From assembly GCA_963780535.1 (NCBI GenBank), contig CAWACS010000025.1, forward strand, positions 2,396 to 66,395: a stretch of 64,000 nucleotides of DNA, in the 5' to 3' direction. Below the pieces are notes generated by a model that saw only the letters and a list, made by a program, of their open reading frames with translations, had not been told where the DNA came from and ran no database searches. The position numbers and the translations under genes were made by a program. Each line of letters starts with the position of its first letter. Within the stretch, counting starts at the first letter, position 1. This DNA is from an uncultured Verrucomicrobiae bacterium (lineage in GTDB: Bacteria; Verrucomicrobiota; Verrucomicrobiia; Limisphaerales; UBA11358). This document shows, in pieces, positions 1 through 64,000 of the stretch.

Positions 1-31
1 CCGCGAAAATAACAACCTGGTCGCCTTCGCC

Positions 32-2383
32 GTGATTGGTTTCACCGCCGTCGGTTTTCTGATTCCAACCGCGGTGGTTTTGACCGGTGCGATCAACATG
101 CTGAACTTGCGCCGGTACACGGTGACGGTGGTGGCGAGCGTGATTGCGGCGGTTGCCGGTCCCGGTGCGATTCTCGGTCTGCCATTTGGAATCTGGGCGT
201 GCGTGGAACTGTTCCGCCCCGAGGTGCGGGCAGCCTTCTCGGCAATTCGGCCGCCGACGGGTTCGAAAACAACGCCGGACTCTGCAAAAATGGATTATGC
301 GCGCGCTCAGGTCAAAGGCCCGGCCATTGGATTGGTGGTTACCGGCGCACTCAACTGGGTGGTCTTCACGCTGTTCCTCATTGTTTCCTACCTGAAACAT
401 GCCGGCTCGATGGCGCCGGCCCCGATGGTATACACGCCCGTTGCGCTTTTATTGGTTTGTCTCCTGGCGATGGCTCTCAGCGGTTTCATCATTTACGGCG
501 CTTTGAAAATAATGCGGTTGGAGCGATGGAACTCGGGCATCGCCGGTGGCATCCTTGCCATGATTGTCGCGCCGGCCAATATCATCGGTCTGCCGATTGG
601 GATCTGGACGCTGGTGGCGTTGAATCGCCGCGAAGTACGCGAAGCGTTCACGGCGAATGGTTCTCACCCAAAACCCATGGATGCCCGTGCCGGAGTCATG
701 GGATTTCCGCGCTTTTCACTTTCGTCCGCCATCGGCGCGGCATGGATACCTTTTTTCCCGGCGGCCTTTCTTTCCATCACCTTCGGCCAGGATCCGTTTC
801 CGCAAGGCTATGGCAGTTTGCCAAGGGTGCTGCTCTTGTTGGGGCTGGCCGCGCCGTTGATCACAACCATTCTTGGCTGGCTCGCCGTCGCGCAAATCCG
901 CCGGTCGGAGGGAGGGCTTCGCGGATTGGAAGTGGCGGTGTTCGATGGACTGCTCTTTTCCTTGCTCGGATTGGATGTGTTGATCGGCATCTTCTGGTTG
1001 GTCCTCGCAAAAACCACCGCAAACTGGAGAGGGCTCAACGGTTCCCTGTTTGTCAACCTTTGGGAATTGGCCCTCTGGGCATTGCTCCTGATTGTAACCT
1101 GTGCCGCGGTCGATTTCCTGATTGTCCGCCGTATCTGGCGCCGGGTAAGCCAGCCATTCACTGGCGCGGATACGTCAACTCAAACCCGCTGGACGAGAAC
1201 CATTTTGCCGGCCTTGACGTGCGGTATCCTGACGCTGGGCGCCATCAGCTTTACCACGGCGTCGCTGGTCCTGTGCGCCCGGAATGTGGATAACGTCGAT
1301 CGGCCGTTTGTGGATGACCCGCAGGTAATCGGCCAGTGGGCCAGCGCCGATTTCGTCTCAACGCCGGAAGAATTCAAACCCGGGGCGCAAACGTGGAAGG
1401 GTGATTTACAAGTATTCCAAAAGTTCACCGTGTATCCCGGCGGCAGGACGAGTTATCCCTGGCTGGTCTGGACCAGGGGCATTTTCATCAACCAAGGCGA
1501 AAAAACGGCTGCCCGCTACGAAATCCGGAACTTTGACAGAACCAATTACCTGTTCGTGGAATGGAAAAATGGCGACTACATTCTCTTCCATTCGAGGCCG
1601 TGGTATTTTGTGCTGCGAGAGAACGGAGAAGCAGACCAAGACTTTCACATCGGCCAGGCCTGGTTCCCCCAGGGCGATTCGATTGAAATCACGTCGGTTG
1701 AGCGCACCGCCGACCAGATGGTCGTCAAAGGCCATTACAATCTCGTCAGCCATGACAACGCATTGCTTGCCCTTTACATCACCACCGGGAACAGCGGCCC
1801 TACTCCAACAGACCCAAAACAAGAGAAGCAAGTTTCCAAAGGCCGCGGTGATTTTGAATTGATTCATTCCGCCATGCCTCCCAGCGACTCCTTCTGGCAC
1901 CCCGGTCTGCCGCACATTGATATGTATGGCACCGACAGCCATGCCTTTGCCAGCCTCTATTTCGGCACCCAGGCTGAAGCGCTGGAAGAAAGCAAAGCAA
2001 GCTGGATTACAAATACTCCGCCCGACGTGACCGTCCAATTGGAAGACGCCGCCGTTTCAGCCGCGCAAAAATGGCTCGCGCTCATCGACCGTGACAATTA
2101 TTCCGAAAGCTGGAGTGAAGCTTCGGCTATTTTCCAGGGCGGAGTTACCGAAGCGGCCTGGGAAAATTCCATGAACACGTTCCGCAAGCCACTCGGCGCT
2201 TTGATTTCGCGTGAAGTCAAATCCGCACAACTGATGACAGAATTGCCCGGCGCGCCGGACGGGCAATACGTTGTCATGCAATTTACAACTTCATTCGCCA
2301 ATAAAAAAACCACAATTGAAACCGTCACGTTCGTGCTGGAAAAAGATGGACAGTGGAAATCTGCCGGTTATTTCATCAAATGA
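32..2383 (+). CDS. multi-pass membrane protein with repeated TM modules and C-terminal DUF4019-like domain (possibly 5'-partial)
   Basis: 783-aa ORF. Repeated hydrophobic modules end in GLPFGIWACVELFRPEVRAAF and GLPIGIWTLVALNRREVREAF. The C-terminus AAQKWLALIDRDNYSESW... resembles DUF4019 as I remember it. The frame is open back to nt 2, so the true start may lie upstream of the window. Confidence 0.6.
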   Translation: MIGFTAVGFLIPTAVVLTGAINMLNLRRYTVTVVASVIAAVAGPGAILGLPFGIWACVELFRPEVRAAFSAIRPPTGSKTTPDSAKMDYARAQVKGPAIGLVVTGALNWVVFTLFLIVSYLKHAGSMAPAPMVYTPVALLLVCLLAMALSGFIIYGALKIMRLERWNSGIAGGILAMIVAPANIIGLPIGIWTLVALNRREVREAFTANGSHPKPMDARAGVMGFPRFSLSSAIGAAWIPFFPAAFLSITFGQDPFPQGYGSLPRVLLLLGLAAPLITTILGWLAVAQIRRSEGGLRGLEVAVFDGLLFSLLGLDVLIGIFWLVLAKTTANWRGLNGSLFVNLWELALWALLLIVTCAAVDFLIVRRIWRRVSQPFTGADTSTQTRWTRTILPALTCGILTLGAISFTTASLVLCARNVDNVDRPFVDDPQVIGQWASADFVSTPEEFKPGAQTWKGDLQVFQKFTVYPGGRTSYPWLVWTRGIFINQGEKTAARYEIRNFDRTNYLFVEWKNGDYILFHSRPWYFVLRENGEADQDFHIGQAWFPQGDSIEITSVERTADQMVVKGHYNLVSHDNALLALYITTGNSGPTPTDPKQEKQVSKGRGDFELIHSAMPPSDSFWHPGLPHIDMYGTDSHAFASLYFGTQAEALEESKASWITNTPPDVTVQLEDAAVSAAQKWLALIDRDNYSESWSEASAIFQGGVTEAAWENSMNTFRKPLGALISREVKSAQLMTELPGAPDGQYVVMQFTTSFANKKTTIETVTFVLEKDGQWKSAGYFIK

Positions 2384-2411
2384 TTCGATCAACCCTAATA
2401 TCAACCAACGA

Positions 2412-2636
2412 ATGAATATGAAAGGCCCACTGCTCGTCGCGTTTGTCATCGTCATCATCCTCCTGGCCATCTGGGACGGCGTCTGGAAATTGATTGCCCT
2501 GTGGAAAAGCGCACGCCACGACCAATTGGCGTGGTTCATCTGCCTCGCCATCTTCAACACCGTCGGCATTTTGCCCATCGCTTACATCCTGTTTTTTCAG
2601 AAGAACGGGACGCAAAGCCCGGCATCCCAATCATGA
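2412..2636 (+). CDS. small membrane protein, DUF5652-like
   Basis: Internal ATG of ORF 2271..2636. Product MNMKGPLLVAFVIVIILLAIWDGVWKLIALWKSARHDQLAWFICLAIFNTVGILPIAYILFF has two TM helices and the W-D-x-x-WK..ALWK motif. Confidence 0.55.
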   Translation: MNMKGPLLVAFVIVIILLAIWDGVWKLIALWKSARHDQLAWFICLAIFNTVGILPIAYILFFQKNGTQSPASQS

Positions 2637-3121
2637 AACACTACCGCGCGCCCTGGAGTTCAACCTTGAAGACCGTTTCCGTCCTGGCGACGGTGCTGTT
2701 GCTCGGAGTTTGTGGTCTGGGCGCATACTTGGCACGGCAACACCTGCCGCCGGCCCTGCTCTGGATTTCCCTTTTGCCCGGGCCGATCATTCTGCTCGGT
2801 TGCGCCTGTTTCACCATTCGCGGTTACACCATCGCGCCGGACGCCATTTTGGTGCATCGGTTGTTTTGGGCCACGCGACTGCCGCGCGCCGGATTGAAGT
2901 CGGCACGTTTTGAACCCGATGTCATGCGTGCCAGCATCCGTACTTGCGGCAACGGTGGGCTGTTCTCGTTCTCCGGCTTTTATCGCAACAAAGTTTTGGG
3001 TTCCTACCGCGCGTTTGTGACCGACCCGCACCAGACCGTGGTGCTTGCCTACGCCGACCGCACGGCGGTATTGTCGCCAAGGTCACCGGAGGAATTCGTC
3101 CGGGAATTGACAGCCGTTTGA
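2633..3121 (+). CDS. bacterial PH-domain membrane protein
   Basis: ATG at 2633 overlaps the previous stop (ATGA). Two N-terminal TM helices are followed by FTIRGYTIAPDAILVHR...GNGGLFSFSGFYRNKVLGSYRAFVTD, typical of bPH-type domains. The longer ORF start at 2501 gives an Arg/His-rich, non-protein-like extension. Confidence 0.55.
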   Translation: MKHYRAPWSSTLKTVSVLATVLLLGVCGLGAYLARQHLPPALLWISLLPGPIILLGCACFTIRGYTIAPDAILVHRLFWATRLPRAGLKSARFEPDVMRASIRTCGNGGLFSFSGFYRNKVLGSYRAFVTDPHQTVVLAYADRTAVLSPRSPEEFVRELTAV

Positions 3122-3186
3122 CCCTCACAAAGGGCAAAACCGCCCCGCGCTTGACTTGTGTTCAAATCGGCTCATTTATTGCGCAC

Positions 3187-3837
3187 GTGAAAACGGCCAC
3201 TGTCTCTTTCTTCTTCGCGCTCGCGCTGCTGGGAATTGCCACAGCCCAAAACGTCATTGTGCCGGCAAATCATATCGCATTGTTCAACGGCAAGGATTTT
3301 TCCGGCTGGACGTTTTGCATGAAAGACAGCGCCGACCCAGGCCAGACCTGGTGCGTCACCAACGGCGTCATTCATTGTACCGGTAAGCCAATTGGCTATT
3401 TGCGGACGAAGCAAGCTTACAACAATTACGTTGTTACCGTCGAGTGGCGCTTCGTGAAAATCGCGCCCAAGGCCGACAACACCGGCGTGCTCGTGCATAT
3501 CCAACCGCCCGACAAGGTCTGGCCGATGTGCATCCAGAATCAGGGCAAATCCGGCCGACAGGGTGATTTGTTCGTAATGATGGGAGCCGAATGCAAGGAA
3601 CATAAAGGCCTGGACGCCAACTCGCCGGTTCCGATGCGCGGCCCATCGGCTGAGAAACCCGTCGGCGAATGGGACACCAACGTGACGGTTTGCGCCGGCA
3701 ACGATGTCAAAGCCATCATCAACGGCAAGTTCATGAACGAAATCACCGACTGCACCATTTCGTCGGGCTTCATCGGCATCCAAAGCGAAGGCGGCGACAT
3801 CGAAATCCGCAAGGTTTCCCTGGAGCCGCTGAAATGA
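3187..3837 (+). CDS. secreted DUF1080 (3-keto-disaccharide hydrolase) family protein
   Basis: GTG start followed by signal peptide VKTATVSFFFALALLGIATAQ. Motifs LFNGKDFSGW, NGVIHCTGKPIGYLRT, GFIGIQSEGGDIEIRKV are characteristic of DUF1080. Confidence 0.75.
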   Translation: MKTATVSFFFALALLGIATAQNVIVPANHIALFNGKDFSGWTFCMKDSADPGQTWCVTNGVIHCTGKPIGYLRTKQAYNNYVVTVEWRFVKIAPKADNTGVLVHIQPPDKVWPMCIQNQGKSGRQGDLFVMMGAECKEHKGLDANSPVPMRGPSAEKPVGEWDTNVTVCAGNDVKAIINGKFMNEITDCTISSGFIGIQSEGGDIEIRKVSLEPLK

Positions 3838-3843
3838 GTTTTT

Positions 3844-3889
3844 GTAGCGGCGGTCTGCGACCACCGCAATGCCCGCGGAGCGCCGCTAC
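3844..3889. repeat. GTAG...CTAC hairpin element between convergent genes (also a plausible bidirectional terminator)
   Basis: GTAGCGGCGGTCTGCGACCACCGCAATGCCCGCGGAGCGCCGCTAC. The outer stem GTAGCGGCG / CGCCGCTAC was read directly. Confidence 0.6.
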
Positions 3890-3897
3890 AAATAGCG

Positions 3898-4185
3898 TCA
3901 CCCGCCTTGTTCCACTGGACGCAATCGCACCAGCGTCGCGCCCCAGCCGCCAAATTGCGGATGATCCAGCGTGAAGGAAACAACTTCCGGATGTTTCGAG
4001 AGAATCGCGTGCACGGTCCGGCGCAGATTGCCGATGCCTTTGCCGTGGATGATGCGCACCTGCAGGATGCCGCGAGCCTGACACGCCGCCAGATAGTCCG
4101 GCACCAGGTCCTTCACCTCGCCCGGCTTGAACGTGTGCAAATCCAGCACTCCGTCAATCGGCAGTTCAATCGGTTCCTCAGCCAT
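3898..4185 (-). CDS. Smr domain protein
   Basis: 95 aa. LDLHTFKPGEV...LQVRIIHGKGIGNLRRTVHAILSKHPEV matches the Smr/MutS2 C-terminal nuclease domain (LDLHG and HGKG motifs). Confidence 0.8.
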   Translation of the reverse strand: MAEEPIELPIDGVLDLHTFKPGEVKDLVPDYLAACQARGILQVRIIHGKGIGNLRRTVHAILSKHPEVVSFTLDHPQFGGWGATLVRLRPVEQGG

Positions 4186-4194
4186 GTGGCTTTT

Positions 4195-4261
4195 GTAGCG
4201 GCGACTCGAAAGAGCGCCGCCAATTCTTTTTTAAATGCGGCTTTCTGCCGAAAGCCGCTAC
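4195..4261. repeat. GTAG-type double-hairpin element; its CTAC end supplies the cca stop codon
   Basis: GTAGCGGCGACTCGAAAGAGCGCCGCC - aattcttttttaaat - GCGGCTTTCTGCCGAAAGCCGCTAC. The TAG stop of cca (4258-4260, minus strand) lies in the terminal CTAC. Confidence 0.7.
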
Positions 4262-5661
4262 GCCAGTTTGCCCTTTACCCACGCTCTCGCCTGGCGCGGG
4301 GTTTTCAATTCGTCCTGTAATTGTTTCTCGCGGATTTCGTCCAGCAACGCGCCCAACGCCGGACCGGGTTTCAGGCCCAGTTTGATTAAATCCGCACCCG
4401 TAAGCAGCGGCGGACGGATCGTTGGTTTCTTCTTCAATTCCTCCGCCTGCGCCAGCAGAAATTCGTAATGGTCCAGATTACCATGCGAGCCGAGGCAATC
4501 GAGCCGGTGCAATTCGAGTTCCAGCGGAAAGGTGTCGCGCAGCAACAACCGCCGCAACGTCGCCTTCCGCATCTGTTTCACGTCCTTGAATTGCATGTGT
4601 TGCCGCACACACGCCACGATTTCCTCGATTTGTTTTTTCGGAAACCGCAATCGCTGCAAAATCCGTTCCGCCATCGCCGCGCCGACTTTTTCATGGCCGT
4701 AAAAATGAATTGCGCCGGTCGCGGGGTCGCGCTCGGCCGTGGCCGGCTTGGCAATGTCATGCAAAATCACCGCCCACGGCAATGAAGGGGGCGAATCCGG
4801 CGGCAGTTTTTCGAGCATCAATCGGATGTGCTCAAACACGGTGCCTTCCGGGTGATAATCCGGCGATTGCTGGCACAGGAGCGTGGCAATCAATTCGGGC
4901 AAAATGCCGGGCAACAACCGGCTGTCACGCAGCAATACCAGCCCGCGCGCGGCTGGTGCCGGGAGCCCCGGCATCCTGCCGGCGTTTTGCAAATTCGCGA
5001 ACTCCGAAACTCGCCGGCAAGATGCCGGCGCTCCCGGTGGCGGCGCGAACAGCTTGATCAGTTCATCGCGAACCCGTTCCGCACTGATGAGTTCGATCTT
5101 CGGCGCCAGTTTTTTGACGGCGGCAAACGTTTGCGGTTCGATTTCAAAACCCAGTTGCGTGGCAAACCGGATCGCGCGCAACAGGCGTAAATGGTCCTCC
5201 GCAAACCGCTCCTCCGGCAGGCCGATGGTGCGGATGATTTTCGCGCGCAAATCCTGTTCGCCACCGACCCAGTCGTGAAGCTTTTCGGCAATCGGATCGA
5301 AAAAAAGCCCATTGACCGTGAAATCGCGCCGCTGCGCATCCGCTTCGGCACTGCTGAAAACGACCTTCCCGGGCCGCCGGCCATCCTGGTAATCCGTCTC
5401 GGCACGAAAGGTGGCGACCTGAAATTGCTGTTTGCCCTCGACGACAATCATCACCCCGAATTTCCGTCCGACAGCGCGGGTGCGCTTGAACAGTTTTTCA
5501 ATTTGTTCCGGGCGCGCGTCCGTGGCGATGTCGTAATCCTGCGGTTCGCGGCCGAGCAGAACATCACGCACGCAACCGCCGACCCAGAACGCGGCGAAGC
5601 CGGCCGTTTGCAGGCGGCGGACAATTTCAGTGGCAGTCTCGCGTGGCAGGGCGGATGTCAT
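4258..5661 (-). CDS. cca: CCA tRNA nucleotidyltransferase / poly(A) polymerase family protein with HD domain
   Basis: 467 aa. N-terminal GGCVRDVLLGREPQDYDIAT and RDFTVNGLF (class II nucleotidyltransferase head). C-terminal HD region ILHDIAKP...HFYGHEKVGA. Confidence 0.85.
   Translation of the reverse strand: MTSALPRETATEIVRRLQTAGFAAFWVGGCVRDVLLGREPQDYDIATDARPEQIEKLFKRTRAVGRKFGVMIVVEGKQQFQVATFRAETDYQDGRRPGKVVFSSAEADAQRRDFTVNGLFFDPIAEKLHDWVGGEQDLRAKIIRTIGLPEERFAEDHLRLLRAIRFATQLGFEIEPQTFAAVKKLAPKIELISAERVRDELIKLFAPPPGAPASCRRVSEFANLQNAGRMPGLPAPAARGLVLLRDSRLLPGILPELIATLLCQQSPDYHPEGTVFEHIRLMLEKLPPDSPPSLPWAVILHDIAKPATAERDPATGAIHFYGHEKVGAAMAERILQRLRFPKKQIEEIVACVRQHMQFKDVKQMRKATLRRLLLRDTFPLELELHRLDCLGSHGNLDHYEFLLAQAEELKKKPTIRPPLLTGADLIKLGLKPGPALGALLDEIREKQLQDELKTPRQARAWVKGKLA
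4961..5035. repeat. GGGAG-type double-hairpin element inserted in frame in cca (75 bp, 25 codons)
   Basis: GGGAGCCCCGGCATCCTGCCGGCG - 27 nt - CGCCGGCAAGATGCCGGCGCTCCC. The arms are reverse complements and each has an inner CCGGCA-nnn-TGCCGG hairpin. Translated as GAPASCRRVSEFANLQNAGRMPGLP. Confidence 0.7.
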
Positions 5662-5688
5662 TTACGATTTACGATTTACGATTTACGC
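5661..5688. repeat. tandem heptamer (TTTACGA) x4 abutting the cca start codon
   Basis: tttacga tttacga tttacga tttacgc read directly. On the coding strand the last unit runs into the ATG. Confidence 0.8.
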
Positions 5689-5710
5689 GCAAATGGCGAG
5701 TCCAGTTATG

Positions 5711-5783
5711 GTAGCAGCAGACGTCAGTCTGCTCTGACATTTGATTTGCAGCGAAATTTGAGCCGACTCACGTCGGCGGCTAC
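5711..5783. repeat. GTAG-type double-hairpin element (73 bp, intergenic)
   Basis: GTAGCAGCAGACGTCAGTCTGCTC - tgacatttgatttgcagcgaaattt - GAGCCGACTCACGTCGGCGGCTAC. The spacer resembles the spacer of the pheS copy, but the arms have a different sequence. Confidence 0.65.
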
Positions 5784-5785
5784 GA

Positions 5786-6701
5786 TTAGTCGTTTCCCCA
5801 AATGGCTTTGACGTGCGCGATGCCGGATTTGACGGCTTCGACCGGCAGTGCCGGGTTGAGTTCAAATACCCGGATGTGCCCCGGTTTTACGAACGGCTTG
5901 AGTGCGGCATAATCAATCATGCCGGTGCCGGGCGCGGAGTGGTCGCGGTCGGGAAATTGCACGTCATGGACGTGAAAGCCAACCAGGCGCGCCGCGAGCG
6001 ATTCCAGATGTTGCCACGTGCCGGATGAGACCAAGGTTTTCCTTGATCTGCGCGTGGCCGACGTCGTGCCAGTAGGCCACGTTCGGACTGGGAAATTCGC
6101 TGAAGAATGACACGAAATCGCTTTCGAGCGGAATTTCCTCCAGCGCCTGGCGGTTTTCGCAGCCGAGTTTCAGGCCGCGCTTTTCGGCTTCGGGCAGAAG
6201 TTTGCGGAGCGTTTCGTACATGTGTGCCACAAATTTTCCCTTGGCAATCTCGCGTTTGGCCAGGGCTTCGGCGCGGAGTTTTTCAAACTGGGGCGTCGGT
6301 TTCCCGTCGCGTTCGAGCAGGTCGCACAACCGGCCGGTATAATCCTTCAGTTCCATGCTGCCAAGGTGCAGGACGACGGCCGGCGCCTGGACGCGTTCGG
6401 CGAAATCAAACGTCTTGAGCGTATGACGAATGGCCAGGTCGCGTTCGTAGTCCTTTTCGGCGGAAAACTCGTACAGGTTCGGCGCGGCATGAGTCACGCC
6501 CATCGGCAGCGGACAGAAATTGTGGAGGCTGGAAATTTTGATTTCGCCGGCGCCCACCGCGGCCAGGATGCCCGGCATGAGGCTGATGGAGACCCCGTGG
6601 CTGAGCTCGGCGTATTCAAAGCCCAGCTCGCGGATTTCGCGCAACATGGCGCGGCCGTCGGTGTGACGGTGGGAATTCCAGCAGGTGGAAAATGAATACA
6701 T
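5786..6701 (-). pseudogene. sugar phosphate isomerase/epimerase (xylose-isomerase-like TIM barrel), frame-disrupted
   Basis: ORFs 5964..6701 and 5786..6034 together give one protein: ...AYWHDVGHAQIKENLGL then SSGTWQHLESLAARLVGFHVHDV.... The join needs a +1 shift near 6030-6040. After the break the first frame runs into nonsense (RHVATSGIARGAPGWLSRP). Confidence 0.65.
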
Positions 6702-6738
6702 AAAAATGCCGGGCGCATCCTAAAGGGACGCGCCCGGC
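6702..6738 (-). terminator. rho-independent terminator candidate downstream of rpsU
   Basis: On the minus strand: GCCGGGCGC - 13-nt loop - GCGCCCGGC followed by ATTTTTA. The 9-bp GC stem plus T-run was read directly. Confidence 0.55.
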
Positions 6739-6760
6739 TTGGGAAATCGCAAATTACCGG

Positions 6761-6958
6761 TTACAGGTCCGCGTAACGCGCGGTGAGCATCGCGGAAAAC
6801 CGCGCGGCCTTTTCCTTGCGGCGGCGCTTTTCACTCGGCTTTTCGAAATGCCGGTGATTGCGCACGACCTTCAAAGTGCCTTCCCGGTCCACTTTTTTCT
6901 TCAGCCGGCGCAACGCCCGATCCACTGACTCGCCTTTTTTTAATTTAATTTCGGTCAA
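6761..6958 (-). CDS. rpsU: 30S ribosomal protein S21
   Basis: 65 aa, MTEIKLKKGESVDRALRRLKKKVDREGTLKVVRNHRHFEKPSEKRRRK, a classic S21 sequence. Confidence 0.9.
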   Translation of the reverse strand: MTEIKLKKGESVDRALRRLKKKVDREGTLKVVRNHRHFEKPSEKRRRKEKAARFSAMLTARYADL

Positions 6959-7135
6959 CGCAACTCACTTCCTTTCTCTGCAGGATGCAAAATGGGAGCG
7001 CACTATAGTTTGTTCGCACCGATTGTCAATGCGCAAAACGTCGCGCGAAGGGCGCGAAGAAGGCAAGGGTGAAATCACCTTCGCGGCCTTCGCGCGACAC
7101 CTTGCTTTTGTCCGCCAGAAAATTATTCTGCCCGC

Positions 7136-8173
7136 ATGAACAAAGAACCAAAGGCGGTCAAACCCGCCGAGGTGGAACTGCAGAAACGCATCCGGGAACT
7201 CATCGCTTTCAAGGGCGGCGGCTACAACCAGGATGAAGTCGCCGATATCCTCGAAAATGCGCTGAAACTGTTGACCGACGTGAAGAACACCGGCGACGTG
7301 CGCGTGATCCGGACGGCCTTGCGGGAATTGCGTTACTCGTTCCGGCTGTTCGCGCCGTATGCGCACATTCGCAAGGTCACGATTTTTGGCTCGGCACGGA
7401 CCAGGCCGAGCGAATTGGAATATCAACAGGCGGTTGAGTTCGGGCGCAAAATTGTGAAGGCCGGGTTCATGGTCATCACTGGCGCCGGCCCCGGCATCAT
7501 GCAAGCGGGACACGAAGGCGCCGGGCCGGAAAACAGTTTCGGCGTCAACATCCGCCTGCCGTGGGAACAATCCGCCAATCCCGTCATCGCCGAGGACAAA
7601 AAACTCATCACCTTCAAATACTTTTTCACGCGGAAATTGATTTTCATCCGGCACTCGGACGCCATCGTGCTGTTTCCCGGCGGCTTCGGCACGCTCGACG
7701 AGGGTTACGAGGTGCTCACGCTCATGCAAACCGGCAAAAGCCAGCTCATGCCGCTGGTGCTCATGGACCGCCCCGGCGGCACCTACTGGAAGACGTGGGA
7801 CCGGAACGTCCGCGAACATTTGTTGCGCGACAAACTGATTTCAGCCGAAGACCTGAACCTTTACCAAATCACCGACAACGCGGATGCCGCCGTGAAAATC
7901 ATCACGCGCTTTTACCGGAATTTTCATTCGAGCCGATTCGTAAAGGATTTGCTCGTCATCCGGCTCAAAACCGCGCCGTCGGCCACCACGATCGCCTCCT
8001 TGAACAAGAACTTTGCTGACATCATCAATGGTGCGCCCATCATGCCCATCAAGCCGACACCGGAAGAAATCGAGGATCAGGACCATCTGGGCGTGGTGCG
8101 CATCGCGTTCGGGTTCAACCGCCGCGATTACGGCCGTCTGCGGCAATTGATTGATGTGTTGAACGGGGCGTAA
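7136..8173 (+). CDS. LOG/TIGR00730-family Rossmann-fold nucleotide-binding protein (long form)
   Basis: 345 aa. ITGAGPGIMQAGHEGA and PGGFGTLDEGYEVLTLMQTGK motifs of the LOG / lysine-decarboxylase-like family. Has extra N- and C-terminal regions. Confidence 0.8.
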   Translation: MNKEPKAVKPAEVELQKRIRELIAFKGGGYNQDEVADILENALKLLTDVKNTGDVRVIRTALRELRYSFRLFAPYAHIRKVTIFGSARTRPSELEYQQAVEFGRKIVKAGFMVITGAGPGIMQAGHEGAGPENSFGVNIRLPWEQSANPVIAEDKKLITFKYFFTRKLIFIRHSDAIVLFPGGFGTLDEGYEVLTLMQTGKSQLMPLVLMDRPGGTYWKTWDRNVREHLLRDKLISAEDLNLYQITDNADAAVKIITRFYRNFHSSRFVKDLLVIRLKTAPSATTIASLNKNFADIINGAPIMPIKPTPEEIEDQDHLGVVRIAFGFNRRDYGRLRQLIDVLNGA

Positions 8174-8233
8174 ACAAATGTTACCAGTAAGAAATAAAAT
8201 TTCGCAAGGATCGTGAAATCGTCAGCAATTCGA

Positions 8234-8277
8234 CTCCCTCTCCGCCAACGGAGTTGGGGGAGAGGGCCGGAGGAGAG
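8234..8277. repeat. CTCCCTCTCC...GGGGAGAGGG hairpin repeat (copy 1)
   Basis: ctccctctccgccaacggagttgggggagagggccggaggagag. Inverted relative to the copy at 8773-8814. Confidence 0.75.
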
Positions 8278-8287
8278 ATGGCGCGTT

Positions 8288-8722
8288 TTAAATCGGCTTC
8301 GGTGGAGGCTGAATCAGATTGCTGACCTTCGGCGGGGCAAAACGGTGGTTTTGCACTTTTCGCATCACGACCACACAGCCAGTCCTCCGATGCAAGGCAT
8401 TCCAGATTTCCAAAAGGATGACTTCGCGGTTCGCCCGCCACTGATGGTTCCAAAAGCGCAATTCTTCAATGCCTTTCGACACCAGGAATTTTTCACGCTG
8501 CTCATCACGCCGGCGTTGCTCCGGCAGCCCATGTTGGAACCCATCCAACTCAATTGATAACTTTGCAGCCGGACAATAGAAATCGAGAATGTACTCTCCC
8601 AACGGATGCTGCCGGCGGAATTTGAATCCCGCAAAACGACCGGCCCGCAAGGCGCGCCACAATTCCTTTTCCTCATCCGTTTGTTCGTGGCGCAGGCGGC
8701 GGGCATTGCCGGTGAGATTCAT
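8288..8722 (-). CDS. DUF559 (Vsr-like endonuclease domain) protein
   Basis: Start chosen at MNLTGNARRLRHEQTDEEKELW. RFAGFKFRRQHPLGEYILDFYCPAAKLSIELDG..H is the DUF559 signature. The upstream part of ORF 8288..8920 runs through a repeat and is unlikely to be coding. Confidence 0.75.
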   Translation of the reverse strand: MNLTGNARRLRHEQTDEEKELWRALRAGRFAGFKFRRQHPLGEYILDFYCPAAKLSIELDGFQHGLPEQRRRDEQREKFLVSKGIEELRFWNHQWRANREVILLEIWNALHRRTGCVVVMRKVQNHRFAPPKVSNLIQPPPKPI

Positions 8723-8772
8723 GGGTCCAGCGTAAATGATATATTTTGGAGCGACAAAATCAAAAGCACCGC

Positions 8773-8814
8773 CTCTCCCCGGCCCTCTCCTCCGCTCCGC
8801 GGAGGAGAGGGAGG
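8773..8814. repeat. CTCCCTCTCC-type hairpin repeat (copy 2, inverted)
   Basis: ctctccccggccctctcctccgctccgcggaggagagggagg. Its reverse complement aligns with 8234-8277. Confidence 0.75.
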
Positions 8815-8955
8815 AAACTTCCTGACCGCCACGGTTCAGGAAGTTCGAACACAAAATGTCATCTTGTAAAATGCAGAATTTTAACCCTTCAGTCGCCTCG
8901 GTGTTTTCGTTTGCCCGCACTCGACAGCCCGCCCTTCCGTTGTTAGCGTTCGGCC

Positions 8956-9981
8956 ATGAATTTTCTGGTCACCGGCGGCGCGGGCTTCATCGGCTCGCAC
9001 GTTTGCGAACGGCTGCTGCGCGATGGCCACGCCGTCTGGGCCCTGGATGACCTGAATTCGTTTTACAGCCCGGCGGTCAAGGAAAAAAATCTCAAGGAAA
9101 TCTCGGCCCTCGGCAAACCATTCACCTTCGTTTCCAAGAACTTGTCCGACGTGAAGGCCCTGGAAAATTTATTCGCGCAGGTCCGGTTCGATCAGGTCAT
9201 CCATCTCGCGGCCCGCGCCGGCGTCCGGCCCAGCCTGGATGAACCGGAATTTTTCCAGCAGGTCAATGTCGAGGGCACGGTCAATGTGCTGGAAGCGGCA
9301 AGGCGGCATGGCGTAAAAAAGGCCCTGCTGGCCTCGTCTTCCTCGGTTTACGGCGTGAACACCAAGGTGCCTTTCTCGGAAAGCGACCCGGTGTTCTCGG
9401 TCATCTCGCCGTACGCCGCCAGCAAGCTGGCCTGCGAAGCCCTCGGCCACGTGTACCATTACGTTTATGGCATGGACGTGGTGATGCTCCGGTTCTTCAC
9501 GGTTTACGGCCCGCGCCAGCGGCCGGACCTTGCGATCCACAAATTCGCCAAGCTCATCCATGAAGGCAAACCCATCCCGGTTTTTGGCGACGGCTCCACG
9601 GAACGCGATTACACGTACATCAGCGACATCGTGGACGGCGTCTTCGCCTGCACGCAGAAGAAATTCGCCTATGAAATCTTCAATCTCGGCGGCTCGCAAA
9701 CCGTCAAATTGAGCCGCCTCATCGAGCTGCTGGAAACCGCGTTCGGCAAAAAGGCCATGCTTGACCGCAGCCCGCGCAACCAGGTGACGTACCCCGCACG
9801 TTTGCGGATATTGCCAAGGCGCGGGCGTTGCTGGGCTATCAGCCTCCCCCTGCAACCCGGCGACGTGCCCCGCACATATGCGGACCTGGCCAAGGCCCGG
9901 GCGTTGCTGGGCTACCAGCCGCATGTCAAAATCGAGGAAGGCATTCCGCAATTTGTGAGTTGGTTTCGCCAAAATCAGTGA
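8956..9981 (+). CDS. NAD-dependent epimerase/dehydratase (UDP-glucuronate 4-epimerase-like)
   Basis: 341 aa. N-terminal VTGGAGFIGSH Rossmann motif, YAASKLACE catalytic YxxxK, C-terminal QPGDVPRTYADLAKARALLGYQP. Contains an internal diverged 76-bp tandem duplication (see findings). Confidence 0.85.
   Translation: MNFLVTGGAGFIGSHVCERLLRDGHAVWALDDLNSFYSPAVKEKNLKEISALGKPFTFVSKNLSDVKALENLFAQVRFDQVIHLAARAGVRPSLDEPEFFQQVNVEGTVNVLEAARRHGVKKALLASSSSVYGVNTKVPFSESDPVFSVISPYAASKLACEALGHVYHYVYGMDVVMLRFFTVYGPRQRPDLAIHKFAKLIHEGKPIPVFGDGSTERDYTYISDIVDGVFACTQKKFAYEIFNLGGSQTVKLSRLIELLETAFGKKAMLDRSPRNQVTYPARLRILPRRGRCWAISLPLQPGDVPRTYADLAKARALLGYQPHVKIEEGIPQFVSWFRQNQ
9777..9920 (+). repeat. diverged tandem duplication, period 76 bp, inside the epimerase gene
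   Basis: 68-nt copies at 9777-9844 and 9853-9920, 58/68 identical by hand alignment, with an 8-nt linker. Confidence 0.85.
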
Positions 9982-9996
9982 TAGACTGTCCCCGCC

Positions 9997-10581
9997 ATGA
10001 GTTCACCGACGCCATTTAATCGCCCGGCCCTGACCGAGGCGCTGGACGCCTGGAAACAACTGCTCACCGCGCGCGGTTTCGCCACCGACCTGCGCTGGAT
10101 TTTCGAGGAAAATCTATGCTTTGAAAAAGCGCGCGGCGGCAAGGACGGTTTGCACCTCGGCTTTCAGACCAAATTCACGCCGCCGCCCGAGGACGCGCTG
10201 GACATCGCGTTCGACCACTTTTGCGAGGCGGACAAGCGCATCGTGCTTTACCGGCTTGGGGAAAACGCCGGGAAATCCATTTGCGTCCTGTTGTCCGACC
10301 CGTGGTTTGAAAACAAGGGCGAAGCCGACGGCTTTTTGCGCCGGGACGAATGGCGGGTGTCGTTTCATCCCGGCCCCAAGGAGGAGATCGAGGAAATCGT
10401 CGACCTGGGCCGCTGGCTGCGCCGGGTCAAACACGGCCGCGCCTTTCACGACCTGGACTTTTCCATGACACTGGCGGCTATTGACGAAATCAAAATCCAT
10501 GGCCGCGTGCTCATGCCCTACGAACGCTTCGCCTCGACGATGCTCAACCGTCTGCGCCGTTTTTTGGGGCAACCGGCTTAA
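9997..10581 (+). CDS. hypothetical protein
   Basis: 194-aa ORF with protein-like composition, no antisense competitor of better quality, and no family recognised. Confidence 0.5.
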   Translation: MSSPTPFNRPALTEALDAWKQLLTARGFATDLRWIFEENLCFEKARGGKDGLHLGFQTKFTPPPEDALDIAFDHFCEADKRIVLYRLGENAGKSICVLLSDPWFENKGEADGFLRRDEWRVSFHPGPKEEIEEIVDLGRWLRRVKHGRAFHDLDFSMTLAAIDEIKIHGRVLMPYERFASTMLNRLRRFLGQPA

Positions 10582-10592
10582 CGGACCGATAC

Positions 10593-10725
10593 GTAGGACA
10601 GGCGTCTCGCCTGTCTCAAATTTAAAAAACTCCCGCTTGAGCCGTATTGTGAACCACGGGCCCGCCGCGTACTGGCCGGTGGCGGGTTTGCTGAAAGATG
10701 GAGACAGGCGCGACGCCTGTCCTAC
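10593..10725. repeat. GTAG-type double-hairpin element, long form (133 bp)
   Basis: GTAGGACAGGCGTCTCGCCTGTCTC at 10593-10617 and GAGACAGGCGCGACGCCTGTCCTAC at 10701-10725. Lies between convergent gene ends. Confidence 0.8.
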
Positions 10726-10749
10726 AGCATCATTCCGGGCCCGGCATTC

Positions 10750-12006
10750 CTACCGCTTTCGCGGTGCAGACATCTCCGCAGGCGGCGCATTGGTGTTTGC
10801 CTGGTTTTCCTTTTTGAACGCGGAGCGCAGCAGCCAGTGATGCTTCAATCCCTGGACAAAATCGTCGGCATCTCCAACCGTTTTGGAAATGACCCCCAGC
10901 ATGTTCGTGTTGGCCTGGACCTGCGCGTTGAGGTTGCTGGTGATGCCGGCCAGTTGCAGGAGAATCGTCGTCAGATGGGTATCGGTGTTGGCGAGCAGTG
11001 TGTTGGCGTTGGTCAGGGCGCCCTGCAACTGCTCATTTCCATTGGTGCCCAGCGCCCAAACCAGCGGGCCGCCCGGCGCGCGCAGTTGTGCACTGGCGAT
11101 GGCGAGATTTGTGATCACCGGCTGCGTCTCGATGATGGTCGTGTTCAGGTTCAACGTCGCGCTGGCCGCGTTGTCCAGCACCGCGGCGAGTTTGTTCGTC
11201 AGCGCCAGCACATTCGGCAAGGCCTGCTGCACCTGCAGGACCATCGCCTGCAACTGGTCGGAGACCGGCGGTGTTTCCACGGCGCGCAGCCACGCGGTGT
11301 CATCACCCGGCTTGAAAATTTTGTAATGACGCACCCGGCCATCCCACGACGCCATAATGCGATTGCGATTGACGGTGTTGTCGTAAACGTAAAGCGAATC
11401 AGATTCAGGCTTCAATTCCGCGATACGCTCCAGATTGGTTGCATCCAGCATCGTAAAGGCGCCAAAGACCAGATTGGAACCGGCATCGAGAACATCCTGT
11501 GAGAGCTGCCATTTGCCGGGCTCTTCCATCACCAGCTCTTTCAATTCGTCAAGGGTCTTCACCGAGACCGGCTGCGTGACGACGACAGCATATCCGTTCG
11601 TCGCGCGGGTGACTTCCAATTGCCGCTGATTGAGAAATCCGGCGGCGTTGATTTTCACGTACGACCCGCCGGTCCAGATGTAGCGGAAAAAGGGGTCGCG
11701 GATTTCAAACACCACTTCGACGTTGTGCGGGTCGCGCGGCTGCATCGGGCGGACGCTGTCGATCTGCCCGACCGGAAAACCCATCATGTAAACCGGGTCG
11801 CCCACCGCCAAACCGGCCGAACTTTGAATGTAGGTGTGAAACTTCGCCTTGATGACGAACCAGCCCTTCCGCTCCGCCGTGTGGTAGAGGTAATAAACGA
11901 AGCCGAACAGCAGCAGCGCCGCCGCCAGAAAAACAAACCAACCCACGGCGCGTTCCATACGGCTCAGGCGCGTGCGCAGTTGCGGGGTCAGGTCTTGCAA
12001 GGCCAT
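10750..12006 (-). CDS. mlaD: MlaD/MCE-domain protein
   Basis: 418 aa. N-terminal TM helix, then GLAVGDPVYMMGFPVGQIDSV MCE core and a long helical Ala/Leu/Asn-rich C-terminus. Last gene of a permease-ATPase-MCE operon. Confidence 0.8.
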   Translation of the reverse strand: MALQDLTPQLRTRLSRMERAVGWFVFLAAALLLFGFVYYLYHTAERKGWFVIKAKFHTYIQSSAGLAVGDPVYMMGFPVGQIDSVRPMQPRDPHNVEVVFEIRDPFFRYIWTGGSYVKINAAGFLNQRQLEVTRATNGYAVVVTQPVSVKTLDELKELVMEEPGKWQLSQDVLDAGSNLVFGAFTMLDATNLERIAELKPESDSLYVYDNTVNRNRIMASWDGRVRHYKIFKPGDDTAWLRAVETPPVSDQLQAMVLQVQQALPNVLALTNKLAAVLDNAASATLNLNTTIIETQPVITNLAIASAQLRAPGGPLVWALGTNGNEQLQGALTNANTLLANTDTHLTTILLQLAGITSNLNAQVQANTNMLGVISKTVGDADDFVQGLKHHWLLRSAFKKENQANTNAPPAEMSAPRKR

Positions 12007-12065
12007 GGTTTTAAAGTTGGTTGCGCCAGATTATTTCCATTTCAACCGCGCGCTGTTTGTTTTTT

Positions 12066-12131
12066 CTTAATCATAATCTTAATCCTCATCTCCGACGGAT
12101 TGGGATTATGACGACCGATTAAGATTAAGAG
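12066..12131. repeat. inverted repeat built from NTAATC short units; contains the stop codon of the ATPase gene
   Basis: Left arm cttaatcataatcttaatcc, right arm gattaagattaagag (reverse complement ctcttaatcttaatc). The TAA at 12125-12127 (minus strand) lies in the right arm. Confidence 0.6.
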
Positions 12132-12910
12132 ATCAATTCAGCCGGTGCCGCCAGCAATTCTTTCACCACCGGGTCGTTTGCGGATTCCACCTCGTCCCAG
12201 CCGCCCAAGGGAAAGAATTTTTTATCGCGCAGCACCGCAAATTTCCGGCTCGCGTTCCGCCAGGGACGCAAATCGTCCGTCGTCGTGACCACCGTCAGCG
12301 GCCGTCCGCCGCACCAATCGTGTCCGCGCCACAATTGGTCAAGGAACCGCAGCCACCATTGCCGGTGCCGCGCGCCGAGACCGGCCAGCGGATTGTCCAG
12401 CAACAGCACTTCCGGTCGAAGCATCAGTGCCCGCGCCAGCGCCGCGCGCTGGCGCCAGTTGCCGCTCACCTTGGCCGGGGTGACCTCGGCCAGCGGCGTC
12501 AATTCCAGCAGCGCCAGCAGCGCCGCCACCTCGCGTGCCGCCTCATCCGGCGGCGAATCACGATGGTATTGCAGCGGCAGCGCCACGTTCTCCCGGATCG
12601 TCAACTGATTGAACAACTGCCCGCCTTCAAACACAAATCCCACCCGCAACCGCTCCGTCAGTTTCGTTTCGTCGAACCAGCGCATTTCCGTCCCGAACAG
12701 CTTGCAGTCGCCCTGCACCGGCGCCAACAATCCGGCGCTCAACAACAGGAAATCGCTCTTGCCGGAATGTTGCTGCCCGGCGACGGCCCAGAATTCCCCC
12801 GGCGCCACCGACCAGTTCACGTCTTCCAGCACGATGAAGCCGATGTCGCGCATGGCGCCGACACTTACGTCGCGCATTTCAATGACCGCCGTTTTTTCCG
12901 GTTCGCTCAT
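12125..12910 (-). CDS. MlaF-like ABC ATPase subunit with substituted catalytic motifs
   Basis: 261 aa. Walker A GQQHSGKS is present. Signature is VSGNWRQR (not LSGGQ), Walker B is LLLDNP (not DEP), the Q-loop reads FVFEGG, and the H-loop region reads VVTTTDD. Overlaps the permease gene by ATGA. Confidence 0.8.
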   Translation of the reverse strand: MSEPEKTAVIEMRDVSVGAMRDIGFIVLEDVNWSVAPGEFWAVAGQQHSGKSDFLLLSAGLLAPVQGDCKLFGTEMRWFDETKLTERLRVGFVFEGGQLFNQLTIRENVALPLQYHRDSPPDEAAREVAALLALLELTPLAEVTPAKVSGNWRQRAALARALMLRPEVLLLDNPLAGLGARHRQWWLRFLDQLWRGHDWCGGRPLTVVTTTDDLRPWRNASRKFAVLRDKKFFPLGGWDEVESANDPVVKELLAAPAELIS

Positions 12911-13767
12911 GTAACGAGGTAAAGCAGGATAAACAGCGCGTCAATCAACACGCACACGATGACGCCCTGCGATACCGCGCGCACGGCCACCCGCGAGACG
13001 TCCTCCAGCCGCAGCGGTCGCGCCAGGCCGTGATAACACGTCACAATGGCAATGAAGAATCCGAAGGCGAGGGTTTTCAGCGCCAGGAATGCAAAGTCCA
13101 GCCAGCTCAGCGCCCCGGCGATTTGCTTGAAATAATCGCCCGGCGTCAGCGGCACGTCCTGCAAAAACGCGAACAAATATCCGCTTACCAGCGCGCCGAT
13201 GATCAGATACACCGTCAGCGAAAAAACGCCCACGGCCATGCCGATGACGCGCGGCACAATCAGGTAATGCACCGGGTCAATGCCCAGCGCCTCCAGGGCC
13301 TCCACCTCGCCCAGCGCCCGTGCCGTGCCCAGTTCAATCACATGCGCCGTGCCCACGCGCGCCAGCACCAGCATCGCCGCCAGCAATGGTCCCAGTTCGC
13401 GCACCACCACAATCACCATGGTCGTGCCGAGATAATCCGTTGCGCCGAATTTTGCCAAAGCGGAAACCGTCTGGCCGATGACGAGAAATCCCAACGCCAG
13501 CGCCACAAAGATGAACATCGGCAGCATGGCCACGCCCGCGCGGGCGATTTCCTGCCGGATGCGCGGACGAACGACACTTCGCGCCGTCCGGGATTTCCGC
13601 AGCATGACGCCGAGCGTGATGAGGGCGAACGCCGCCAGTCCCTGCAAGGTGAGCAGGAACCGGAACAGCTTGAGTCCCAACAAATCCGTGTAGGCTTTCG
13701 GCAATTGCGCCTGGCGAATCAATTGCGTGTTCGCCAGTTCAAACGCCTTGGCCAGATTTTCCCGCAT
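12907..13767 (-). CDS. mlaE: MlaE-family ABC transporter permease
   Basis: VVVRELGPLLAAMLVLARVGTAHVIELGTARALGEVEALEALGIDP matches the MlaE core. The ATG at 13767 is preferred; a TTG at 13803 is also possible. Confidence 0.8.
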   Translation of the reverse strand: MRENLAKAFELANTQLIRQAQLPKAYTDLLGLKLFRFLLTLQGLAAFALITLGVMLRKSRTARSVVRPRIRQEIARAGVAMLPMFIFVALALGFLVIGQTVSALAKFGATDYLGTTMVIVVVRELGPLLAAMLVLARVGTAHVIELGTARALGEVEALEALGIDPVHYLIVPRVIGMAVGVFSLTVYLIIGALVSGYLFAFLQDVPLTPGDYFKQIAGALSWLDFAFLALKTLAFGFFIAIVTCYHGLARPLRLEDVSRVAVRAVSQGVIVCVLIDALFILLYLVT

Positions 13768-13830
13768 AAGCCCAGCGTAGGACTTGTGCCCCTGCCAGGT
13801 CAAAATAGTTTTTTCAAGTCATCAGGCACA

Positions 13831-15207
13831 GGGTGCATCTTGACACAGTCCTTAAGATTTAGAGAATTTAGGGGATAACGGTTCCTCGACCGGCAAAACA
13901 CAAACCATGCAAGCCGTGTCATCTAATGAAACCCATATCCAAAGTATCCAAACCGTTTCCCCGTCTGGCTGACATTGAACGGGAAGTGATGGCGGAAGCC
14001 CGCGAGTGGGGACGCCAACGACTCCAGGAACGCCTGCAAGAACTCGCCCAAGAAAGCGGCGAAGTTTTTCCCCCTCCGGCAACGGCGGCGAAGGCCTCTG
14101 AAGCTGCGCAGCGAGTTGGGTGAAGTAAAACTGACCGTTGATTACGGCCAGGACCCGCTGAGCGGCCAATGGGGTTGTCCGCTGCTTGGGGCATGGGAGT
14201 TAGGGCCGCATCAAAAGATTACCCCGGCCTACGCCCAGAAGCTCTGCTTTACCGTAACGGCCACCGGTTCCTATGAGGAGGCCGCGCAGGTGGCCAGCAC
14301 CTGGGCTCCAGAGATTGATGATTCGACCTTGCACGCGCTGGTGCAGCGGGTCGGCCAGCACGCCCAGGAACAGGCGCAGCGCCGGTATGAGCTTGCGCCG
14401 CAGGAACGCAGGCCTCAAGAGCCTGCCAGTCCGCTGGCCGTATTGATGGCCGACGGTTGCCAAATCCGCTATCGGGGTGCCGGTTGGGGCAAGCACAAAA
14501 CCCAGCAAGAGCGCGTAGAATGGCATGAATTGAAGCTGGGTGTCTTTTACCGACACGAAGCCTCCGGCCACAGCGAAGGCGGTCGTGGCCTCTTGATGGA
14601 CAAGATCGTTGTCAGTTGGCAGGAAGGGGCATTGGAACTGGGGCGGCGACTGAACTGGGAAGCTTTGAGGGAAGGGCTGGGCCGTGCCCAGCAGATGCTC
14701 TTCTTGGGAGACGGAGCCGACTGGGTGTGGAATCTCAAGCAGGATCGGTGGAAGGACGCAGTGGAACTTCTGGATTTTTACCACGGCAGCGAACACCTCT
14801 GGGATTTGGGTCGGGCGTTAAAGGGCCAAAGGGAGCCGGCACTCTCCCATTGGGTGCAACCCCTGCGACACCAACTGCGACACGGTAAGGAGAAACAAGT
14901 CTTGCGTCAGATTGCCAATCTTCAGAAACGGCGGGGGCAAACCGGAAAGGTGATCCGGCGCGAACAAGGCTACTTTCAGAACCACTCCGGTCGCATGAAC
15001 TACCAAGCAATCGCCAACCGAGGCTGGCCAATCGGGTCCGGGGCCGTCGAGTCAGCCTGCCGCCAAAAACAATGCCGCTTCAAACGCTGCGGCCAGTTCT
15101 GGACCCGAAACGGCCTTCGTAACCTCTGTGCCCTCGATGAAGCCCGTCGAAATCACCACTGGGATGAACTTTGGACCTCCAATTAAGGACAGTGTCAAGA
15201 TGCACCC
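13831..15207 (+). mobile_element. insertion sequence, ISKra4-family-like, 1377 bp
   Basis: IRL GGGTGCATCTTGACACAGTCCTTAA (13831-13855). The reverse complement of IRR (15183-15207) is GGGTGCATCTTGACACTGTCCTTAA, 24/25 identical. The 9-bp direct repeat TCAGGCACA lies at 13822-13830 and 15208-15216. Encodes a DDE-type transposase. Confidence 0.85.
13926..15186 (+). CDS. IS transposase, split over two overlapping frames (13926..14123 and 14116..15186)
   Basis: The downstream part has LMADGCQIRY, FLGDGADWVWN, FYHGSEHLW, GWPIGSGAVESACRQ-KQCRFKR, which I recall as ISKra4-type. The second frame is open from 13990. The join needs +1 and probably falls at the T5C5 run at 14065-14075. Confidence 0.7.
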
Positions 15208-15249
15208 TCAGGCACAGGGTATGTCTGAACGCACATCGAATTGAAATAA

Positions 15250-15291
15250 CTCCCTCGCCCCGCCCAAGCGGGAGAGGGTTGGGCGAGGGGA
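15250..15291. repeat. CTCCCTC...GAGGG hairpin repeat (copy 3)
   Basis: ctccctcgccccgcccaagcgggagagggttgggcgagggga, about 35 nt after the IS right end. Confidence 0.7.
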
Positions 15292-15332
15292 TTCGCTTTT
15301 GCCGTTTTTCATCCTTCTTTCTCGTTTTGTTT

Positions 15333-15356
15333 CTTTGCGTCTTTGCGTCTTTGCGC
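15333..15356. repeat. tandem octamer (CTTTGCGT) x3
   Basis: ctttgcgt ctttgcgt ctttgcgc read directly, 14 nt upstream of the next start codon. Confidence 0.8.
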
Positions 15357-15369
15357 TAAAAAATAGCGC

Positions 15370-16137
15370 ATGTTCGCCTCGCTGCTTTCAGGTTTGCTGA
15401 ACATTGATTATCTGATTCACAACATCTGGCTGTTGTTGGTTTTTGCCTTCCAAATCTGGATGTTCGTTGACGCAATTCGGCGACAGGAATGGATTTGGGC
15501 GGTTTTCATTTTTATCGGCTGGGGAATTACGGCGTTACTTTATTTCTTCCTCGTCTATCGGGCGACACCATCCGCAACGCGTGGATTTGAACTGCCCGGC
15601 GCGCAAAGCCGCAAACGCATCAAGGAACTTCAGGCGCAAATCCATCACCTCGACAACGCTTACCACTATTTCCAACTGGGTGACGTTTATTTTCAACGCG
15701 GCCAACTGGCCGAAGCGGAAAAATGTTACCGCGCCGCGCTCGAACGGGATGCCACCGACCTTGACGCCCGCGCGCATCTGGGCCAATGCCTCGTCCGCCT
15801 GAATCGTCCAGCCGAGGCGCGGCCGTTGCTCGAAAGCGTCATGCTTGAAAAGCCCGAGCACGATTACGGCCACACGATGATGGCGCTGGCGGAAACGCTG
15901 ACCGCGCTGGGTGAAACCGACCACGCGCTTCAGTATTGGCAGCATATCACCCAGAACCATTCCTACCCGCGTGCCAAGGTGCAATTGGCCGAGCTTTATT
16001 TGGCGAGGAATCAGCCGGAGCTGGCGCGGGCGGAATTGAAGGACGTCGTCAGCGACGACCAGCATGCACCGGCCTTCCAGCGCAAACGCGACCGCGTCTG
16101 GGTCCGGCGCGCGAAAAGTTTGATGGGGAAATTGTAG
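15370..16137 (+). CDS. membrane protein with PLD-nuclease-N-terminal-like TM domain and TPR repeats
   Basis: N-terminus WMFVDAIRRQEWIWAVFIFIGWGITALLYFF (PLDc_N-like). TPR-like helices YFQLGDVYFQRGQLAEAEKCYRAALERD. The TAG stop lies inside the following repeat arm. Confidence 0.7.
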   Translation: MFASLLSGLLNIDYLIHNIWLLLVFAFQIWMFVDAIRRQEWIWAVFIFIGWGITALLYFFLVYRATPSATRGFELPGAQSRKRIKELQAQIHHLDNAYHYFQLGDVYFQRGQLAEAEKCYRAALERDATDLDARAHLGQCLVRLNRPAEARPLLESVMLEKPEHDYGHTMMALAETLTALGETDHALQYWQHITQNHSYPRAKVQLAELYLARNQPELARAELKDVVSDDQHAPAFQRKRDRVWVRRAKSLMGKL

Positions 16138-16265
16138 GACAGGCGTCGCGCCTGTCTCCGTCTTCAACCGTCACGCCATACCCGGAAATCTATGTTTTCG
16201 ATCAGGAAATGCCCGCCTCAAGGCGGCAAATCCGGAATCAGAGACAGGCGCGATGCCTGTCCTAC
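16134..16265. repeat. GTAG-type double-hairpin element, long form (132 bp)
   Basis: GTAGGACAGGCGTCGCGCCTGTCTC at 16134-16158 and GAGACAGGCGCGATGCCTGTCCTAC at 16241-16265. Confidence 0.8.
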
Positions 16266-16316
16266 GCTACCCGCTTTTGCCTTTCTCGCATGTGACAATT
16301 TCCCCATTATGCGCGA

Positions 16317-17900
16317 GTGTCTAATTTAATCGCCATTGTCGGCCGCCCCAACGTCGGCAAGTCCGCCCTGTTCAACCGCATCGTCGGACGGCGCATCGCC
16401 ATCGTGCACGATCAGCCCGGCGTCACGCGCGACCGTATCAGCGCCGAGGCCGAATGGCAGGGACACGCCTTCACGCTCGTGGACACCGGCGGCATCGGTC
16501 TGTCGCGTGGCGAAAAAGCCAACGACGCCATCACCAAGGCCGCGCTGGAACAGGTGGCACTGGCCATTGAATCGGCGAACGCCATCCTCCTGGTCGTCAA
16601 CGTGCAGGAAGGCGTGGTGCCGCTCGATCGCGAGGTGGCCGAACGGCTGCGTCGCAGCGGAAAACCCATTCTGGTGGCCGCCAACAAGGTGGATACGAGC
16701 CGCGCGGAAAAGGACGCCGACGAATTTGCCGGGCTGGGTTTCGAGAAAATCTTCCCCGTCAGCGCCATTCACGGCGAGGGCATCCATGAACTGATGGAAG
16801 CGGCGATCGCCCACCTGCCCCCGTCGAGAGTCGAGAGTCGAGAGTCGAGAGCAGGTGTGCCCGATGATGGAGCACAGGCTCTCGACCCTCGACCCTCGGC
16901 CATCGGCCCTTTGAAGCTTGCGATCATCGGAAGGCCGAACGTCGGCAAGTCGTCCATTATCAATGCCTTGACACAATCGGAACGCGTCATCGTCTCGCCG
17001 ATTCCCGGCACGACGCGCGATGCGATTGACGTGCCGTTCGAGGTCGAAACGGACGGTGTGCGGCAAACGTATGTGTTGATTGACACGGCCGGCATGAGAA
17101 AGGCGCGGCGCGTGGACAATTCAATTGAATTTTTCAGCGTCCAGCGCGCGGAAGATTCCATTGCGCGTTGCGACATCGCCATCCTGGTTTTGGACGCGGA
17201 CATGGGCATCACCGAACAGGACAAAAAAATTGCCGATGTCATCGTGGAAAACCGCAAGGCCTGCATCATCGCGGTCAATAAATGGGATTTGTTCGAGCAA
17301 AATGTCCGTCAGGCCCGCGAACAGGAAATTGTCCGGCGCAACCAGAAAGAACGGCGGGAAGGACAGGAAAAGGAAATGTCCACGCTCGGCGAATTCGGCG
17401 CCTGGGTGCAGAAAAAGTTGTTCTTTCTCGACTATGCGCCCGTGATTTTCACCTCGGCCAAATCCGGTTTTCACCTCGAACGCCTGCTCGAAGCCATCCG
17501 CTACGTGAGCGCGCAGTTGCAACAAAAGATTCCGACGGCCATCCTGAACCGCACCTTGCGCGACGCCGTCGAGCGCCGTCAGCCGGTCAGTGTGATGGGA
17601 CATCGTTTGAAATTTTTCTATGCCACGCAGGTCCGGCAGGCGCCGCCGACGTTTCTGCTGTTTGTGAACCGCGACGAACTGTTGTCCGATCAATACAAAA
17701 AATATCTGACCAGCCAGATGCGGCGCGCCTTCGGCTACGAGGGTTGTCCCATCGTATTGGCGCCCAAAGCACGGCCCAAAACCATCGAGCCGGTGCGGAA
17801 ATTCAAGCCGGGACACAATCAATCAACGGAAAAGATTGACACCCACCGGAAGGCGCGGCACGAAAGATATTCCCGCGCCCGCGGGAATAAGTCGCGCTGA
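16317..17900 (+). CDS. der: ribosome biogenesis GTPase Der (EngA)
   Basis: Two GTPase domains, each with GRPNVGKS (IAIVGRPNVGKSALFNR and LAIIGRPNVGKSSIINA) and DTGG/DTAG, plus a KH-like C-terminus. Probable GTG start. Confidence 0.9.
   Translation: MSNLIAIVGRPNVGKSALFNRIVGRRIAIVHDQPGVTRDRISAEAEWQGHAFTLVDTGGIGLSRGEKANDAITKAALEQVALAIESANAILLVVNVQEGVVPLDREVAERLRRSGKPILVAANKVDTSRAEKDADEFAGLGFEKIFPVSAIHGEGIHELMEAAIAHLPPSRVESRESRAGVPDDGAQALDPRPSAIGPLKLAIIGRPNVGKSSIINALTQSERVIVSPIPGTTRDAIDVPFEVETDGVRQTYVLIDTAGMRKARRVDNSIEFFSVQRAEDSIARCDIAILVLDADMGITEQDKKIADVIVENRKACIIAVNKWDLFEQNVRQAREQEIVRRNQKERREGQEKEMSTLGEFGAWVQKKLFFLDYAPVIFTSAKSGFHLERLLEAIRYVSAQLQQKIPTAILNRTLRDAVERRQPVSVMGHRLKFFYATQVRQAPPTFLLFVNRDELLSDQYKKYLTSQMRRAFGYEGCPIVLAPKARPKTIEPVRKFKPGHNQSTEKIDTHRKARHERYSRARGNKSR
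16823..16899. repeat. heptamer-stem hairpin inside der (inter-domain linker)
   Basis: (TCGAGAG)x4 at 16824-16851, a 29-nt loop, then (CTCGACC)x2.7 at 16881-16899. The arms are complementary except for one position per unit. Translated as SRVESRESRAGVPDDGAQALDPRPS. Confidence 0.75.
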
Positions 17901-17957
17901 TTAAATTTCCGGGGCTGTGGCTTGACAACCATGGCGTCAAGGGTGGAATTTATCGTT

Positions 17958-20180
17958 ATGAGGTTGGTAATCGTTTCAAACCGGTTGCCTTTCACAGTGT
18001 CGTTCCAAGAAGGATCGCCGCAATTCAAGCCCAGTGCCGGAGGGTTGACCACCGGATTGTGGAGCTACCTGGAACGCAAGGCACTGGATGGCACGGAGCG
18101 CCCGGATTTCCTCTGGATGGGCTGGCCCGGCGCCAGTGTTCCGCCGGAACATGAGACGGCGGTGAGGACCCATGCCGGACAGTTCAAGTCCAGACCGGTT
18201 TATCTGCCGGAAGAAAGCATGGATCGGTTTTATCTTGGCTTCTGCAACAAGACCATCTGGCCGCTGTTCCATTATTTCCCGGTGCTGACGCATTATGAGG
18301 AGGAGAACTGGCAGGAATACCGCAACGTGAACCGCGCTTTTGCCGAGGCGGTGGTGAATGCGTTGCAGCCGGATGATGTTCTTTGGATTCACGATTATCA
18401 CCTGATGCTGCTGCCAAAACTGGTGCGTGACAAATTTCCAGAAATGCCCATCGGCTTCTTCCTGCACATCCCGTTTCCCTCGTGGGAGGTTTTCCGGATG
18501 CTGCCGCGGCCATGGCGCGAGGAGATCATTGAGGGTCTGCTCGGCTCCAGCCTGATTGGTTTTCACACGCACGACTACGTGCGGGATTTTCTGACCTCGG
18601 TGTTGCGCACCGCCGGCTATGAACACCAGCTCGGCAACCTGACGCTGCGCGACCGCGTGGTGGAGGTGGACACGTTTCCGATGGGCGTGGAGTTTGACCG
18701 CTTTGCGGAAGCCGCGAAATCAGGGGCGGCCGAAACCCGCGTGGCGGAATTGCGGATGAAGTGCATGGGGCAGAAGGTCATTTTTTCCGTGGACCGGCTG
18801 GATTACACCAAGGGCCTCATCAACCGGCTGCGCGGTTACGAAACGTTTCTAAAAAATAATCCGCAATGGCACGGCAAGGTGGTGTTCATCATTTCCGTCG
18901 CGCCGTCCCGGATCGGCGTGGACAGCTATCAGGCGATGAAGTTGGAATTGGAGCAGACGGTTGGCCGTATCATCGGCGATTTTGGCAACGTGCACTGGAC
19001 CCCGCTGGTCTATCAGTTCCGCCATTTGACGTTCGATGAAATCGTGCCGCTCCACCGTTTGTGCGACGTGGCCTTGATCACGCCGTTGCGCGACGGCATG
19101 AATCTGGTGGCCAAGGAATTCATCGCGTCGCGCCCCGACCAGACGGGCGTCTTGATCCTGAGTGAAATGGCCGGCGCGGCAAAAGAAATGGGCGAGGCGC
19201 TCATCATCAATCCATTTCACCGGGAAGATTTTGCGAAGGCGCTGGAACAGGCGCTGACCATGCCGGTCGAGGAACAAATCCGGCGCAACCAGTTGTTGCA
19301 GGAGCGGCTGCGCCGTTACAACGTCACCCGATGGGCGGATGATTTCGTGCAGGCCCTGCTATCCACGCAGAAAACCGAAGCCGCCCGGCGCGTCCGCTCA
19401 TTGACCGGCAAGGCCCAGACTGCGCTGATCCAGCAATACCGTTCGGCGGCGCGCCGCGCCCTGTTGCTGGATTACGACGGCACGCTGGTGCCGTTTGCCG
19501 AGGAACCGAAGCTTGCCCAGCCGGATGCGGAACTTTTGGAGCTGCTCAACCTGGTGGCGGCAGACCCCGCCAACGCAGTGTGCATCGTCAGCGGACGCCC
19601 GCGCCACACGCTGGAGAAATGGTTCGGCAAGCTCCCCATTTCACTCATCGCCGAGCACGGCGTCTGGCTGCGCGACCAGGGCGAAGACTGGCGGATGTTG
19701 AAGTCCATGACCTCCGACTGGAAGGAGCGCGTGCGGCCGATTCTTCAGCTTTACGTTGACCGTTTGCCCGGCGCGCTGCTGGAGGAAAAGGAATTTTCGC
19801 TCGCGTGGCACCACCGGCGCGCCGACCCGGAACAGGCTTCGCTTCGCGCAAAGGAACTGCTCGACGACCTTGCCGGCTACACGCGCAACATTGACGTGCA
19901 GGTCTTTGAAGGCAACAAGGTCATTGAGATTCGCAACGCCGGAGTCAACAAGGGTTCGGCGGGAATGGAATGGCTGTCCAGCCGGCCGCCGGATTTCATT
20001 CTTTGTATCGGCGACGACTGGACGGACGAGGATTTGTTTCGCGCGCTGCCGCCCAGCGCCTGCTCCGTGCGCGTTGGCGTCGCCACGACGGCGGCGCGCT
20101 TTTTTCTTGTCACCACCGCCGCCGTGCGGCGAATGCTGCGGGAGTTATCCAGCCCACAGCCGTCCCCAGAGCCGGCATGA
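17958..20180 (+). CDS. otsAB: bifunctional trehalose-6-phosphate synthase / trehalose-phosphatase
   Basis: N-terminal GT20 domain ([24 protein letters not shown]). C-terminal HAD phosphatase ([24 protein letters not shown]). An ATG at 17922 is an alternative start. Confidence 0.85.
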
Positions 20181-20183
20181 AAC

Positions 20184-22202
20184 ATGAAGCCGGCATTCCA
20201 AATTCTTCGCGGCGCATCCGCCGCCTGCCTTTTGGCGGCCGTTGCGGCGTTTTCCCAAACCGTGCCCGTCGCGGACAATTTGTGGCGGCTGGTGGCGCAG
20301 GAAGACACCGATGGCGACCAGAAAATCACCATTCACGACCACACCACGCCGTTTGTCATCCGCGACCAGAACGGCGCGGCGGCGCGCACACTCACCAATT
20401 TTTACCAAAAGTCCGTGCTGTTGCAGGAACTCAAGCGCGCGGACGACCAACATGAAAAGGAGACGACCATGGACAATCTGCAACTCGACGAATCCGCCGT
20501 GGATCGCACGCACCGGTTCATCAAAGATTACTTTTGGGCCGCGCTGACACGGCGCATTGACGCGCCGCATCTGGATCAGGTCGTCCGCGATCCCAAAATG
20601 GCGGCGAAATATGATTATCTTTATGTGCCCGCCGCCGACGAGGTCGCGATCAAATATTTTCAGTCAATCGGAAATTCCAGCTTCGCCAAAAACCGTTCGC
20701 CCGAACTGAAAGTCGTGCTGCTGCCGCCGCCGGACAAAATCACCGGCGAATTCGTCCGCAACCTTGACGGCGCGCATGGGCTTTTGTCGCTCGCGCTGGA
20801 GACGAACGCGGATGGGAAAATTTCCGGCGCGCCTTACGTCGTGCCCGGCGGACGCTTCAACGAGCTTTATGGCTGGGACAGCTATTTCATCGTGCTCGGA
20901 CTCTTGCAGGATCACCGCAATGACCTGGCGCGCGGCATGGCGGACAATCTTCTCTACGAAGTGCAATACTACGGGAAAATTCCCAATGCCAACCGCACCT
21001 ATTATCTCACGCGCTCACAGCCGCCGTTCCTGACGAGCATCATCCGCGCGGTCTATGATTCGGGGACGGTGGACAAAAACTGGCTGGCCTACGCGCTGAA
21101 AATTGCGGCCAGCGAATATCAAAATGTCTGGCTCGGCAAAGACCGGCTGGTGAAAATCGGCCAATTTGAGTTGAGCCGTTACTACGACAGCGGCAACGGC
21201 CCCTGCCCGGAAGTCGAACCCGGTCATTACGACGAAAAAATCCAGCCATGGCTGGCGCAGGTCAAACCGGAAAACCCCGACGTGCCGCTGACGCCATTCC
21301 GTTTTCTAAACGAATACCTTTATGCCGGCAAATATGCCGATTTGAAGGCCGACGGCATGACGCTCGACCAATTTTTCAAGCACGACCGCGCCGTGCGCGA
21401 GTCCGGCCACGACACCACGCACCGTTTTGATGACCGCACGGAGGATTTCGTTTCCGTGGACTTGAACTCGTTGCTCTACAAATACGAGGTGGATTTTGCC
21501 GAACTGCTGGAAAATGAATTCGGCGGCAAGCTGTTGAGCCTCGGCAAGGATTACGGCGACGCGGCCTTCTGGCGGCAACGCGCCGCCGCCCGCAAGAAGG
21601 CGATGCTGGCGTTGCTATGGGACGAACAGCGTGGTTATTTTTTTGATTACGATTTCGCCAACCACCGGCGCTCCACTTACATCAGCGCCACCGGCCTGTG
21701 GCCGCTTTGGGCAAAAATGCCCGACGCGAACAATCCGAAAGAAATGGAAGATGTCCGGCGGACGGCCGCTTTCGCCCGCGAAAAACTGGAGCAGCCTGCC
21801 GGCCTCGCGGCCACGGCCAGGGAATCGGTCGCCTCCGCGCGCCATCACGATGCGCGGCAATGGGATTATCCCTACGGCTGGGCGCCACATCAGATGCTCG
21901 CATGGCGGGGATTGAAAAATTACGGCCTCGATGCCGACGCCGGGCGGCTGGCCTACCGCTGGCTTTACACCATCGCGAAAAATGCGCACGACTACAACGG
22001 CGTGATTCCTGAAAAATACAACGTCGTCACCGGCTCGCATGACGTGTTTGTCGAATATGGCAACGTCGGGACGAAATTTGCCTACATTGCCACGGAGGGC
22101 TTCGGCTGGATGAATGCGTCCTTCGAGGTGGGAATGAATTATCTGACACCATCGCAGTTGGTGGACTTGCACGTGCTAAAACCGCCCCTGCGGAATGATT
22201 GA
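20184..22202 (+). CDS. treA: secreted alpha,alpha-trehalase (GH37)
   Basis: Signal peptide. Trehalase signatures PGGRFNELYGWDSYF and QWDYPYGWAPHQ. N-terminal EDTDGDQKITIHD resembles the Ca-binding motif of neutral trehalases. Confidence 0.85.
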   Translation: MKPAFQILRGASAACLLAAVAAFSQTVPVADNLWRLVAQEDTDGDQKITIHDHTTPFVIRDQNGAAARTLTNFYQKSVLLQELKRADDQHEKETTMDNLQLDESAVDRTHRFIKDYFWAALTRRIDAPHLDQVVRDPKMAAKYDYLYVPAADEVAIKYFQSIGNSSFAKNRSPELKVVLLPPPDKITGEFVRNLDGAHGLLSLALETNADGKISGAPYVVPGGRFNELYGWDSYFIVLGLLQDHRNDLARGMADNLLYEVQYYGKIPNANRTYYLTRSQPPFLTSIIRAVYDSGTVDKNWLAYALKIAASEYQNVWLGKDRLVKIGQFELSRYYDSGNGPCPEVEPGHYDEKIQPWLAQVKPENPDVPLTPFRFLNEYLYAGKYADLKADGMTLDQFFKHDRAVRESGHDTTHRFDDRTEDFVSVDLNSLLYKYEVDFAELLENEFGGKLLSLGKDYGDAAFWRQRAAARKKAMLALLWDEQRGYFFDYDFANHRRSTYISATGLWPLWAKMPDANNPKEMEDVRRTAAFAREKLEQPAGLAATARESVASARHHDARQWDYPYGWAPHQMLAWRGLKNYGLDADAGRLAYRWLYTIAKNAHDYNGVIPEKYNVVTGSHDVFVEYGNVGTKFAYIATEGFGWMNASFEVGMNYLTPSQLVDLHVLKPPLRND

Positions 22203-22363
22203 GTCCCAACGGCACAAAGCGCGTCGGGATTATCCCCAAAATTCACAAATTTCTTGTTCACAGGGGCGAATAAGTTGCGGTTTAGGCAATGGAGATGCGG
22301 GATTTTCCCGGTTTTGCGCGGGGAATATCGTTCGTGTAACTTTTTTGAAAATTTTCCTTGTCA

Positions 22364-22411
22364 CCACAATAGGTAGGGTATAAGGTCGCACTGTTGCCCA
22401 CTAAATGGGGT
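22364..22411 (+). promoter_or_regulatory. possible tandem NrdR boxes upstream of nrdJ
   Basis: CCACAATAGGTAGGGT (12/16 to the acaCwAtATaTwGtgt consensus as I recall it) and GCCCACTAAATGGGGT (10/16). The centres are 32 bp apart, the usual tandem spacing. A weak match. Confidence 0.3.
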
Positions 22412-22647
22412 TTTGTCGGAAGTGAGCAGGTTGGCAAAACCTCACAAAGCAGGCTGGAAAGTTGATTTTCCCGACCGTTCTTCTGTTCTGAGGCGGTCGG
22501 GTGATTTGTCTGAAAGCGAAATTTCAACCATCTTGAAAAAGGAAAACCATGATTGACGCACGGGAAGAGGTTATGGCACCAGCATCGCATAAAAGCCGAC
22601 GCCGCACCGCACCGCTGGCCGCGGTGCGTAATGTTAAAAATAAAGGC

Positions 22648-25600
22648 ATGAGCACGGCGAAAAAAACATTGCGCGTCGAGCGTATTTTCAGCGATGCGAA
22701 GGTCAAGCCGTTCGACCAGGTCGAATGGGACCGCCGCACCGCGGAAATCACCGATGACGCCGGCAAGGTGATTTTCAAGCAGGAAAACGTCGAGGTGCCG
22801 AAGACCTGGTCGCTGCTGGCGACCAAGGTCGTCGTCTCCAAATATTTTTATGGCGAGCAACACACTTCCGAGCGTGAAACTTCGGTGCGGCAACTCATCC
22901 ATCGCATCTCCCGGACCATTGCGGACTGGGGCGTGAAGGACGGTTATTTCAGCAAGGCCGACGGGGAGGTTTTCTACGACGAGTTGACCTGGCTTTGCCT
23001 GAACCAGTACGGCGCGTTCAATTCGCCGGTGTGGTTCAACGTCGGATTGTATCATCAATACGGCGTGGGCAAAAATTCCGGCAAGGGCAACTGGTTTTAC
23101 AACCGCAAGACGCAACAGGCGGAACGCGCGACGACCCAGTACGAATATCCGCAAGGCAGCGCCTGCTTCATTCAATCGGTCGAGGACAACATGGAAGACA
23201 TCATGCGCCTCGCCCACAGCGAAGCCATGCTCTTCAAGTACGGTTCCGGCACCGGCACGGACCTTTCCCCGCTCCGTTCCGCCCGCGAAAAGCTCAGCGG
23301 CGGCGGCCGGCCCAGCGGCCCGATGAGTTTTCTGAAGGTTTACGACCAGGTTGCCAACGTCGTGAAATCCGGCGGCAAAACCCGGCGCGCCGCCAAGATG
23401 AACACCTTGCGCGACTGGCACGGCGACATCGAGGAATTCATTGACGCCAAGCAAAAAGAGGAAAAGAAGGCCTGGGCGCTCATCGAACAGGGCTACGACG
23501 GCTCCTACAACGGCGACGCCTACGGCAGCGTGATGTACCAGAACGAGAACCTGTCCGTGCGCGCCAGTGATGAATTCATGCACGCCGCGCTCGCAGGCAA
23601 GGAATGGCAGACGCGCGCCGTCACCACCGCCAAGCCGCTGGAAAAAAAGGATGCCGCCAAACTGCTGTACAAAATCGCCGAAGGCACCTGGATTTGCGGT
23701 GACCCTGGCATGCAATACGATGGCGCGATCCAGAATTGGCACACCTGCAAGGGCACCGAGCCGATCCATTCCACCAATCCGTGCAGCGAATACGTCTTCC
23801 TCAACAACACCGCCTGCAATCTGGCATCGCTCAATTTGATGAAGTTCAAGCGGGAAGACGGCACCTTTGACGTCGAACGGTTCAAAGCCGCCGTGCGCAT
23901 CTACATCACCGCGCAGGAAATCATCGTGGACAATGCGAGTTACCCGACCAAGGACATTGCCGAAAATTCACATATTTTCCGCACGCTCGGCCTGGGTTAC
24001 GCCAATCTCGGCTCGCTGTGCATGAGCTACGGCCTGCCATATGACAGCGATGAGGGCCGCGCCCTCGCCGGCGCGATCACGGCGATCATGACCGGCCATG
24101 CCTATGAGCAAAGCGCGGAGATCGCCGCGGGCATCGGTCCGTTTCCGGGCTACCGGGACGCCCGTTGCGCGCACGTTTCCAAGCCGCTCAAGCCGGACAA
24201 CATCGCATCCACGCTCGGCGTCATTCAGTTGCACCGGGACGCCGTGGAAGAGATCCATCCAAGCGAGGAATTCGGCTATCTCAAGGACGAAGCGCGCAAG
24301 ACGTGGGAAAGCGCGCTGGCCAAGGGCCGGCAGCATGGCTACCGCAACGCCCAGGTCACCGTGCTGGCGCCGACCGGCACCATCGCGTTCCTGATGGATT
24401 GCGACACGACGGGCGTTGAACCCGACATTGCGCTCGTCAAATACAAGCTCCTGGCCGGCGGCGGCATGTTAAAGATTGTCAACCGCGGAGTGCCGGATGC
24501 GCTGCGCCGGCTTGGCTATGGTGAGGTGGAAAACAAGCACATCATCGCCCACATCGAAAAATTCGACACGATTGAAGATGTTGAAGAGAATGGCAAAGCG
24601 GTGCGCAGCGGGTTAAAGCCGGAGCACCTGCCGGTCTTTGACTGCGCGTTCAAACCCTTCAAGGGCAAACGCAGCATTCATTATCTGGCGCACCTGAAGA
24701 TGATGGCCGCCGCGCAGCCGTTCATCAGCGGCGCCATCTCCAAGACCGTCAACATGCCGAGGGAATGCACGGTGGAGGAAATTCGCGACACCTACGTCCA
24801 GGCGTGGAAAATGGGGCTCAAATGTGTGGCCATTTATCGCGACGGCTCGAAGCGTTCGCAGCCGCTGAACACCCAAAAGACCAATGACGGCGGCGAAAAA
24901 GTCTCCCCCGAGGCCGTACCGCTGGTATCCCGCATCAAGGAACTTGAAACTGAAATGGCCGGATTGCGCGCCGAATCCGGGAAACCGCTTCGCCGCCGCC
25001 TGCCGGAAACGCGCACAGCGGTGACTCACAAATTCGACATCGCCGGCCATGAAGGTTATCTCACCGTCGGATTGTTCGGGAACCACCAGCCCGGCGAACT
25101 GTTCATCACCATGGCCAAGGAAGGCTCGACCATCGGCGGGTTGATGGATGCCATCGGCACATTGACCAGCATGGCGCTGCAATACGGTGTGCCGCTCGAA
25201 GCGCTCGTGAAGAAATTTGCCCACCAGCGGTTCGAGCCGAGCGGTTTCACCAAAAACCCGGAAATCCGCAACGCGGCCTCCATCACGGACTATGTGTTCC
25301 GCTGGATGGCGCTGCAATTCATCCCCAGTTATCGCGAAAACCTCCTGGCGGCGCGCACCCAGCCCGAACTGGCCATGCCGGGGTTGTTGGAAGAGGAAAA
25401 AAAAAAGGTAAACCGGCCGGTGCCTGAGTTGCCGATTGCGGAAGACACCGATGTCATTGAAGTCAAAACCAGCAATGGCAATGGAAACGGGAGCGGTCCC
25501 CACGCGCCCGCCGGGCGTACCGTCAAAAGTTTAAGCGATTCCGTCGCGCACTTCCAACAGGATGCGCCGACGTGTCCGAACTGCGGTCACGTGGCCGTGC

Positions 25601-25656
25601 GCAACGGCGCGTGTTACAAGTGCCTGAATTGCGGTGAAAGTCTCGGCTGCTCTTGA
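22648..25656 (+). CDS. nrdJ: adenosylcobalamin-dependent (class II) ribonucleotide reductase
   Basis: About 1000 aa. FDQVEWDRR..., TNPCSEYVFLNNTACNLASLNL active-site region, C-terminal CPNCG...CLNCG zinc ribbon. Start taken at MSTAKKTL; the ORF opens at 22549. Confidence 0.9.
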   Translation: MSTAKKTLRVERIFSDAKVKPFDQVEWDRRTAEITDDAGKVIFKQENVEVPKTWSLLATKVVVSKYFYGEQHTSERETSVRQLIHRISRTIADWGVKDGYFSKADGEVFYDELTWLCLNQYGAFNSPVWFNVGLYHQYGVGKNSGKGNWFYNRKTQQAERATTQYEYPQGSACFIQSVEDNMEDIMRLAHSEAMLFKYGSGTGTDLSPLRSAREKLSGGGRPSGPMSFLKVYDQVANVVKSGGKTRRAAKMNTLRDWHGDIEEFIDAKQKEEKKAWALIEQGYDGSYNGDAYGSVMYQNENLSVRASDEFMHAALAGKEWQTRAVTTAKPLEKKDAAKLLYKIAEGTWICGDPGMQYDGAIQNWHTCKGTEPIHSTNPCSEYVFLNNTACNLASLNLMKFKREDGTFDVERFKAAVRIYITAQEIIVDNASYPTKDIAENSHIFRTLGLGYANLGSLCMSYGLPYDSDEGRALAGAITAIMTGHAYEQSAEIAAGIGPFPGYRDARCAHVSKPLKPDNIASTLGVIQLHRDAVEEIHPSEEFGYLKDEARKTWESALAKGRQHGYRNAQVTVLAPTGTIAFLMDCDTTGVEPDIALVKYKLLAGGGMLKIVNRGVPDALRRLGYGEVENKHIIAHIEKFDTIEDVEENGKAVRSGLKPEHLPVFDCAFKPFKGKRSIHYLAHLKMMAAAQPFISGAISKTVNMPRECTVEEIRDTYVQAWKMGLKCVAIYRDGSKRSQPLNTQKTNDGGEKVSPEAVPLVSRIKELETEMAGLRAESGKPLRRRLPETRTAVTHKFDIAGHEGYLTVGLFGNHQPGELFITMAKEGSTIGGLMDAIGTLTSMALQYGVPLEALVKKFAHQRFEPSGFTKNPEIRNAASITDYVFRWMALQFIPSYRENLLAARTQPELAMPGLLEEEKKKVNRPVPELPIAEDTDVIEVKTSNGNGNGSGPHAPAGRTVKSLSDSVAHFQQDAPTCPNCGHVAVRNGACYKCLNCGESLGCS

Positions 25657-25678
25657 GGAACCGGGCGGTAGCACCCGG

Positions 25679-25712
25679 CCGGAGAATTTGCCGTTTCTCC
25701 GGCCTTTTCATT
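25679..25712 (+). terminator. terminator candidate after nrdJ
   Basis: CCGGAGAA-tttgccgt-TTCTCCGG followed by CCTTTTCATTT, read directly. Confidence 0.45.
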
Positions 25713-25738
25713 TCCCGTTACCTGATTATTCTGCACCC

Positions 25739-26419
25739 ATGAGCGAGACCACTTCCTTCATCCGCGAGGATCCCTGGCGCATCTTCCGCATCATGGCCGA
25801 GTTTGTGGATTCCTTCCAGACACTTTCACAGGTCGGCCCCGCGGTCACCATTTTCGGCTCCGCGCGGACGCGCCCGAACGACAAATATTACCGCGCGGCA
25901 GCGGCGATTGCCAAAGGCCTGGCGCAGCACAACCTCGCCGTCATCACCGGCGGCGGTCCGGGCATCATGGAAGCCGCGAACAAGGGGGCGGCCCAGGGCG
26001 GCGGCAAATCCATCGGCCTCAACATCGAGTTGCCCCACGAGCAAAGCGGCAATCGCTTCACCAATCTGCCGATGCATTTTCATTATTTCTTCGCGCGCAA
26101 GGTCTGCTTCGCCAAATACAGTCTCGGCTTCGTCTTCATGCCCGGCGGGTTCGGCACGCTCGATGAATTCTTTGAAATCGTCACACTCGTGCAGACGGAG
26201 CGCATCCCGCAATTCCCCCTCATCCTGTTCGGGCGCAACCATTGGAGCGGCCTGCTGCGCTGGTTGAAGGCGGAATTGCAGGATCGAAATAAATTCATCG
26301 GTCCCGGCGACCTCGATCTCGTCACCGTGACGGACGATCCCCGGGAAGCCGTTGATATCATCCTGGACTACGAACGCCGCGTCGGCCAGCCCGGCGTGCT
26401 GCCCAAGGCATTCGCCTGA
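25739..26419 (+). CDS. LOG/TIGR00730-family protein (short form)
   Basis: MSETTSF start. ITGGGPGIMEAANKGA and PGGFGTLDEFFEIVTLVQTER motifs. Confidence 0.8.
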   Translation: MSETTSFIREDPWRIFRIMAEFVDSFQTLSQVGPAVTIFGSARTRPNDKYYRAAAAIAKGLAQHNLAVITGGGPGIMEAANKGAAQGGGKSIGLNIELPHEQSGNRFTNLPMHFHYFFARKVCFAKYSLGFVFMPGGFGTLDEFFEIVTLVQTERIPQFPLILFGRNHWSGLLRWLKAELQDRNKFIGPGDLDLVTVTDDPREAVDIILDYERRVGQPGVLPKAFA

Positions 26420-26437
26420 CCCCTCGCGCCCGGATTT

Positions 26438-26523
26438 ATGGATGATTGGATTCATGGATTGGTGAAAGGGCGTAACCGCGCCGGCAGCCATTTATCCACT
26501 TATCCATCAATCCAATCATCCAT
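26438..26523. repeat. 21-bp inverted repeat hairpin (ATGGATGATTGGATT-type short-unit arms)
   Basis: atggatgattggattcatgga (26438-26458) against the reverse complement of 26503-26523, atggatgattggattgatgga. 20/21 identical. Confidence 0.75.
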
Positions 26524-26538
26524 TCACCCGGTCACCCG

Positions 26539-28020
26539 ATGCGCCCGCTGATCCAGGAAATCACCACGGCGCACACGCCTGAATCGTTCGTCAACGCATT
26601 GCCCGGCGGGCCGGGAATGGTTCTGCTGCGAAGCTCGTCTTTTGACTCACCGCAGGCGCGCTACTCGCTGGTGGCGGCAAATCCGTTTCTCACCTTTCGT
26701 TCCTTCGGTTCGCGCTGTGAAATCACCAGACGCCCGACCCCAGACGCCCGACCCCAGACGCAATTCGGCAACCCGTGGCAAATTTTGGACGCACTCATGG
26801 CGCGGTTTGAATTGCTGGACGAAATCGACCTGCCGTTTCCGCTGGGCGGCTGCTTTGGTTATTGGGGTTACGATCTGAAGAATTTCACGGAACCGAAACT
26901 CCCGCGCCACGCGGTGAACGACCTGGAACTGCCCGATTGCCACGTCGGCTTCTACGACAGCCTGGTTGTGTTTGACCACCGTCTCGGCAAAGTTTGCGTC
27001 GTTTCCACCGGGCTTGATGCCGACGGCTCGCGGAGCGAAAGGCGGGCATCGGAGCAAATGGAAACGTGGTGGGCACTCTTGTCTGCCAACGGTCATGGCA
27101 GGGCGGGCAGTCCTCTGCCCGCCGCCGGCCAATCGCTGGCCAGCCAGCGGTGCGCGCGGAGTGACGCGCCCCACCTTCAATCCAATTTATCCCGCGCCGA
27201 ATTTCTCGACCGCGTCGAACGCGCCCAGCGCTACATCCGCGCCGGCGACATTTATCAAGTCAATCTTTCGCAACGACTCACCGCGCCCGGTCATTTGCCC
27301 GGCTGGGAACTATTCCAACGATTGAGCTCTGTTTCACCTGCTCCTTTTTCAGCGTTCTTCGACTTCGGCGATTTCCAGACCGCGTCGTCGTCCCCGGAAT
27401 TGTTTTTGCGCCTGAGCGGTTCACACATCGTTACCCGGCCCATCAAAGGTACGCGCCCGCGCGACGCCGAGCCGACCCGCGACGCGCAACTCGCCTACCA
27501 ACTTCAAACCAGCGCCAAGGAACTCGCGGAACTGATCATGATCACCGATTTGCTCCGCAACGATCTCGGCCGGGTTTGCGAGTTTGGTTCCGTGCAAGTC
27601 CCGGAACTGGCCAAGCTGGAAAAATTCGCGCAGGTGCAGCACTTGGTTTCAACCGTCGAGGGGCGGTTGCGGCCGGACGTAACCCACTTTGCCGCGCTGG
27701 CCTCATGTTTTCCCGGAGGCAGCATCACCGGCGCGCCGAAATTTCGCGCCATGGAAATCATCGATGAACTGGAGTCCATCGCGCGCGGGCCTTACTGCGG
27801 CTGTCACGGCTACCTCGGGTTCAACCGTGAAAGCCAGTTGAGCATCACCATCCGCACGGCTATTTGCAAGGACGGCCTCGCGCATTTCAACGTCGGCGCG
27901 GGCATTGTGGCCGATTCAATTCCTGAAGCGGAATATGAAGAGACGCTCGCGAAAGCCGCAGGTTTTCTGGCGGCGGTGAATTGCAGGGACCGAAATGAGG
28001 AGCCTCTGCCTAATTTATGA
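26539..28020 (+). CDS. pabB: aminodeoxychorismate synthase component I
   Basis: Chorismate-binding domain with PGGSITGAPKFRAMEIIDELE and GPYCGCHGYLG. Called pabB rather than trpE because a class IV aminotransferase (PabC-like) follows. Confidence 0.75.
   Translation: MRPLIQEITTAHTPESFVNALPGGPGMVLLRSSSFDSPQARYSLVAANPFLTFRSFGSRCEITRRPTPDARPQTQFGNPWQILDALMARFELLDEIDLPFPLGGCFGYWGYDLKNFTEPKLPRHAVNDLELPDCHVGFYDSLVVFDHRLGKVCVVSTGLDADGSRSERRASEQMETWWALLSANGHGRAGSPLPAAGQSLASQRCARSDAPHLQSNLSRAEFLDRVERAQRYIRAGDIYQVNLSQRLTAPGHLPGWELFQRLSSVSPAPFSAFFDFGDFQTASSSPELFLRLSGSHIVTRPIKGTRPRDAEPTRDAQLAYQLQTSAKELAELIMITDLLRNDLGRVCEFGSVQVPELAKLEKFAQVQHLVSTVEGRLRPDVTHFAALASCFPGGSITGAPKFRAMEIIDELESIARGPYCGCHGYLGFNRESQLSITIRTAICKDGLAHFNVGAGIVADSIPEAEYEETLAKAAGFLAAVNCRDRNEEPLPNL
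26727..26761. repeat. tandem 14-mer (CAGACGCCCGACCC) x2.5 inside pabB
   Basis: Read directly. Translated as RRPTPDARPQTQ. Confidence 0.8.
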
Positions 28021-28088
28021 TTGATGATTTGCGATTCATGATTTTTCCCGTTTCGGGCGCGCGGCCGGAGCGATCATCAATCGTAAAT
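28013..28088. repeat. inverted repeat with GATTNNN heptamer-like arms; contains the pabB stop codon
   Basis: atttatgattgatgatt (28013-28029) against the reverse complement of 28072-28088, atttacgattgatgatc. 15/17 identical. The TGA at 28018-28020 lies in the left arm. Confidence 0.65.
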
Positions 28089-28150
28089 GGAGTATTTTTC
28101 CACTCGCGGAACGACCCGGTTTCGGATATTGGGAGACGCATTAGGAACGC

Positions 28151-28984
28151 ATGATCACCTTTCTCAACGGCCGGTTTGTGCCCGAAGCGCAGGCGCTCAT
28201 TCCAGTCAACGACCGTGGTTTCATGTATGGCGACGGGCTTTTCGAGACCGTGCGCGTCGTGAACGGCCGGCCGTTCCGCCTGGCGCAGCATCTGGAACGC
28301 ATGACGCGCGGCGCGGATTTCCTGAAGATCAAACCGCCGTTTGCGCCGAGGGAATTGCAACAGTTCGCGGAACAACTCATCGAACAAAATCAAATGCCGG
28401 AGGCGGTTTTGCGCGTGACGCTGACCCGCGGACCGGGCGAGCGCGGGTACACGCCGAACGCGGAAGGCAGACCAACGGTCGTCATGACGTTGCATGCCGC
28501 ACCCGCCCCGGAAAATCCAATTCATTGGAGTTTGATCACGTCGGCATTCCGGGTGCCGGCCGCCGATCCGTTGTCGTCCTTCAAGACCCTGAACAAGCTC
28601 ACGCACGTCATGGCGCGCGCCGAGGCGGTGGCCAGCGGCGCGGACGAAGCGCTGTTGATCAATACGAACGGTGAAGTGGCGGAAACCGCCAGCGGCAATT
28701 TGTTCTGGGTCTATAACGACAAGATTTGCACGACGCCGACGGGCCGCGGCGTGCTGCCGGGCATCACGCGCGCGGTGGTGCTGGAAATCTGCCAGGCCCT
28801 GGGCTTGCCGACCAACAAACGGGTCATCAAGCCCGAGGCGCTGAGAAATTCCGAGGGCATCTTCGTCACGCAAAGCGCGCTGGGGATTGTTCCGGTGGCG
28901 ACGTTCAACGGCGAGCCGATCGCGCCCTCGCCGCTGGTGGACCACATTTTCTCCGCGTATCGCGAATCGCTGGCCAAGCCCTAG
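28151..28984 (+). CDS. pabC: aminodeoxychorismate lyase (class IV aminotransferase fold)
   Basis: MITFLNGRFVPEAQALIPVNDRGFMYGDGLFETVRV and GVLPGITR motifs of fold-type IV PLP enzymes. Adjacent to pabB. Confidence 0.7.
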   Translation: MITFLNGRFVPEAQALIPVNDRGFMYGDGLFETVRVVNGRPFRLAQHLERMTRGADFLKIKPPFAPRELQQFAEQLIEQNQMPEAVLRVTLTRGPGERGYTPNAEGRPTVVMTLHAAPAPENPIHWSLITSAFRVPAADPLSSFKTLNKLTHVMARAEAVASGADEALLINTNGEVAETASGNLFWVYNDKICTTPTGRGVLPGITRAVVLEICQALGLPTNKRVIKPEALRNSEGIFVTQSALGIVPVATFNGEPIAPSPLVDHIFSAYRESLAKP

Positions 28985-29301
28985 GCGCCCAACCACGACA
29001 CCGACCGCCCTCCGCTCGAATTCCTTCAGCCAATAACAGCCGAAGCGCGGGATCGCCAGTCGTTTAATAATCCTCATTAGTCACCATCAAATCGCCTGGA
29101 TGCCCTTGAAATCAGCCGTGTTGCCGGCGTAGGTTGGCTTGGGAAACAGCGAAGCCGATGGGAAAGGCGCCGCCGGCTTGAAACCGTGGAGGCAGTTTAT
29201 GGTCGAAATGCAAGTCCAACGGGTACAGAAAGCCCGGCGCGAACCGGGAGCGAGGGCGTCCGCAATCCTGCACACCCTTTTCAAGAAAACCGGAGGTCGT
29301 T

Positions 29302-30003
29302 ATGATTGAAACTCGCAGCGTTGATCCCTGTCTGTCGTTCATCAGCAGCCAGTTGCAGTCCGCCGGCGAAGCGGGAGCGCGCGCAGAAAACGGGGTCCGG
29401 CGGGCGGTGACCCTTTCCCGGCAGACGGGTTGCGGAGCGCTGGTGGTTGCTGAAAAGCTGGCGCATTATTTGCAACTACATTCCAAGCGCACCGCTGCCT
29501 GGACTGTCTTTGACCGCAATCTCATGGACAAGGTCCTCGAGGACCATAATCTGCCCGCTTATCTGGCCAGGTTCCTGCCCGAGGACCGCATCTCGCAGCT
29601 TGAGGATTTCCTGGACGAAATGTTTGAGGTGCATCCTCCAGTGCGCACCATCGTCCACCAAACCGCCGAAACGCTGCTCAAGCTGGCCGCGCTGGGCAAT
29701 GTGATTCTCATCGGCCGCGGGGGCAACGTGGTGACGTCCAGATTGCCGGACGTGTTGCACGTGCGGCTGGTGGCTCCGCTCGAGAAACGCATCGAACACG
29801 CCCATAAATGCTACAACATGACCAGGGCTGACGCGCGCCAGTTCTGCCTCACGGAAGACCGGGGCCGCGCCCGCTATCTGAAGAAATATTTTAACGCCGA
29901 CATCAACGATCCGCTCCTCTATCACATGGTCATCAACACCGGGGAGATGAATTATGATGCCGCGGCCAAAATTATTGGAGAAGCGGTTTTGAATCCGGAC
30001 TGA
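29302..30003 (+). CDS. cytidylate kinase-like family protein
   Basis: GGAGG sits 7 nt before the ATG. TLSRQTGCGALVVAEKLAHYL resembles the ISRxxGSGG P-loop-like start of the PF13189-type family. The assignment is from memory. Confidence 0.55.
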   Translation: MIETRSVDPCLSFISSQLQSAGEAGARAENGVRRAVTLSRQTGCGALVVAEKLAHYLQLHSKRTAAWTVFDRNLMDKVLEDHNLPAYLARFLPEDRISQLEDFLDEMFEVHPPVRTIVHQTAETLLKLAALGNVILIGRGGNVVTSRLPDVLHVRLVAPLEKRIEHAHKCYNMTRADARQFCLTEDRGRARYLKKYFNADINDPLLYHMVINTGEMNYDAAAKIIGEAVLNPD

Positions 30004-30062
30004 TGGAATCGCTTCCGGCCCATTAAAGCCCGCCTTGTCCGGTTTTTGAGTTCAGTCTTGGG

Positions 30063-31160
30063 TTGGCGCGGCGATTATGGCTTAATCCCGGCGTGTCTTA
30101 CGACACCCGGCATCATTCAAACCCTGTACGGCGCGGAAAAAACGGCGGCTGGTTGTGGCTGCTCGTGGTGGGCGTCCTAATCCTGCCGGCCTGGCTCTGG
30201 TGGCGGCATGAACATCCCGGGAAAATTGTCCGGCCCGCATCCGCCGCCGCCGCGAAGCGGGCACAACCGCTGGTTTTGACACGCCAATCGCCAGGCGATT
30301 TTCCGCGACCGGTTCGCGACGTGCTGGAAGCGCAAATCGCGCTGGCGCGCCGGGCGATTTCGCCGGGTTCCATTGACAGCGCGCCCGGTTCCCAGACCCG
30401 CGAGGCCCTTGCGGTCTTTCAACAAATTCAAAATCTGCCCGTGACCGGCCGGCTGGACACCAACACCTGTGCCCAGCTCACGCTCGGCGCACCGCTGTTG
30501 ACGGCCTACACCGTCACGACGAATGATCTGGCGCGTCTCCAGCCCATCGGAAAAACATGGCTGGCCAAATCACAGCAAACCGCGCTGGACTTTGAAACGG
30601 AGCTCGAATTGGTGGCCGAAAGGAGCCATTCGAACCCCAAGTTGATTCAGCGGCTCAACCCGGGGATCAATTGGACGAACGTCGCGCCGGGCACGGTCTT
30701 GAAAATTCCCGACGTGAATTATCCCACGCCGACGGACAAGGCCGCATTTGTAATCATCCACCTTGACGAAAAATTCCTGGAGGCGTTTGGGTCGGAAACC
30801 AACCTGCTGGCGCACTTTCCGTGCAGCATCGCGGCGCGCGTTGAGAAACGGCCGGTGGGCGAATTGCACGTCGTCGTCATCGCGCCGAACCCGAATTATA
30901 CCGTGGACCCTGAACTCTTCCCCGAATCGCCCGAATTGGAGGCCATCGGCCACAAGCTGATTTTGCCGCCCGGACCGAACAACCCCGTCGGCGTGGCCTG
31001 GATCGGCCTGGACAAAACCGGTTATGGCATTCATGGCACGCCGATCCCCGAACAAATCGGACGCACGGAATCGCACGGCTGCTTCCGGCTGGCGAATTGG
31101 GACGCCGCGTACCTGATGCAACTGGCGTGGACGGGCATGCCGGTATTAGTGGAACCGTAA
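30063..31160 (+). CDS. L,D-transpeptidase (YkuD) with peptidoglycan-binding domain
   Basis: TREALAVFQQIQNLPVTGRLD (PG_binding_1-like) and catalytic YGIHGTPIPEQIGRTESHGCFRL. The start is uncertain (TTG at 30063). Confidence 0.8.
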   Translation: MARRLWLNPGVSYDTRHHSNPVRRGKNGGWLWLLVVGVLILPAWLWWRHEHPGKIVRPASAAAAKRAQPLVLTRQSPGDFPRPVRDVLEAQIALARRAISPGSIDSAPGSQTREALAVFQQIQNLPVTGRLDTNTCAQLTLGAPLLTAYTVTTNDLARLQPIGKTWLAKSQQTALDFETELELVAERSHSNPKLIQRLNPGINWTNVAPGTVLKIPDVNYPTPTDKAAFVIIHLDEKFLEAFGSETNLLAHFPCSIAARVEKRPVGELHVVVIAPNPNYTVDPELFPESPELEAIGHKLILPPGPNNPVGVAWIGLDKTGYGIHGTPIPEQIGRTESHGCFRLANWDAAYLMQLAWTGMPVLVEP

Positions 31161-31318
31161 CGGGGAAATGAACTTGCTCCGGTCAAAGGCTTGGGTTAAG
31201 AATCCGCCTTCAGACCTGACGGTGGGGCGCGCCGGGCCGGGATGGGATTGATCAAACAACAAACAAGCATGGATCGAATCTCGGGCGGCCACACACCAGA
31301 ACATCGCCACAGGCTGGG

Positions 31319-33283
31319 GTGACCATGCAGAACTCTTCCAAAAAGCAGGAGGTTCCGGGGAAAAATCCGGAACCGCCACAACTCATCGATGACCGTTTCA
31401 AATTGATCGCCCGCGCGACGAATGACGTGTTTTGGGACTGGAACCTGGAAACGGACGCGGTGTGGCGCAGTGAAGGTGCCAGCGAAACCTTTGGCTATCC
31501 GCCGGACGAGCTGGCTTCGGACATCAATTTCTGGTTCAACCGCATTCATCCGGAAGACCTTAGCCGGGTGCGGGAAAGCATCCGGGCGATAATCGACAGC
31601 GGCCAGGAATCCTGGCGGGAAGAATACCGCTTCCGGTGCAAGGACGAGGTGTATGCCGCCGTACTGGATCGCGGTTACGTGGTTCGCAACGCCGAGGGCA
31701 AGCCCGTGCGCATGGTCGGCGCATTGATGAACATTTCCCAACATAAGGAGATGGAAACCAAATGGCTGGAAGAGCGCAACCTGCTGCGCGCCCTGGTGGA
31801 CAACCTGCCGAACTGCATCTACACCAAGGATATGGCCGCGCGAAAAACATTGTCCAACGCCGCCGAGGTCCGGGCTTTGGGTTGTAATAGCGAAGCCGAG
31901 GTCCTGGGCAAAACCGATTTCGATTTTTACCCCAAGGAAATCGCCGAACAACTTTTTAAAGACGACCTGGAGGTCTTGAAAGGGCACTCCCAAATCAATC
32001 GTGAGGAAAAGCTCGTCAACGCCAAGGGGGCTGTCTTTTGGACCATCACCACCAAGGTTCCCCGGCGTGACGCCGCCGGCAACATCATCGGCCTGATCGG
32101 CGGCGGACATGACATCACCAAACAAAAGGAAGCGGAACTCAAGCTGACGGCCGAGCGCAACTTGTTGCGCACAGTCATTGATAACCTGCCTGATTGCATT
32201 TACGCAAAAGACCGGGAGGCGCGCAAGGTCATGGCCAACCTGGGCGATGTGAAAAACATGGGCCGCATGACCGACGCCGAGGTCCTGGGAAAGACCGACT
32301 TTGAACTCTTCCCGCATGACATTGCCGCGGCATTTTTCGCCGATGATGAAGCCGTGATGAAAACCGGAGAACCGGTCGTCAATCGTGAAGAAAAAGTGGT
32401 GAGGCCGGACGGCGAAGTCCGCTGGCTGCTGACGACAAAGGTTCCATGGCATGACGCCAACGGCAACATCATCGGTCTGGTTGGCATCGGCCGCGACATC
32501 ACCGACAAGAAACATCTGGAGGAACAGTTCCTGCGCGCCCAGCGGCTGGAAAGCATCGGCCGTCTGGCCACCGGCATCGCCCACGACCTGAACAACATCC
32601 TGGCGCCTATTCTGATTTCCACCACGTTGCTGCGGCAAAAGATTCAAGACGATGAAGGTTTGGAAATGCTGACCCGGCTCGAGGCCAGCGCCAAACGCGG
32701 AGCCAACATCGTCAGACAGGTGCTGGGGTTTGGCCGCGGTCTGGAAGGCCAGCGGATGCCGGTGAACTCCCAACTGCTCATCAAAGACATCATCCATATC
32801 ACCACCGAAACCTTCAGCAAATCCATCCAGGTTGAAACCACCGTTGCCCCGGATGCCGGGTTTGTTTCCGGCGACATGACGCAATTGCACCAGGTTCTGC
32901 TTAACCTTTGCGTCAATGCGCGTGACTCCATGCCCCAAGGCGGCAAATTAACGTTGCGGGTGCGTAACTTCGTCGCCGACGCCCACTTTGTCAGCCTTAA
33001 TCCGGAGGCCAAACCGGCGGCGTATGTGCTGTTTGAGGTCACGGACTCGGGTCATGGCATTCCGCCGAAGGTCCGTGACCGGATTTTTGAACCCTTCTTC
33101 ACCACCAAGGAACTGGGCAAGGGCACCGGCCTGGGCCTGTCCACCACCCTGTCCATCGTCAAAAGCCATGGCGGTTTCATCCTCGTGGACAGCGAATCTG
33201 GAAAAGGCACCACGTTTCAAGTCTATCTGCCAGCAATGTCCAAGGCCGACCTGGATAAGGCCCGGCTCAAAGCGAGCCGTTGA
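31319..33283 (+). CDS. triple-PAS sensor histidine kinase
   Basis: Three PAS repeats (ERNLLRALVDNLPNCIYTKD and ERNLLRTVIDNLPDCIYAKD), H-box GIAHDLNNILAPI, HATPase motifs (DSGHGI, GTGLGLS). Confidence 0.85.
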   Translation: MTMQNSSKKQEVPGKNPEPPQLIDDRFKLIARATNDVFWDWNLETDAVWRSEGASETFGYPPDELASDINFWFNRIHPEDLSRVRESIRAIIDSGQESWREEYRFRCKDEVYAAVLDRGYVVRNAEGKPVRMVGALMNISQHKEMETKWLEERNLLRALVDNLPNCIYTKDMAARKTLSNAAEVRALGCNSEAEVLGKTDFDFYPKEIAEQLFKDDLEVLKGHSQINREEKLVNAKGAVFWTITTKVPRRDAAGNIIGLIGGGHDITKQKEAELKLTAERNLLRTVIDNLPDCIYAKDREARKVMANLGDVKNMGRMTDAEVLGKTDFELFPHDIAAAFFADDEAVMKTGEPVVNREEKVVRPDGEVRWLLTTKVPWHDANGNIIGLVGIGRDITDKKHLEEQFLRAQRLESIGRLATGIAHDLNNILAPILISTTLLRQKIQDDEGLEMLTRLEASAKRGANIVRQVLGFGRGLEGQRMPVNSQLLIKDIIHITTETFSKSIQVETTVAPDAGFVSGDMTQLHQVLLNLCVNARDSMPQGGKLTLRVRNFVADAHFVSLNPEAKPAAYVLFEVTDSGHGIPPKVRDRIFEPFFTTKELGKGTGLGLSTTLSIVKSHGGFILVDSESGKGTTFQVYLPAMSKADLDKARLKASR

Positions 33284-33441
33284 TCCTGCCAGGGTTTCAC
33301 GCCGGCGCCGGCCGCGTTTAAGAACGCTGGCTGGCCGGCCGATTTCAAAGCCGTTGGGCGATTCCAAAATGGCGGTCAAATTATCATTGCCCGGAGGCGG
33401 GCTTTGACCTAATGGTTAGGCAACCTGAACAAAGGAAAAAC

Positions 33442-34044
33442 ATGCCTGTTATATTGATTTTTGTCGTCATCGTGCTGGTGGTGGCGCTGGGCCTCGCCGG
33501 CTTGGTCATCGGCGGTTACAATAAACTCGTCACCCTGCGCAACCGGTTCAAGAACGCCTACGCGCAGATTGACGTGCAGCTCAAGCGCCGCTACGACCTG
33601 ATTCCCAATCTCGTCGAGACCGCCAAGGGGTACATCAAACACGAACGCGAGACACTCGAAGCCGTCACCCAGGCGCGTAACATCGCTTATGCCGCCGCGA
33701 AGGCCGCCGCCGCCAATCCCGGCGACGCCAGCGCCATGAAAACCCTCGGTTCCGCCGAAACCGGCCTCGGCGGCACGCTCAGCCGGCTGATGATGGTTTC
33801 CGAAGCCTATCCCGATCTGAAGGCGAACCAGAACATGATGCAGCTCACCGAGGAGTTGACCTCCACGGAAAATAAAATCTCCTTCGCCCGGCAGGCCTAC
33901 AACGACTCGGTCATGACCTACAACACCGACCGGGAGGTTTTCCCCAGCAACCTCATTGCCGGCATGTTCAACTTCGGCCCGGCGGAACTGTTCGTCATCG
34001 ACAAGCCGGAGCAAAAGGACGCGCCGAAGGTCTCGTTTTCGTAA
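33442..34044 (+). CDS. lemA: LemA family protein
   Basis: An N-terminal TM helix, then YNKLVTLRNRFKNAYAQIDVQLKRRYDLIPNLVETAKGY, a canonical LemA sequence. AAAGGAAAAAC precedes the ATG. Confidence 0.85.
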   Translation: MPVILIFVVIVLVVALGLAGLVIGGYNKLVTLRNRFKNAYAQIDVQLKRRYDLIPNLVETAKGYIKHERETLEAVTQARNIAYAAAKAAAANPGDASAMKTLGSAETGLGGTLSRLMMVSEAYPDLKANQNMMQLTEELTSTENKISFARQAYNDSVMTYNTDREVFPSNLIAGMFNFGPAELFVIDKPEQKDAPKVSFS

Positions 34045-34049
34045 ATCGC

Positions 34050-34112
34050 GGGAGGGACGGCGGACCGCCGTCCCCAATTAATTCCCGGGACGGCAAAAGG
34101 CCGCCCCTCCCC
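34050..34112. repeat. GGGAG-type double-hairpin element filling the lemA-M48 spacer
   Basis: GGGAGGGACGGCGGACCGCCGTCCCC - aattaattcc - CGGGACGGCAAAAGGCCGCCCCTCCCC. The inner 10-bp palindrome GGGACGGCGG/CCGCCGTCCC was read directly. Confidence 0.6.
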
Positions 34113-34114
34113 AA

Positions 34115-36091
34115 ATGGATTTTTTCGCGCAGCAGGACAAGACTCGCCGCAAAACCAAGCTGCTTGTTTTTTATTTTGCGCTCGCCGTCGCGGCCCTCAT
34201 TGTCGCCGTCTATTTCGCATCGCTCGTCATTTTTACTGGCGCGCAATCGCACTACCATCGTTACGGCGAGGAACCGCCATTCGCGTTGTGGAACCCGCAA
34301 CTGTTCCTGGGCGTGGCCGCCGGCGTGCTGGCGGTCATCCTCATCGGCAGCGGCTATAAAACCGTGGCGCTGGCTCAGGGCGGCAGTGTGGTATCGGAAA
34401 TGATGGGCGGCCGGCTCGTCAACCCGAACACGACTGATCCCGACGAACGCAAACTGCGCAATGTCGTCGAGGAAATGGCCATCGCCTCCGGCGTGCCCGT
34501 GCCCCAGGTCTATGTCATGGACACGGAGGACGGCATCAATGCCTTCGCGGCTGGTCACAAACCCGGGGACGCCACCATCACCGTCACCCGCGGCTGCATG
34601 AAATTGCTTTCGCGCGATGAATTGCAGGGCGTTATCGGCCACGAATTCAGCCATATTCTGAATGGGGACATGCGGCTCAACCTCCGGCTCATGGGCATCA
34701 TCTTCGGCATTCTTTGCCTCGCCATTATCGGCCGGGTTCTCCTGCAAACCGCGCGCGGCGGCGGACGCGGGCGGGGACAAAATCCCCTGCCGCTGCTCGG
34801 TTTGTTGCTGCTGGTCATCGGCTACATCGGCGTCTTTTTTGGGCGCCTCATCCAGGCCGCCGTCAGCCGCCAGCGCGAATTTCTGGCCGACGCCTCGTCC
34901 GTTCAGTTCACGCGCAATCCGGGAGGCATCACCGGCGCGCTGAAAAAAATCGGCGGCCTGGGGGAAACGGGCTCGCGCCTGAGCCACGCCCATGCCGAGG
35001 AATTGTCCCACATGTTTTTCGGAAATGGCGTCAGCGAACCGTTCATTGGCCTGCTGGAAACCCATCCGCCGCTCACGGACCGCATCCGGGTTTTCGACCC
35101 GAATTTTGATGGAAAATTTGCCTACCTTCGCTACGACGGGCGCGACCGGCCGCCGGAACAAGTTCCATCACCCAAACGCCCGCCCCTGCCCAATCTGTTC
35201 GGCACCGTGCTCGGCGGCGCCATTCTTGCCTCCGGTGACACCGAAAAACCGCCGGTCATCCGATCGCATTCCGTCCTGCCGAATCTGGGCAATCCGACGC
35301 CGCTGCATCTGCGTTACGCCGAGCAATTGCGCGATTCGCTGCCCGACAGCGTCAAAGCGGCTGCGCGCGTGCCCCTGGACGCCGTTGCGCTGATTTACGC
35401 CATGTTGCTGAGTCCGGACGAACCGGTGCGCGCAACACAGTTGGCCGGGCTGGCCCAGCGGGTGGACCCGGCGATTCAACAAAAGACCGCCACGCTGTTT
35501 CCCGATGTCACCTCGGCCGCCGCGCACGCGCATTTGCCCATGATCAACCTCGCCCTGGGCGCGTTGCGGCATTTGACCACCGACCAGTTCACGCAATTCT
35601 CGCAGACACTCCAATGGCTCATCGAAAGCCACGGCCGGGTGGAATTGTTCGAGTTTGTTCTCCAAAAAATTGTGCTGCATCACCTCGGCCCGCAATTCGG
35701 CCAGGGCGGGCGCACCGTGGTGCAATATTATTCCATCAAGCCGCTGGTGCCGGATTGCGCCGTGCTGCTTTCGGCGCTGGCCTACGTCAGCAGCAATGAC
35801 ACCGCGGAAATTCAAAAGGCTTTTGGGACCGGCATGCCCTATTTGCGCGCGCCAGACGAGACCGATCTGGTATTGCTCCCACGCAAACAATGCGACGTAA
35901 ACCAGATGGACCCCGCGCTCAACCGCCTTGCCCAAGCCGTGCCGACGATCAAGAAGAACCTGCTCGAAGCCTGCATTCACACCGTCGGCGCCGATGGCGT
36001 CATTTTGGAAGCGGAAGCCGAACTGCTCCGGGCCATTGCCGACACGCTCGATTGCCCGATGCCGCCTTTTATTGCCGGGGAAAACCCGTAG
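34115..36091 (+). CDS. M48-family zinc metallopeptidase with C-terminal TerB-like domain
   Basis: HEFSHILNGD (HExxH). TM helices flank the protease core. C-terminal LEACIHTVGADGVILEAEAELLRAIADTL is TerB-like. The LemA-M48 pairing is common. Confidence 0.8.
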   Translation: MDFFAQQDKTRRKTKLLVFYFALAVAALIVAVYFASLVIFTGAQSHYHRYGEEPPFALWNPQLFLGVAAGVLAVILIGSGYKTVALAQGGSVVSEMMGGRLVNPNTTDPDERKLRNVVEEMAIASGVPVPQVYVMDTEDGINAFAAGHKPGDATITVTRGCMKLLSRDELQGVIGHEFSHILNGDMRLNLRLMGIIFGILCLAIIGRVLLQTARGGGRGRGQNPLPLLGLLLLVIGYIGVFFGRLIQAAVSRQREFLADASSVQFTRNPGGITGALKKIGGLGETGSRLSHAHAEELSHMFFGNGVSEPFIGLLETHPPLTDRIRVFDPNFDGKFAYLRYDGRDRPPEQVPSPKRPPLPNLFGTVLGGAILASGDTEKPPVIRSHSVLPNLGNPTPLHLRYAEQLRDSLPDSVKAAARVPLDAVALIYAMLLSPDEPVRATQLAGLAQRVDPAIQQKTATLFPDVTSAAAHAHLPMINLALGALRHLTTDQFTQFSQTLQWLIESHGRVELFEFVLQKIVLHHLGPQFGQGGRTVVQYYSIKPLVPDCAVLLSALAYVSSNDTAEIQKAFGTGMPYLRAPDETDLVLLPRKQCDVNQMDPALNRLAQAVPTIKKNLLEACIHTVGADGVILEAEAELLRAIADTLDCPMPPFIAGENP

Positions 36092-36111
36092 CCGCGTTTG
36101 TCAAAACGCGG
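36092..36111. terminator. hairpin between convergent M48 and pheT genes
   Basis: CCGCGTTT-gtca-AAACGCGG directly after the M48 stop. No clear T-run. Confidence 0.35.
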
Positions 36112-36156
36112 ACAAACCATCCGGGAGGACCATGCCTTCACAGGCACGGCGGCAAC

Positions 36157-38700
36157 TCATTCGCGGACCGTCGCGCCGAGATTCTGTTTGAACTGCGCCA
36201 CGAGTTTTTCATGCGCCACGTTCACCTCGGCGTCGGTCAAGGTCTTTTCCGGCGAGCGATAGGTAAAGGTGTAGGCCATGCTCTTCTGCCCTTGCGGCAC
36301 GTTCTGGCCGCGGAACACATCGAACAACTCGATTGCCTCCAGGTTGGCCGGTTTCGCCTGTTTCACAACTTGCAGCACGGCGTCGTGGGTCGTTGCCTCC
36401 GGCACGAGCATGGCCACGTCGCGACGGATCGTCGGGAACTGCGGCAACGGCTTGAACGATTTGGCCGGGTTCCGCCGCGCCAGCAGCAAATCGAGATTCA
36501 GTTCCGCCAGCCACACGGCGTCGCGCAAATCGTATCGCTTCGCAAGCGCCGGGGTGAGCTGGCCGAATTCGCCCAGCATCTGCTTGCCCAGCTGAATCAT
36601 GGCCGATTCAAGGAACCATTCCGACGGATCGGAACGCCGGTTGAAGGTCATTCCGCGCAAACCGAATTGGTCAAAAAACTCCTCCAGCACCCCCTTCAAA
36701 TCATGGGCGTCAAACTTTGCATCGCGGCCCTCACCGCTCCAGAATGGTGGCTGGCGCCGGCCCGTCAACGCGATCGCCACCCGGCGTTCCTCACGTGACT
36801 TTCCGTTCCCCTGCGCAAATACCCGCCCGATCTCAAACAACGCCACGTCGTAATTTTTGCGACTAAGGTTGTGCTGCACCGAATGAATCAATCCAGGCAG
36901 CAGGCTCGGCCGGAGGACATCCATGTCCGAACTCAACGGATTCGCCAGGGCTACAATTTCCACACTCGACACTCGACACTCGACACTCGACACCAGAGTT
37001 TGTCCCTGCGCCTCATTCAATCCCAGCCCGCTCAGGATCCGCCGCGCTTCGGCTATCTGGTCATGGACCGAATCGAACGCATTGGCGCCGATCGCGCCGC
37101 GTGGCGGGGTGGCGGGAATTTTTTCGACACCGTGCAACCGGGCAACCTCCTCAATCAGATCCACCTCGCGTTTGAGGTCCACCCGGAATGTCGGAATTTG
37201 AATTGTGATCGGCTCCGGCGGACCGCCCGATCCGACCGGACGCGCCTTGCGATTCACGGCCTTCAAACCGAGCTGACCGAGGTAAAACTCACATTCCTCC
37301 GGTTTGAGCTGGATGCCCAGCAGTTCATTCACCTTGTGATGTCGGAGGGTAATTTGCTTTGGCTCAACCGGTTTTGGATAAACGTCCACAACGCCGTCGA
37401 CCGGCTGGCCGCCGGCCGTTTCCAGAATCAACTGCGCGCAACGCTGGCTGGCCCAGTCGCAGATGCCGATGTCCGCGCCGCGCTCGAACCGGTAGCTGGA
37501 CTCGCTGCGCAGACCGAGCGCCTTGCTTGTGCGCCGGATGTTGGTCGGTGAGAAATAGGCGCTCTCGATAAGCACATCCGTGGTCTGCCCGTTGATTTCC
37601 GTGTTCTGACCGCCCATGACGCCGGCCAATGCGATGCCCTTTTGCCCGTCGGCGATCAACAGCATTTCGTTCGTGAGCGTGCGTTCGAGGTTATCGAGCG
37701 TCTTGAATTTTTCGCCGGCAGCGGCCCGGCGAACGATGATCGTAGGACGGGCATCCTGCCTGTCTCCATCTTTTTCGTTTGAAGTTTGAGACCGGCGCGA
37801 CGCCTGTCCTACGAGATGATAATCAAACGCGTGCAACGGCTGGCCGGTTTCCAGCATGACGTAATTGGTCACGTCCACGATATTGTTGATGCTCCGAAAT
37901 CCCACTTTCTCCAGCGTCGAGCGCAGCCAGTCGGGGCTGGGCCCAACCTTCACGCCCTTGACGACGCGCGCCGTGTAACGCGGGCAAAGTTCGGCGTCTT
38001 CGATGCGCACGGATACGAGGTCTTCACAGCGCAGGTCAGGTGTCGCGCCTGACTCTAATTTGTTTTTTCCAGTTTGAGACAGGCGGGACGCCTGGCCTGC
38101 GGTAACGTCGGGCATCTTCAGTTTGTTGCCCGTCACCGCCGCGATTTCGCGGGCGATGACGATGACGCTGTTCCAGTCCGGCCGGTTGGGCGTGATTTCC
38201 AAATCGTAAATCACGTCACCACCCGCGCGGCCAAGATATTCGGCAAACGGTTTTCCGATGGGAGCGTCCTGGGGGAGAATCAGCAGCCCGTCCACGTTAT
38301 CGGGCAGGCCGAGTTCCTGCGGCGAACACATCATGCCCTGGCTGGTGATGCCGAAAACCTTCCGTTCCTTGATGACGAACGGTTCTTTTTCACCGGGTTT
38401 CAGCGGCAGCGCGAAGTTCGGCAGGATGAGCGGGACTTTGTCGCCGACATTGTGGTTCTGCGCGCCACAGATGATCATGCGCTCGCCCTTGCCATCGTTG
38501 ACCTTGCAGACCGTCAGCTTGTCCGAGCCGGGCACCTTGTCCTTGGTGAGGATTTGGGCGATGACGATGCCTTCAAACTCGCCGCCCAATTTATGGACAC
38601 CCTCGGCTTCGAGACCGAGCATGGTGAGCCGTTCGGTCAATTCCTCGGGAGACCAGTCGAAATCAACGTATTGTCTGAGCCAGTTGAACGTGACTTTCAT
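36157..38700 (-). CDS. pheT: phenylalanine--tRNA ligase beta subunit
   Basis: [16 protein letters not shown] start, tRNA-binding, B3/4, B5 and FDX-ACB regions recognisable ([28 protein letters not shown]). The ORF extends to 38883, but its N-terminal 61 aa look non-coding. Confidence 0.9.
36962..36994. repeat. 33-nt heptamer array (ACACTCG x4.7) in frame in pheT
   Basis: Four full units plus a 5-nt partial unit, read directly. Translated on the minus strand as [12 protein letters not shown]. Confidence 0.85.
37742..37812. repeat. GTAG-type double-hairpin element, short form, in frame in pheT
   Basis: GTAGGACGGGCATCCTGCCTGTCTC - 21 nt - GAGACCGGCGCGACGCCTGTCCTAC. Translated as [24 protein letters not shown]. 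Confidence 0.85.
38031..38100. repeat. GTAG-type double-hairpin element, degenerate short form, in frame in pheT
   Basis: GCAGGTCAGGTGTCGCGCCTGACTC - 20 nt - GAGACAGGCGGGACGCCTGGCCTGC. The left arm is 21/25 to the consensus. Translated as [22 protein letters not shown]. Confidence 0.75.
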
Positions 38701-38888
38701 CGGGACGGCCACGTTAAACAGGTTGCCCCGGCCAGTCAATGCCCTGAGTTCCGGCCAAAACCGGCAACCGGTTCGGCGCCTGGATTTCGCAATCCGGTCG
38801 GATGAACTCGCTGGAATTATCCGGGAAATCTGCGATATTGGTTGCGCCGTTTTGTCCTGATGTATTTTGAGATGTCGCACCAAGTCGT

Positions 38889-39518
38889 ATGAAGTTGGAA
38901 GGAGTCATAAAATTTCACGTCGAGCATGAGACGGAGGCTGGCTGCGGGGAATCGGAAATCGTGGAATTGACGAAATGGAGAAAAGAACTGCGGACGGCAG
39001 GTCTGGTCGGACAGGATTTGGCCCGATACGGAGGTTTGGGGTTCGGCAATTTGTCAAAACGGCTGGACGACGGAACTTTTTTGATCACCGCCAGCCAGAC
39101 CGGCCATTGGGAGACATTAACCCCGGACGGATACGCCCGAATCACGGACTTCGACCCCGGCCAGAACCTCGTCCGGTCAAAAGGAATGAATCATCCCTCT
39201 TCGGAAACAATGACGCATCTTGCCGCCTACGGTTCAAATCCGCGCGTCCAATTTGTGTTTCACGCCCACAGTCCGGAAATCTGGAACGCCAGGGATGACC
39301 TGGACCTTCCCGTCACCGACCCGGGCATTGAATGTGGCACCGTGGAGATGTTTTACGAGGTGCAGCGGCTGCTCCAAAACCGCGACAATTACTTGAAAGG
39401 CATTCTGGCGATGGGCGGCCACACGGACGGAATCCTGGCTTGGGGAGAATCCGCGAATGCAGCGGGCATCAGTCTCCTGTTTCTCCTGTCCCGGGCCACC
39501 CGCGCCATTCCACGGTGA
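38889..39518 (+). CDS. class II aldolase/adducin-domain-like protein
   Basis: [22 protein letters not shown]...[13 protein letters not shown]...VFHAHS fits the GN(I/L)S..R, PSSE..H, H.H pattern of class II aldolase folds. Confidence 0.6.
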
Positions 39519-39565
39519 CCAGCCGTAACCGACGTATCGCTAGAGCCAGTTGAAGGCACTTTCAT
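39506..39565 (-). pseudogene. decayed duplicate of the first ~60 nt of pheT
   Basis: The reverse complement atgaaagtgccttcaactggctctagcgatacgtcggttacggctggtcaccgtggaatg aligns with the pheT start atgaaagtcacgttcaactggctcagacaatacgttgatttcgactggtctcccgaggaa. 45/60 identical with one 1-nt gap, by hand. Confidence 0.65.
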
Positions 39566-39575
39566 TTCGTTCGGA

Positions 39576-40238
39576 TTACGCCTCTTTTTTTGCGAGCCAG
39601 AATTCTTTCACCTTCTCGAACTTCCCGATGCGTTTGTTAATTTTGACAATTTCACGCGGGTAAAATTGGAGAACATTGTCACAAAATTCCAACATCCAGG
39701 AGCGGCGCGTTTTTGTGGAATCAATTTCAATATGCTTGGAGTTCGCAATTTGAATCTGCCCCGCACCCAGCGCGCCAAGTGTCAGACAGCTCCATTTCAA
39801 ATGCTCGATTGGAACAAAGTGAACTTTGCTCACATTCACTTTCGTGCCAGTGACGCTATATTTCACCATCAACATGACAAAGAAATTGGTGTCATCTTCG
39901 TAAAAGCGCGCCAACCGATCCACCGAAGTCAGGTTTGGCATGTTGAACGCCGTTTCTTCGCGGTGAGTCTTCACGTCCACAACGTAATAATTCGCGAGTT
40001 TGTCTTTGAATGCTAAATCAGCCATCGCACGTCTTGCAAAACTGGCTGAATACTCGCCACCATGCTCGCCGAGCATTTCTTCAAAATTGTCCTCAATGAT
40101 AGATTGCACGGCGTCGCCAGCCGCACGGGTGCTTTCAGCAGTGTCAGCGGAGAGAAAATCGGCCCGCTCATTTAGCAAACGCAGAACTTTCTTCTCGATT
40201 GTTTTGTATGCGCCCGAAGTAAAGATGGGGGATTTCAT
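39576..40238 (-). CDS. putative type II restriction endonuclease (PD-(D/E)XK)
   Basis: 220 aa. Overlaps the upstream methyltransferase gene by 4 nt. Low GC. Candidate catalytic pattern ...MADLAF...YYVVDVKTH (D...D-x-K). No named enzyme recognised. Confidence 0.5.
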   Translation of the reverse strand: MKSPIFTSGAYKTIEKKVLRLLNERADFLSADTAESTRAAGDAVQSIIEDNFEEMLGEHGGEYSASFARRAMADLAFKDKLANYYVVDVKTHREETAFNMPNLTSVDRLARFYEDDTNFFVMLMVKYSVTGTKVNVSKVHFVPIEHLKWSCLTLGALGAGQIQIANSKHIEIDSTKTRRSWMLEFCDNVLQFYPREIVKINKRIGKFEKVKEFWLAKKEA

Positions 40239-41263
40239 TTCCTTTGCTTCGCGTGGACCTTGTACGGGGCAGAACTTTCAAATAAAGCCGGTTGAAGCGA
40301 TAAATCTGTTTTCCCTTCTCGCGTTTGCATATTCAAAGTATTTCGCTCCCAAAAAACGCCGCCCGAATATCCTTGAATGCTTTTGTCGAACTCCGCCAAT
40401 TCGATACGCTTGGCGGCCCAACAAGCATAAGTCTCATTCAACTCGATGCCCAAAAAGCGCCGCCCGAGTTTTTTAGCCACTACTGGGACAGTTCCTGATC
40501 CAAGAAACGGGTCAAAAACAAAATCACCTTCGCGCGAACTGGCAAGGATCAATTTGGCAACCAGTTTTTCCGGCTTTTGCGTCGGATGGTCGGTGTTTTC
40601 CGGCATTGACCAAAACGGCACGGTCAAATCCGTCCAAAGATTCGATGGATGCGTTAGTCGAAAGTCGCCCTCATGCGTTTCTTCCCAATCTTTTGGGGAA
40701 CCGTTTTCTTTGTAAGGCGCGATGACCTTGCGTTTGAGTTTTACAGTCTCAACGTCGAAATAAAAATCGTCTGACACCGTGCAAAACCAGATGTCTTCAC
40801 TCGCGTTTTTCCAATTTGCCTTTGCACCGCGTCCTTTTTCGCGCTCCCAGGTTATCCGATTTCGAACAATGACGTGGCGTTCCAACACACGATGCAATGC
40901 CGCCGAGGATTTCCAGTCGCCACAAACGTAAATTGTCGCAGTGCGCCTGAGCACGGGAAGCATTTTTAGAAACCAACTTTCAAACCAACTTTCATATTCC
41001 GCCAGCGTCATTTCTTGAAAAGTCTCAGTGCCAAATTTTTTCGTCAGGTTGTAGGGTGGATCGAGGATTAATAAATCAACAAAATCTTTGGGCAATTCGG
41101 AACAAACCGCAAAAGTGTCACCATGGATGACCTGATTGGATAATTTGTGCGCGTCCGCCGGCACTGGTGAACGTAAAAGTTGACTTGCATAGGAAACCGC
41201 TTCTAACTCCGATAATTCCAATGTGCGATTGCGAGGCGCTCGTTGTTTTGTGGTCATATGCAT
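40235..41263 (-). CDS. beta-class N6-adenine/N4-cytosine DNA methyltransferase
   Basis: Motif IV LILDPPYNL precedes motif I FVFDPFLGSGT. HPTQKPEKL is typical of the PF01555 family. Sample lines give 42-43% G+C. Confidence 0.85.
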   Translation of the reverse strand: MHMTTKQRAPRNRTLELSELEAVSYASQLLRSPVPADAHKLSNQVIHGDTFAVCSELPKDFVDLLILDPPYNLTKKFGTETFQEMTLAEYESWFESWFLKMLPVLRRTATIYVCGDWKSSAALHRVLERHVIVRNRITWEREKGRGAKANWKNASEDIWFCTVSDDFYFDVETVKLKRKVIAPYKENGSPKDWEETHEGDFRLTHPSNLWTDLTVPFWSMPENTDHPTQKPEKLVAKLILASSREGDFVFDPFLGSGTVPVVAKKLGRRFLGIELNETYACWAAKRIELAEFDKSIQGYSGGVFWERNTLNMQTREGKTDLSLQPALFESSAPYKVHAKQRK

Positions 41264-41341
41264 TGATGAAACTAAATCACTTCTTCGCCGTTTCCGCGAG
41301 TCATTTCATAAACACGTTTCTCTTTGGTCTGCCTCCACCAA

Positions 41342-42403
41342 TTAAAACTGTTTCAAAAACCGCACGTCGTTTTCGTAAAAGAGGCGGATGTCATTGATGC
41401 CGTAGCGAATCATGGCGATGCGCTCGATCCCGAAGCCAAAGGCCCAGCCGGTCCAGATTTCCGGGTCGTAACCGACGTTCTCGAACACCTGCGGATGCAC
41501 CATGCCGCAGCCGGCAATTTCCAGCCATTCCTTGCCCAGTTTTTTCACCAGCGCATTGCTGAAATCAATCTCGAAGCTCGGCTCGGTGTAGCTGAAGTAA
41601 TGCGGGCGGAACCGGATTTTGGTCTCTTCGCCGAGCAGTTCCTTGAAGACAAATTCGACCGTGCCCTTGAGGTCGCCCACGGTGACGTTTTTGTCCACGT
41701 AAAGCCCTTCGATCTGCTGAAAGGTCGGGTTGTGCGTGGCGTCGGCATTATCACGGCGGTAAACGCGACCGGGAACGATGATGCGAATCGGCGGCGGCTG
41801 TTTCTCCATGACGCGGATTTGCACGGAACTGGTGTGGGTTCGAAGCAGTAGGGCAGGCGTCGCGCCTGCCTCTGACTTTTTGTCTTCTGAAGTTTGAGAC
41901 AGGCGCGACGCCTGTCCTACGCCGAGATAGAACGTATCCTGGCTATCGCGAGCTGGATGGTCGGCGGGCGTGTTCAGCGCGTCGAAGCAGTAATACTCGT
42001 CCTCAATTTCCGGGCCGTCAGCGACGACAAAACCGATTTTGCGGAAGCTGCGAACGATGTCCTCGGTGACCTGCGTCAGCGGATGGAGTTTGCCGAGCGC
42101 GCGGCGGCGTCCGGGCGCGCTGAAATCGGTTGGCTCCTTCGGCAACGCGGCTGCCAGCTCCAGTTCATCGCGACGTTCAGCCAGCGCGGCTTCAAGCCCG
42201 GCCTTGGCGGCGTTGATGAGCTTGCCCGCGGCAGGCTTTTCCTCCTTCGACAGCGTGCCGAGCTGTTTCATCAGCGCGGTAAATTTGCCATGCGGCCCAA
42301 TCCACGCGCCCTTGGTTTGTTCGAGCGCGGCGAGATCCGGCGCGGCTTTCAACTCAGCCAGCGCGGCTTGCTTGAGGGGTTCAATGTCATCCAGCAAGGA
42401 CAT
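41342..42403 (-). CDS. pheS: phenylalanine--tRNA ligase alpha subunit
   Basis: HPLTQV, HPARDSQDTFY, LLRTHTSSVQIR, FRPHYFSYTEPS, GCGMVHP and FGFGIERIAM class II aaRS motifs. Confidence 0.9.
   Translation of the reverse strand: MSLLDDIEPLKQAALAELKAAPDLAALEQTKGAWIGPHGKFTALMKQLGTLSKEEKPAAGKLINAAKAGLEAALAERRDELELAAALPKEPTDFSAPGRRRALGKLHPLTQVTEDIVRSFRKIGFVVADGPEIEDEYYCFDALNTPADHPARDSQDTFYLGVGQASRLSQTSEDKKSEAGATPALLLRTHTSSVQIRVMEKQPPPIRIIVPGRVYRRDNADATHNPTFQQIEGLYVDKNVTVGDLKGTVEFVFKELLGEETKIRFRPHYFSYTEPSFEIDFSNALVKKLGKEWLEIAGCGMVHPQVFENVGYDPEIWTGWAFGFGIERIAMIRYGINDIRLFYENDVRFLKQF
41848..41920. repeat. GTAG-type double-hairpin element, short form, in frame in pheS
   Basis: GTAGGGCAGGCGTCGCGCCTGCCTC - 23 nt - GAGACAGGCGCGACGCCTGTCCTAC. 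Translated as [23 protein letters not shown], between DTFYL and LLRTHTS. Confidence 0.85.
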
Positions 42404-42542
42404 GCCTGGATGTTAGCCGCAAAAAGGCGCAAAAGTCACAAAAGAAATTTGGGGAACAGGTTTGTGCGGCTGGACCTTTCGATGGCCATTAAAAAGGGCG
42501 GCCATCGCTGGCCACCCGGTCGAAACTGGAAATTGCGAACGG

Positions 42543-42926
42543 CTACGCCTTCGCCAAAGTCGCGGCGGGCTTGCTCTTCAGTGCGGCCTTGGCGACGTTC
42601 ACCAACTCGGCAAAGGCGGCGCTGTCCTGCGCCGCGATGTCCGCAAGCACCTTGCGGTCAAGCGCGCATTGGGCCGCCTTGAGTCCTTCCATGAACCGGC
42701 TGTAGGTGAGACCGGCGGCGCGGGCGGCGGCGTTGATGCGGATCTGCCAGAGATAGCGGAACGTGCGCTTCTTGACGCGGCGATCGCGATAGGCGTACTG
42801 GCGGCCATGGTCCACCGCGTCGGACGCGTAGCGGTAAAGTTTCGAGCGGCGCATCCGGAAGCCTTTGGCGGCGCGGATCATCCGGGTGCGGCGTTTGCGG
42901 GAGGCGGGAGCGTTGGTAACTCGCAT
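42543..42926 (-). CDS. rplT: 50S ribosomal protein L20
   Basis: MRVTNAPASRKRRTRMIRAAKGFRMRRSKLYR...YAYRDRRVKKR..LWI.RINAA, a canonical L20 sequence. Confidence 0.9.
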   Translation of the reverse strand: MRVTNAPASRKRRTRMIRAAKGFRMRRSKLYRYASDAVDHGRQYAYRDRRVKKRTFRYLWQIRINAAARAAGLTYSRFMEGLKAAQCALDRKVLADIAAQDSAAFAELVNVAKAALKSKPAATLAKA

Positions 42927-42967
42927 AAAATCTCGGGGCTGGGTTCCGGCGTCTTGGGTCTGGGGTG

Positions 42968-43177
42968 TTAACGGCTGAAGGGCAGATTTTGCGTGATACG
43001 ATAAGCGTCGGTGGCATCCACACCGGTCAAACCGCGCAATGAACGGCGGCGTTTGGGATTTTTGGATTGCGCCAGATGGCGCCGGCCCGCGCTGGAGCGC
43101 ATAACCTTTCCACCGGCCGTAATCTTGAAACGCTTGGCCACGGACTTTCTGGTCTTAATGCCTTTGGGTCGTCGCAT
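42968..43177 (-). CDS. rpmI: 50S ribosomal protein L35
   Basis: 69 aa. KTRKSVAKRFKITAGGKVMRSSAGRRHL matches L35. Confidence 0.9.
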   Translation of the reverse strand: MRRPKGIKTRKSVAKRFKITAGGKVMRSSAGRRHLAQSKNPKRRRSLRGLTGVDATDAYRITQNLPFSR

Positions 43178-43300
43178 AAAATCTTTATTGCAAAAGAGCG
43201 CAGACTATACGTGCTGCTGGTGGTGGTGGCAAGCGATTTTTGAGAACAAATTGAGCCGGGTTGCTTGCCAGAGGAGGAAGCGTCACTTATTTTCGCCGCA

Positions 43301-44482
43301 ATGAAATATCGTCGTTTTGGACGGACGGAACTGGCCATGCCGGTGTTTTCCTGCGGCGGCATGCGGTATCAATTCAAATGGGAGGACGTGGAACCCGGGG
43401 CCGTCCCGCGCGAAAGCCAGGCAAACCTTGAAGCGATCATTCACCGCGCCCTGGAACTCGGCATCAACCATATCGAAACCGCGCGCGGTTATGGCACCTC
43501 GGAAATGCAACTCGGCAACGTGCTGCCCAAATTGCCGCGCGACAAGATTATCGTCCAAACTAAGGTCAAACCCTGCGCCACGCAGAAGGAATTTCTCGAG
43601 ATTTTTGAGACCTCGATGAAATACCTGAAGCTGGACCACGTGGATTTTTTGTCGTTGCACGGCATCAACAACCGCGAGTTGCTGAACTGGTCGCTCCGGA
43701 AAAACGGTTCCCTGGCCGCCGCCCGGCAATTGCAAAAGGAGGGCCGCGCCCGGTTCATCGGTTTTTCCACGCACGCGACCACGGACGTCATCCTGGAAGC
43801 CGTCAACAGCAGCGAGTTCGATTACCTGAACGTCCACTGGTATTTTGTAAATGATTTGAACTGGCCGGCGGTGGCGGCGGCGCAACGGCAGGACATGGGG
43901 GTATTCATCATCAGCCCGAACGACAAGGGTGGGAAACTGTACGAGCCGCCCCCAAAGCTGGCCGGGCTGTGTGCGCCGCTGACCCCGATGCAATTCAACG
44001 ACCTTTACTGCCTGGCGCGGAAGGAAGTCCACACGCTCAGTTGCGGGGCGGCCAGACCGGCGGATTTCGATGAGCACAACCGGGCGCTGGACTTTTATGG
44101 TAAAATCCCAGAAACGATTGGGCCGATCGAAAAGCGGCTGCGCGCGGAAATGGAACGTGTGCTCGGCGCGGACTGGTGTGCGCGGTGGTTCGAGGGATTG
44201 CCCAATTTCGGGGATGTTCCTGGTGAGATCAACGTCTCGGAAATTTTACGGCTTTGGACGTATGCGAAATCGCTCGATCTGGTGGCGTGGGGGAAGATGC
44301 GCTACAACCTGCTGGGCCAGGCGGACCATTGGTTTCCGGGCCAGAATGCGGCAAAGCTCGGGGAGTTGGACCTGCAAAACGCAATTCCTCACAGCCCGTT
44401 TGCCGGACGGATTCCGGAAATTCTGGAGGACGCCCACCGGATGCTGTTCGAGAAACCGGTGAAACGGCTCAGCGCCGGCTGA
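43301..44482 (+). CDS. aldo/keto reductase
   Basis: [21 protein letters not shown]..., [25 protein letters not shown] at 43301 within ORF 43265..44482. Confidence 0.8.
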
Positions 44483-44492
44483 ACCTCTTCAA

Positions 44493-45128
44493 CTACGGAT
44501 TATTGGTGCTGATCGTCAGCGGCGGCACGACCGAGGCGGCCGGGGTCAGGTCAATGGGGGCGCCCGCGTTGAGCTGGGCCAGGACCGCGGCGGTCAAATC
44601 GTTTAGACCGTCATCGTACAACAGAACCGGCGTTTGATTAAGTGATTGTGCCGCGAGGTCCATGACCATGGTGTAGCCGGCGGCTTTGGCCTTGGTCGTC
44701 ACGACCGTGGTGATTTCCTGGATGATATCGGTGCGCATCCGCTGGGTTTGCGCCGCCAGGGTGGCTTGCGCCTGGCGTTCAAATTGCACGACGGCCGTTT
44801 GCGAATTTTGAATCTCGGTGTACTTGTCGGCCGCGGCCTGTTTGCGCTTGTCGCGTTCATCGGCGGAAATGGCCTGGTCATTGGCGGAATCCAGTAACTT
44901 TTGATAGGCGTCCCGATCCTTCTGCAAATTATCCAGAAAGCCGCGGTCCTCCTTGTCGAGCTCGGCCTTGCGGTCATTGAGCGCGGTCTCGGCCTGCTTG
45001 GTCTTCCAGTAACCGTCAAACAGCTTGCGCATGTCCACCGTGGCGATTTTCTGCTGCGCCAGGGCCGAACCGCTCAAAAAAGTCATCAATAAAACCGCCG
45101 GCAAAATGATTCGCAAAATGTTTCTCAT
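44493..45128 (-). CDS. skp: OmpH/Skp family periplasmic chaperone
   Basis: Signal peptide MRNILRIILPAVLLMTFLSGSALAQQ, then KIATVDMRKLF and a long coiled Lys/Gln/Asp-rich region. RBS-less ATG at 45128. Confidence 0.8.
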   Translation of the reverse strand: MRNILRIILPAVLLMTFLSGSALAQQKIATVDMRKLFDGYWKTKQAETALNDRKAELDKEDRGFLDNLQKDRDAYQKLLDSANDQAISADERDKRKQAAADKYTEIQNSQTAVVQFERQAQATLAAQTQRMRTDIIQEITTVVTTKAKAAGYTMVMDLAAQSLNQTPVLLYDDGLNDLTAAVLAQLNAGAPIDLTPAASVVPPLTISTNNP

Positions 45129-45205
45129 GGGAATAGGAAAACAGAATTTCCCAGGGACGCCAACTGAAAACTGGCGGGTTCCAACCCCGGCCCGGCAAAT
45201 CGTGG

Positions 45206-48200
45206 CTAGGGCATTTGTAACAGGTAAAACTGTTGGGAAGTGTTGGTGAACGGCGTGTTGGTGAAAATGAACTGGCCCTGGCTGCCGAAATTGTTGGTCG
45301 CGACGGGCGTCCACAGGGCCACCGGCGTCGCCAGGTTGGTCGAGGTCAGCACAACATAGTTGCCGCTGTTGGTGCCGCCAACACCGCTCAGGATGAAACC
45401 GCCGTTGGTGCCGGCCGTAATGCCCCCGAAAAGTGGCGCCGTCAGCACCGTCAGGACCGCGGGTGGCGCACTGGTGACCGACCCGACACTGTTGGTGACG
45501 ATGACCGTATAGCCTCCGTCATCGCCCGTCTGCGCGTTGGTTATCGTCAGGATTGTATTGGTTACGGCACTGATGCGACCCCCAGCCACCAGATTTGCTC
45601 CATTCAATTGCCAGCTATAACTTAACGGCGCTTTGCCGACGGCGGAAACCACCAAAGTCACCGTGGATCCCAGCCCCACGGTCTGGTTTGTCGGCGGCAC
45701 GACAATTGTCGGGAAAGACACCACCGTCAGAACCGCATTGGAACTGGCCACCGAGCCCCCGACATTGTAGACAATGACCGAGTAGTTCCCGTCGTCATTT
45801 GTCTGCGCGTTATTGATCCGCAGCGTGGCGTTGGTGGCTCCACTAAGGCGGCCTCCATTCACCAGGTTTGTCCCATTGCTTAGCCATTGGAAAAAGTAAG
45901 GCGGCAACGGCGCCGGACCATTAACGGAGAACGCCACGTTTGAACTGATTGCAACCGTCTGGCTGGTCGGTTGTGTCGTAATCGTTGGCGGGTTATTTGT
46001 CACCGTCAAGAGGGCGGGTGGAGTACTGGTCACCGATCCCGCAAAATTGGTAACGATGACTTGATAGTTTCCGCTGTCATTCGACTCTACGGTGCTGATG
46101 GTCAAGGTGGCGTTGGTCGCACCAATGATGTGCGTTCCTCCAATCAGGTAATTTGTGCCTCCATTCACCAGGTTCGTCCCGTCCAACTGCCACTGGTAAC
46201 TCAATGGCGGCGTGCCGTTGGTTGTAGTAACCGTAAAGGTTACAGCCGTTCCCGCTCCCACGGTCTGATTCGTTGGCGGGGTGGCGATCCCCGGCAGTAC
46301 CACCGTCCAACCGATTTTGGCCAGGAACGCGTCGCTGGGGCCCTGAAGGGAAGACTGATATGGGAAGAAGGTTGGAAAGTTTGCCGAGGCGGTCAGGCCG
46401 GTAATGTACACATTGGTCTGCGAGTCCACCGCGATGCCGTAACCGTAGTCATTGCCGGAACCACCCAGATATCCCGAATAAAGAACGGCAGTGGCATTGG
46501 TATTGAAGGCAATGACAAAGACGTCGCTGCCGCCGGCATTCGTCGTACCTAGCAGACCTGGCGTGTTAATGGCCGGAAAATTAGTGCTGGTAGAGGCGCC
46601 GACCACATACACGTTGCCGGAGGGGTCCAGGGTCACACCATAACCGACATCACCGCCAAAGTTGGTTCCGCCAAAAACGGCAGAATAACCGATCGCCGCA
46701 TTCGAGCCACTCCACGTGATTTGCGTCAGAAAGGCATTGGTGATGAGCGGAGAAACAAAGGCTGCGTTGTTGCTCAGGCCATTATACAAATTGGTAATTC
46801 CGGTGACCGTATCCGGGAAATTGGTGGAAACCGTCCAGCCGGTCACGTACGCGTTGCCCGCGCCATCCACCGCAATGTGATTGGCAACGTCGTTGTTCGT
46901 TCCCCCCAGGAAAGTGGAATAGTCCAAGTTGGTGCAGGAAGGCGCAAATTTGGCAACAAACACGTCGTCGGCCGAAGTCAGGTTCGACGAGCCATTCAGC
47001 AAAGAGCCGTTAAAGAAATTGGTGATTATCACCTGATTGGTTCCGCTGAAGTTCGTCTGGATCAACTGTTGAAATATGGCATTGGTGGTTGGGAAATTCG
47101 TCGAGGCGGAGAAGCCGGTCACATAAACGTTATTGGAGATGTCAACGGCTATGCTCTCACCTTGATCAAAGTTGGTGCCGCCGAGGTAGGAAGAATAAAT
47201 CAAATTCGTGCCCCCGGCGCCGATTTCGGTCACAAACGCATTGGCGTTGAAATAGATCGTATTGATACAGGCCAGATGGTTTTGGAATGCGTTCGGGGTT
47301 GTCGGAAAATTGGTCGAATAACTGAAACCGGTGACATAGGCGTTGTTCGCCGCATCCAGGGCAATACCGAAGGCCGCGTCAGCACTTTCGCCACCAAGAT
47401 AGGTTGAATAGACGAGATTGGAACCGCTCGGGTTCAATTCTGCCACAAAGGCATCAGCGGCATAAAGCCCAACGTGCGAGTTAAAAGGGCCGCCGATGTT
47501 GGTGTAAATGCCATTCCGGATGGGGAAATTTGCCGACTCCGTGGCGCCAGCGACGTAGGCGTCGCCAGCGTTATCCACGACCAGTCCGTAGGCGGCGTCA
47601 TCGCTGCTGCCACCAAGGTAGGTGAGGTAAATCAGATTGGTACCGGAACCATCAAACTTGGCTATGAACGCGTCCCCCACCTGTGAGCCACCTTGATAAT
47701 TTGTCTGAAACGCGCCCGTCGTGGAAAAAGGCGCCGGATTGGTTGCCGACATCTGTTTGGACAAGGTCTGCCCGGCGATATAAATAAAACCGTTTGTGTC
47801 CAGGGCAATGGACCAGGCGTTGTCACTGGAATTACCGCCAAAGTAGGTCGAGAAACTCAAAACGGGATCAATCACCAACGGCAATTGGTGATCATACTTT
47901 CCGATGGCGAAGGCAACGGTGTTTCTGTTTATGACCCGATAGCCGCCATCAACGGCCTGGCGCATGCCCAGCCACCGTCTGATAAATGACCGGCGCCGGC
48001 TGGCGAATTTCGTCCCGGCCCAGCGCCAGAATCAATTCACCCTGCCCGCCGATCGAAATCTTGTCCACCCCGGCAAAATGAATTTTGATCACGTCCGGAT
48101 CGGTGCCCGGCGCGAGAGTGAAATCGTATTCGAGTTGCCGCTGGTTGCCGTAATAAACCAGGTTGACACCGGGATAAAGCTGTTCGACCCGCACCCGGGC

Positions 48201-48578
48201 AAACGTCGGCACGCCGGTACGCCAGGCCGCCGGGTCGTTGCCCATCAGGTAATTGACCTTGCCGGGCAGTTCGCTGTCGCCGGCCATCTGTGCCCCGGGG
48301 TTGGAACCGGCAAAGTTCATCCGCACCTCCGCCGGTTTGACGCCGTTTTTGCCCAAGGTGATCTGGACCTCGGCCGGCAAAAGCGAAAATTGGTAATTGC
48401 ATCCACGGGTGATGAACCGGGCCGGGCCGTTCGCCGGGGCGGGGCCGGCTTCAAAATAAAGCGGCAGGTTGCCGAGCGCCGCCAGGGATTGCGACCGGAC
48501 CGCCGGCGCCAATAAATTGAACATCCCGGCGCAAATCAATCCGACCAGGATTGGTTTGAACGACAAAATCTTTTTCAT
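45206..48578 (-). pseudogene. large secreted SBBP beta-propeller / Ig-like repeat protein, one frame break
   Basis: ORF 47949..48656 holds the signal peptide (MKKILSF...) and N-terminal domain. ORF 45206..47965 continues the same protein with LVIDPVLSFSTYFGG, repeated YVTGF..S.NFPTT units, then four Ig-like repeats with SYQWQLDGTNLVNGG. The join at 47949-47965 needs +1. Confidence 0.7.
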
Positions 48579-48591
48579 ACCACGGTTCATC

Positions 48592-51053
48592 TTAAAATTC
48601 GCGCGAGTAGCCAAATCCGAATTGAAACTTGCCGGCGCCGCTGTTGTATTGGTCATGGTTGAATGGGTATGCCATAATACAACTGCAAGGGACCAAGATG
48701 GGGAATGTCCAAAAGCAGGCCAAGGCCATAATCATCATTAATGCTTCCCGAGAAGGAATAAGGCTGCGCGCTGACGGCCCCGACATCATAGAAGAAGTCC
48801 AGGCGCAGGTTGACTCCGTTATCCTTTTGAATGATCGGAATGTAGTAATCCAAGGAACCAAACCAGTAGCTGTCGCCGCCAATCGGCTCACTGGGCAACT
48901 TGCGGTTCGGTTATATCAAATGGCTGGCGCGGCGCGATATTGCGATATTTGAACCCACGCAGGTTATAGAGGCCGCCAAGGTAATAACGGTCATAAAACG
49001 GCACATCCTGGTTGCCCATGCCATCCGCGACACCAGCGCGTCCGGTCAGTTCGATGACATGGCCTTTGAACAAACCGGGAAAATACCACGCGGACTTGAG
49101 TTCCAGTTTGTAATAGGTGCTGTCGCCGGTCACAAATTCCGGGTCGAATTCCGTCCGCTGACCGCCGTTGGGCAGTTGGTTGCTGTTCCGGGTGTCATAA
49201 GCCAGCGAGGCCGTGAAATGATGAAACAAATGATCGCCGGTCTGCTCCAGAATGGCTCCGGGCACATTGGGTGGAACAGCTGGAAGTGGGAAAACTCCCG
49301 GCTCCCAATCATGCCAGCCGCTGTTCAAATCAATGCCCACGTCCTCGATGGTGTAACCGAGGCTGCCGATGAAAAAGTCGCTCCACAGGGCGCGCGTCAG
49401 GCTGACGCTCACACCGGTGCGGGTTTCATTGAAAATATTGTTGGGACTTTCAAAGTCCCATTGATGCCGGTACAGGTCCACGTCCAGCCGGAGTTTGCGG
49501 TTCAGAAACCACGGTTCGCTGAACAGGAGTTCGTAGTCCTGGCGCTGGCTGCCCAGTTGGATGAACAGTCGCGCCCGCTGGCCGCCGCCCGTGAAGGTGG
49601 GCGGGTGGAACAGATCGAAGTTGTCCTGTTCAATTTCGGCGAAACCCACGAGGGAATCCACCGAACTGAATCCGGCGCCGAGCGTGATTTTGCCGGTGTT
49701 TTGTTCCTGGACGTTCACCACCAGGTTTTCACGCCCGGCAATCGGCGGATCGGTCGGCTCCGGTTGCATGCGGACGCTGCTGAAATATTGCAGGCCGTCC
49801 AACCGTTCCTTGCTGATATTCACGCGCACCATGTCGAAGACCTCGCCCGGCGAAATGGCCAGCTCGCGACGGATGACCTTGTCCTTGGTCTTGATATTGC
49901 CGTGGATGTCAATCCGCTCGACGTAGAACTTGTTGCCTTCGTCGATTTGAAATTCCAGATCCATCGTGCCGGTGTCCACGTTCGGGATGCGCACCACCTG
50001 GAGGCTGGGACCCTGCTGCACGTTGATATAGCCCTTGCCGCCATAAAAATCCTGGACGGCCTGCAAATCCTTGTCGAGTCCGTCGGGGGTGAAAATATCG
50101 CCCACGTCCATCGGCAACCCATGCGGGCCGATCTTGCCCCGGGCGCGCTCAAGGCTGTGCACCTGCCGCAGTCCCTGGTAAACCTCCGGGTCACTGAAAA
50201 TCTTGTTGCCGGTAAATTTGACCGAGCCGACCTTGTACTGTCTGCCTTCAAAAATGTAGAAACGGATGTCCATCGTGTTGGGCGTCGGATACACGAGTTC
50301 GGCATCCTTGATCTCAAAATCGAGGTAACCATGGCTGCGGTAATATTCCACCAGCGCGTCCTGGTCATCCTCAAACTGGTCCTGCTTGAACACCCCGTTG
50401 CCGGTCAGCCAGGAAAACATCCAATGCCGCCGGGTCTTGATCTGCTTGCGCAATTCCCGCTGGGAAAACGCCGCCGCGCCGACAAATTCAATTTTGACAA
50501 TTTTAACCTTCGGGGCCTCGGTAATTTGAAACGTCGCCGTGCCGCGCCCGGCGTTTTCATCCACGTCCACCACGTATTTGACCTGCGTGCCGGCACAGCC
50601 GTATTTCTCGTAAAGCTTCTGAATCTCCTGACAGTCGGTGAACAGCTTTTGTTCGTCCAGGGGCTGGCCGACCTTGGCGGTGATTTTTTTTCGGATTTTG
50701 GAAGTGCTCAGTTTTTTGTTGCCCGTGATGATGATGTCGCTCAGGCGCGGCCGGACCTGGACGATGTACGTCACCACCACACCGCCATCGCCGGCCTGAT
50801 CCAGGCCCACGCGAATGTTGTAAAACTGGCCCGTGGTGTAGAGATTGCGAATGTCCGACTCGGTGGTGCCGGCCGTATAAAAGTCGCCGGCCTTGAGGCG
50901 GATGTTGGAGCGGACAAACTGCTCGCTGACGGACTCGGGTCCGACGTATTTGATGTCCACGCGGTCCACTTTGAGCCCGGCGGTTTGCGACCACACGACC
51001 GGTGCGCAGCCCAACAAGAGGCAAATCCCGAAAAGGCGAAAAAACAATTTCAT
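48592..51053 (-). pseudogene. bamA: outer membrane protein assembly factor BamA, read in three frames near the 3' end
   Basis: ORF 48888..51053 holds the POTRA repeats and most of the barrel. ORF 48653..48898 continues it (EPIGGDSYWFGSLDYYIPI...GPLQLYYG). The frame ending at 48592 gives the canonical terminus KFQFGFGYSREF. Two +1 breaks, near 48895 and 48660. Confidence 0.8.
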
Positions 51054-51056
51054 CGT

Positions 51057-52541
51057 CTACCGGTCCACCGGCACATCTTCGTCGCTGACTTTGGCTGCGC
51101 TTTCAAATCGCGTATAAGGCCTCAGGAATGTCAGATTGATATCGCCCGTCGGGCCGTTTCGTTGTTTGGCAATCAGCAAATTCACCGGTATAGCGTCCTG
51201 CTGTTCCTGTTCGTCAGATGCGCTGCTTTCGTCGTCACCGGATTTACCAGGCTTGTAAAGCAGACCAACCACGTCCGCATCTTGCTCAATCGCACCCGAT
51301 TCGCGTAGGTCCGAAAGCATCGGTTTTGAGCCACGCTCGCGTTTTTCCGGCTCACGATTCAATTGACTCAAAACAAGAACAGGCACCTGCAACTCTTTGG
51401 CCAATGCCTTGACGCCGCTTGAAATGTCAGCAATTTCCTGCTGCCGGTTTTCTTGCGCTCGGCGACCAGTAGAATTCAACAGTTGCATATAGTCAATCAC
51501 GAAAAGCTTGATACTGTGCTGTTGTGACAGCCGTCTTGCCCGCGCCCGGAGCTGCAAAATCGAAAGCCCTGCCGTATCGTCAATGAATAACTTCGCATTC
51601 GCCAGCCGACCTGCCGCGTTTGTCAACTTCGGAAAATCTGATTCGCTCATAAAGCCTCCACGAATGTTTCCCAAATTCAATCGTGCAATCGAACACAACA
51701 TTCGCAACACGAGCGATTCCGCCGTCATTTCCAAACTAAAAACGGCCACCGGTAATTTTTGCTCCAGCACGGCGTGCTCCACGATATTCATGGCAAGCGA
51801 CGTTTTTCCGGTAGAGGGTCTCCCCGCGATGACGATCATTTCACCGCTGTGCAACCCGTCCGTCTTCTGATCCAAATCTTTGAAACCCGTGCCAACACCA
51901 CCTAATTCGCCTTTGCGGTTAAAATAATTTTCAATCAAGCCGACGGCGTCATTCACAACTTGCTTGATCGCCTTTGACTTCCCTTGATCCCTCTCTTCAT
52001 TAATTCGCAGAACTTCTGTCTCAACCTGATCGAGCAATTGATCTACCTCCCCCTCGTAACTATAAACGCGGCCGACGACATCCGTACAGGTCTGAATCAT
52101 ACGTCGCAACAGATATTTCTCCCGGACGATATCGAGATAATATGAGAGGTTCGCTGCGCTCGGCACGGCGTCCTGAAGTTGCGACAAATACGTGATGCCA
52201 CCCACTTGTTCCAGCAGTTGCTTGTCCTTCAACCGTTGCTGCAAGGTTATAATGTCAATTGGAATTCGATTGTCATACATTTCAAACAACTCGGCTTGAA
52301 TCGTCTGATGCCGCAAGTCATAATGAACTTCAACCCCGATACCTTTCAGTTTTTCAATGACTTCGCCGATGCAATCGTTTGGCGAAAGCAATTGGCAACC
52401 GAGAACTCCCTGTTCCATGTCCAGGGCGTGCGGCGGCAAACGGTCAATCGTGGATTGCGGATTGTGGATCACGGGTTTGCGACGCGGTGCTTTTTTTAAA
52501 TCCGCCGTTGCCCCGGCGGTCTCAGAAACAGAATCAATCAT
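51057..52541 (-). CDS. dnaB: replicative DNA helicase
   Basis: PPHALDMEQGVLG, Walker A GRPSTGKTSLAMNI, VIDYMQLL, LSQLNR, QDADVV. ATG at 52541 preceded by GGGGGA. Confidence 0.9.
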   Translation of the reverse strand: MIDSVSETAGATADLKKAPRRKPVIHNPQSTIDRLPPHALDMEQGVLGCQLLSPNDCIGEVIEKLKGIGVEVHYDLRHQTIQAELFEMYDNRIPIDIITLQQRLKDKQLLEQVGGITYLSQLQDAVPSAANLSYYLDIVREKYLLRRMIQTCTDVVGRVYSYEGEVDQLLDQVETEVLRINEERDQGKSKAIKQVVNDAVGLIENYFNRKGELGGVGTGFKDLDQKTDGLHSGEMIVIAGRPSTGKTSLAMNIVEHAVLEQKLPVAVFSLEMTAESLVLRMLCSIARLNLGNIRGGFMSESDFPKLTNAAGRLANAKLFIDDTAGLSILQLRARARRLSQQHSIKLFVIDYMQLLNSTGRRAQENRQQEIADISSGVKALAKELQVPVLVLSQLNREPEKRERGSKPMLSDLRESGAIEQDADVVGLLYKPGKSGDDESSASDEQEQQDAIPVNLLIAKQRNGPTGDINLTFLRPYTRFESAAKVSDEDVPVDR

Positions 52542-52703
52542 TCCCCCACCTGCTACCAAAAAAGCAGAATGAATCCAACCGAGAAACAAAAGATAATATT
52601 ACCAACCACCTGTGAAGAAACTACCGTTTTGATGTGAATAAGCACCAGAGGATTTTCCGTCTGAAGAGAAGGGCGGGATGGGGAGGCTCAATTTAGCGCT
52701 ACT

Positions 52704-53141
52704 TTACAAATCACCATTTCTTCGGCGTTGTTTAATCACTTCCGTCATTATCCGATAATTTTCTTCCTTGCGCGTCGGCTTTTTCAGCCTAGCAACCGGC
52801 GGACAAAAGGCATTATAGCAGTTTTTGATGAGGGAAAGAACCGTCTTTCCATCGAAGGATTCAATATGCGTTCCCTTCCGGCTCGCCATTTCTAGGCAAA
52901 CACCATAAACAACGGAGTCGGTTGAAAGTTTATCAACCTTCATTGTCAGAATTCCATCTGTCGGCAAGTGTAGCCTTGTCATTGCCCTTTTCTCTCTGAC
53001 AATCGCCATCAGCAGAAAGGATAGAGGCTGATTGACGAACTGATCCTGACCCAAGGCGACACAGCGGCAGAGCTCTGTGATCATTGATTGAAAATCCGGA
53101 TCGGAGATTTCACAGACCTTAATTTGAGCGTAGTTAGTCAT
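52704..53141 (-). CDS. hypothetical protein (low-GC orphan)
   Basis: 145-aa ORF. Sample lines give 42-50% G+C against more than 60% in the flanks. No family recognised. Confidence 0.45.
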   Translation of the reverse strand: MTNYAQIKVCEISDPDFQSMITELCRCVALGQDQFVNQPLSFLLMAIVREKRAMTRLHLPTDGILTMKVDKLSTDSVVYGVCLEMASRKGTHIESFDGKTVLSLIKNCYNAFCPPVARLKKPTRKEENYRIMTEVIKQRRRNGDL

Positions 53142-53292
53142 TTGGACAGGAGACTGCTAATCTGCATCCACGACAAGCGGGAATTCTAAACATCCGTTCG
53201 CATTCCATTCACAAAGCTATTCGCCGGGAGAAATTCGCCCGGAAAAATTGACTCGCTACTGAATGCAATTAGAATCCCCGTTTGTTGCACAC

Positions 53293-54582
53293 ATGAAACG
53301 CAAACCGTCCGTGCTCGTCGTTTTCCTGACGGTCTTTATTGACCTCATCGGCTTCGGGATCGTCGTGCCGCTGGTGCCGATCTACAGCCGGCACTACGGC
53401 GCAGGCGGCTTCGTCATCGGCGCCATCATTGCGTCGTTTTCCGCCATGCAGTTTCTCTTCGCGCCGGTGCTGGGCCGGTGGTCCGATCGCATCGGCCGCC
53501 GCCCTGTCATGCTCCTCAGCACGGCCGGCGCGGCGCTGTCGTATGTGCTGTTTGCCATCGGGTCGGGCTTTGAAAATCACGCCATCGCGCTGTGGGCGTT
53601 GCTGGTCTCGCGGGTTTTCGCCGGCATTTGCGGCGCCAACATCACCGTGGCCCAGGCCTACATCGCCGACATCACGCCGCCGGAAAACCGTTCAAAGCGG
53701 ATGGCGTTGATCGGCGTGGCGTTCGGATTGGGATTTGTTTTCGGCCCGGCCATCAGCGGCGTGGCGCTAATCCTTTTCGGCGCCACCGGCCCTGGCTGGA
53801 CGGCGGCCGCCCTGTGCGCGGCCAATTTCCTCCTGGCCTGCTTCATCCTGACTGAAAGCCTTCAACCGTCTTCCGGTCATGCCAGCAACCGGCCGCGGTT
53901 GAAACAATGGGGGCACACGCTGGCCCAGCCGAAAATCGGCCTGCTGATCCTGATTTTTTTCCTGGCCACGTTTGCCTTCAGTTGCTTCGAAAGCACCCTG
54001 CCGTTACTGGTGAACGACAATTTCAACCTGGGCATCACCGTGGACGAAACGAAACCGGCCACGACCGTCATTTCCCTTTTTATCTTTTGTGGGATCATCG
54101 GAGTATTCATTCAAGGCGGCGCGATCGGCCGGCTTGTGAAACTGTTCGGCGAACCGAAGCTGATTGCCTTGAGCCTCGCGTTGACGGGCGTGAGCCTGGC
54201 ACTCTTGCCGTTCATCAAAGGCGAAGGCCAGTTAAAGTGGCTGGCGGTCTTGCGCCTGGCCGATTGGCCGTGGATTAAAATGCTTTTGGCGCTGGCGCTG
54301 CTGGCCGTGGGCTCCAGCCTGACGCGTGCGCCGGTGTTCGGCTTGCTCTCCAACCTTACGCCCGCGAATGAACAGGGCGCCACCATCGGCGTCGCCCAAA
54401 GCGCCGGCGCCCTGGCGCGCATCGTCGGCCCGCTGTTCGCCGCAACGCTTTATGTGCGCGTTCCCGCACTGCCTTACGTGGCGTGCGGAGCCATTTCTGT
54501 TTTTGCCGGAGTGCTGGCCATCCAGCAACTAGGTAAGGGCTTCGTCATGGCAGGAGAGAAAATTAAAGAAGCGGCGGATTGA
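53293..54582 (+). CDS. MFS transporter
   Basis: 12-TM-like hydrophobic profile. Motif A GRWSDRIGRRPVM. Start at MKRKPSVLVVFLTVFIDLIGFG. Confidence 0.8.
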   Translation: MKRKPSVLVVFLTVFIDLIGFGIVVPLVPIYSRHYGAGGFVIGAIIASFSAMQFLFAPVLGRWSDRIGRRPVMLLSTAGAALSYVLFAIGSGFENHAIALWALLVSRVFAGICGANITVAQAYIADITPPENRSKRMALIGVAFGLGFVFGPAISGVALILFGATGPGWTAAALCAANFLLACFILTESLQPSSGHASNRPRLKQWGHTLAQPKIGLLILIFFLATFAFSCFESTLPLLVNDNFNLGITVDETKPATTVISLFIFCGIIGVFIQGGAIGRLVKLFGEPKLIALSLALTGVSLALLPFIKGEGQLKWLAVLRLADWPWIKMLLALALLAVGSSLTRAPVFGLLSNLTPANEQGATIGVAQSAGALARIVGPLFAATLYVRVPALPYVACGAISVFAGVLAIQQLGKGFVMAGEKIKEAAD

Positions 54583-54638
54583 TCGCGTCACACCGGTTTT
54601 TGCGCCAATCCGCCGCCGTCCGTTCACTCAAACGGAAT

Positions 54639-55208
54639 TCATTGCTGGTCCGGCGGCGGGCCGGATGGGTTGCCGTTGTCGCCCGGGGGCAGGCCGCCCT
54701 GGCCAGGATTGGCATCTCTTTCACGCGGCGGCCCCATGGGCGGACGCGGTCCGATGAATTCATCCGGCGTCAACTGTCCGTCACCATTTTTGTCCAAGGT
54801 TTTGAGTTCAGCCGGTGCGTTGGCGATTTCGTTTGCGTCAATCACCCCGTCACCGTTGACGTCCAGTGCCTTGACAATCGCCGGCAGCGGCGGACGCGGA
54901 GCGTCCTTGGGCGCGTCGGCCGGCAACGGCGGCAGATACTCCTCGGGCGTCAGCTTGCCGTCGCCATTCTTGTCCAGCGTCAATAATTCAGCGCTGGCGT
55001 TGGCAATTTCGTTGGAATCAATCACCCCGTCGTGATTGACGTCCAGCGCCGTAATCAGCGGCAGGGGAGGCGGACGATGCCGTGGCCCGCCTCCGCCCGG
55101 TCCGCCTTCCGGGGGCGGGCCGCCGGCGTCCTGGGCGTTGACGACGAAGGCCGACGCGCCGAGCGCCAGCAGGGTCAGCATGGTTTTCATTGTGGTTTTG
55201 GTTTTCAT
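54639..55208 (-). CDS. secreted tandem EF-hand protein
   Basis: Signal peptide. Two ~55-aa repeats, each with [12 protein letters not shown] / [12 protein letters not shown] and [12 protein letters not shown] / [12 protein letters not shown] loops. Pro/Gly-rich linkers. Confidence 0.75.
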
Positions 55209-55390
55209 GTTATGGTCGCTTTCTATTTACCGGTGTGAACTTTTCTTTGACGCAATCTACACGAACGCACCTTAAGCGAACATGAAGCCGGAAATTTTTT
55301 CGTTCCGCGCCTTCATCTTCCCTTAAGGTGGCACCTGCGAGAGTGACGGCGGATGGCGGTTGTGTTAAACCAGCCGCGACCACGGCCGAC

Positions 55391-56041
55391 ATGAGAATCC
55401 TGATTGTTGAAGACGAACCTGATTTGCTCCGCAGCCTGGCCCAGGCGTTGCGCGAGGAGGGTTACGCCGTGGACACTGCCAATAATGGCGAGGACGGCCT
55501 CTTCAAGGCGGAAAATTTCGACTACGACGCCGTCGTGCTGGACGTGATGCTGCCCAAACTCGATGGCTGGGAAATCCTCAAACGTCTCCGTAAATCCAAA
55601 AAGACGCCAGTGCTGATGCTGACCGCGCGCGACCAGACGCGGGATCGGGTCAAGGGGCTCGACACCGGCGCGGACGATTACATGGTCAAGCCGTTTGATT
55701 TACCGGAGTTGTCTGCCCGGTTGCGCGCCCTCATCCGCCGCAGCGCGAATCTGACCACCAACCTCATTGAAATCGGCGATGTGAAAATTGACACCGCGGC
55801 GCGCAAGGTGTTCCGGGCCGAAAAACCCGTCGAGCTGACCGCACGCGAATACGCGCTACTGGAATTTCTCGCGTTGCACCGGGGCGAAGTGGTCACGCGC
55901 ACGCAGCTTTACGAACATCTGTTTGATGAAAACGACAGCACCCTTTCCAACCTGCTGGACGTTCATGTCTCCAATCTCCGCAAAAAACTGGGCGCGGAAT
56001 TCATCGTCACCCGCCGCGGCCACGGCTATTGCATCGAATGA
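55391..56041 (+). CDS. OmpR-family response regulator
   Basis: MRILIVEDEPDL, DAVVLDVMLPKLDGWE, winged-helix end RRGHGYCIE. Confidence 0.9.
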   Translation: MRILIVEDEPDLLRSLAQALREEGYAVDTANNGEDGLFKAENFDYDAVVLDVMLPKLDGWEILKRLRKSKKTPVLMLTARDQTRDRVKGLDTGADDYMVKPFDLPELSARLRALIRRSANLTTNLIEIGDVKIDTAARKVFRAEKPVELTAREYALLEFLALHRGEVVTRTQLYEHLFDENDSTLSNLLDVHVSNLRKKLGAEFIVTRRGHGYCIE

Positions 56042-57609
56042 AGATTTTCAAATCCATCAAGTGGCGGTTGCAGCTCTGGTACGGGCTCATTCTGGTACTG
56101 GTACTGGCTGGCTTCGGTTTCACGGCCTATCAACTCGAGTGGGGACGGCAGATGCGCCAAATTGATGAAGAATTACAACACCGTTTTGGTGTCATAGCCA
56201 ATGCCCTTCGTCCGCCGCCCCGAGGACCGGATTTCGGTGGGCACCCTTTCGGGTCTCCGCCGCCAGACCAATACCCGGATGAGGCGCCCCCCCCGCACCA
56301 TGCGGGACCGCCGGTCGAATTCCATCTGCCGCCGTTATCCACCCATCTGTTTGATACAAATGATTCAACTGGGTTTTATTTTGTTATCGAGTCAAGAGAC
56401 GGCAGGGAAATCGCACGGGGTGGCAATGTGCCAAAATCTGCCAGTGCAAGACTCACCAGGGTTTACAAATCGTTTCAGAAAGCGGGTTTCATATCACCGG
56501 AACCGGCTACAAACCCTCCTGCACCGCCACCGGCTATAACATTAACTGAAGTTGTAATCATGACCCACTCGGCTGCCAATCCTCTCAACCCACCACCGGG
56601 ACAAACGTCTTTGGATTTTCGGGAAATTGTTCAAATCTTGCCGTCGGGGGACAGTATTTTGGTCGGCTGTCCCATCTCACCGCAATTGACAGAACTTCAC
56701 CACACGGCCTTCAAACTCGCTGCCGTTGGCGCTGGCATTCTCCTGCTGGGTCTCGCCGGCGGCGGGTGGCTGGTCGGGCGTGCGCTCCGGCCCATTGATG
56801 GCATCAGCGCCGCCGCCGTGAAAATTTCCGCCGGCGATTTATCACAGCGCATCAACGTGGCTGAGACCGAAAGCGAACTGGGCAAACTGGCCGCGGTCTT
56901 GAATTCCACCTTCGCCCGGCTCGAGGCCGCCTTCGCGCAGCAACAGCAATTCACCGCCGACGCCGCCCACGAACTGCGCACGCCCGTTTCTGTGATGCTC
57001 ACGCAAACGCAGACCGCCTTGACCCGCGAGCGCACCGCCGCCGAATACCGGGAAACGATCGAGGCCTGCCAGCGGGCGTCCCAGCGGATGCGCCGGTTGA
57101 TGGAATCGCTGCTGGAACTGGCGCGGCTGGACGCAGGCCAGGAATCCCTGAAGCGGGTGCGCTTTGATTTTTCAAAAACGGTTGCTGATGCCGTTGAATT
57201 GGTCCGTCCGCTGGCCGAAGAACGCGGCGTGAAGATTCTCCCCGAGCTGGGGTCGCTGGAAATCACCGGTGATTCCGAGCGGCTGGCACAGGTCATCGCC
57301 AACCTGCTGGCCAACGCCATCCAGTACAACCCATCCGGCGGCGAAGTGCGCTTGAAATTGGAATCACAACCCGGACTGGCGGTGCTGACCGTTGCCGATA
57401 CGGGACCGGGAATTTCCAACGAAGATTTGCCCCACGTGTTTGAACGATTCTATCGCGGAGACAAATCGCGTACCGCCTCTCATGGCAACGCCGGGCTGGG
57501 GCTGGCTATTTCAGAGGCCATTGTCGAAGCTCACAGCGGCACGATTGAAGTGGCCAGCCAAACCGGGACGGGAACGACTTTTACCGTGCGGTTGCCGGCG
57601 GGAGTTTGA
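56038..57609 (+). CDS. sensor histidine kinase (HAMP-HisKA-HATPase) with Pro-rich periplasmic domain
   Basis: ATGA overlap with the response regulator gene. H-box FTADAAHELRTPVS. N/G boxes NLLANAIQY, DTGPGI, GLGLAI. Confidence 0.85.
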   Translation: MKIFKSIKWRLQLWYGLILVLVLAGFGFTAYQLEWGRQMRQIDEELQHRFGVIANALRPPPRGPDFGGHPFGSPPPDQYPDEAPPPHHAGPPVEFHLPPLSTHLFDTNDSTGFYFVIESRDGREIARGGNVPKSASARLTRVYKSFQKAGFISPEPATNPPAPPPAITLTEVVIMTHSAANPLNPPPGQTSLDFREIVQILPSGDSILVGCPISPQLTELHHTAFKLAAVGAGILLLGLAGGGWLVGRALRPIDGISAAAVKISAGDLSQRINVAETESELGKLAAVLNSTFARLEAAFAQQQQFTADAAHELRTPVSVMLTQTQTALTRERTAAEYRETIEACQRASQRMRRLMESLLELARLDAGQESLKRVRFDFSKTVADAVELVRPLAEERGVKILPELGSLEITGDSERLAQVIANLLANAIQYNPSGGEVRLKLESQPGLAVLTVADTGPGISNEDLPHVFERFYRGDKSRTASHGNAGLGLAISEAIVEAHSGTIEVASQTGTGTTFTVRLPAGV

Positions 57610-57615
57610 CTCAAG

Positions 57616-57695
57616 GTAGGGCGGCGCTGCTGCGCCGCCTGATTTTCCGCAGTCTCTGGAGGTAAGATTGCGGCAGAGCGGCAGCTCTGCCCTAC
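57616..57695. repeat. GTAG-type double-hairpin element between convergent genes
   Basis: GTAGGGCGGCGCTGCTGCGCCGCC ... GGCAGAGCGGCAGCTCTGCCCTAC. Each arm is its own hairpin, but the two arms are not complementary to each other. Confidence 0.65.
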
Positions 57696-57703
57696 CTGAA
57701 AAT

Positions 57704-58879
57704 TCAACGCAGGAACAGTTCCGCTGCAGCATCGGCGAAGCGCAGTCCCTGCCGCGTGAGATGAAAGCCTTCCGGCGAAATGTCCGCCCAACCGCGACCG
57801 GCCAGTTGGTTCATGTCCGCCGCCCATTCCCGGCGCAAATTGAAGCCGGTCGTGCGCTGGAATTCCGCAAACGGCCAGCCGGCCACCAGGCGCAAACCGA
57901 ACGCGGCAGTTTCGCCGGCGCGTTTGAGCGGCGGCAGTTCCTCGCGGGATTCGATGGCGCGTTTTCCTTTTTCCAACTGCTCGCAGTAAAGCTGCGTGTT
58001 CGCCCAGTTTTTCGTCCGCACACCGCGCACATACCCGGTCGCGCTCGGCCCCAGCCCGTAAAATGAACCGCCTCGCCAGTAGTTGACGTTGTGCCGGCAG
58101 GCGAAATCGGGGAGTTCGGAGTTCGGAGTTCGGAGTTCGGAGCGATGGCGCGCAAAATTGGCAATTTCGTACTGATGAAAACCGGCGGCGGTCGCACGCT
58201 CGATCATTTCCTCATACATCGCACAGGCCAGGTCCTCATCCACGTCGAATTCGCCGGCCTGCAGTTGCGCAAACAGCGGGGTGTCGTCCTCGTAAATGAC
58301 TTCGTAACTGGACAGGTGTTCGCTGCCCAGGGCCAGGACCTCGTCCAGGGTGGCCCGCCAGACCTCCAGCGTCTGGCCGGGAATTGCAAACATCAGGTCG
58401 AGGTTCAGGTTGTCGAAACCGGCCTGGCGGAGAAGGTCGAATGATTTGAAGACCATCGCGCGCGAATGAATCCGGCCCAACCGGTCGAGCAAGGCCTCGT
58501 TGAGTGACTGGACGCCCATGGAAACGCGGTTGACGCCAAAATCACGAAACAATTTTGCCTTGTCAGCCGAGACGGTGGCGGGGTTGCATTCGACGGTGAA
58601 CTCCTCCGCGCCGAGCAGGTTCAAGCGTTCCATGGCCTGGAGGATTTGTTGCCACTGGCGGAGGTTGAGCAGTGACGGCGTGCCGCCACCGAAGAAAATC
58701 GTTTTGGGCCTGAGATCGTCCGCGACGATTTCCATTTCACGGATCAAAGCGGCAACGTAACGGTTGATGAGTTCGCCGCTGGACGGTTCGGAGTAAAATG
58801 CGCAATACGCGCATTTTTGCGCGCAAAACGGCACATGAAAATAAAGACCGGCAATTCGCGTTTCCTTTGAATCCGCCAT
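57704..58879 (-). CDS. hemW: radical SAM heme chaperone HemW (coproporphyrinogen III oxidase-like)
   Basis: LYFHVPFCAQKCAYCAF (CxxxCxxC), GVNRVSMGVQS, YEIANFA...CRHNVNYW. Confidence 0.85.
   Translation of the reverse strand: MADSKETRIAGLYFHVPFCAQKCAYCAFYSEPSSGELINRYVAALIREMEIVADDLRPKTIFFGGGTPSLLNLRQWQQILQAMERLNLLGAEEFTVECNPATVSADKAKLFRDFGVNRVSMGVQSLNEALLDRLGRIHSRAMVFKSFDLLRQAGFDNLNLDLMFAIPGQTLEVWRATLDEVLALGSEHLSSYEVIYEDDTPLFAQLQAGEFDVDEDLACAMYEEMIERATAAGFHQYEIANFARHRSELRTPNSELPDFACRHNVNYWRGGSFYGLGPSATGYVRGVRTKNWANTQLYCEQLEKGKRAIESREELPPLKRAGETAAFGLRLVAGWPFAEFQRTTGFNLRREWAADMNQLAGRGWADISPEGFHLTRQGLRFADAAAELFLR
58111..58143. repeat. 33-nt heptamer array (GGAGTTC x4.7) in frame in hemW
   Basis: Four full units plus a 5-nt partial unit, read directly. 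Translated on the minus strand as SELRTPNSELP. Confidence 0.85.
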
Positions 58880-58969
58880 GAAGACAGTTTACCCCCTTCC
58901 AACCACCGCTGGCGAATCTAAATCCCCGGGGCCGCTCAATTTTAAATTCCGACAACGGCAGTATCGTAG

Positions 58970-59179
58970 TTACTGCTGGTGCACGCGCTGAACGTTTTGG
59001 GCTTTCAACCCTTTGTCACTGACGACGACATCAAACAAGACATCATCTCCCTCGTTTAGCGTTTTGAATCCCGTGCCCACAATGGACGAATGGTGAACAA
59101 ACACGTCCTGCCCGGAACTTTGGGCGATAAACCCAAACCCTTTTTTATTATCGAACCACTTGACTTTGCCACTGGCCAT
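58970..59179 (-). CDS. cspA: cold-shock protein (CspA family)
   Basis: MASGKVKWFDNKKGFGFIAQSSGQDVFVHHSSI. GGAGAG sits upstream of the ATG at 59179. Confidence 0.9.
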   Translation of the reverse strand: MASGKVKWFDNKKGFGFIAQSSGQDVFVHHSSIVGTGFKTLNEGDDVLFDVVVSDKGLKAQNVQRVHQQ

Positions 59180-59354
59180 AATCTCTCCTGACTTCCGAGG
59201 CACTTTGAAGCGAAAAAGACACGACTGAAACCAGCCGTGCCTACAGTCACTAGTCAAATCCACTCATGCCTGTTTGCGTGACAATAGGAAGTTATTGCCC
59301 CGGCGTCAAGCACAAGTTTTTAACACGATTTTAACATTTGCCACCCCGGCCGGT

Positions 59355-59726
59355 TCACTCCAACTGCAATGCCTGATCGAGCAGCTGGGGGAGGTAATTG
59401 ATGATGGCCGCTTCACTGACCGCCAGCGTGGCCCCGGCCTTTTGCGCCGCCGCCTGCCATTCCGCCGCCGGTTCGCCCGCAAAAGCAATAACGGGGATGT
59501 GCCGGGTGGCGGCATCCGCCTTCAATGCAGCAATGACGCGGCAAACCTCCTCGCGGCCGGCCAGGTCCGCGATCACCAGCAGCGGGGTGGTGCTGCGCGC
59601 GCATTGAAGCAGCGACGCCAGGTCATTGACCGCCTGGACGCGATAGTTCAAGTCCTGCAGCCGGTTTACCAACTGGCTGCCAGGCATCAACTTCTCGTAA
59701 AAAACGAGCGCGAGCGGCTGCGTCAT
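59355..59726 (-). CDS. receiver-domain-like protein (atypical)
   Basis: (beta-alpha)5-like pattern LALVFYE...LLVIADLAG...IPVIAFAG...ATLAVSE. The acidic pair and the conserved Thr/Lys are not evident. The start is uncertain (59726, 59744 or 59780). Confidence 0.45.
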   Translation of the reverse strand: MTQPLALVFYEKLMPGSQLVNRLQDLNYRVQAVNDLASLLQCARSTTPLLVIADLAGREEVCRVIAALKADAATRHIPVIAFAGEPAAEWQAAAQKAGATLAVSEAAIINYLPQLLDQALQLE

Positions 59727-59789
59727 GCGGTCAACGTGCGCCATGGCCGGATAAATAGCAAAGTTGTTTTGGCGCGGCAACCCTGTCGC

Positions 59790-61274
59790 TCACGGTAAAT
59801 CGGTTTGTCCCATCAAGTAGCGGTCACACTCGCGCGCCGCCCCACGGCCTTCATTGAACGCCCACACCACCAGGCTTTGGCCGCGGCGGCAATCACCGGC
59901 GGCAAACACTCCTTTGACATTCGTGGTGTATTTCTCAAATTCGGCCTTGGCGTTGCTGCGCGCATCACATTCAATCCCAAGCGCTTGTAATAACGGCTGT
60001 TCCGGGCCCAGAAAGCCCATCGCCAGCAGGACCAGTTGCGCCGGCAAAAGCCTTTCCGTGCCGGGCACGTTTTTCGGCACAAACTGGCCCTTCTCGTTCC
60101 GTTCCCATTGCACCTGCACGGTGTGAACGGCTTTGACGTGGCCGCTGGCATCGCCCTCAAACTTCGCTGCCGTGGTGAGGTAAACACGCGGGTCGGCGCC
60201 GAATTTCGCCGCCGCTTCCTCCTGACCATAATCCAGCCGGTAAACCTTCGGCCATTCCGGCCAGGGATTGTCTTTGGCACGGTCCCCCGGCGGTTTGGGC
60301 AAGATCTCGATCTGGACCAGGCTGTTGCAACTGTGACGCACCGCCGTGCCCACACAGTCCGTTCCCGTATCGCCACCGCCAATGACAATGACGTCCTTGC
60401 CCGTCGCGGAAATGAAGCTGCCATTTTTCCGGCCATCCAGAAGGCTCCTGGTGTTCGCGGTGAGAAAATCCATGGCAAAATGAACACCCTTGAGCTGGCG
60501 GCCTTCGACCGGCAAATCGCGCGGTTTGGTCGCGCCGGTCGCCAGAATCGCGGCGTCAAATTCCTTCAACAACTTTTCCGCCGGATAATTCGCCCCGACC
60601 TCGGTATTGCAAACAAATATGACGCCCTCGGCCTCCAGCTGTTTGATGCGGCGCAGGACGACCTGTTCCTTGTCAAGTTTCATGTTCGGAATGCCATACA
60701 TGAGCAGGCCGCCGGGGCGGTCGGCGCGTTCAAAAATGGTGACGAGATGGCCGGCCTGGTTGAGTTGCGCCGCGGCACACAGCCCCGCCGGGCCGGAACC
60801 GATGACCGCGACTTTCTTGCCGGTACGAACCTTGGGCGGTTCCGCCACGATCCAGCCATTTTCCCAGCCGTGATCGGCGATGGTACATTCGATATTTTTG
60901 ATCGTGACCGGCGGGTTGTTGATGCCCAGCACGCAGGAACCTTCGCAGGGGGCCGGACAGACGCGCCCGGTGAAATCGGGGAAGTTGTTGGTCTTGTGCA
61001 GGCGTTCGAGCGCTTCCTTCCACAGACCGCGATAGACCAGGTCGTTCCATTCGGGAATCAGATTGTGAATGGGGCAGCCGGTCGCCATGCCGCCGAGCAG
61101 CGAACCGGTGTGGCAGAAGGGGATGCCGCAATCCATGCAGCGCGCGCCCTGTTCGCGCAGCTTTTTCTCCTCCATGTGGAAGTGAAATTCCTTCCAATCC
61201 GCGACACGTTCGACCGGCGGACGGTCCGCCGGCAGTTCGCGCAGATACTCGATGAATCCTGTAGGTTTGCCCAA
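59790..61274 (-). CDS. gltD: glutamate synthase small (beta) subunit
   Basis: [10 protein letters not shown], Cys clusters CMDCGIPFC and [17 protein letters not shown] motifs [11 protein letters not shown] and [16 protein letters not shown] start. Confidence 0.9.
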
Positions 61275-61275
61275 G

Positions 61276-61741
61276 TTATGCTCCTATCAAATTAATTTCG
61301 TTCAGGTTGTCCGCAGATTGCGCCGATTCACGCAGATTAAACACAATCCGTTTATATTCCAAACTCGGCGCGCCGAAGTTAAACAGCAATCCACGATGCA
61401 GGTGGACGGCCTTCAATTCGTTGATTAACTGCGCCTCGTCAGCGCCCGTCAATTGATTAATGGCTTTGAGTTCAATCACGATTTCCCCGAAACAAACGAA
61501 ATCTGCCCGGTAGCCGCACTGTAATCGTTGACCTTTATATTCAACTGGCACAGCGACTTCCCGTTCGAACGGGATGTTACGCTTCGTCATTTCGATTGCC
61601 AACGCCTCTTGATAAACGACTTCAAGAAATCCATGGCCCAAGTGACGATGTACTTCCATCGCCGCACCAATGATCCCGTAGGTTTGCGGGTCTTTGTTCA
61701 CTTCAGATAAATCTGCGTCATCTGCGCAATCTGCGGATTGA

Positions 61742-61764
<23 letters not shown>
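61276..61764 (-). CDS. GxxExxY protein (PD-(D/E)XK superfamily)
   Basis: [29 protein letters not shown]...[17 protein letters not shown]. Lies between gltB and gltD. The start is uncertain (TTG 61764 overlaps the gltB end; GTG 61701 is possible). Confidence 0.8.
61311..61338. repeat. CGCAGATT short-unit repeat at the 3' end of the GxxExxY gene
   Basis: ccgcagattgcgccgattcacgcagatt, the inverted orientation of the array at 61711-61737. Confidence 0.65.
61711..61737. repeat. 9-nt periodic ATCTGCG repeat at the 5' end of the GxxExxY gene
   Basis: atctgcgtc atctgcgca atctgcgga, read directly. Confidence 0.7.

Positions 61765-64000
<2,236 letters not shown>

Follow-up and report, generated by a model that had tools for sequence, protein, structure and literature searches.

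How can a palindromic DNA repeat come to lie within the reading frame of an essential gene, and what kind of element is it? The question is raised by a 64-kb stretch of DNA from an uncultured Verrucomicrobiae bacterium (the window, i.e. the whole stretch that was analysed), in which an earlier note had placed three in-frame copies of a roughly 70-bp palindrome within the two genes for phenylalanine-tRNA ligase. Both genes lie on the minus strand and were identified by Pfam. The beta subunit gene pheT (36157..38700) codes for 847 residues starting from MKVTFNWL, with matches to B3_4, B5, tRNA_synthFbeta, FDX-ACB and tRNA_bind, and its product is identical to a public protein (P0121). The alpha subunit gene pheS (41342..42403) codes for 353 residues and matches tRNA-synt_2d (E 4e-97). 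The three copies, which are dimers of a REP-class repeat, were confirmed at the positions reported, likewise on the minus strand: pheT carries a 71-bp copy at site A (37742..37812) and a 70-bp, more decayed copy with GCAG/CTGC heads at site B (38031..38100), and pheS carries one of 73 bp (41848..41920). The ORFs run through all three without a break, and full-length Pfam matches were found on both sides of each insert with the frame kept.

The repeat unit was found to be a 25-nt arm, GAGACAGGCGCGACGCCTGTCCTAC. With up to 3 mismatches the arm had 8 matches in the window, as compared to 0.00 expected from 100 shuffles, and with 4 to 5 mismatches all 10 arms, arranged as five dimers, were recovered with no other match (0 expected by chance). 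Each arm consists of a GTAG head followed by GACAGGCG-TCG-CGCCTGTC, an 8-bp GC-rich stem with a 3-nt loop; the head is GTAG in eight of the ten arms and GCAG in both arms of the site B copy. All five dimers are head-out inverted pairs with GTAG...CTAC outermost, and both self-folding of the arm and arm-to-arm pairing were seen, in agreement with the earlier description of two hairpins that are inverted copies of each other. As RNA, the short dimers are predicted to fold at -35.7, -36.0 and -51.2 kcal/mol (z -6.4 to -11), and none of 200 shuffles folded as well.

The three dimers in pheT and pheS are short (70-73 bp), with spacers measured at 21, 20 and 23 nt, as the 20-23 nt given before had indicated. 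The other two are long (132-133 bp, spacers of about 82 nt) and intergenic, which bears out the claim that the same arms occur between genes at 10593 and 16134. The first (10593..10725, 133 bp, no strand assigned) is flanked by convergent ORFs at 9997-10581 (+) and 10750-12006 (-). The second (16134..16265, 132 bp, also unstranded) lies upstream of der, and the stop codon of ORF 15370-16137, TAG (16135-16137), falls within its GTAG head. To our knowledge, short intragenic and long intergenic size classes of REPs have no prior description, and this split is possibly new. It was also proposed that the three intragenic copies share one orientation relative to the coding strand. Since the element reads almost the same on both strands, polarity is set by the spacer alone, and the shared orientation carries little information and is a weak argument. 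The spacers are roughly symmetric in pheS (AAACTT...AAGTCA) and at site B (AAACTG...AAATTA), and an asymmetric AAACTT...AGATG spacer is found at site A alone among the short dimers, as well as in the long copies.

Judged from the sequence, the arm is built like the REPs associated with RAYTs, and its pairs resemble REPINs. REPs of this class are regarded as non-autonomous elements that move as single-stranded DNA and depend in trans on RAYT, an HUH/Y1 transposase of the IS200/IS605 type, and Bertels and Rainey reportedly described REPINs as RAYT-associated elements in 2011. GTAG-tagged REPs, their dimers and their link to RAYTs were described by Nunvar et al. 2010 (PMC2817692) and Di Nocera et al. 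2013 (PMC3733652). Like them, the present element has a GTAG head and a GC-rich stem-loop of 6-9 bp, with units inverted around a 20-100-bp spacer to give a larger hairpin; likewise, there are several families per genome and the intergenic copies adjoin the 3' ends of ORFs. Unlike what the word "extragenic" in the family name implies, three of the five copies in the window are intragenic; such a location is a known exception in the GTAG class, especially in Verrucomicrobia (PMC3733652).

A conventional MITE, similar to the Rickettsia repeats, moved by a DDE transposase through its terminal inverted repeats and unrelated to RAYTs, would also fit 25-nt terminal inverted arms, a size of 70-133 bp and a window in which no RAYT was found. 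Yet comparison of the flanks for direct repeats found no target-site duplication at any of the five copies, nor was one found when filled and empty alleles were compared, which sets the element apart from classical MITEs and is again a feature shared with GTAG REPs. Each arm is a GTAG-headed hairpin, the anatomy recognised by RAYTs, and in other genomes the same arm is also found singly, in tandem arrays and in heterodimers, which is how REPs behave. The one transposase-like ORF near the repeats (14116-15186) bears its own, unrelated 26-bp inverted repeats. Together with the RAYT-flanking copies described below, these observations leave the MITE most improbable.

The precedent first offered was that of the Rickettsia palindromic elements (RPEs), which Ogata and colleagues are said to have reported in 2000. 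RPEs resemble the present element in being palindromic and in frame in genes that are still functional, where they are thought to land in surface loops; unlike it, they reside in alphaproteobacterial hosts. RPE-1 is longer, at over 100 bp, and we know of no link between RPEs and RAYTs. RPE-4 and RPE-6, short intragenic repeats of R. conorii, belong to a class with a CGTC terminal tag (PMC3733652), whereas the arms described here carry GTAG/CTAC. The closest known class is instead the GTAG-tagged REP/RAYT superfamily.

No RAYT gene (Y1/HUH transposase, PF01797) was found in the 64-kb window, so that mobilization by a RAYT in the host organism is something we infer. In other genomes, the same REP was found at more than 119 loci among the matches listed from species-representative genomes, mostly of Verrucomicrobiota. 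In a Cylindrospermum genome (L007), inverted GTAGGACAGGCG...CGCCTGTC copies at 3613-3635 and 4205-4227 flank a RAYT gene at 3659-4189 (Y1_Tnp, 31 bits), and in L038, a verrucomicrobial MAG, a RAYT-like ORF (phmmer E 2e-19; Pfam 22 bits, under the cut-off of 23) lies between direct copies that each form the first half of a REP heterodimer. RAYT genes flanked by the same REP are a further trait of the GTAG class. Metagenomic relatives of the RAYT have sister GTAG REPs as flanks, and the exact REP was found within 260 bp of none of 76 metagenomic RAYT loci.

The DNA within pheT and pheS must be translated, since removal of exactly 70, 71 or 73 nt breaks the frame. The three peptides quoted previously proved exact. 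Site A, right after the HAFDYHL motif in the B3/B4 domain of PheT, encodes 24 residues; site B encodes 22 residues (then L) in the linker just ahead of that domain, placed by PDB alignment between the N-terminal domains and B3/4; and the pheS dimer encodes 24 residues between DTFY(L) and LLRTHTS. The resulting loops of 22-24 residues are hydrophilic, of low complexity and presumably surface-exposed; the quality of both AlphaFold models was too low to show exposed loops. The right arm was found to be read in two frames, as EAGATPAL/SGATPDL and as DRQDARPT. This two-frame reading, the intergenic copies and the orthologues without the element uphold the earlier view that a DNA repeat, and not a protein motif, is seen here.

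Close orthologues in independent assemblies were found to lack the element at each site. The PheT of L001 is 92% identical to that of the window and its site A is empty (IVKGRDGKPT), as it is in 31 of 121 homologues. At site B, L003 and L004 have no element and carry a short heptamer-repeat loop (SSQKSEVRT) of a type seen in 25-29 of about 120 homologues, and the PheS loop of L003 is an unrelated one of 15 residues. Absence from close orthologues at each site indicates inserted DNA, and not a protein motif or an artefact, so the comparison supports the first interpretation of repeated DNA lying in frame in ORFs. The source is evidently a metagenome-assembled contig, as all close matches are MAGs, which might point to faulty assembly or binning. 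However, the same insertions fill the same codons in independent assemblies from other samples (L001, L002, L003, P0122 and P0125), which argues against an assembly artefact, and the frames are intact with the conserved motifs downstream still in frame. The probability of an artefact is therefore vanishingly small.

The earlier note had taken the PheS segment for an insertion of about 24 codons. That DNA was inserted holds true, but a clean insertion of the whole element does not, as in pheT the resident loop has been replaced: between filled and empty alleles the net change is +42 nt at site A and +51 nt at site B, and the resident loop sequence is missing. Plain transposition is therefore insufficient as an explanation. 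We consider it probable that the three segments are short REPIN-like GTAG REP dimers residing in tolerant loops, most likely as near-neutral passengers. Short dimers of a GTAG-headed palindrome of the REP/RAYT class would have landed in pheS and pheT or replaced older repeat DNA there, and the copies would have survived because they had no stop in the frame used, because the net length change preserved the frame and because the position tolerated a change of length. The three positions are the PheS loop from the strand after motif 1 to the LLRTHTS strand and, in PheT, the hairpin turn of the B3/B4 domain and the linker ahead of it. The dimers would then be transcribed and translated as loops with little effect on fitness.

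Alternatively, the hairpins might be kept for a role in the pheST mRNA or DNA, such as ribosome pausing, RNase processing or stabilization, or the gyrase/IHF-type binding suggested for extragenic REPs, with the peptide as a by-product. RNA and DNA functions of REPs were discussed by Di Nocera et al. (PMC3733652), and very high stability is predicted for the RNA hairpins (-36 to -51 kcal/mol, z -6 to -11). Furthermore, L003 also carries the site A element, with 96% identity to that of the window as compared to 83% for the flanks (Fisher p = 0.003), and all three nucleotide differences are non-synonymous. This conservation could result from recent spread or gene conversion, which would explain the high identity equally well, or from selection on the hairpin, which would argue against pure neutrality. 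In contrast, the site B copy decays at the rate of its flanks (88.6% vs 88.8%) and has lost its GTAG heads, and many close relatives have no element, or have unrelated repeats, at each site, which is not what one would expect if a regulatory structure were required there. A nucleic-acid role is thus an unlikely explanation.

The three sites are length-variable loops. Among about 120 relatives they are either empty or filled with heptamer repeats or with members of at least eight other palindromic repeat families. In L124 and L125 the same loops are filled by GTAG/GTGG-headed dimers of other sequence, and in 53 of 119 homologues the PheS loop contains a palindrome coding for SPSP..GEGRGE. It was stated earlier that E. 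coli PheS has only about 5 residues at this position, and this is correct (FDTTR in 3PCO, against which the HMMER alignment has a gap of 21 residues). At both PheT sites the P. aeruginosa protein makes a short turn. Thermus thermophilus PheRS (PDB 1B70/1PYS) resembles the present case in having a native segment of similar extra length, about 20 residues (TGEGFRLEGPLGEEVEGR), at the same PheS position, a loop between motif 1 and motif 2 whose length varies natively; unlike it, the segment is not known to consist of palindromic repeat DNA, and what it shows is limited to tolerance of about 20 residues at the site.

The peptides could also be adaptive additions to PheRS that were recruited from repeat DNA, serving for example as new interaction or solubility loops, and are now held by selection on the protein. 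They are hydrophilic, and the PheS loop, which ranges from 15 to 44 residues in the 119 homologues, is never as minimal as that of E. coli. Nevertheless, loop sequences differ completely between close relatives, with at least eight classes at site A, the same DNA is used in different frames and identical DNA is intergenic elsewhere, and the differences from L003 at site A are the non-synonymous ones noted above. Adaptive peptides are accordingly very unlikely, and passenger dimers in tolerant loops are preferred.

In-frame translated REPs are already described for the GTAG class and for the phylum Verrucomicrobiota: in-frame GTAG REP dimers coding for 20-30 residues were reported by Di Nocera et al. 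2013, with the greatest abundance of intragenic dimers in Opitutus terrae, a verrucomicrobium, and with listed hosts that include the tRNA synthetases GlyRS and IleRS (PMC3733652). The finding is for that reason less noteworthy than was claimed. The O. terrae REPs (Additional file 3) are similar in phylum, in being in frame, in hitting some ORFs twice and in their peptides (HGRHARAT, GRDARAT, GTGVPPV), which are like those in PheRS here, but they belong to another REP family and host order, the present host being a relative of Limisphaerales/Pedosphaera. PheS and PheT are absent from the published list, and orthologues were not compared across a clade, so that recurrent use of loops by several families was not reported (PMC3733652). 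Recurrent hot-spot use of the same PheRS loops is possibly new.

Short in-frame dimers of the same REP family were also found in Pfam-validated genes of other genomes, namely those for A2M, CofH/MqnC, an AIR-synthase-like protein, an N6 methylase, a ClpB-like protein, an aminotransferase and LeuRS. Outside the window, whole REP-RAYT-REP units were found inside ValRS (L038 and P0360) and inside a zinc alcohol dehydrogenase (P0301) of Fimbriimonas ginsengisoli, a cultured organism, and further RAYT genes form C-terminal fusions with Dtd and with SpeD. Complete RAYT genes residing in frame within housekeeping genes are possibly new as well. We tentatively suggest, as a possibility that is still doubtful, that loops of housekeeping enzymes serve as recurrent "safe-harbour" pads for REPs and RAYTs, with the transposase gene itself also in frame within, or fused to, its hosts. 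Such pads may comprise a few flexible loops of essential enzymes in Verrucomicrobiota and neighbouring phyla; many unrelated REP families may turn over in the three PheRS loops, with the intragenic form being short (~70 bp) and stop-free.

If true, this would amount to an intein-like lifestyle of an HUH transposase, expressed via the host gene and hard to delete, of which no description was found in the literature searched. Should the hot-spots and the in-frame RAYT genes hold, they would bear on how REPs and RAYTs choose targets and persist. REP-coded segments also matter for annotation across thousands of verrucomicrobial MAGs, as they lengthen proteins, make spurious low-complexity "motifs" and seed false hypothetical ORFs. 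As a natural experiment, the roughly 120 relatives reveal with unusual clarity which loops in an essential enzyme can take up 15-45 random residues, site A being a short way downstream of the HAFD motif in the editing domain, and how fast such loops turn over.

In the window, a search with the 25-nt arm pattern returned eight matches with up to three mismatches (0.00 expected from shuffles), and at four to five mismatches exactly ten arms, which form five dimers, and no others were found. Three of the dimers are of a short form (71, 70 and 73 bp; spacers 21, 20 and 23 nt) and lie within long minus-strand ORFs, at 37742-37812 (site A) and 38031-38100 (site B) in pheT and at 41848-41920 in pheS. 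The other two, of 133 and 132 bp, are intergenic (10593-10725 and 16134-16265). By Pfam, the host ORFs encode PheS (353 aa) and PheT (847 aa, start MKVTFNWL), the latter being identical to the public protein P0121, and their close homologues carry the names Verrucomicrobiota, Limisphaerales or Verrucomicrobiia. The positions and the reading that an earlier note had given for the three coding segments were confirmed from the window sequence, and its observation holds as a whole. A single arm folds as a hairpin, GACAGGCG-TCG-CGCCTGTC, and the arms of a dimer also pair with each other, with folding energies of -36 to -51 kcal/mol and z-scores of -6.4 to -11 for the short forms. The arm consists of a GTAG head followed by a 6-9-bp GC-rich stem-loop, the features that define repetitive extragenic palindromes (REPs) associated with RAYTs, the REP-associated Y1/HUH transposases (PF01797). 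Head-out inverted pairs of REPs are named REP dimers, BIMEs or REPINs in the literature. In the intergenic dimer, the TAG within the GTAG head at 16134-16137 is the stop codon of ORF 15370-16137, whose product ends in ...MGKL.

The pheS-pheT region of relatives from independent assemblies was compared codon by codon. At site A, the relative L003 (protein 87% identical) has the same element as the window, and L001 (92% identical) and L004, two further close relatives, carry a 10-residue loop, I(V/A)(K/R)G(R/K)DGKP(T/A). At site B the element is present in L001, and in L003 and L004 a GAAGTCA heptamer repeat codes for a short loop, S/RSQKSEVRT. At the pheS site the element is again present in L001, and an unrelated 15-residue loop is found in L003. 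Since none of the lengths 70, 71 and 73 nt is divisible by three, and conserved motifs stand in frame on both sides, the segments cannot be skipped and must be read through. The left arm is translated always as V/A-G-Q-A-S-R, and for the right arm two frames are in use, one giving EAGATPAL or SGATPDL and the other DRQDARPT, as is expected for DNA and not for a protein motif. These comparisons support the core interpretation of the earlier note, that a DNA repeat has been inserted into the two genes and is translated.

The filled alleles differ from clean insertions: at site A, 71 nt stand in place of a resident loop of 29 nt (+42), and the net gain at site B is +51 nt. At the compared filled and empty sites no target-site duplication was found. 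Nine junctions were inspected, and in six of them a C precedes the element on its 5' side, but they showed no convincing target-site motif. We also considered that the AKGKDGK loop of the "empty" site A might be a decayed REP remnant, as it resembles the ..KGKDGD.. of filled alleles. Its DNA is non-palindromic (fold -8 to -15 kcal/mol) and the KDGD of filled alleles derives from the element's own CATCT sub-terminal motif; the resemblance was treated as a coincidence.

In the E. coli PheS (3PCO), DTFW and LLRTQTS are separated by the five residues FDTTR, and the HMMER alignment leaves 3PCO with a 21-residue gap opposite the PheS insert. The Thermus thermophilus PheS (1B70) has about 20 native residues at this position, which is thus tolerant of length variation in nature. 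When aligned with the P. aeruginosa PheT (4P71), site A falls in the turn directly after the HAFD motif of the B3/B4 domain, the His of which we take to be an editing-site residue in E. coli PheRS, and site B falls in the linker preceding that domain; both PheT sites are short in solved proteins. As the AlphaFold2 models, built from alignments of 40-41 close homologues, were too poor to be usable (mean pLDDT 44.6 for PheS and 44.8 for PheT), surface exposure of the loops was judged from sequence alignment to PDB chains and is only probable. The explanation that in all likelihood fits best is that GTAG-REP dimers have been fixed in frame in tolerant PheRS loops as near-neutral passengers. The main rival, that the hairpins have a role at the RNA level, could draw on site A, where the window and L003 share 96% identity in the element and 83% in its flanks (p = 0.003), but the site B element has diverged at the pace of its flanks, and we regard such a role as improbable.

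The same loops have been used recurrently. Among 119 PheS homologues (85-94% identical) the loop has 15-44 residues and is short in none. V(G/A)Q(A/P)S-type REP peptides occupy it in about 58, the peptide SPSP..GEG..GEGRGE, coded by another palindrome, in 53, and other sequences in eight. PheT site A is empty in 31 of 121 sequences (the window's own and 120 homologues), and the filled ones fall into at least eight peptide classes. Several loop classes are once more encoded by palindromic DNA that has GTAG or GTGG heads, as in the loci L124 and L125 from other genomes. Turnover was estimated by Fitch parsimony for 120 sequences on a neighbour-joining PheT tree with both sites masked, a rough tree in which recombination is possible; the minimum was 54 class changes for site A and 53 for site B, with 28 and 17 empty/filled changes, respectively. 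Loop turnover at the PheT sites is clearly fast.

The size of a dimer is related to where it lies. When all dimers of the window's REP are taken together, from the window and from the fetched loci, a long open frame spans 16 of the 25 that measure up to 92 bp, compared with one of the 18 longer ones (Fisher p = 1e-4), and the split persists without the window and its orthologous L001 copies (p = 0.0035). Ten of the spanning frames were tested with Pfam, which recognised nine as genuine genes, the hosts being A2M, CofH/MqnC, an AIR-synthase-like protein, a regulator propeller, an N6 methylase, DUF5107/TPR, a ClpB-like protein, an aminotransferase and LeuRS. Long and short forms have their arms in common, and likewise the sub-terminal CCATCT and AGTT/AGTCA motifs. 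The long intergenic dimers, which besides the two window copies were seen in six loci from other genomes (L014, L050, L064, L098, L106 and L111), have a near-constant length of 130-134 bp and an interior of about 80 nt that is poorly conserved between genomes.

Beyond the window, a scan of species-representative genomes found at least 119 loci matching GTAGGRCAGGCGNNNCGCCTGYC; the matches listed are mostly from Verrucomicrobiota, and also from Acidobacteriota, cyanobacteria, Nitrospirota, Planctomycetota and others. At these loci the unit occurs as singletons, tandem arrays, homodimers and heterodimers with other GTAG...CTAC units, which is typical REP behaviour. In Cylindrospermum NIES-4074 (L007) a 177-aa Y1/HUH transposase lies between inverted copies of the window's REP, in a verrucomicrobial MAG (L038) a RAYT-like ORF is flanked by REP dimers that contain it, and metagenomic relatives of these two RAYTs are flanked by sister GTAG REPs. 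The exact window REP was found within 260 bp in none of 80 loci in a metagenome scan with a RAYT alignment. As regex and phmmer searches found no RAYT in the 64-kb window, mobilisation in this genome is something we infer. If true, the REP/RAYT reading would lead one to expect tens to hundreds of arm copies, and a RAYT flanked by GTAGGACAGGCGTCGCGCCTGTC, across the whole genome. Relative to the L038 RAYT, the RAYT at L007:3659-4189 (AP018269.1) has a 16-residue insert, DGWEVNRRDACSTEYW, which includes the REP-type peptide RRDACST and may represent a REP unit carried in frame by the very gene that encodes its transposase.

Intragenic REPs have been reported before. Di Nocera, De Gregorio and Rocco (BMC Genomics 2013, PMC3733652), who defined the GTAG and CGTC REP superfamilies, described them in several species, the richest in intragenic GTAG REPs being the verrucomicrobium Opitutus terrae. 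In that work more than half were dimers or groups that encode 20-30 residues, some ORFs were struck twice, and tRNA synthetases were among the hosts. For O. terrae a supplementary table has about 70 entries, GRDARAT and GTGVPPV being examples of the peptides; PheS and PheT are absent from the published host list. The in-frame REPs in PheRS are therefore another case of a published phenomenon. The earlier note had drawn a parallel to Rickettsia palindromic elements, which stands as a functional analogy and not as a familial one, since the short intragenic elements RPE-4 and RPE-6 were placed in the CGTC class (PMC3733652). In the literature searched we found no description of clade-wide hot spots, of the size split or of in-frame RAYTs; the PheRS locus offers a clean example that can be extended, and there may be something new in the wider pattern.

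In-frame RAYT fusions, of which the literature searched likewise held no report, came to light in L038:97-2340 (VFJO01000280.1, MAG Verrucomicrobia bacterium Bin_73_16). Here ValRS, of which the locus covers the 5' part up to 2340, lies in a single stop-free frame, and between GHRIPVWY and DVLDTWFSS it holds a REP dimer, a RAYT-like domain with the motifs HVHAV and YVETNAARAGL, and further REP units, all in frame, so that a whole REP-RAYT-REP unit sits inside an aaRS gene. In a protein search with the L038 segment, many called proteins joined PF01797 to host domains. The domain is internal in two ValRS proteins, P0360 and P0241 (L206:3231-6477), and in a zinc alcohol dehydrogenase of the cultured Fimbriimonas ginsengisoli (P0301; ADH_N 24-123, Y1_Tnp 278-324, ADH_zinc_N 444-515), and it is C-terminal to a complete Dtd domain in P0256 (L207:2501-3754) and to a complete SpeD domain in P0264, the latter two fusions being bridged by REP-coded peptides. 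Some of the fusions may be gene-calling read-through across stop-free REPs, and the L206 ValRS is split into three called genes, possibly by sequencing frameshifts.

Other repeats were seen in the window. A fourth in-frame palindromic insert, a 79-bp inverted repeat at 4959-5037 (minus strand) in ORF 4258-5661, has arms that are 92% complementary (fold -56.8 kcal/mol, z -6.1) and belongs to a different family without the GTAG head; it encodes ..GAPASCRRVSEFANLQNAGRMPGLP.. and splits the PolyA_pol_RNAbd domain of a CCA-adding enzyme/poly(A) polymerase gene. In der/engA (ORF 16317-17900) tandem copies of the heptamer CGAGAGT, with an inverted copy of the tandem after them (16825-16905), are translated as SRVESRESRAGVPDDGAQALDPRPS in the linker between Der's two GTPase domains. 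Heptamer repeats also code for the loop at the "empty" pheT site B in relatives (GAAGTCA, translated as SQKSEVR) and for some PheS loops. A second GTAG REP family is represented by an 80-bp heterodimer, GTAGGGCGGCGCTGCTGCGCCGCC ... GGCAGAGCGGCAGCTCTGCCCTAC, at 57616-57695, in the classic extragenic REP position between the convergent ORFs 56029-57609 (plus strand) and 57704-58879 (minus strand). The segment 13830-15208, in which ORF 14116-15186 (356 aa) lies inside 26-bp inverted repeats (13830-13855 and 15183-15208, 96% complementary), has the look of an insertion sequence, one without relation to the REP arms. Between pheS and pheT lies a variable cargo site (38889-41263), which in the window holds a class II aldolase-like gene (38889-39518, plus strand), a 220-aa ORF with no Pfam match (39576-40238, minus strand) and an N6/N4 DNA methylase (40235-41263, minus strand), the last two of which look like a restriction-modification pair. 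In relatives the site is occupied by a carbonic anhydrase, by a PIN-toxin pair or by other small ORFs.
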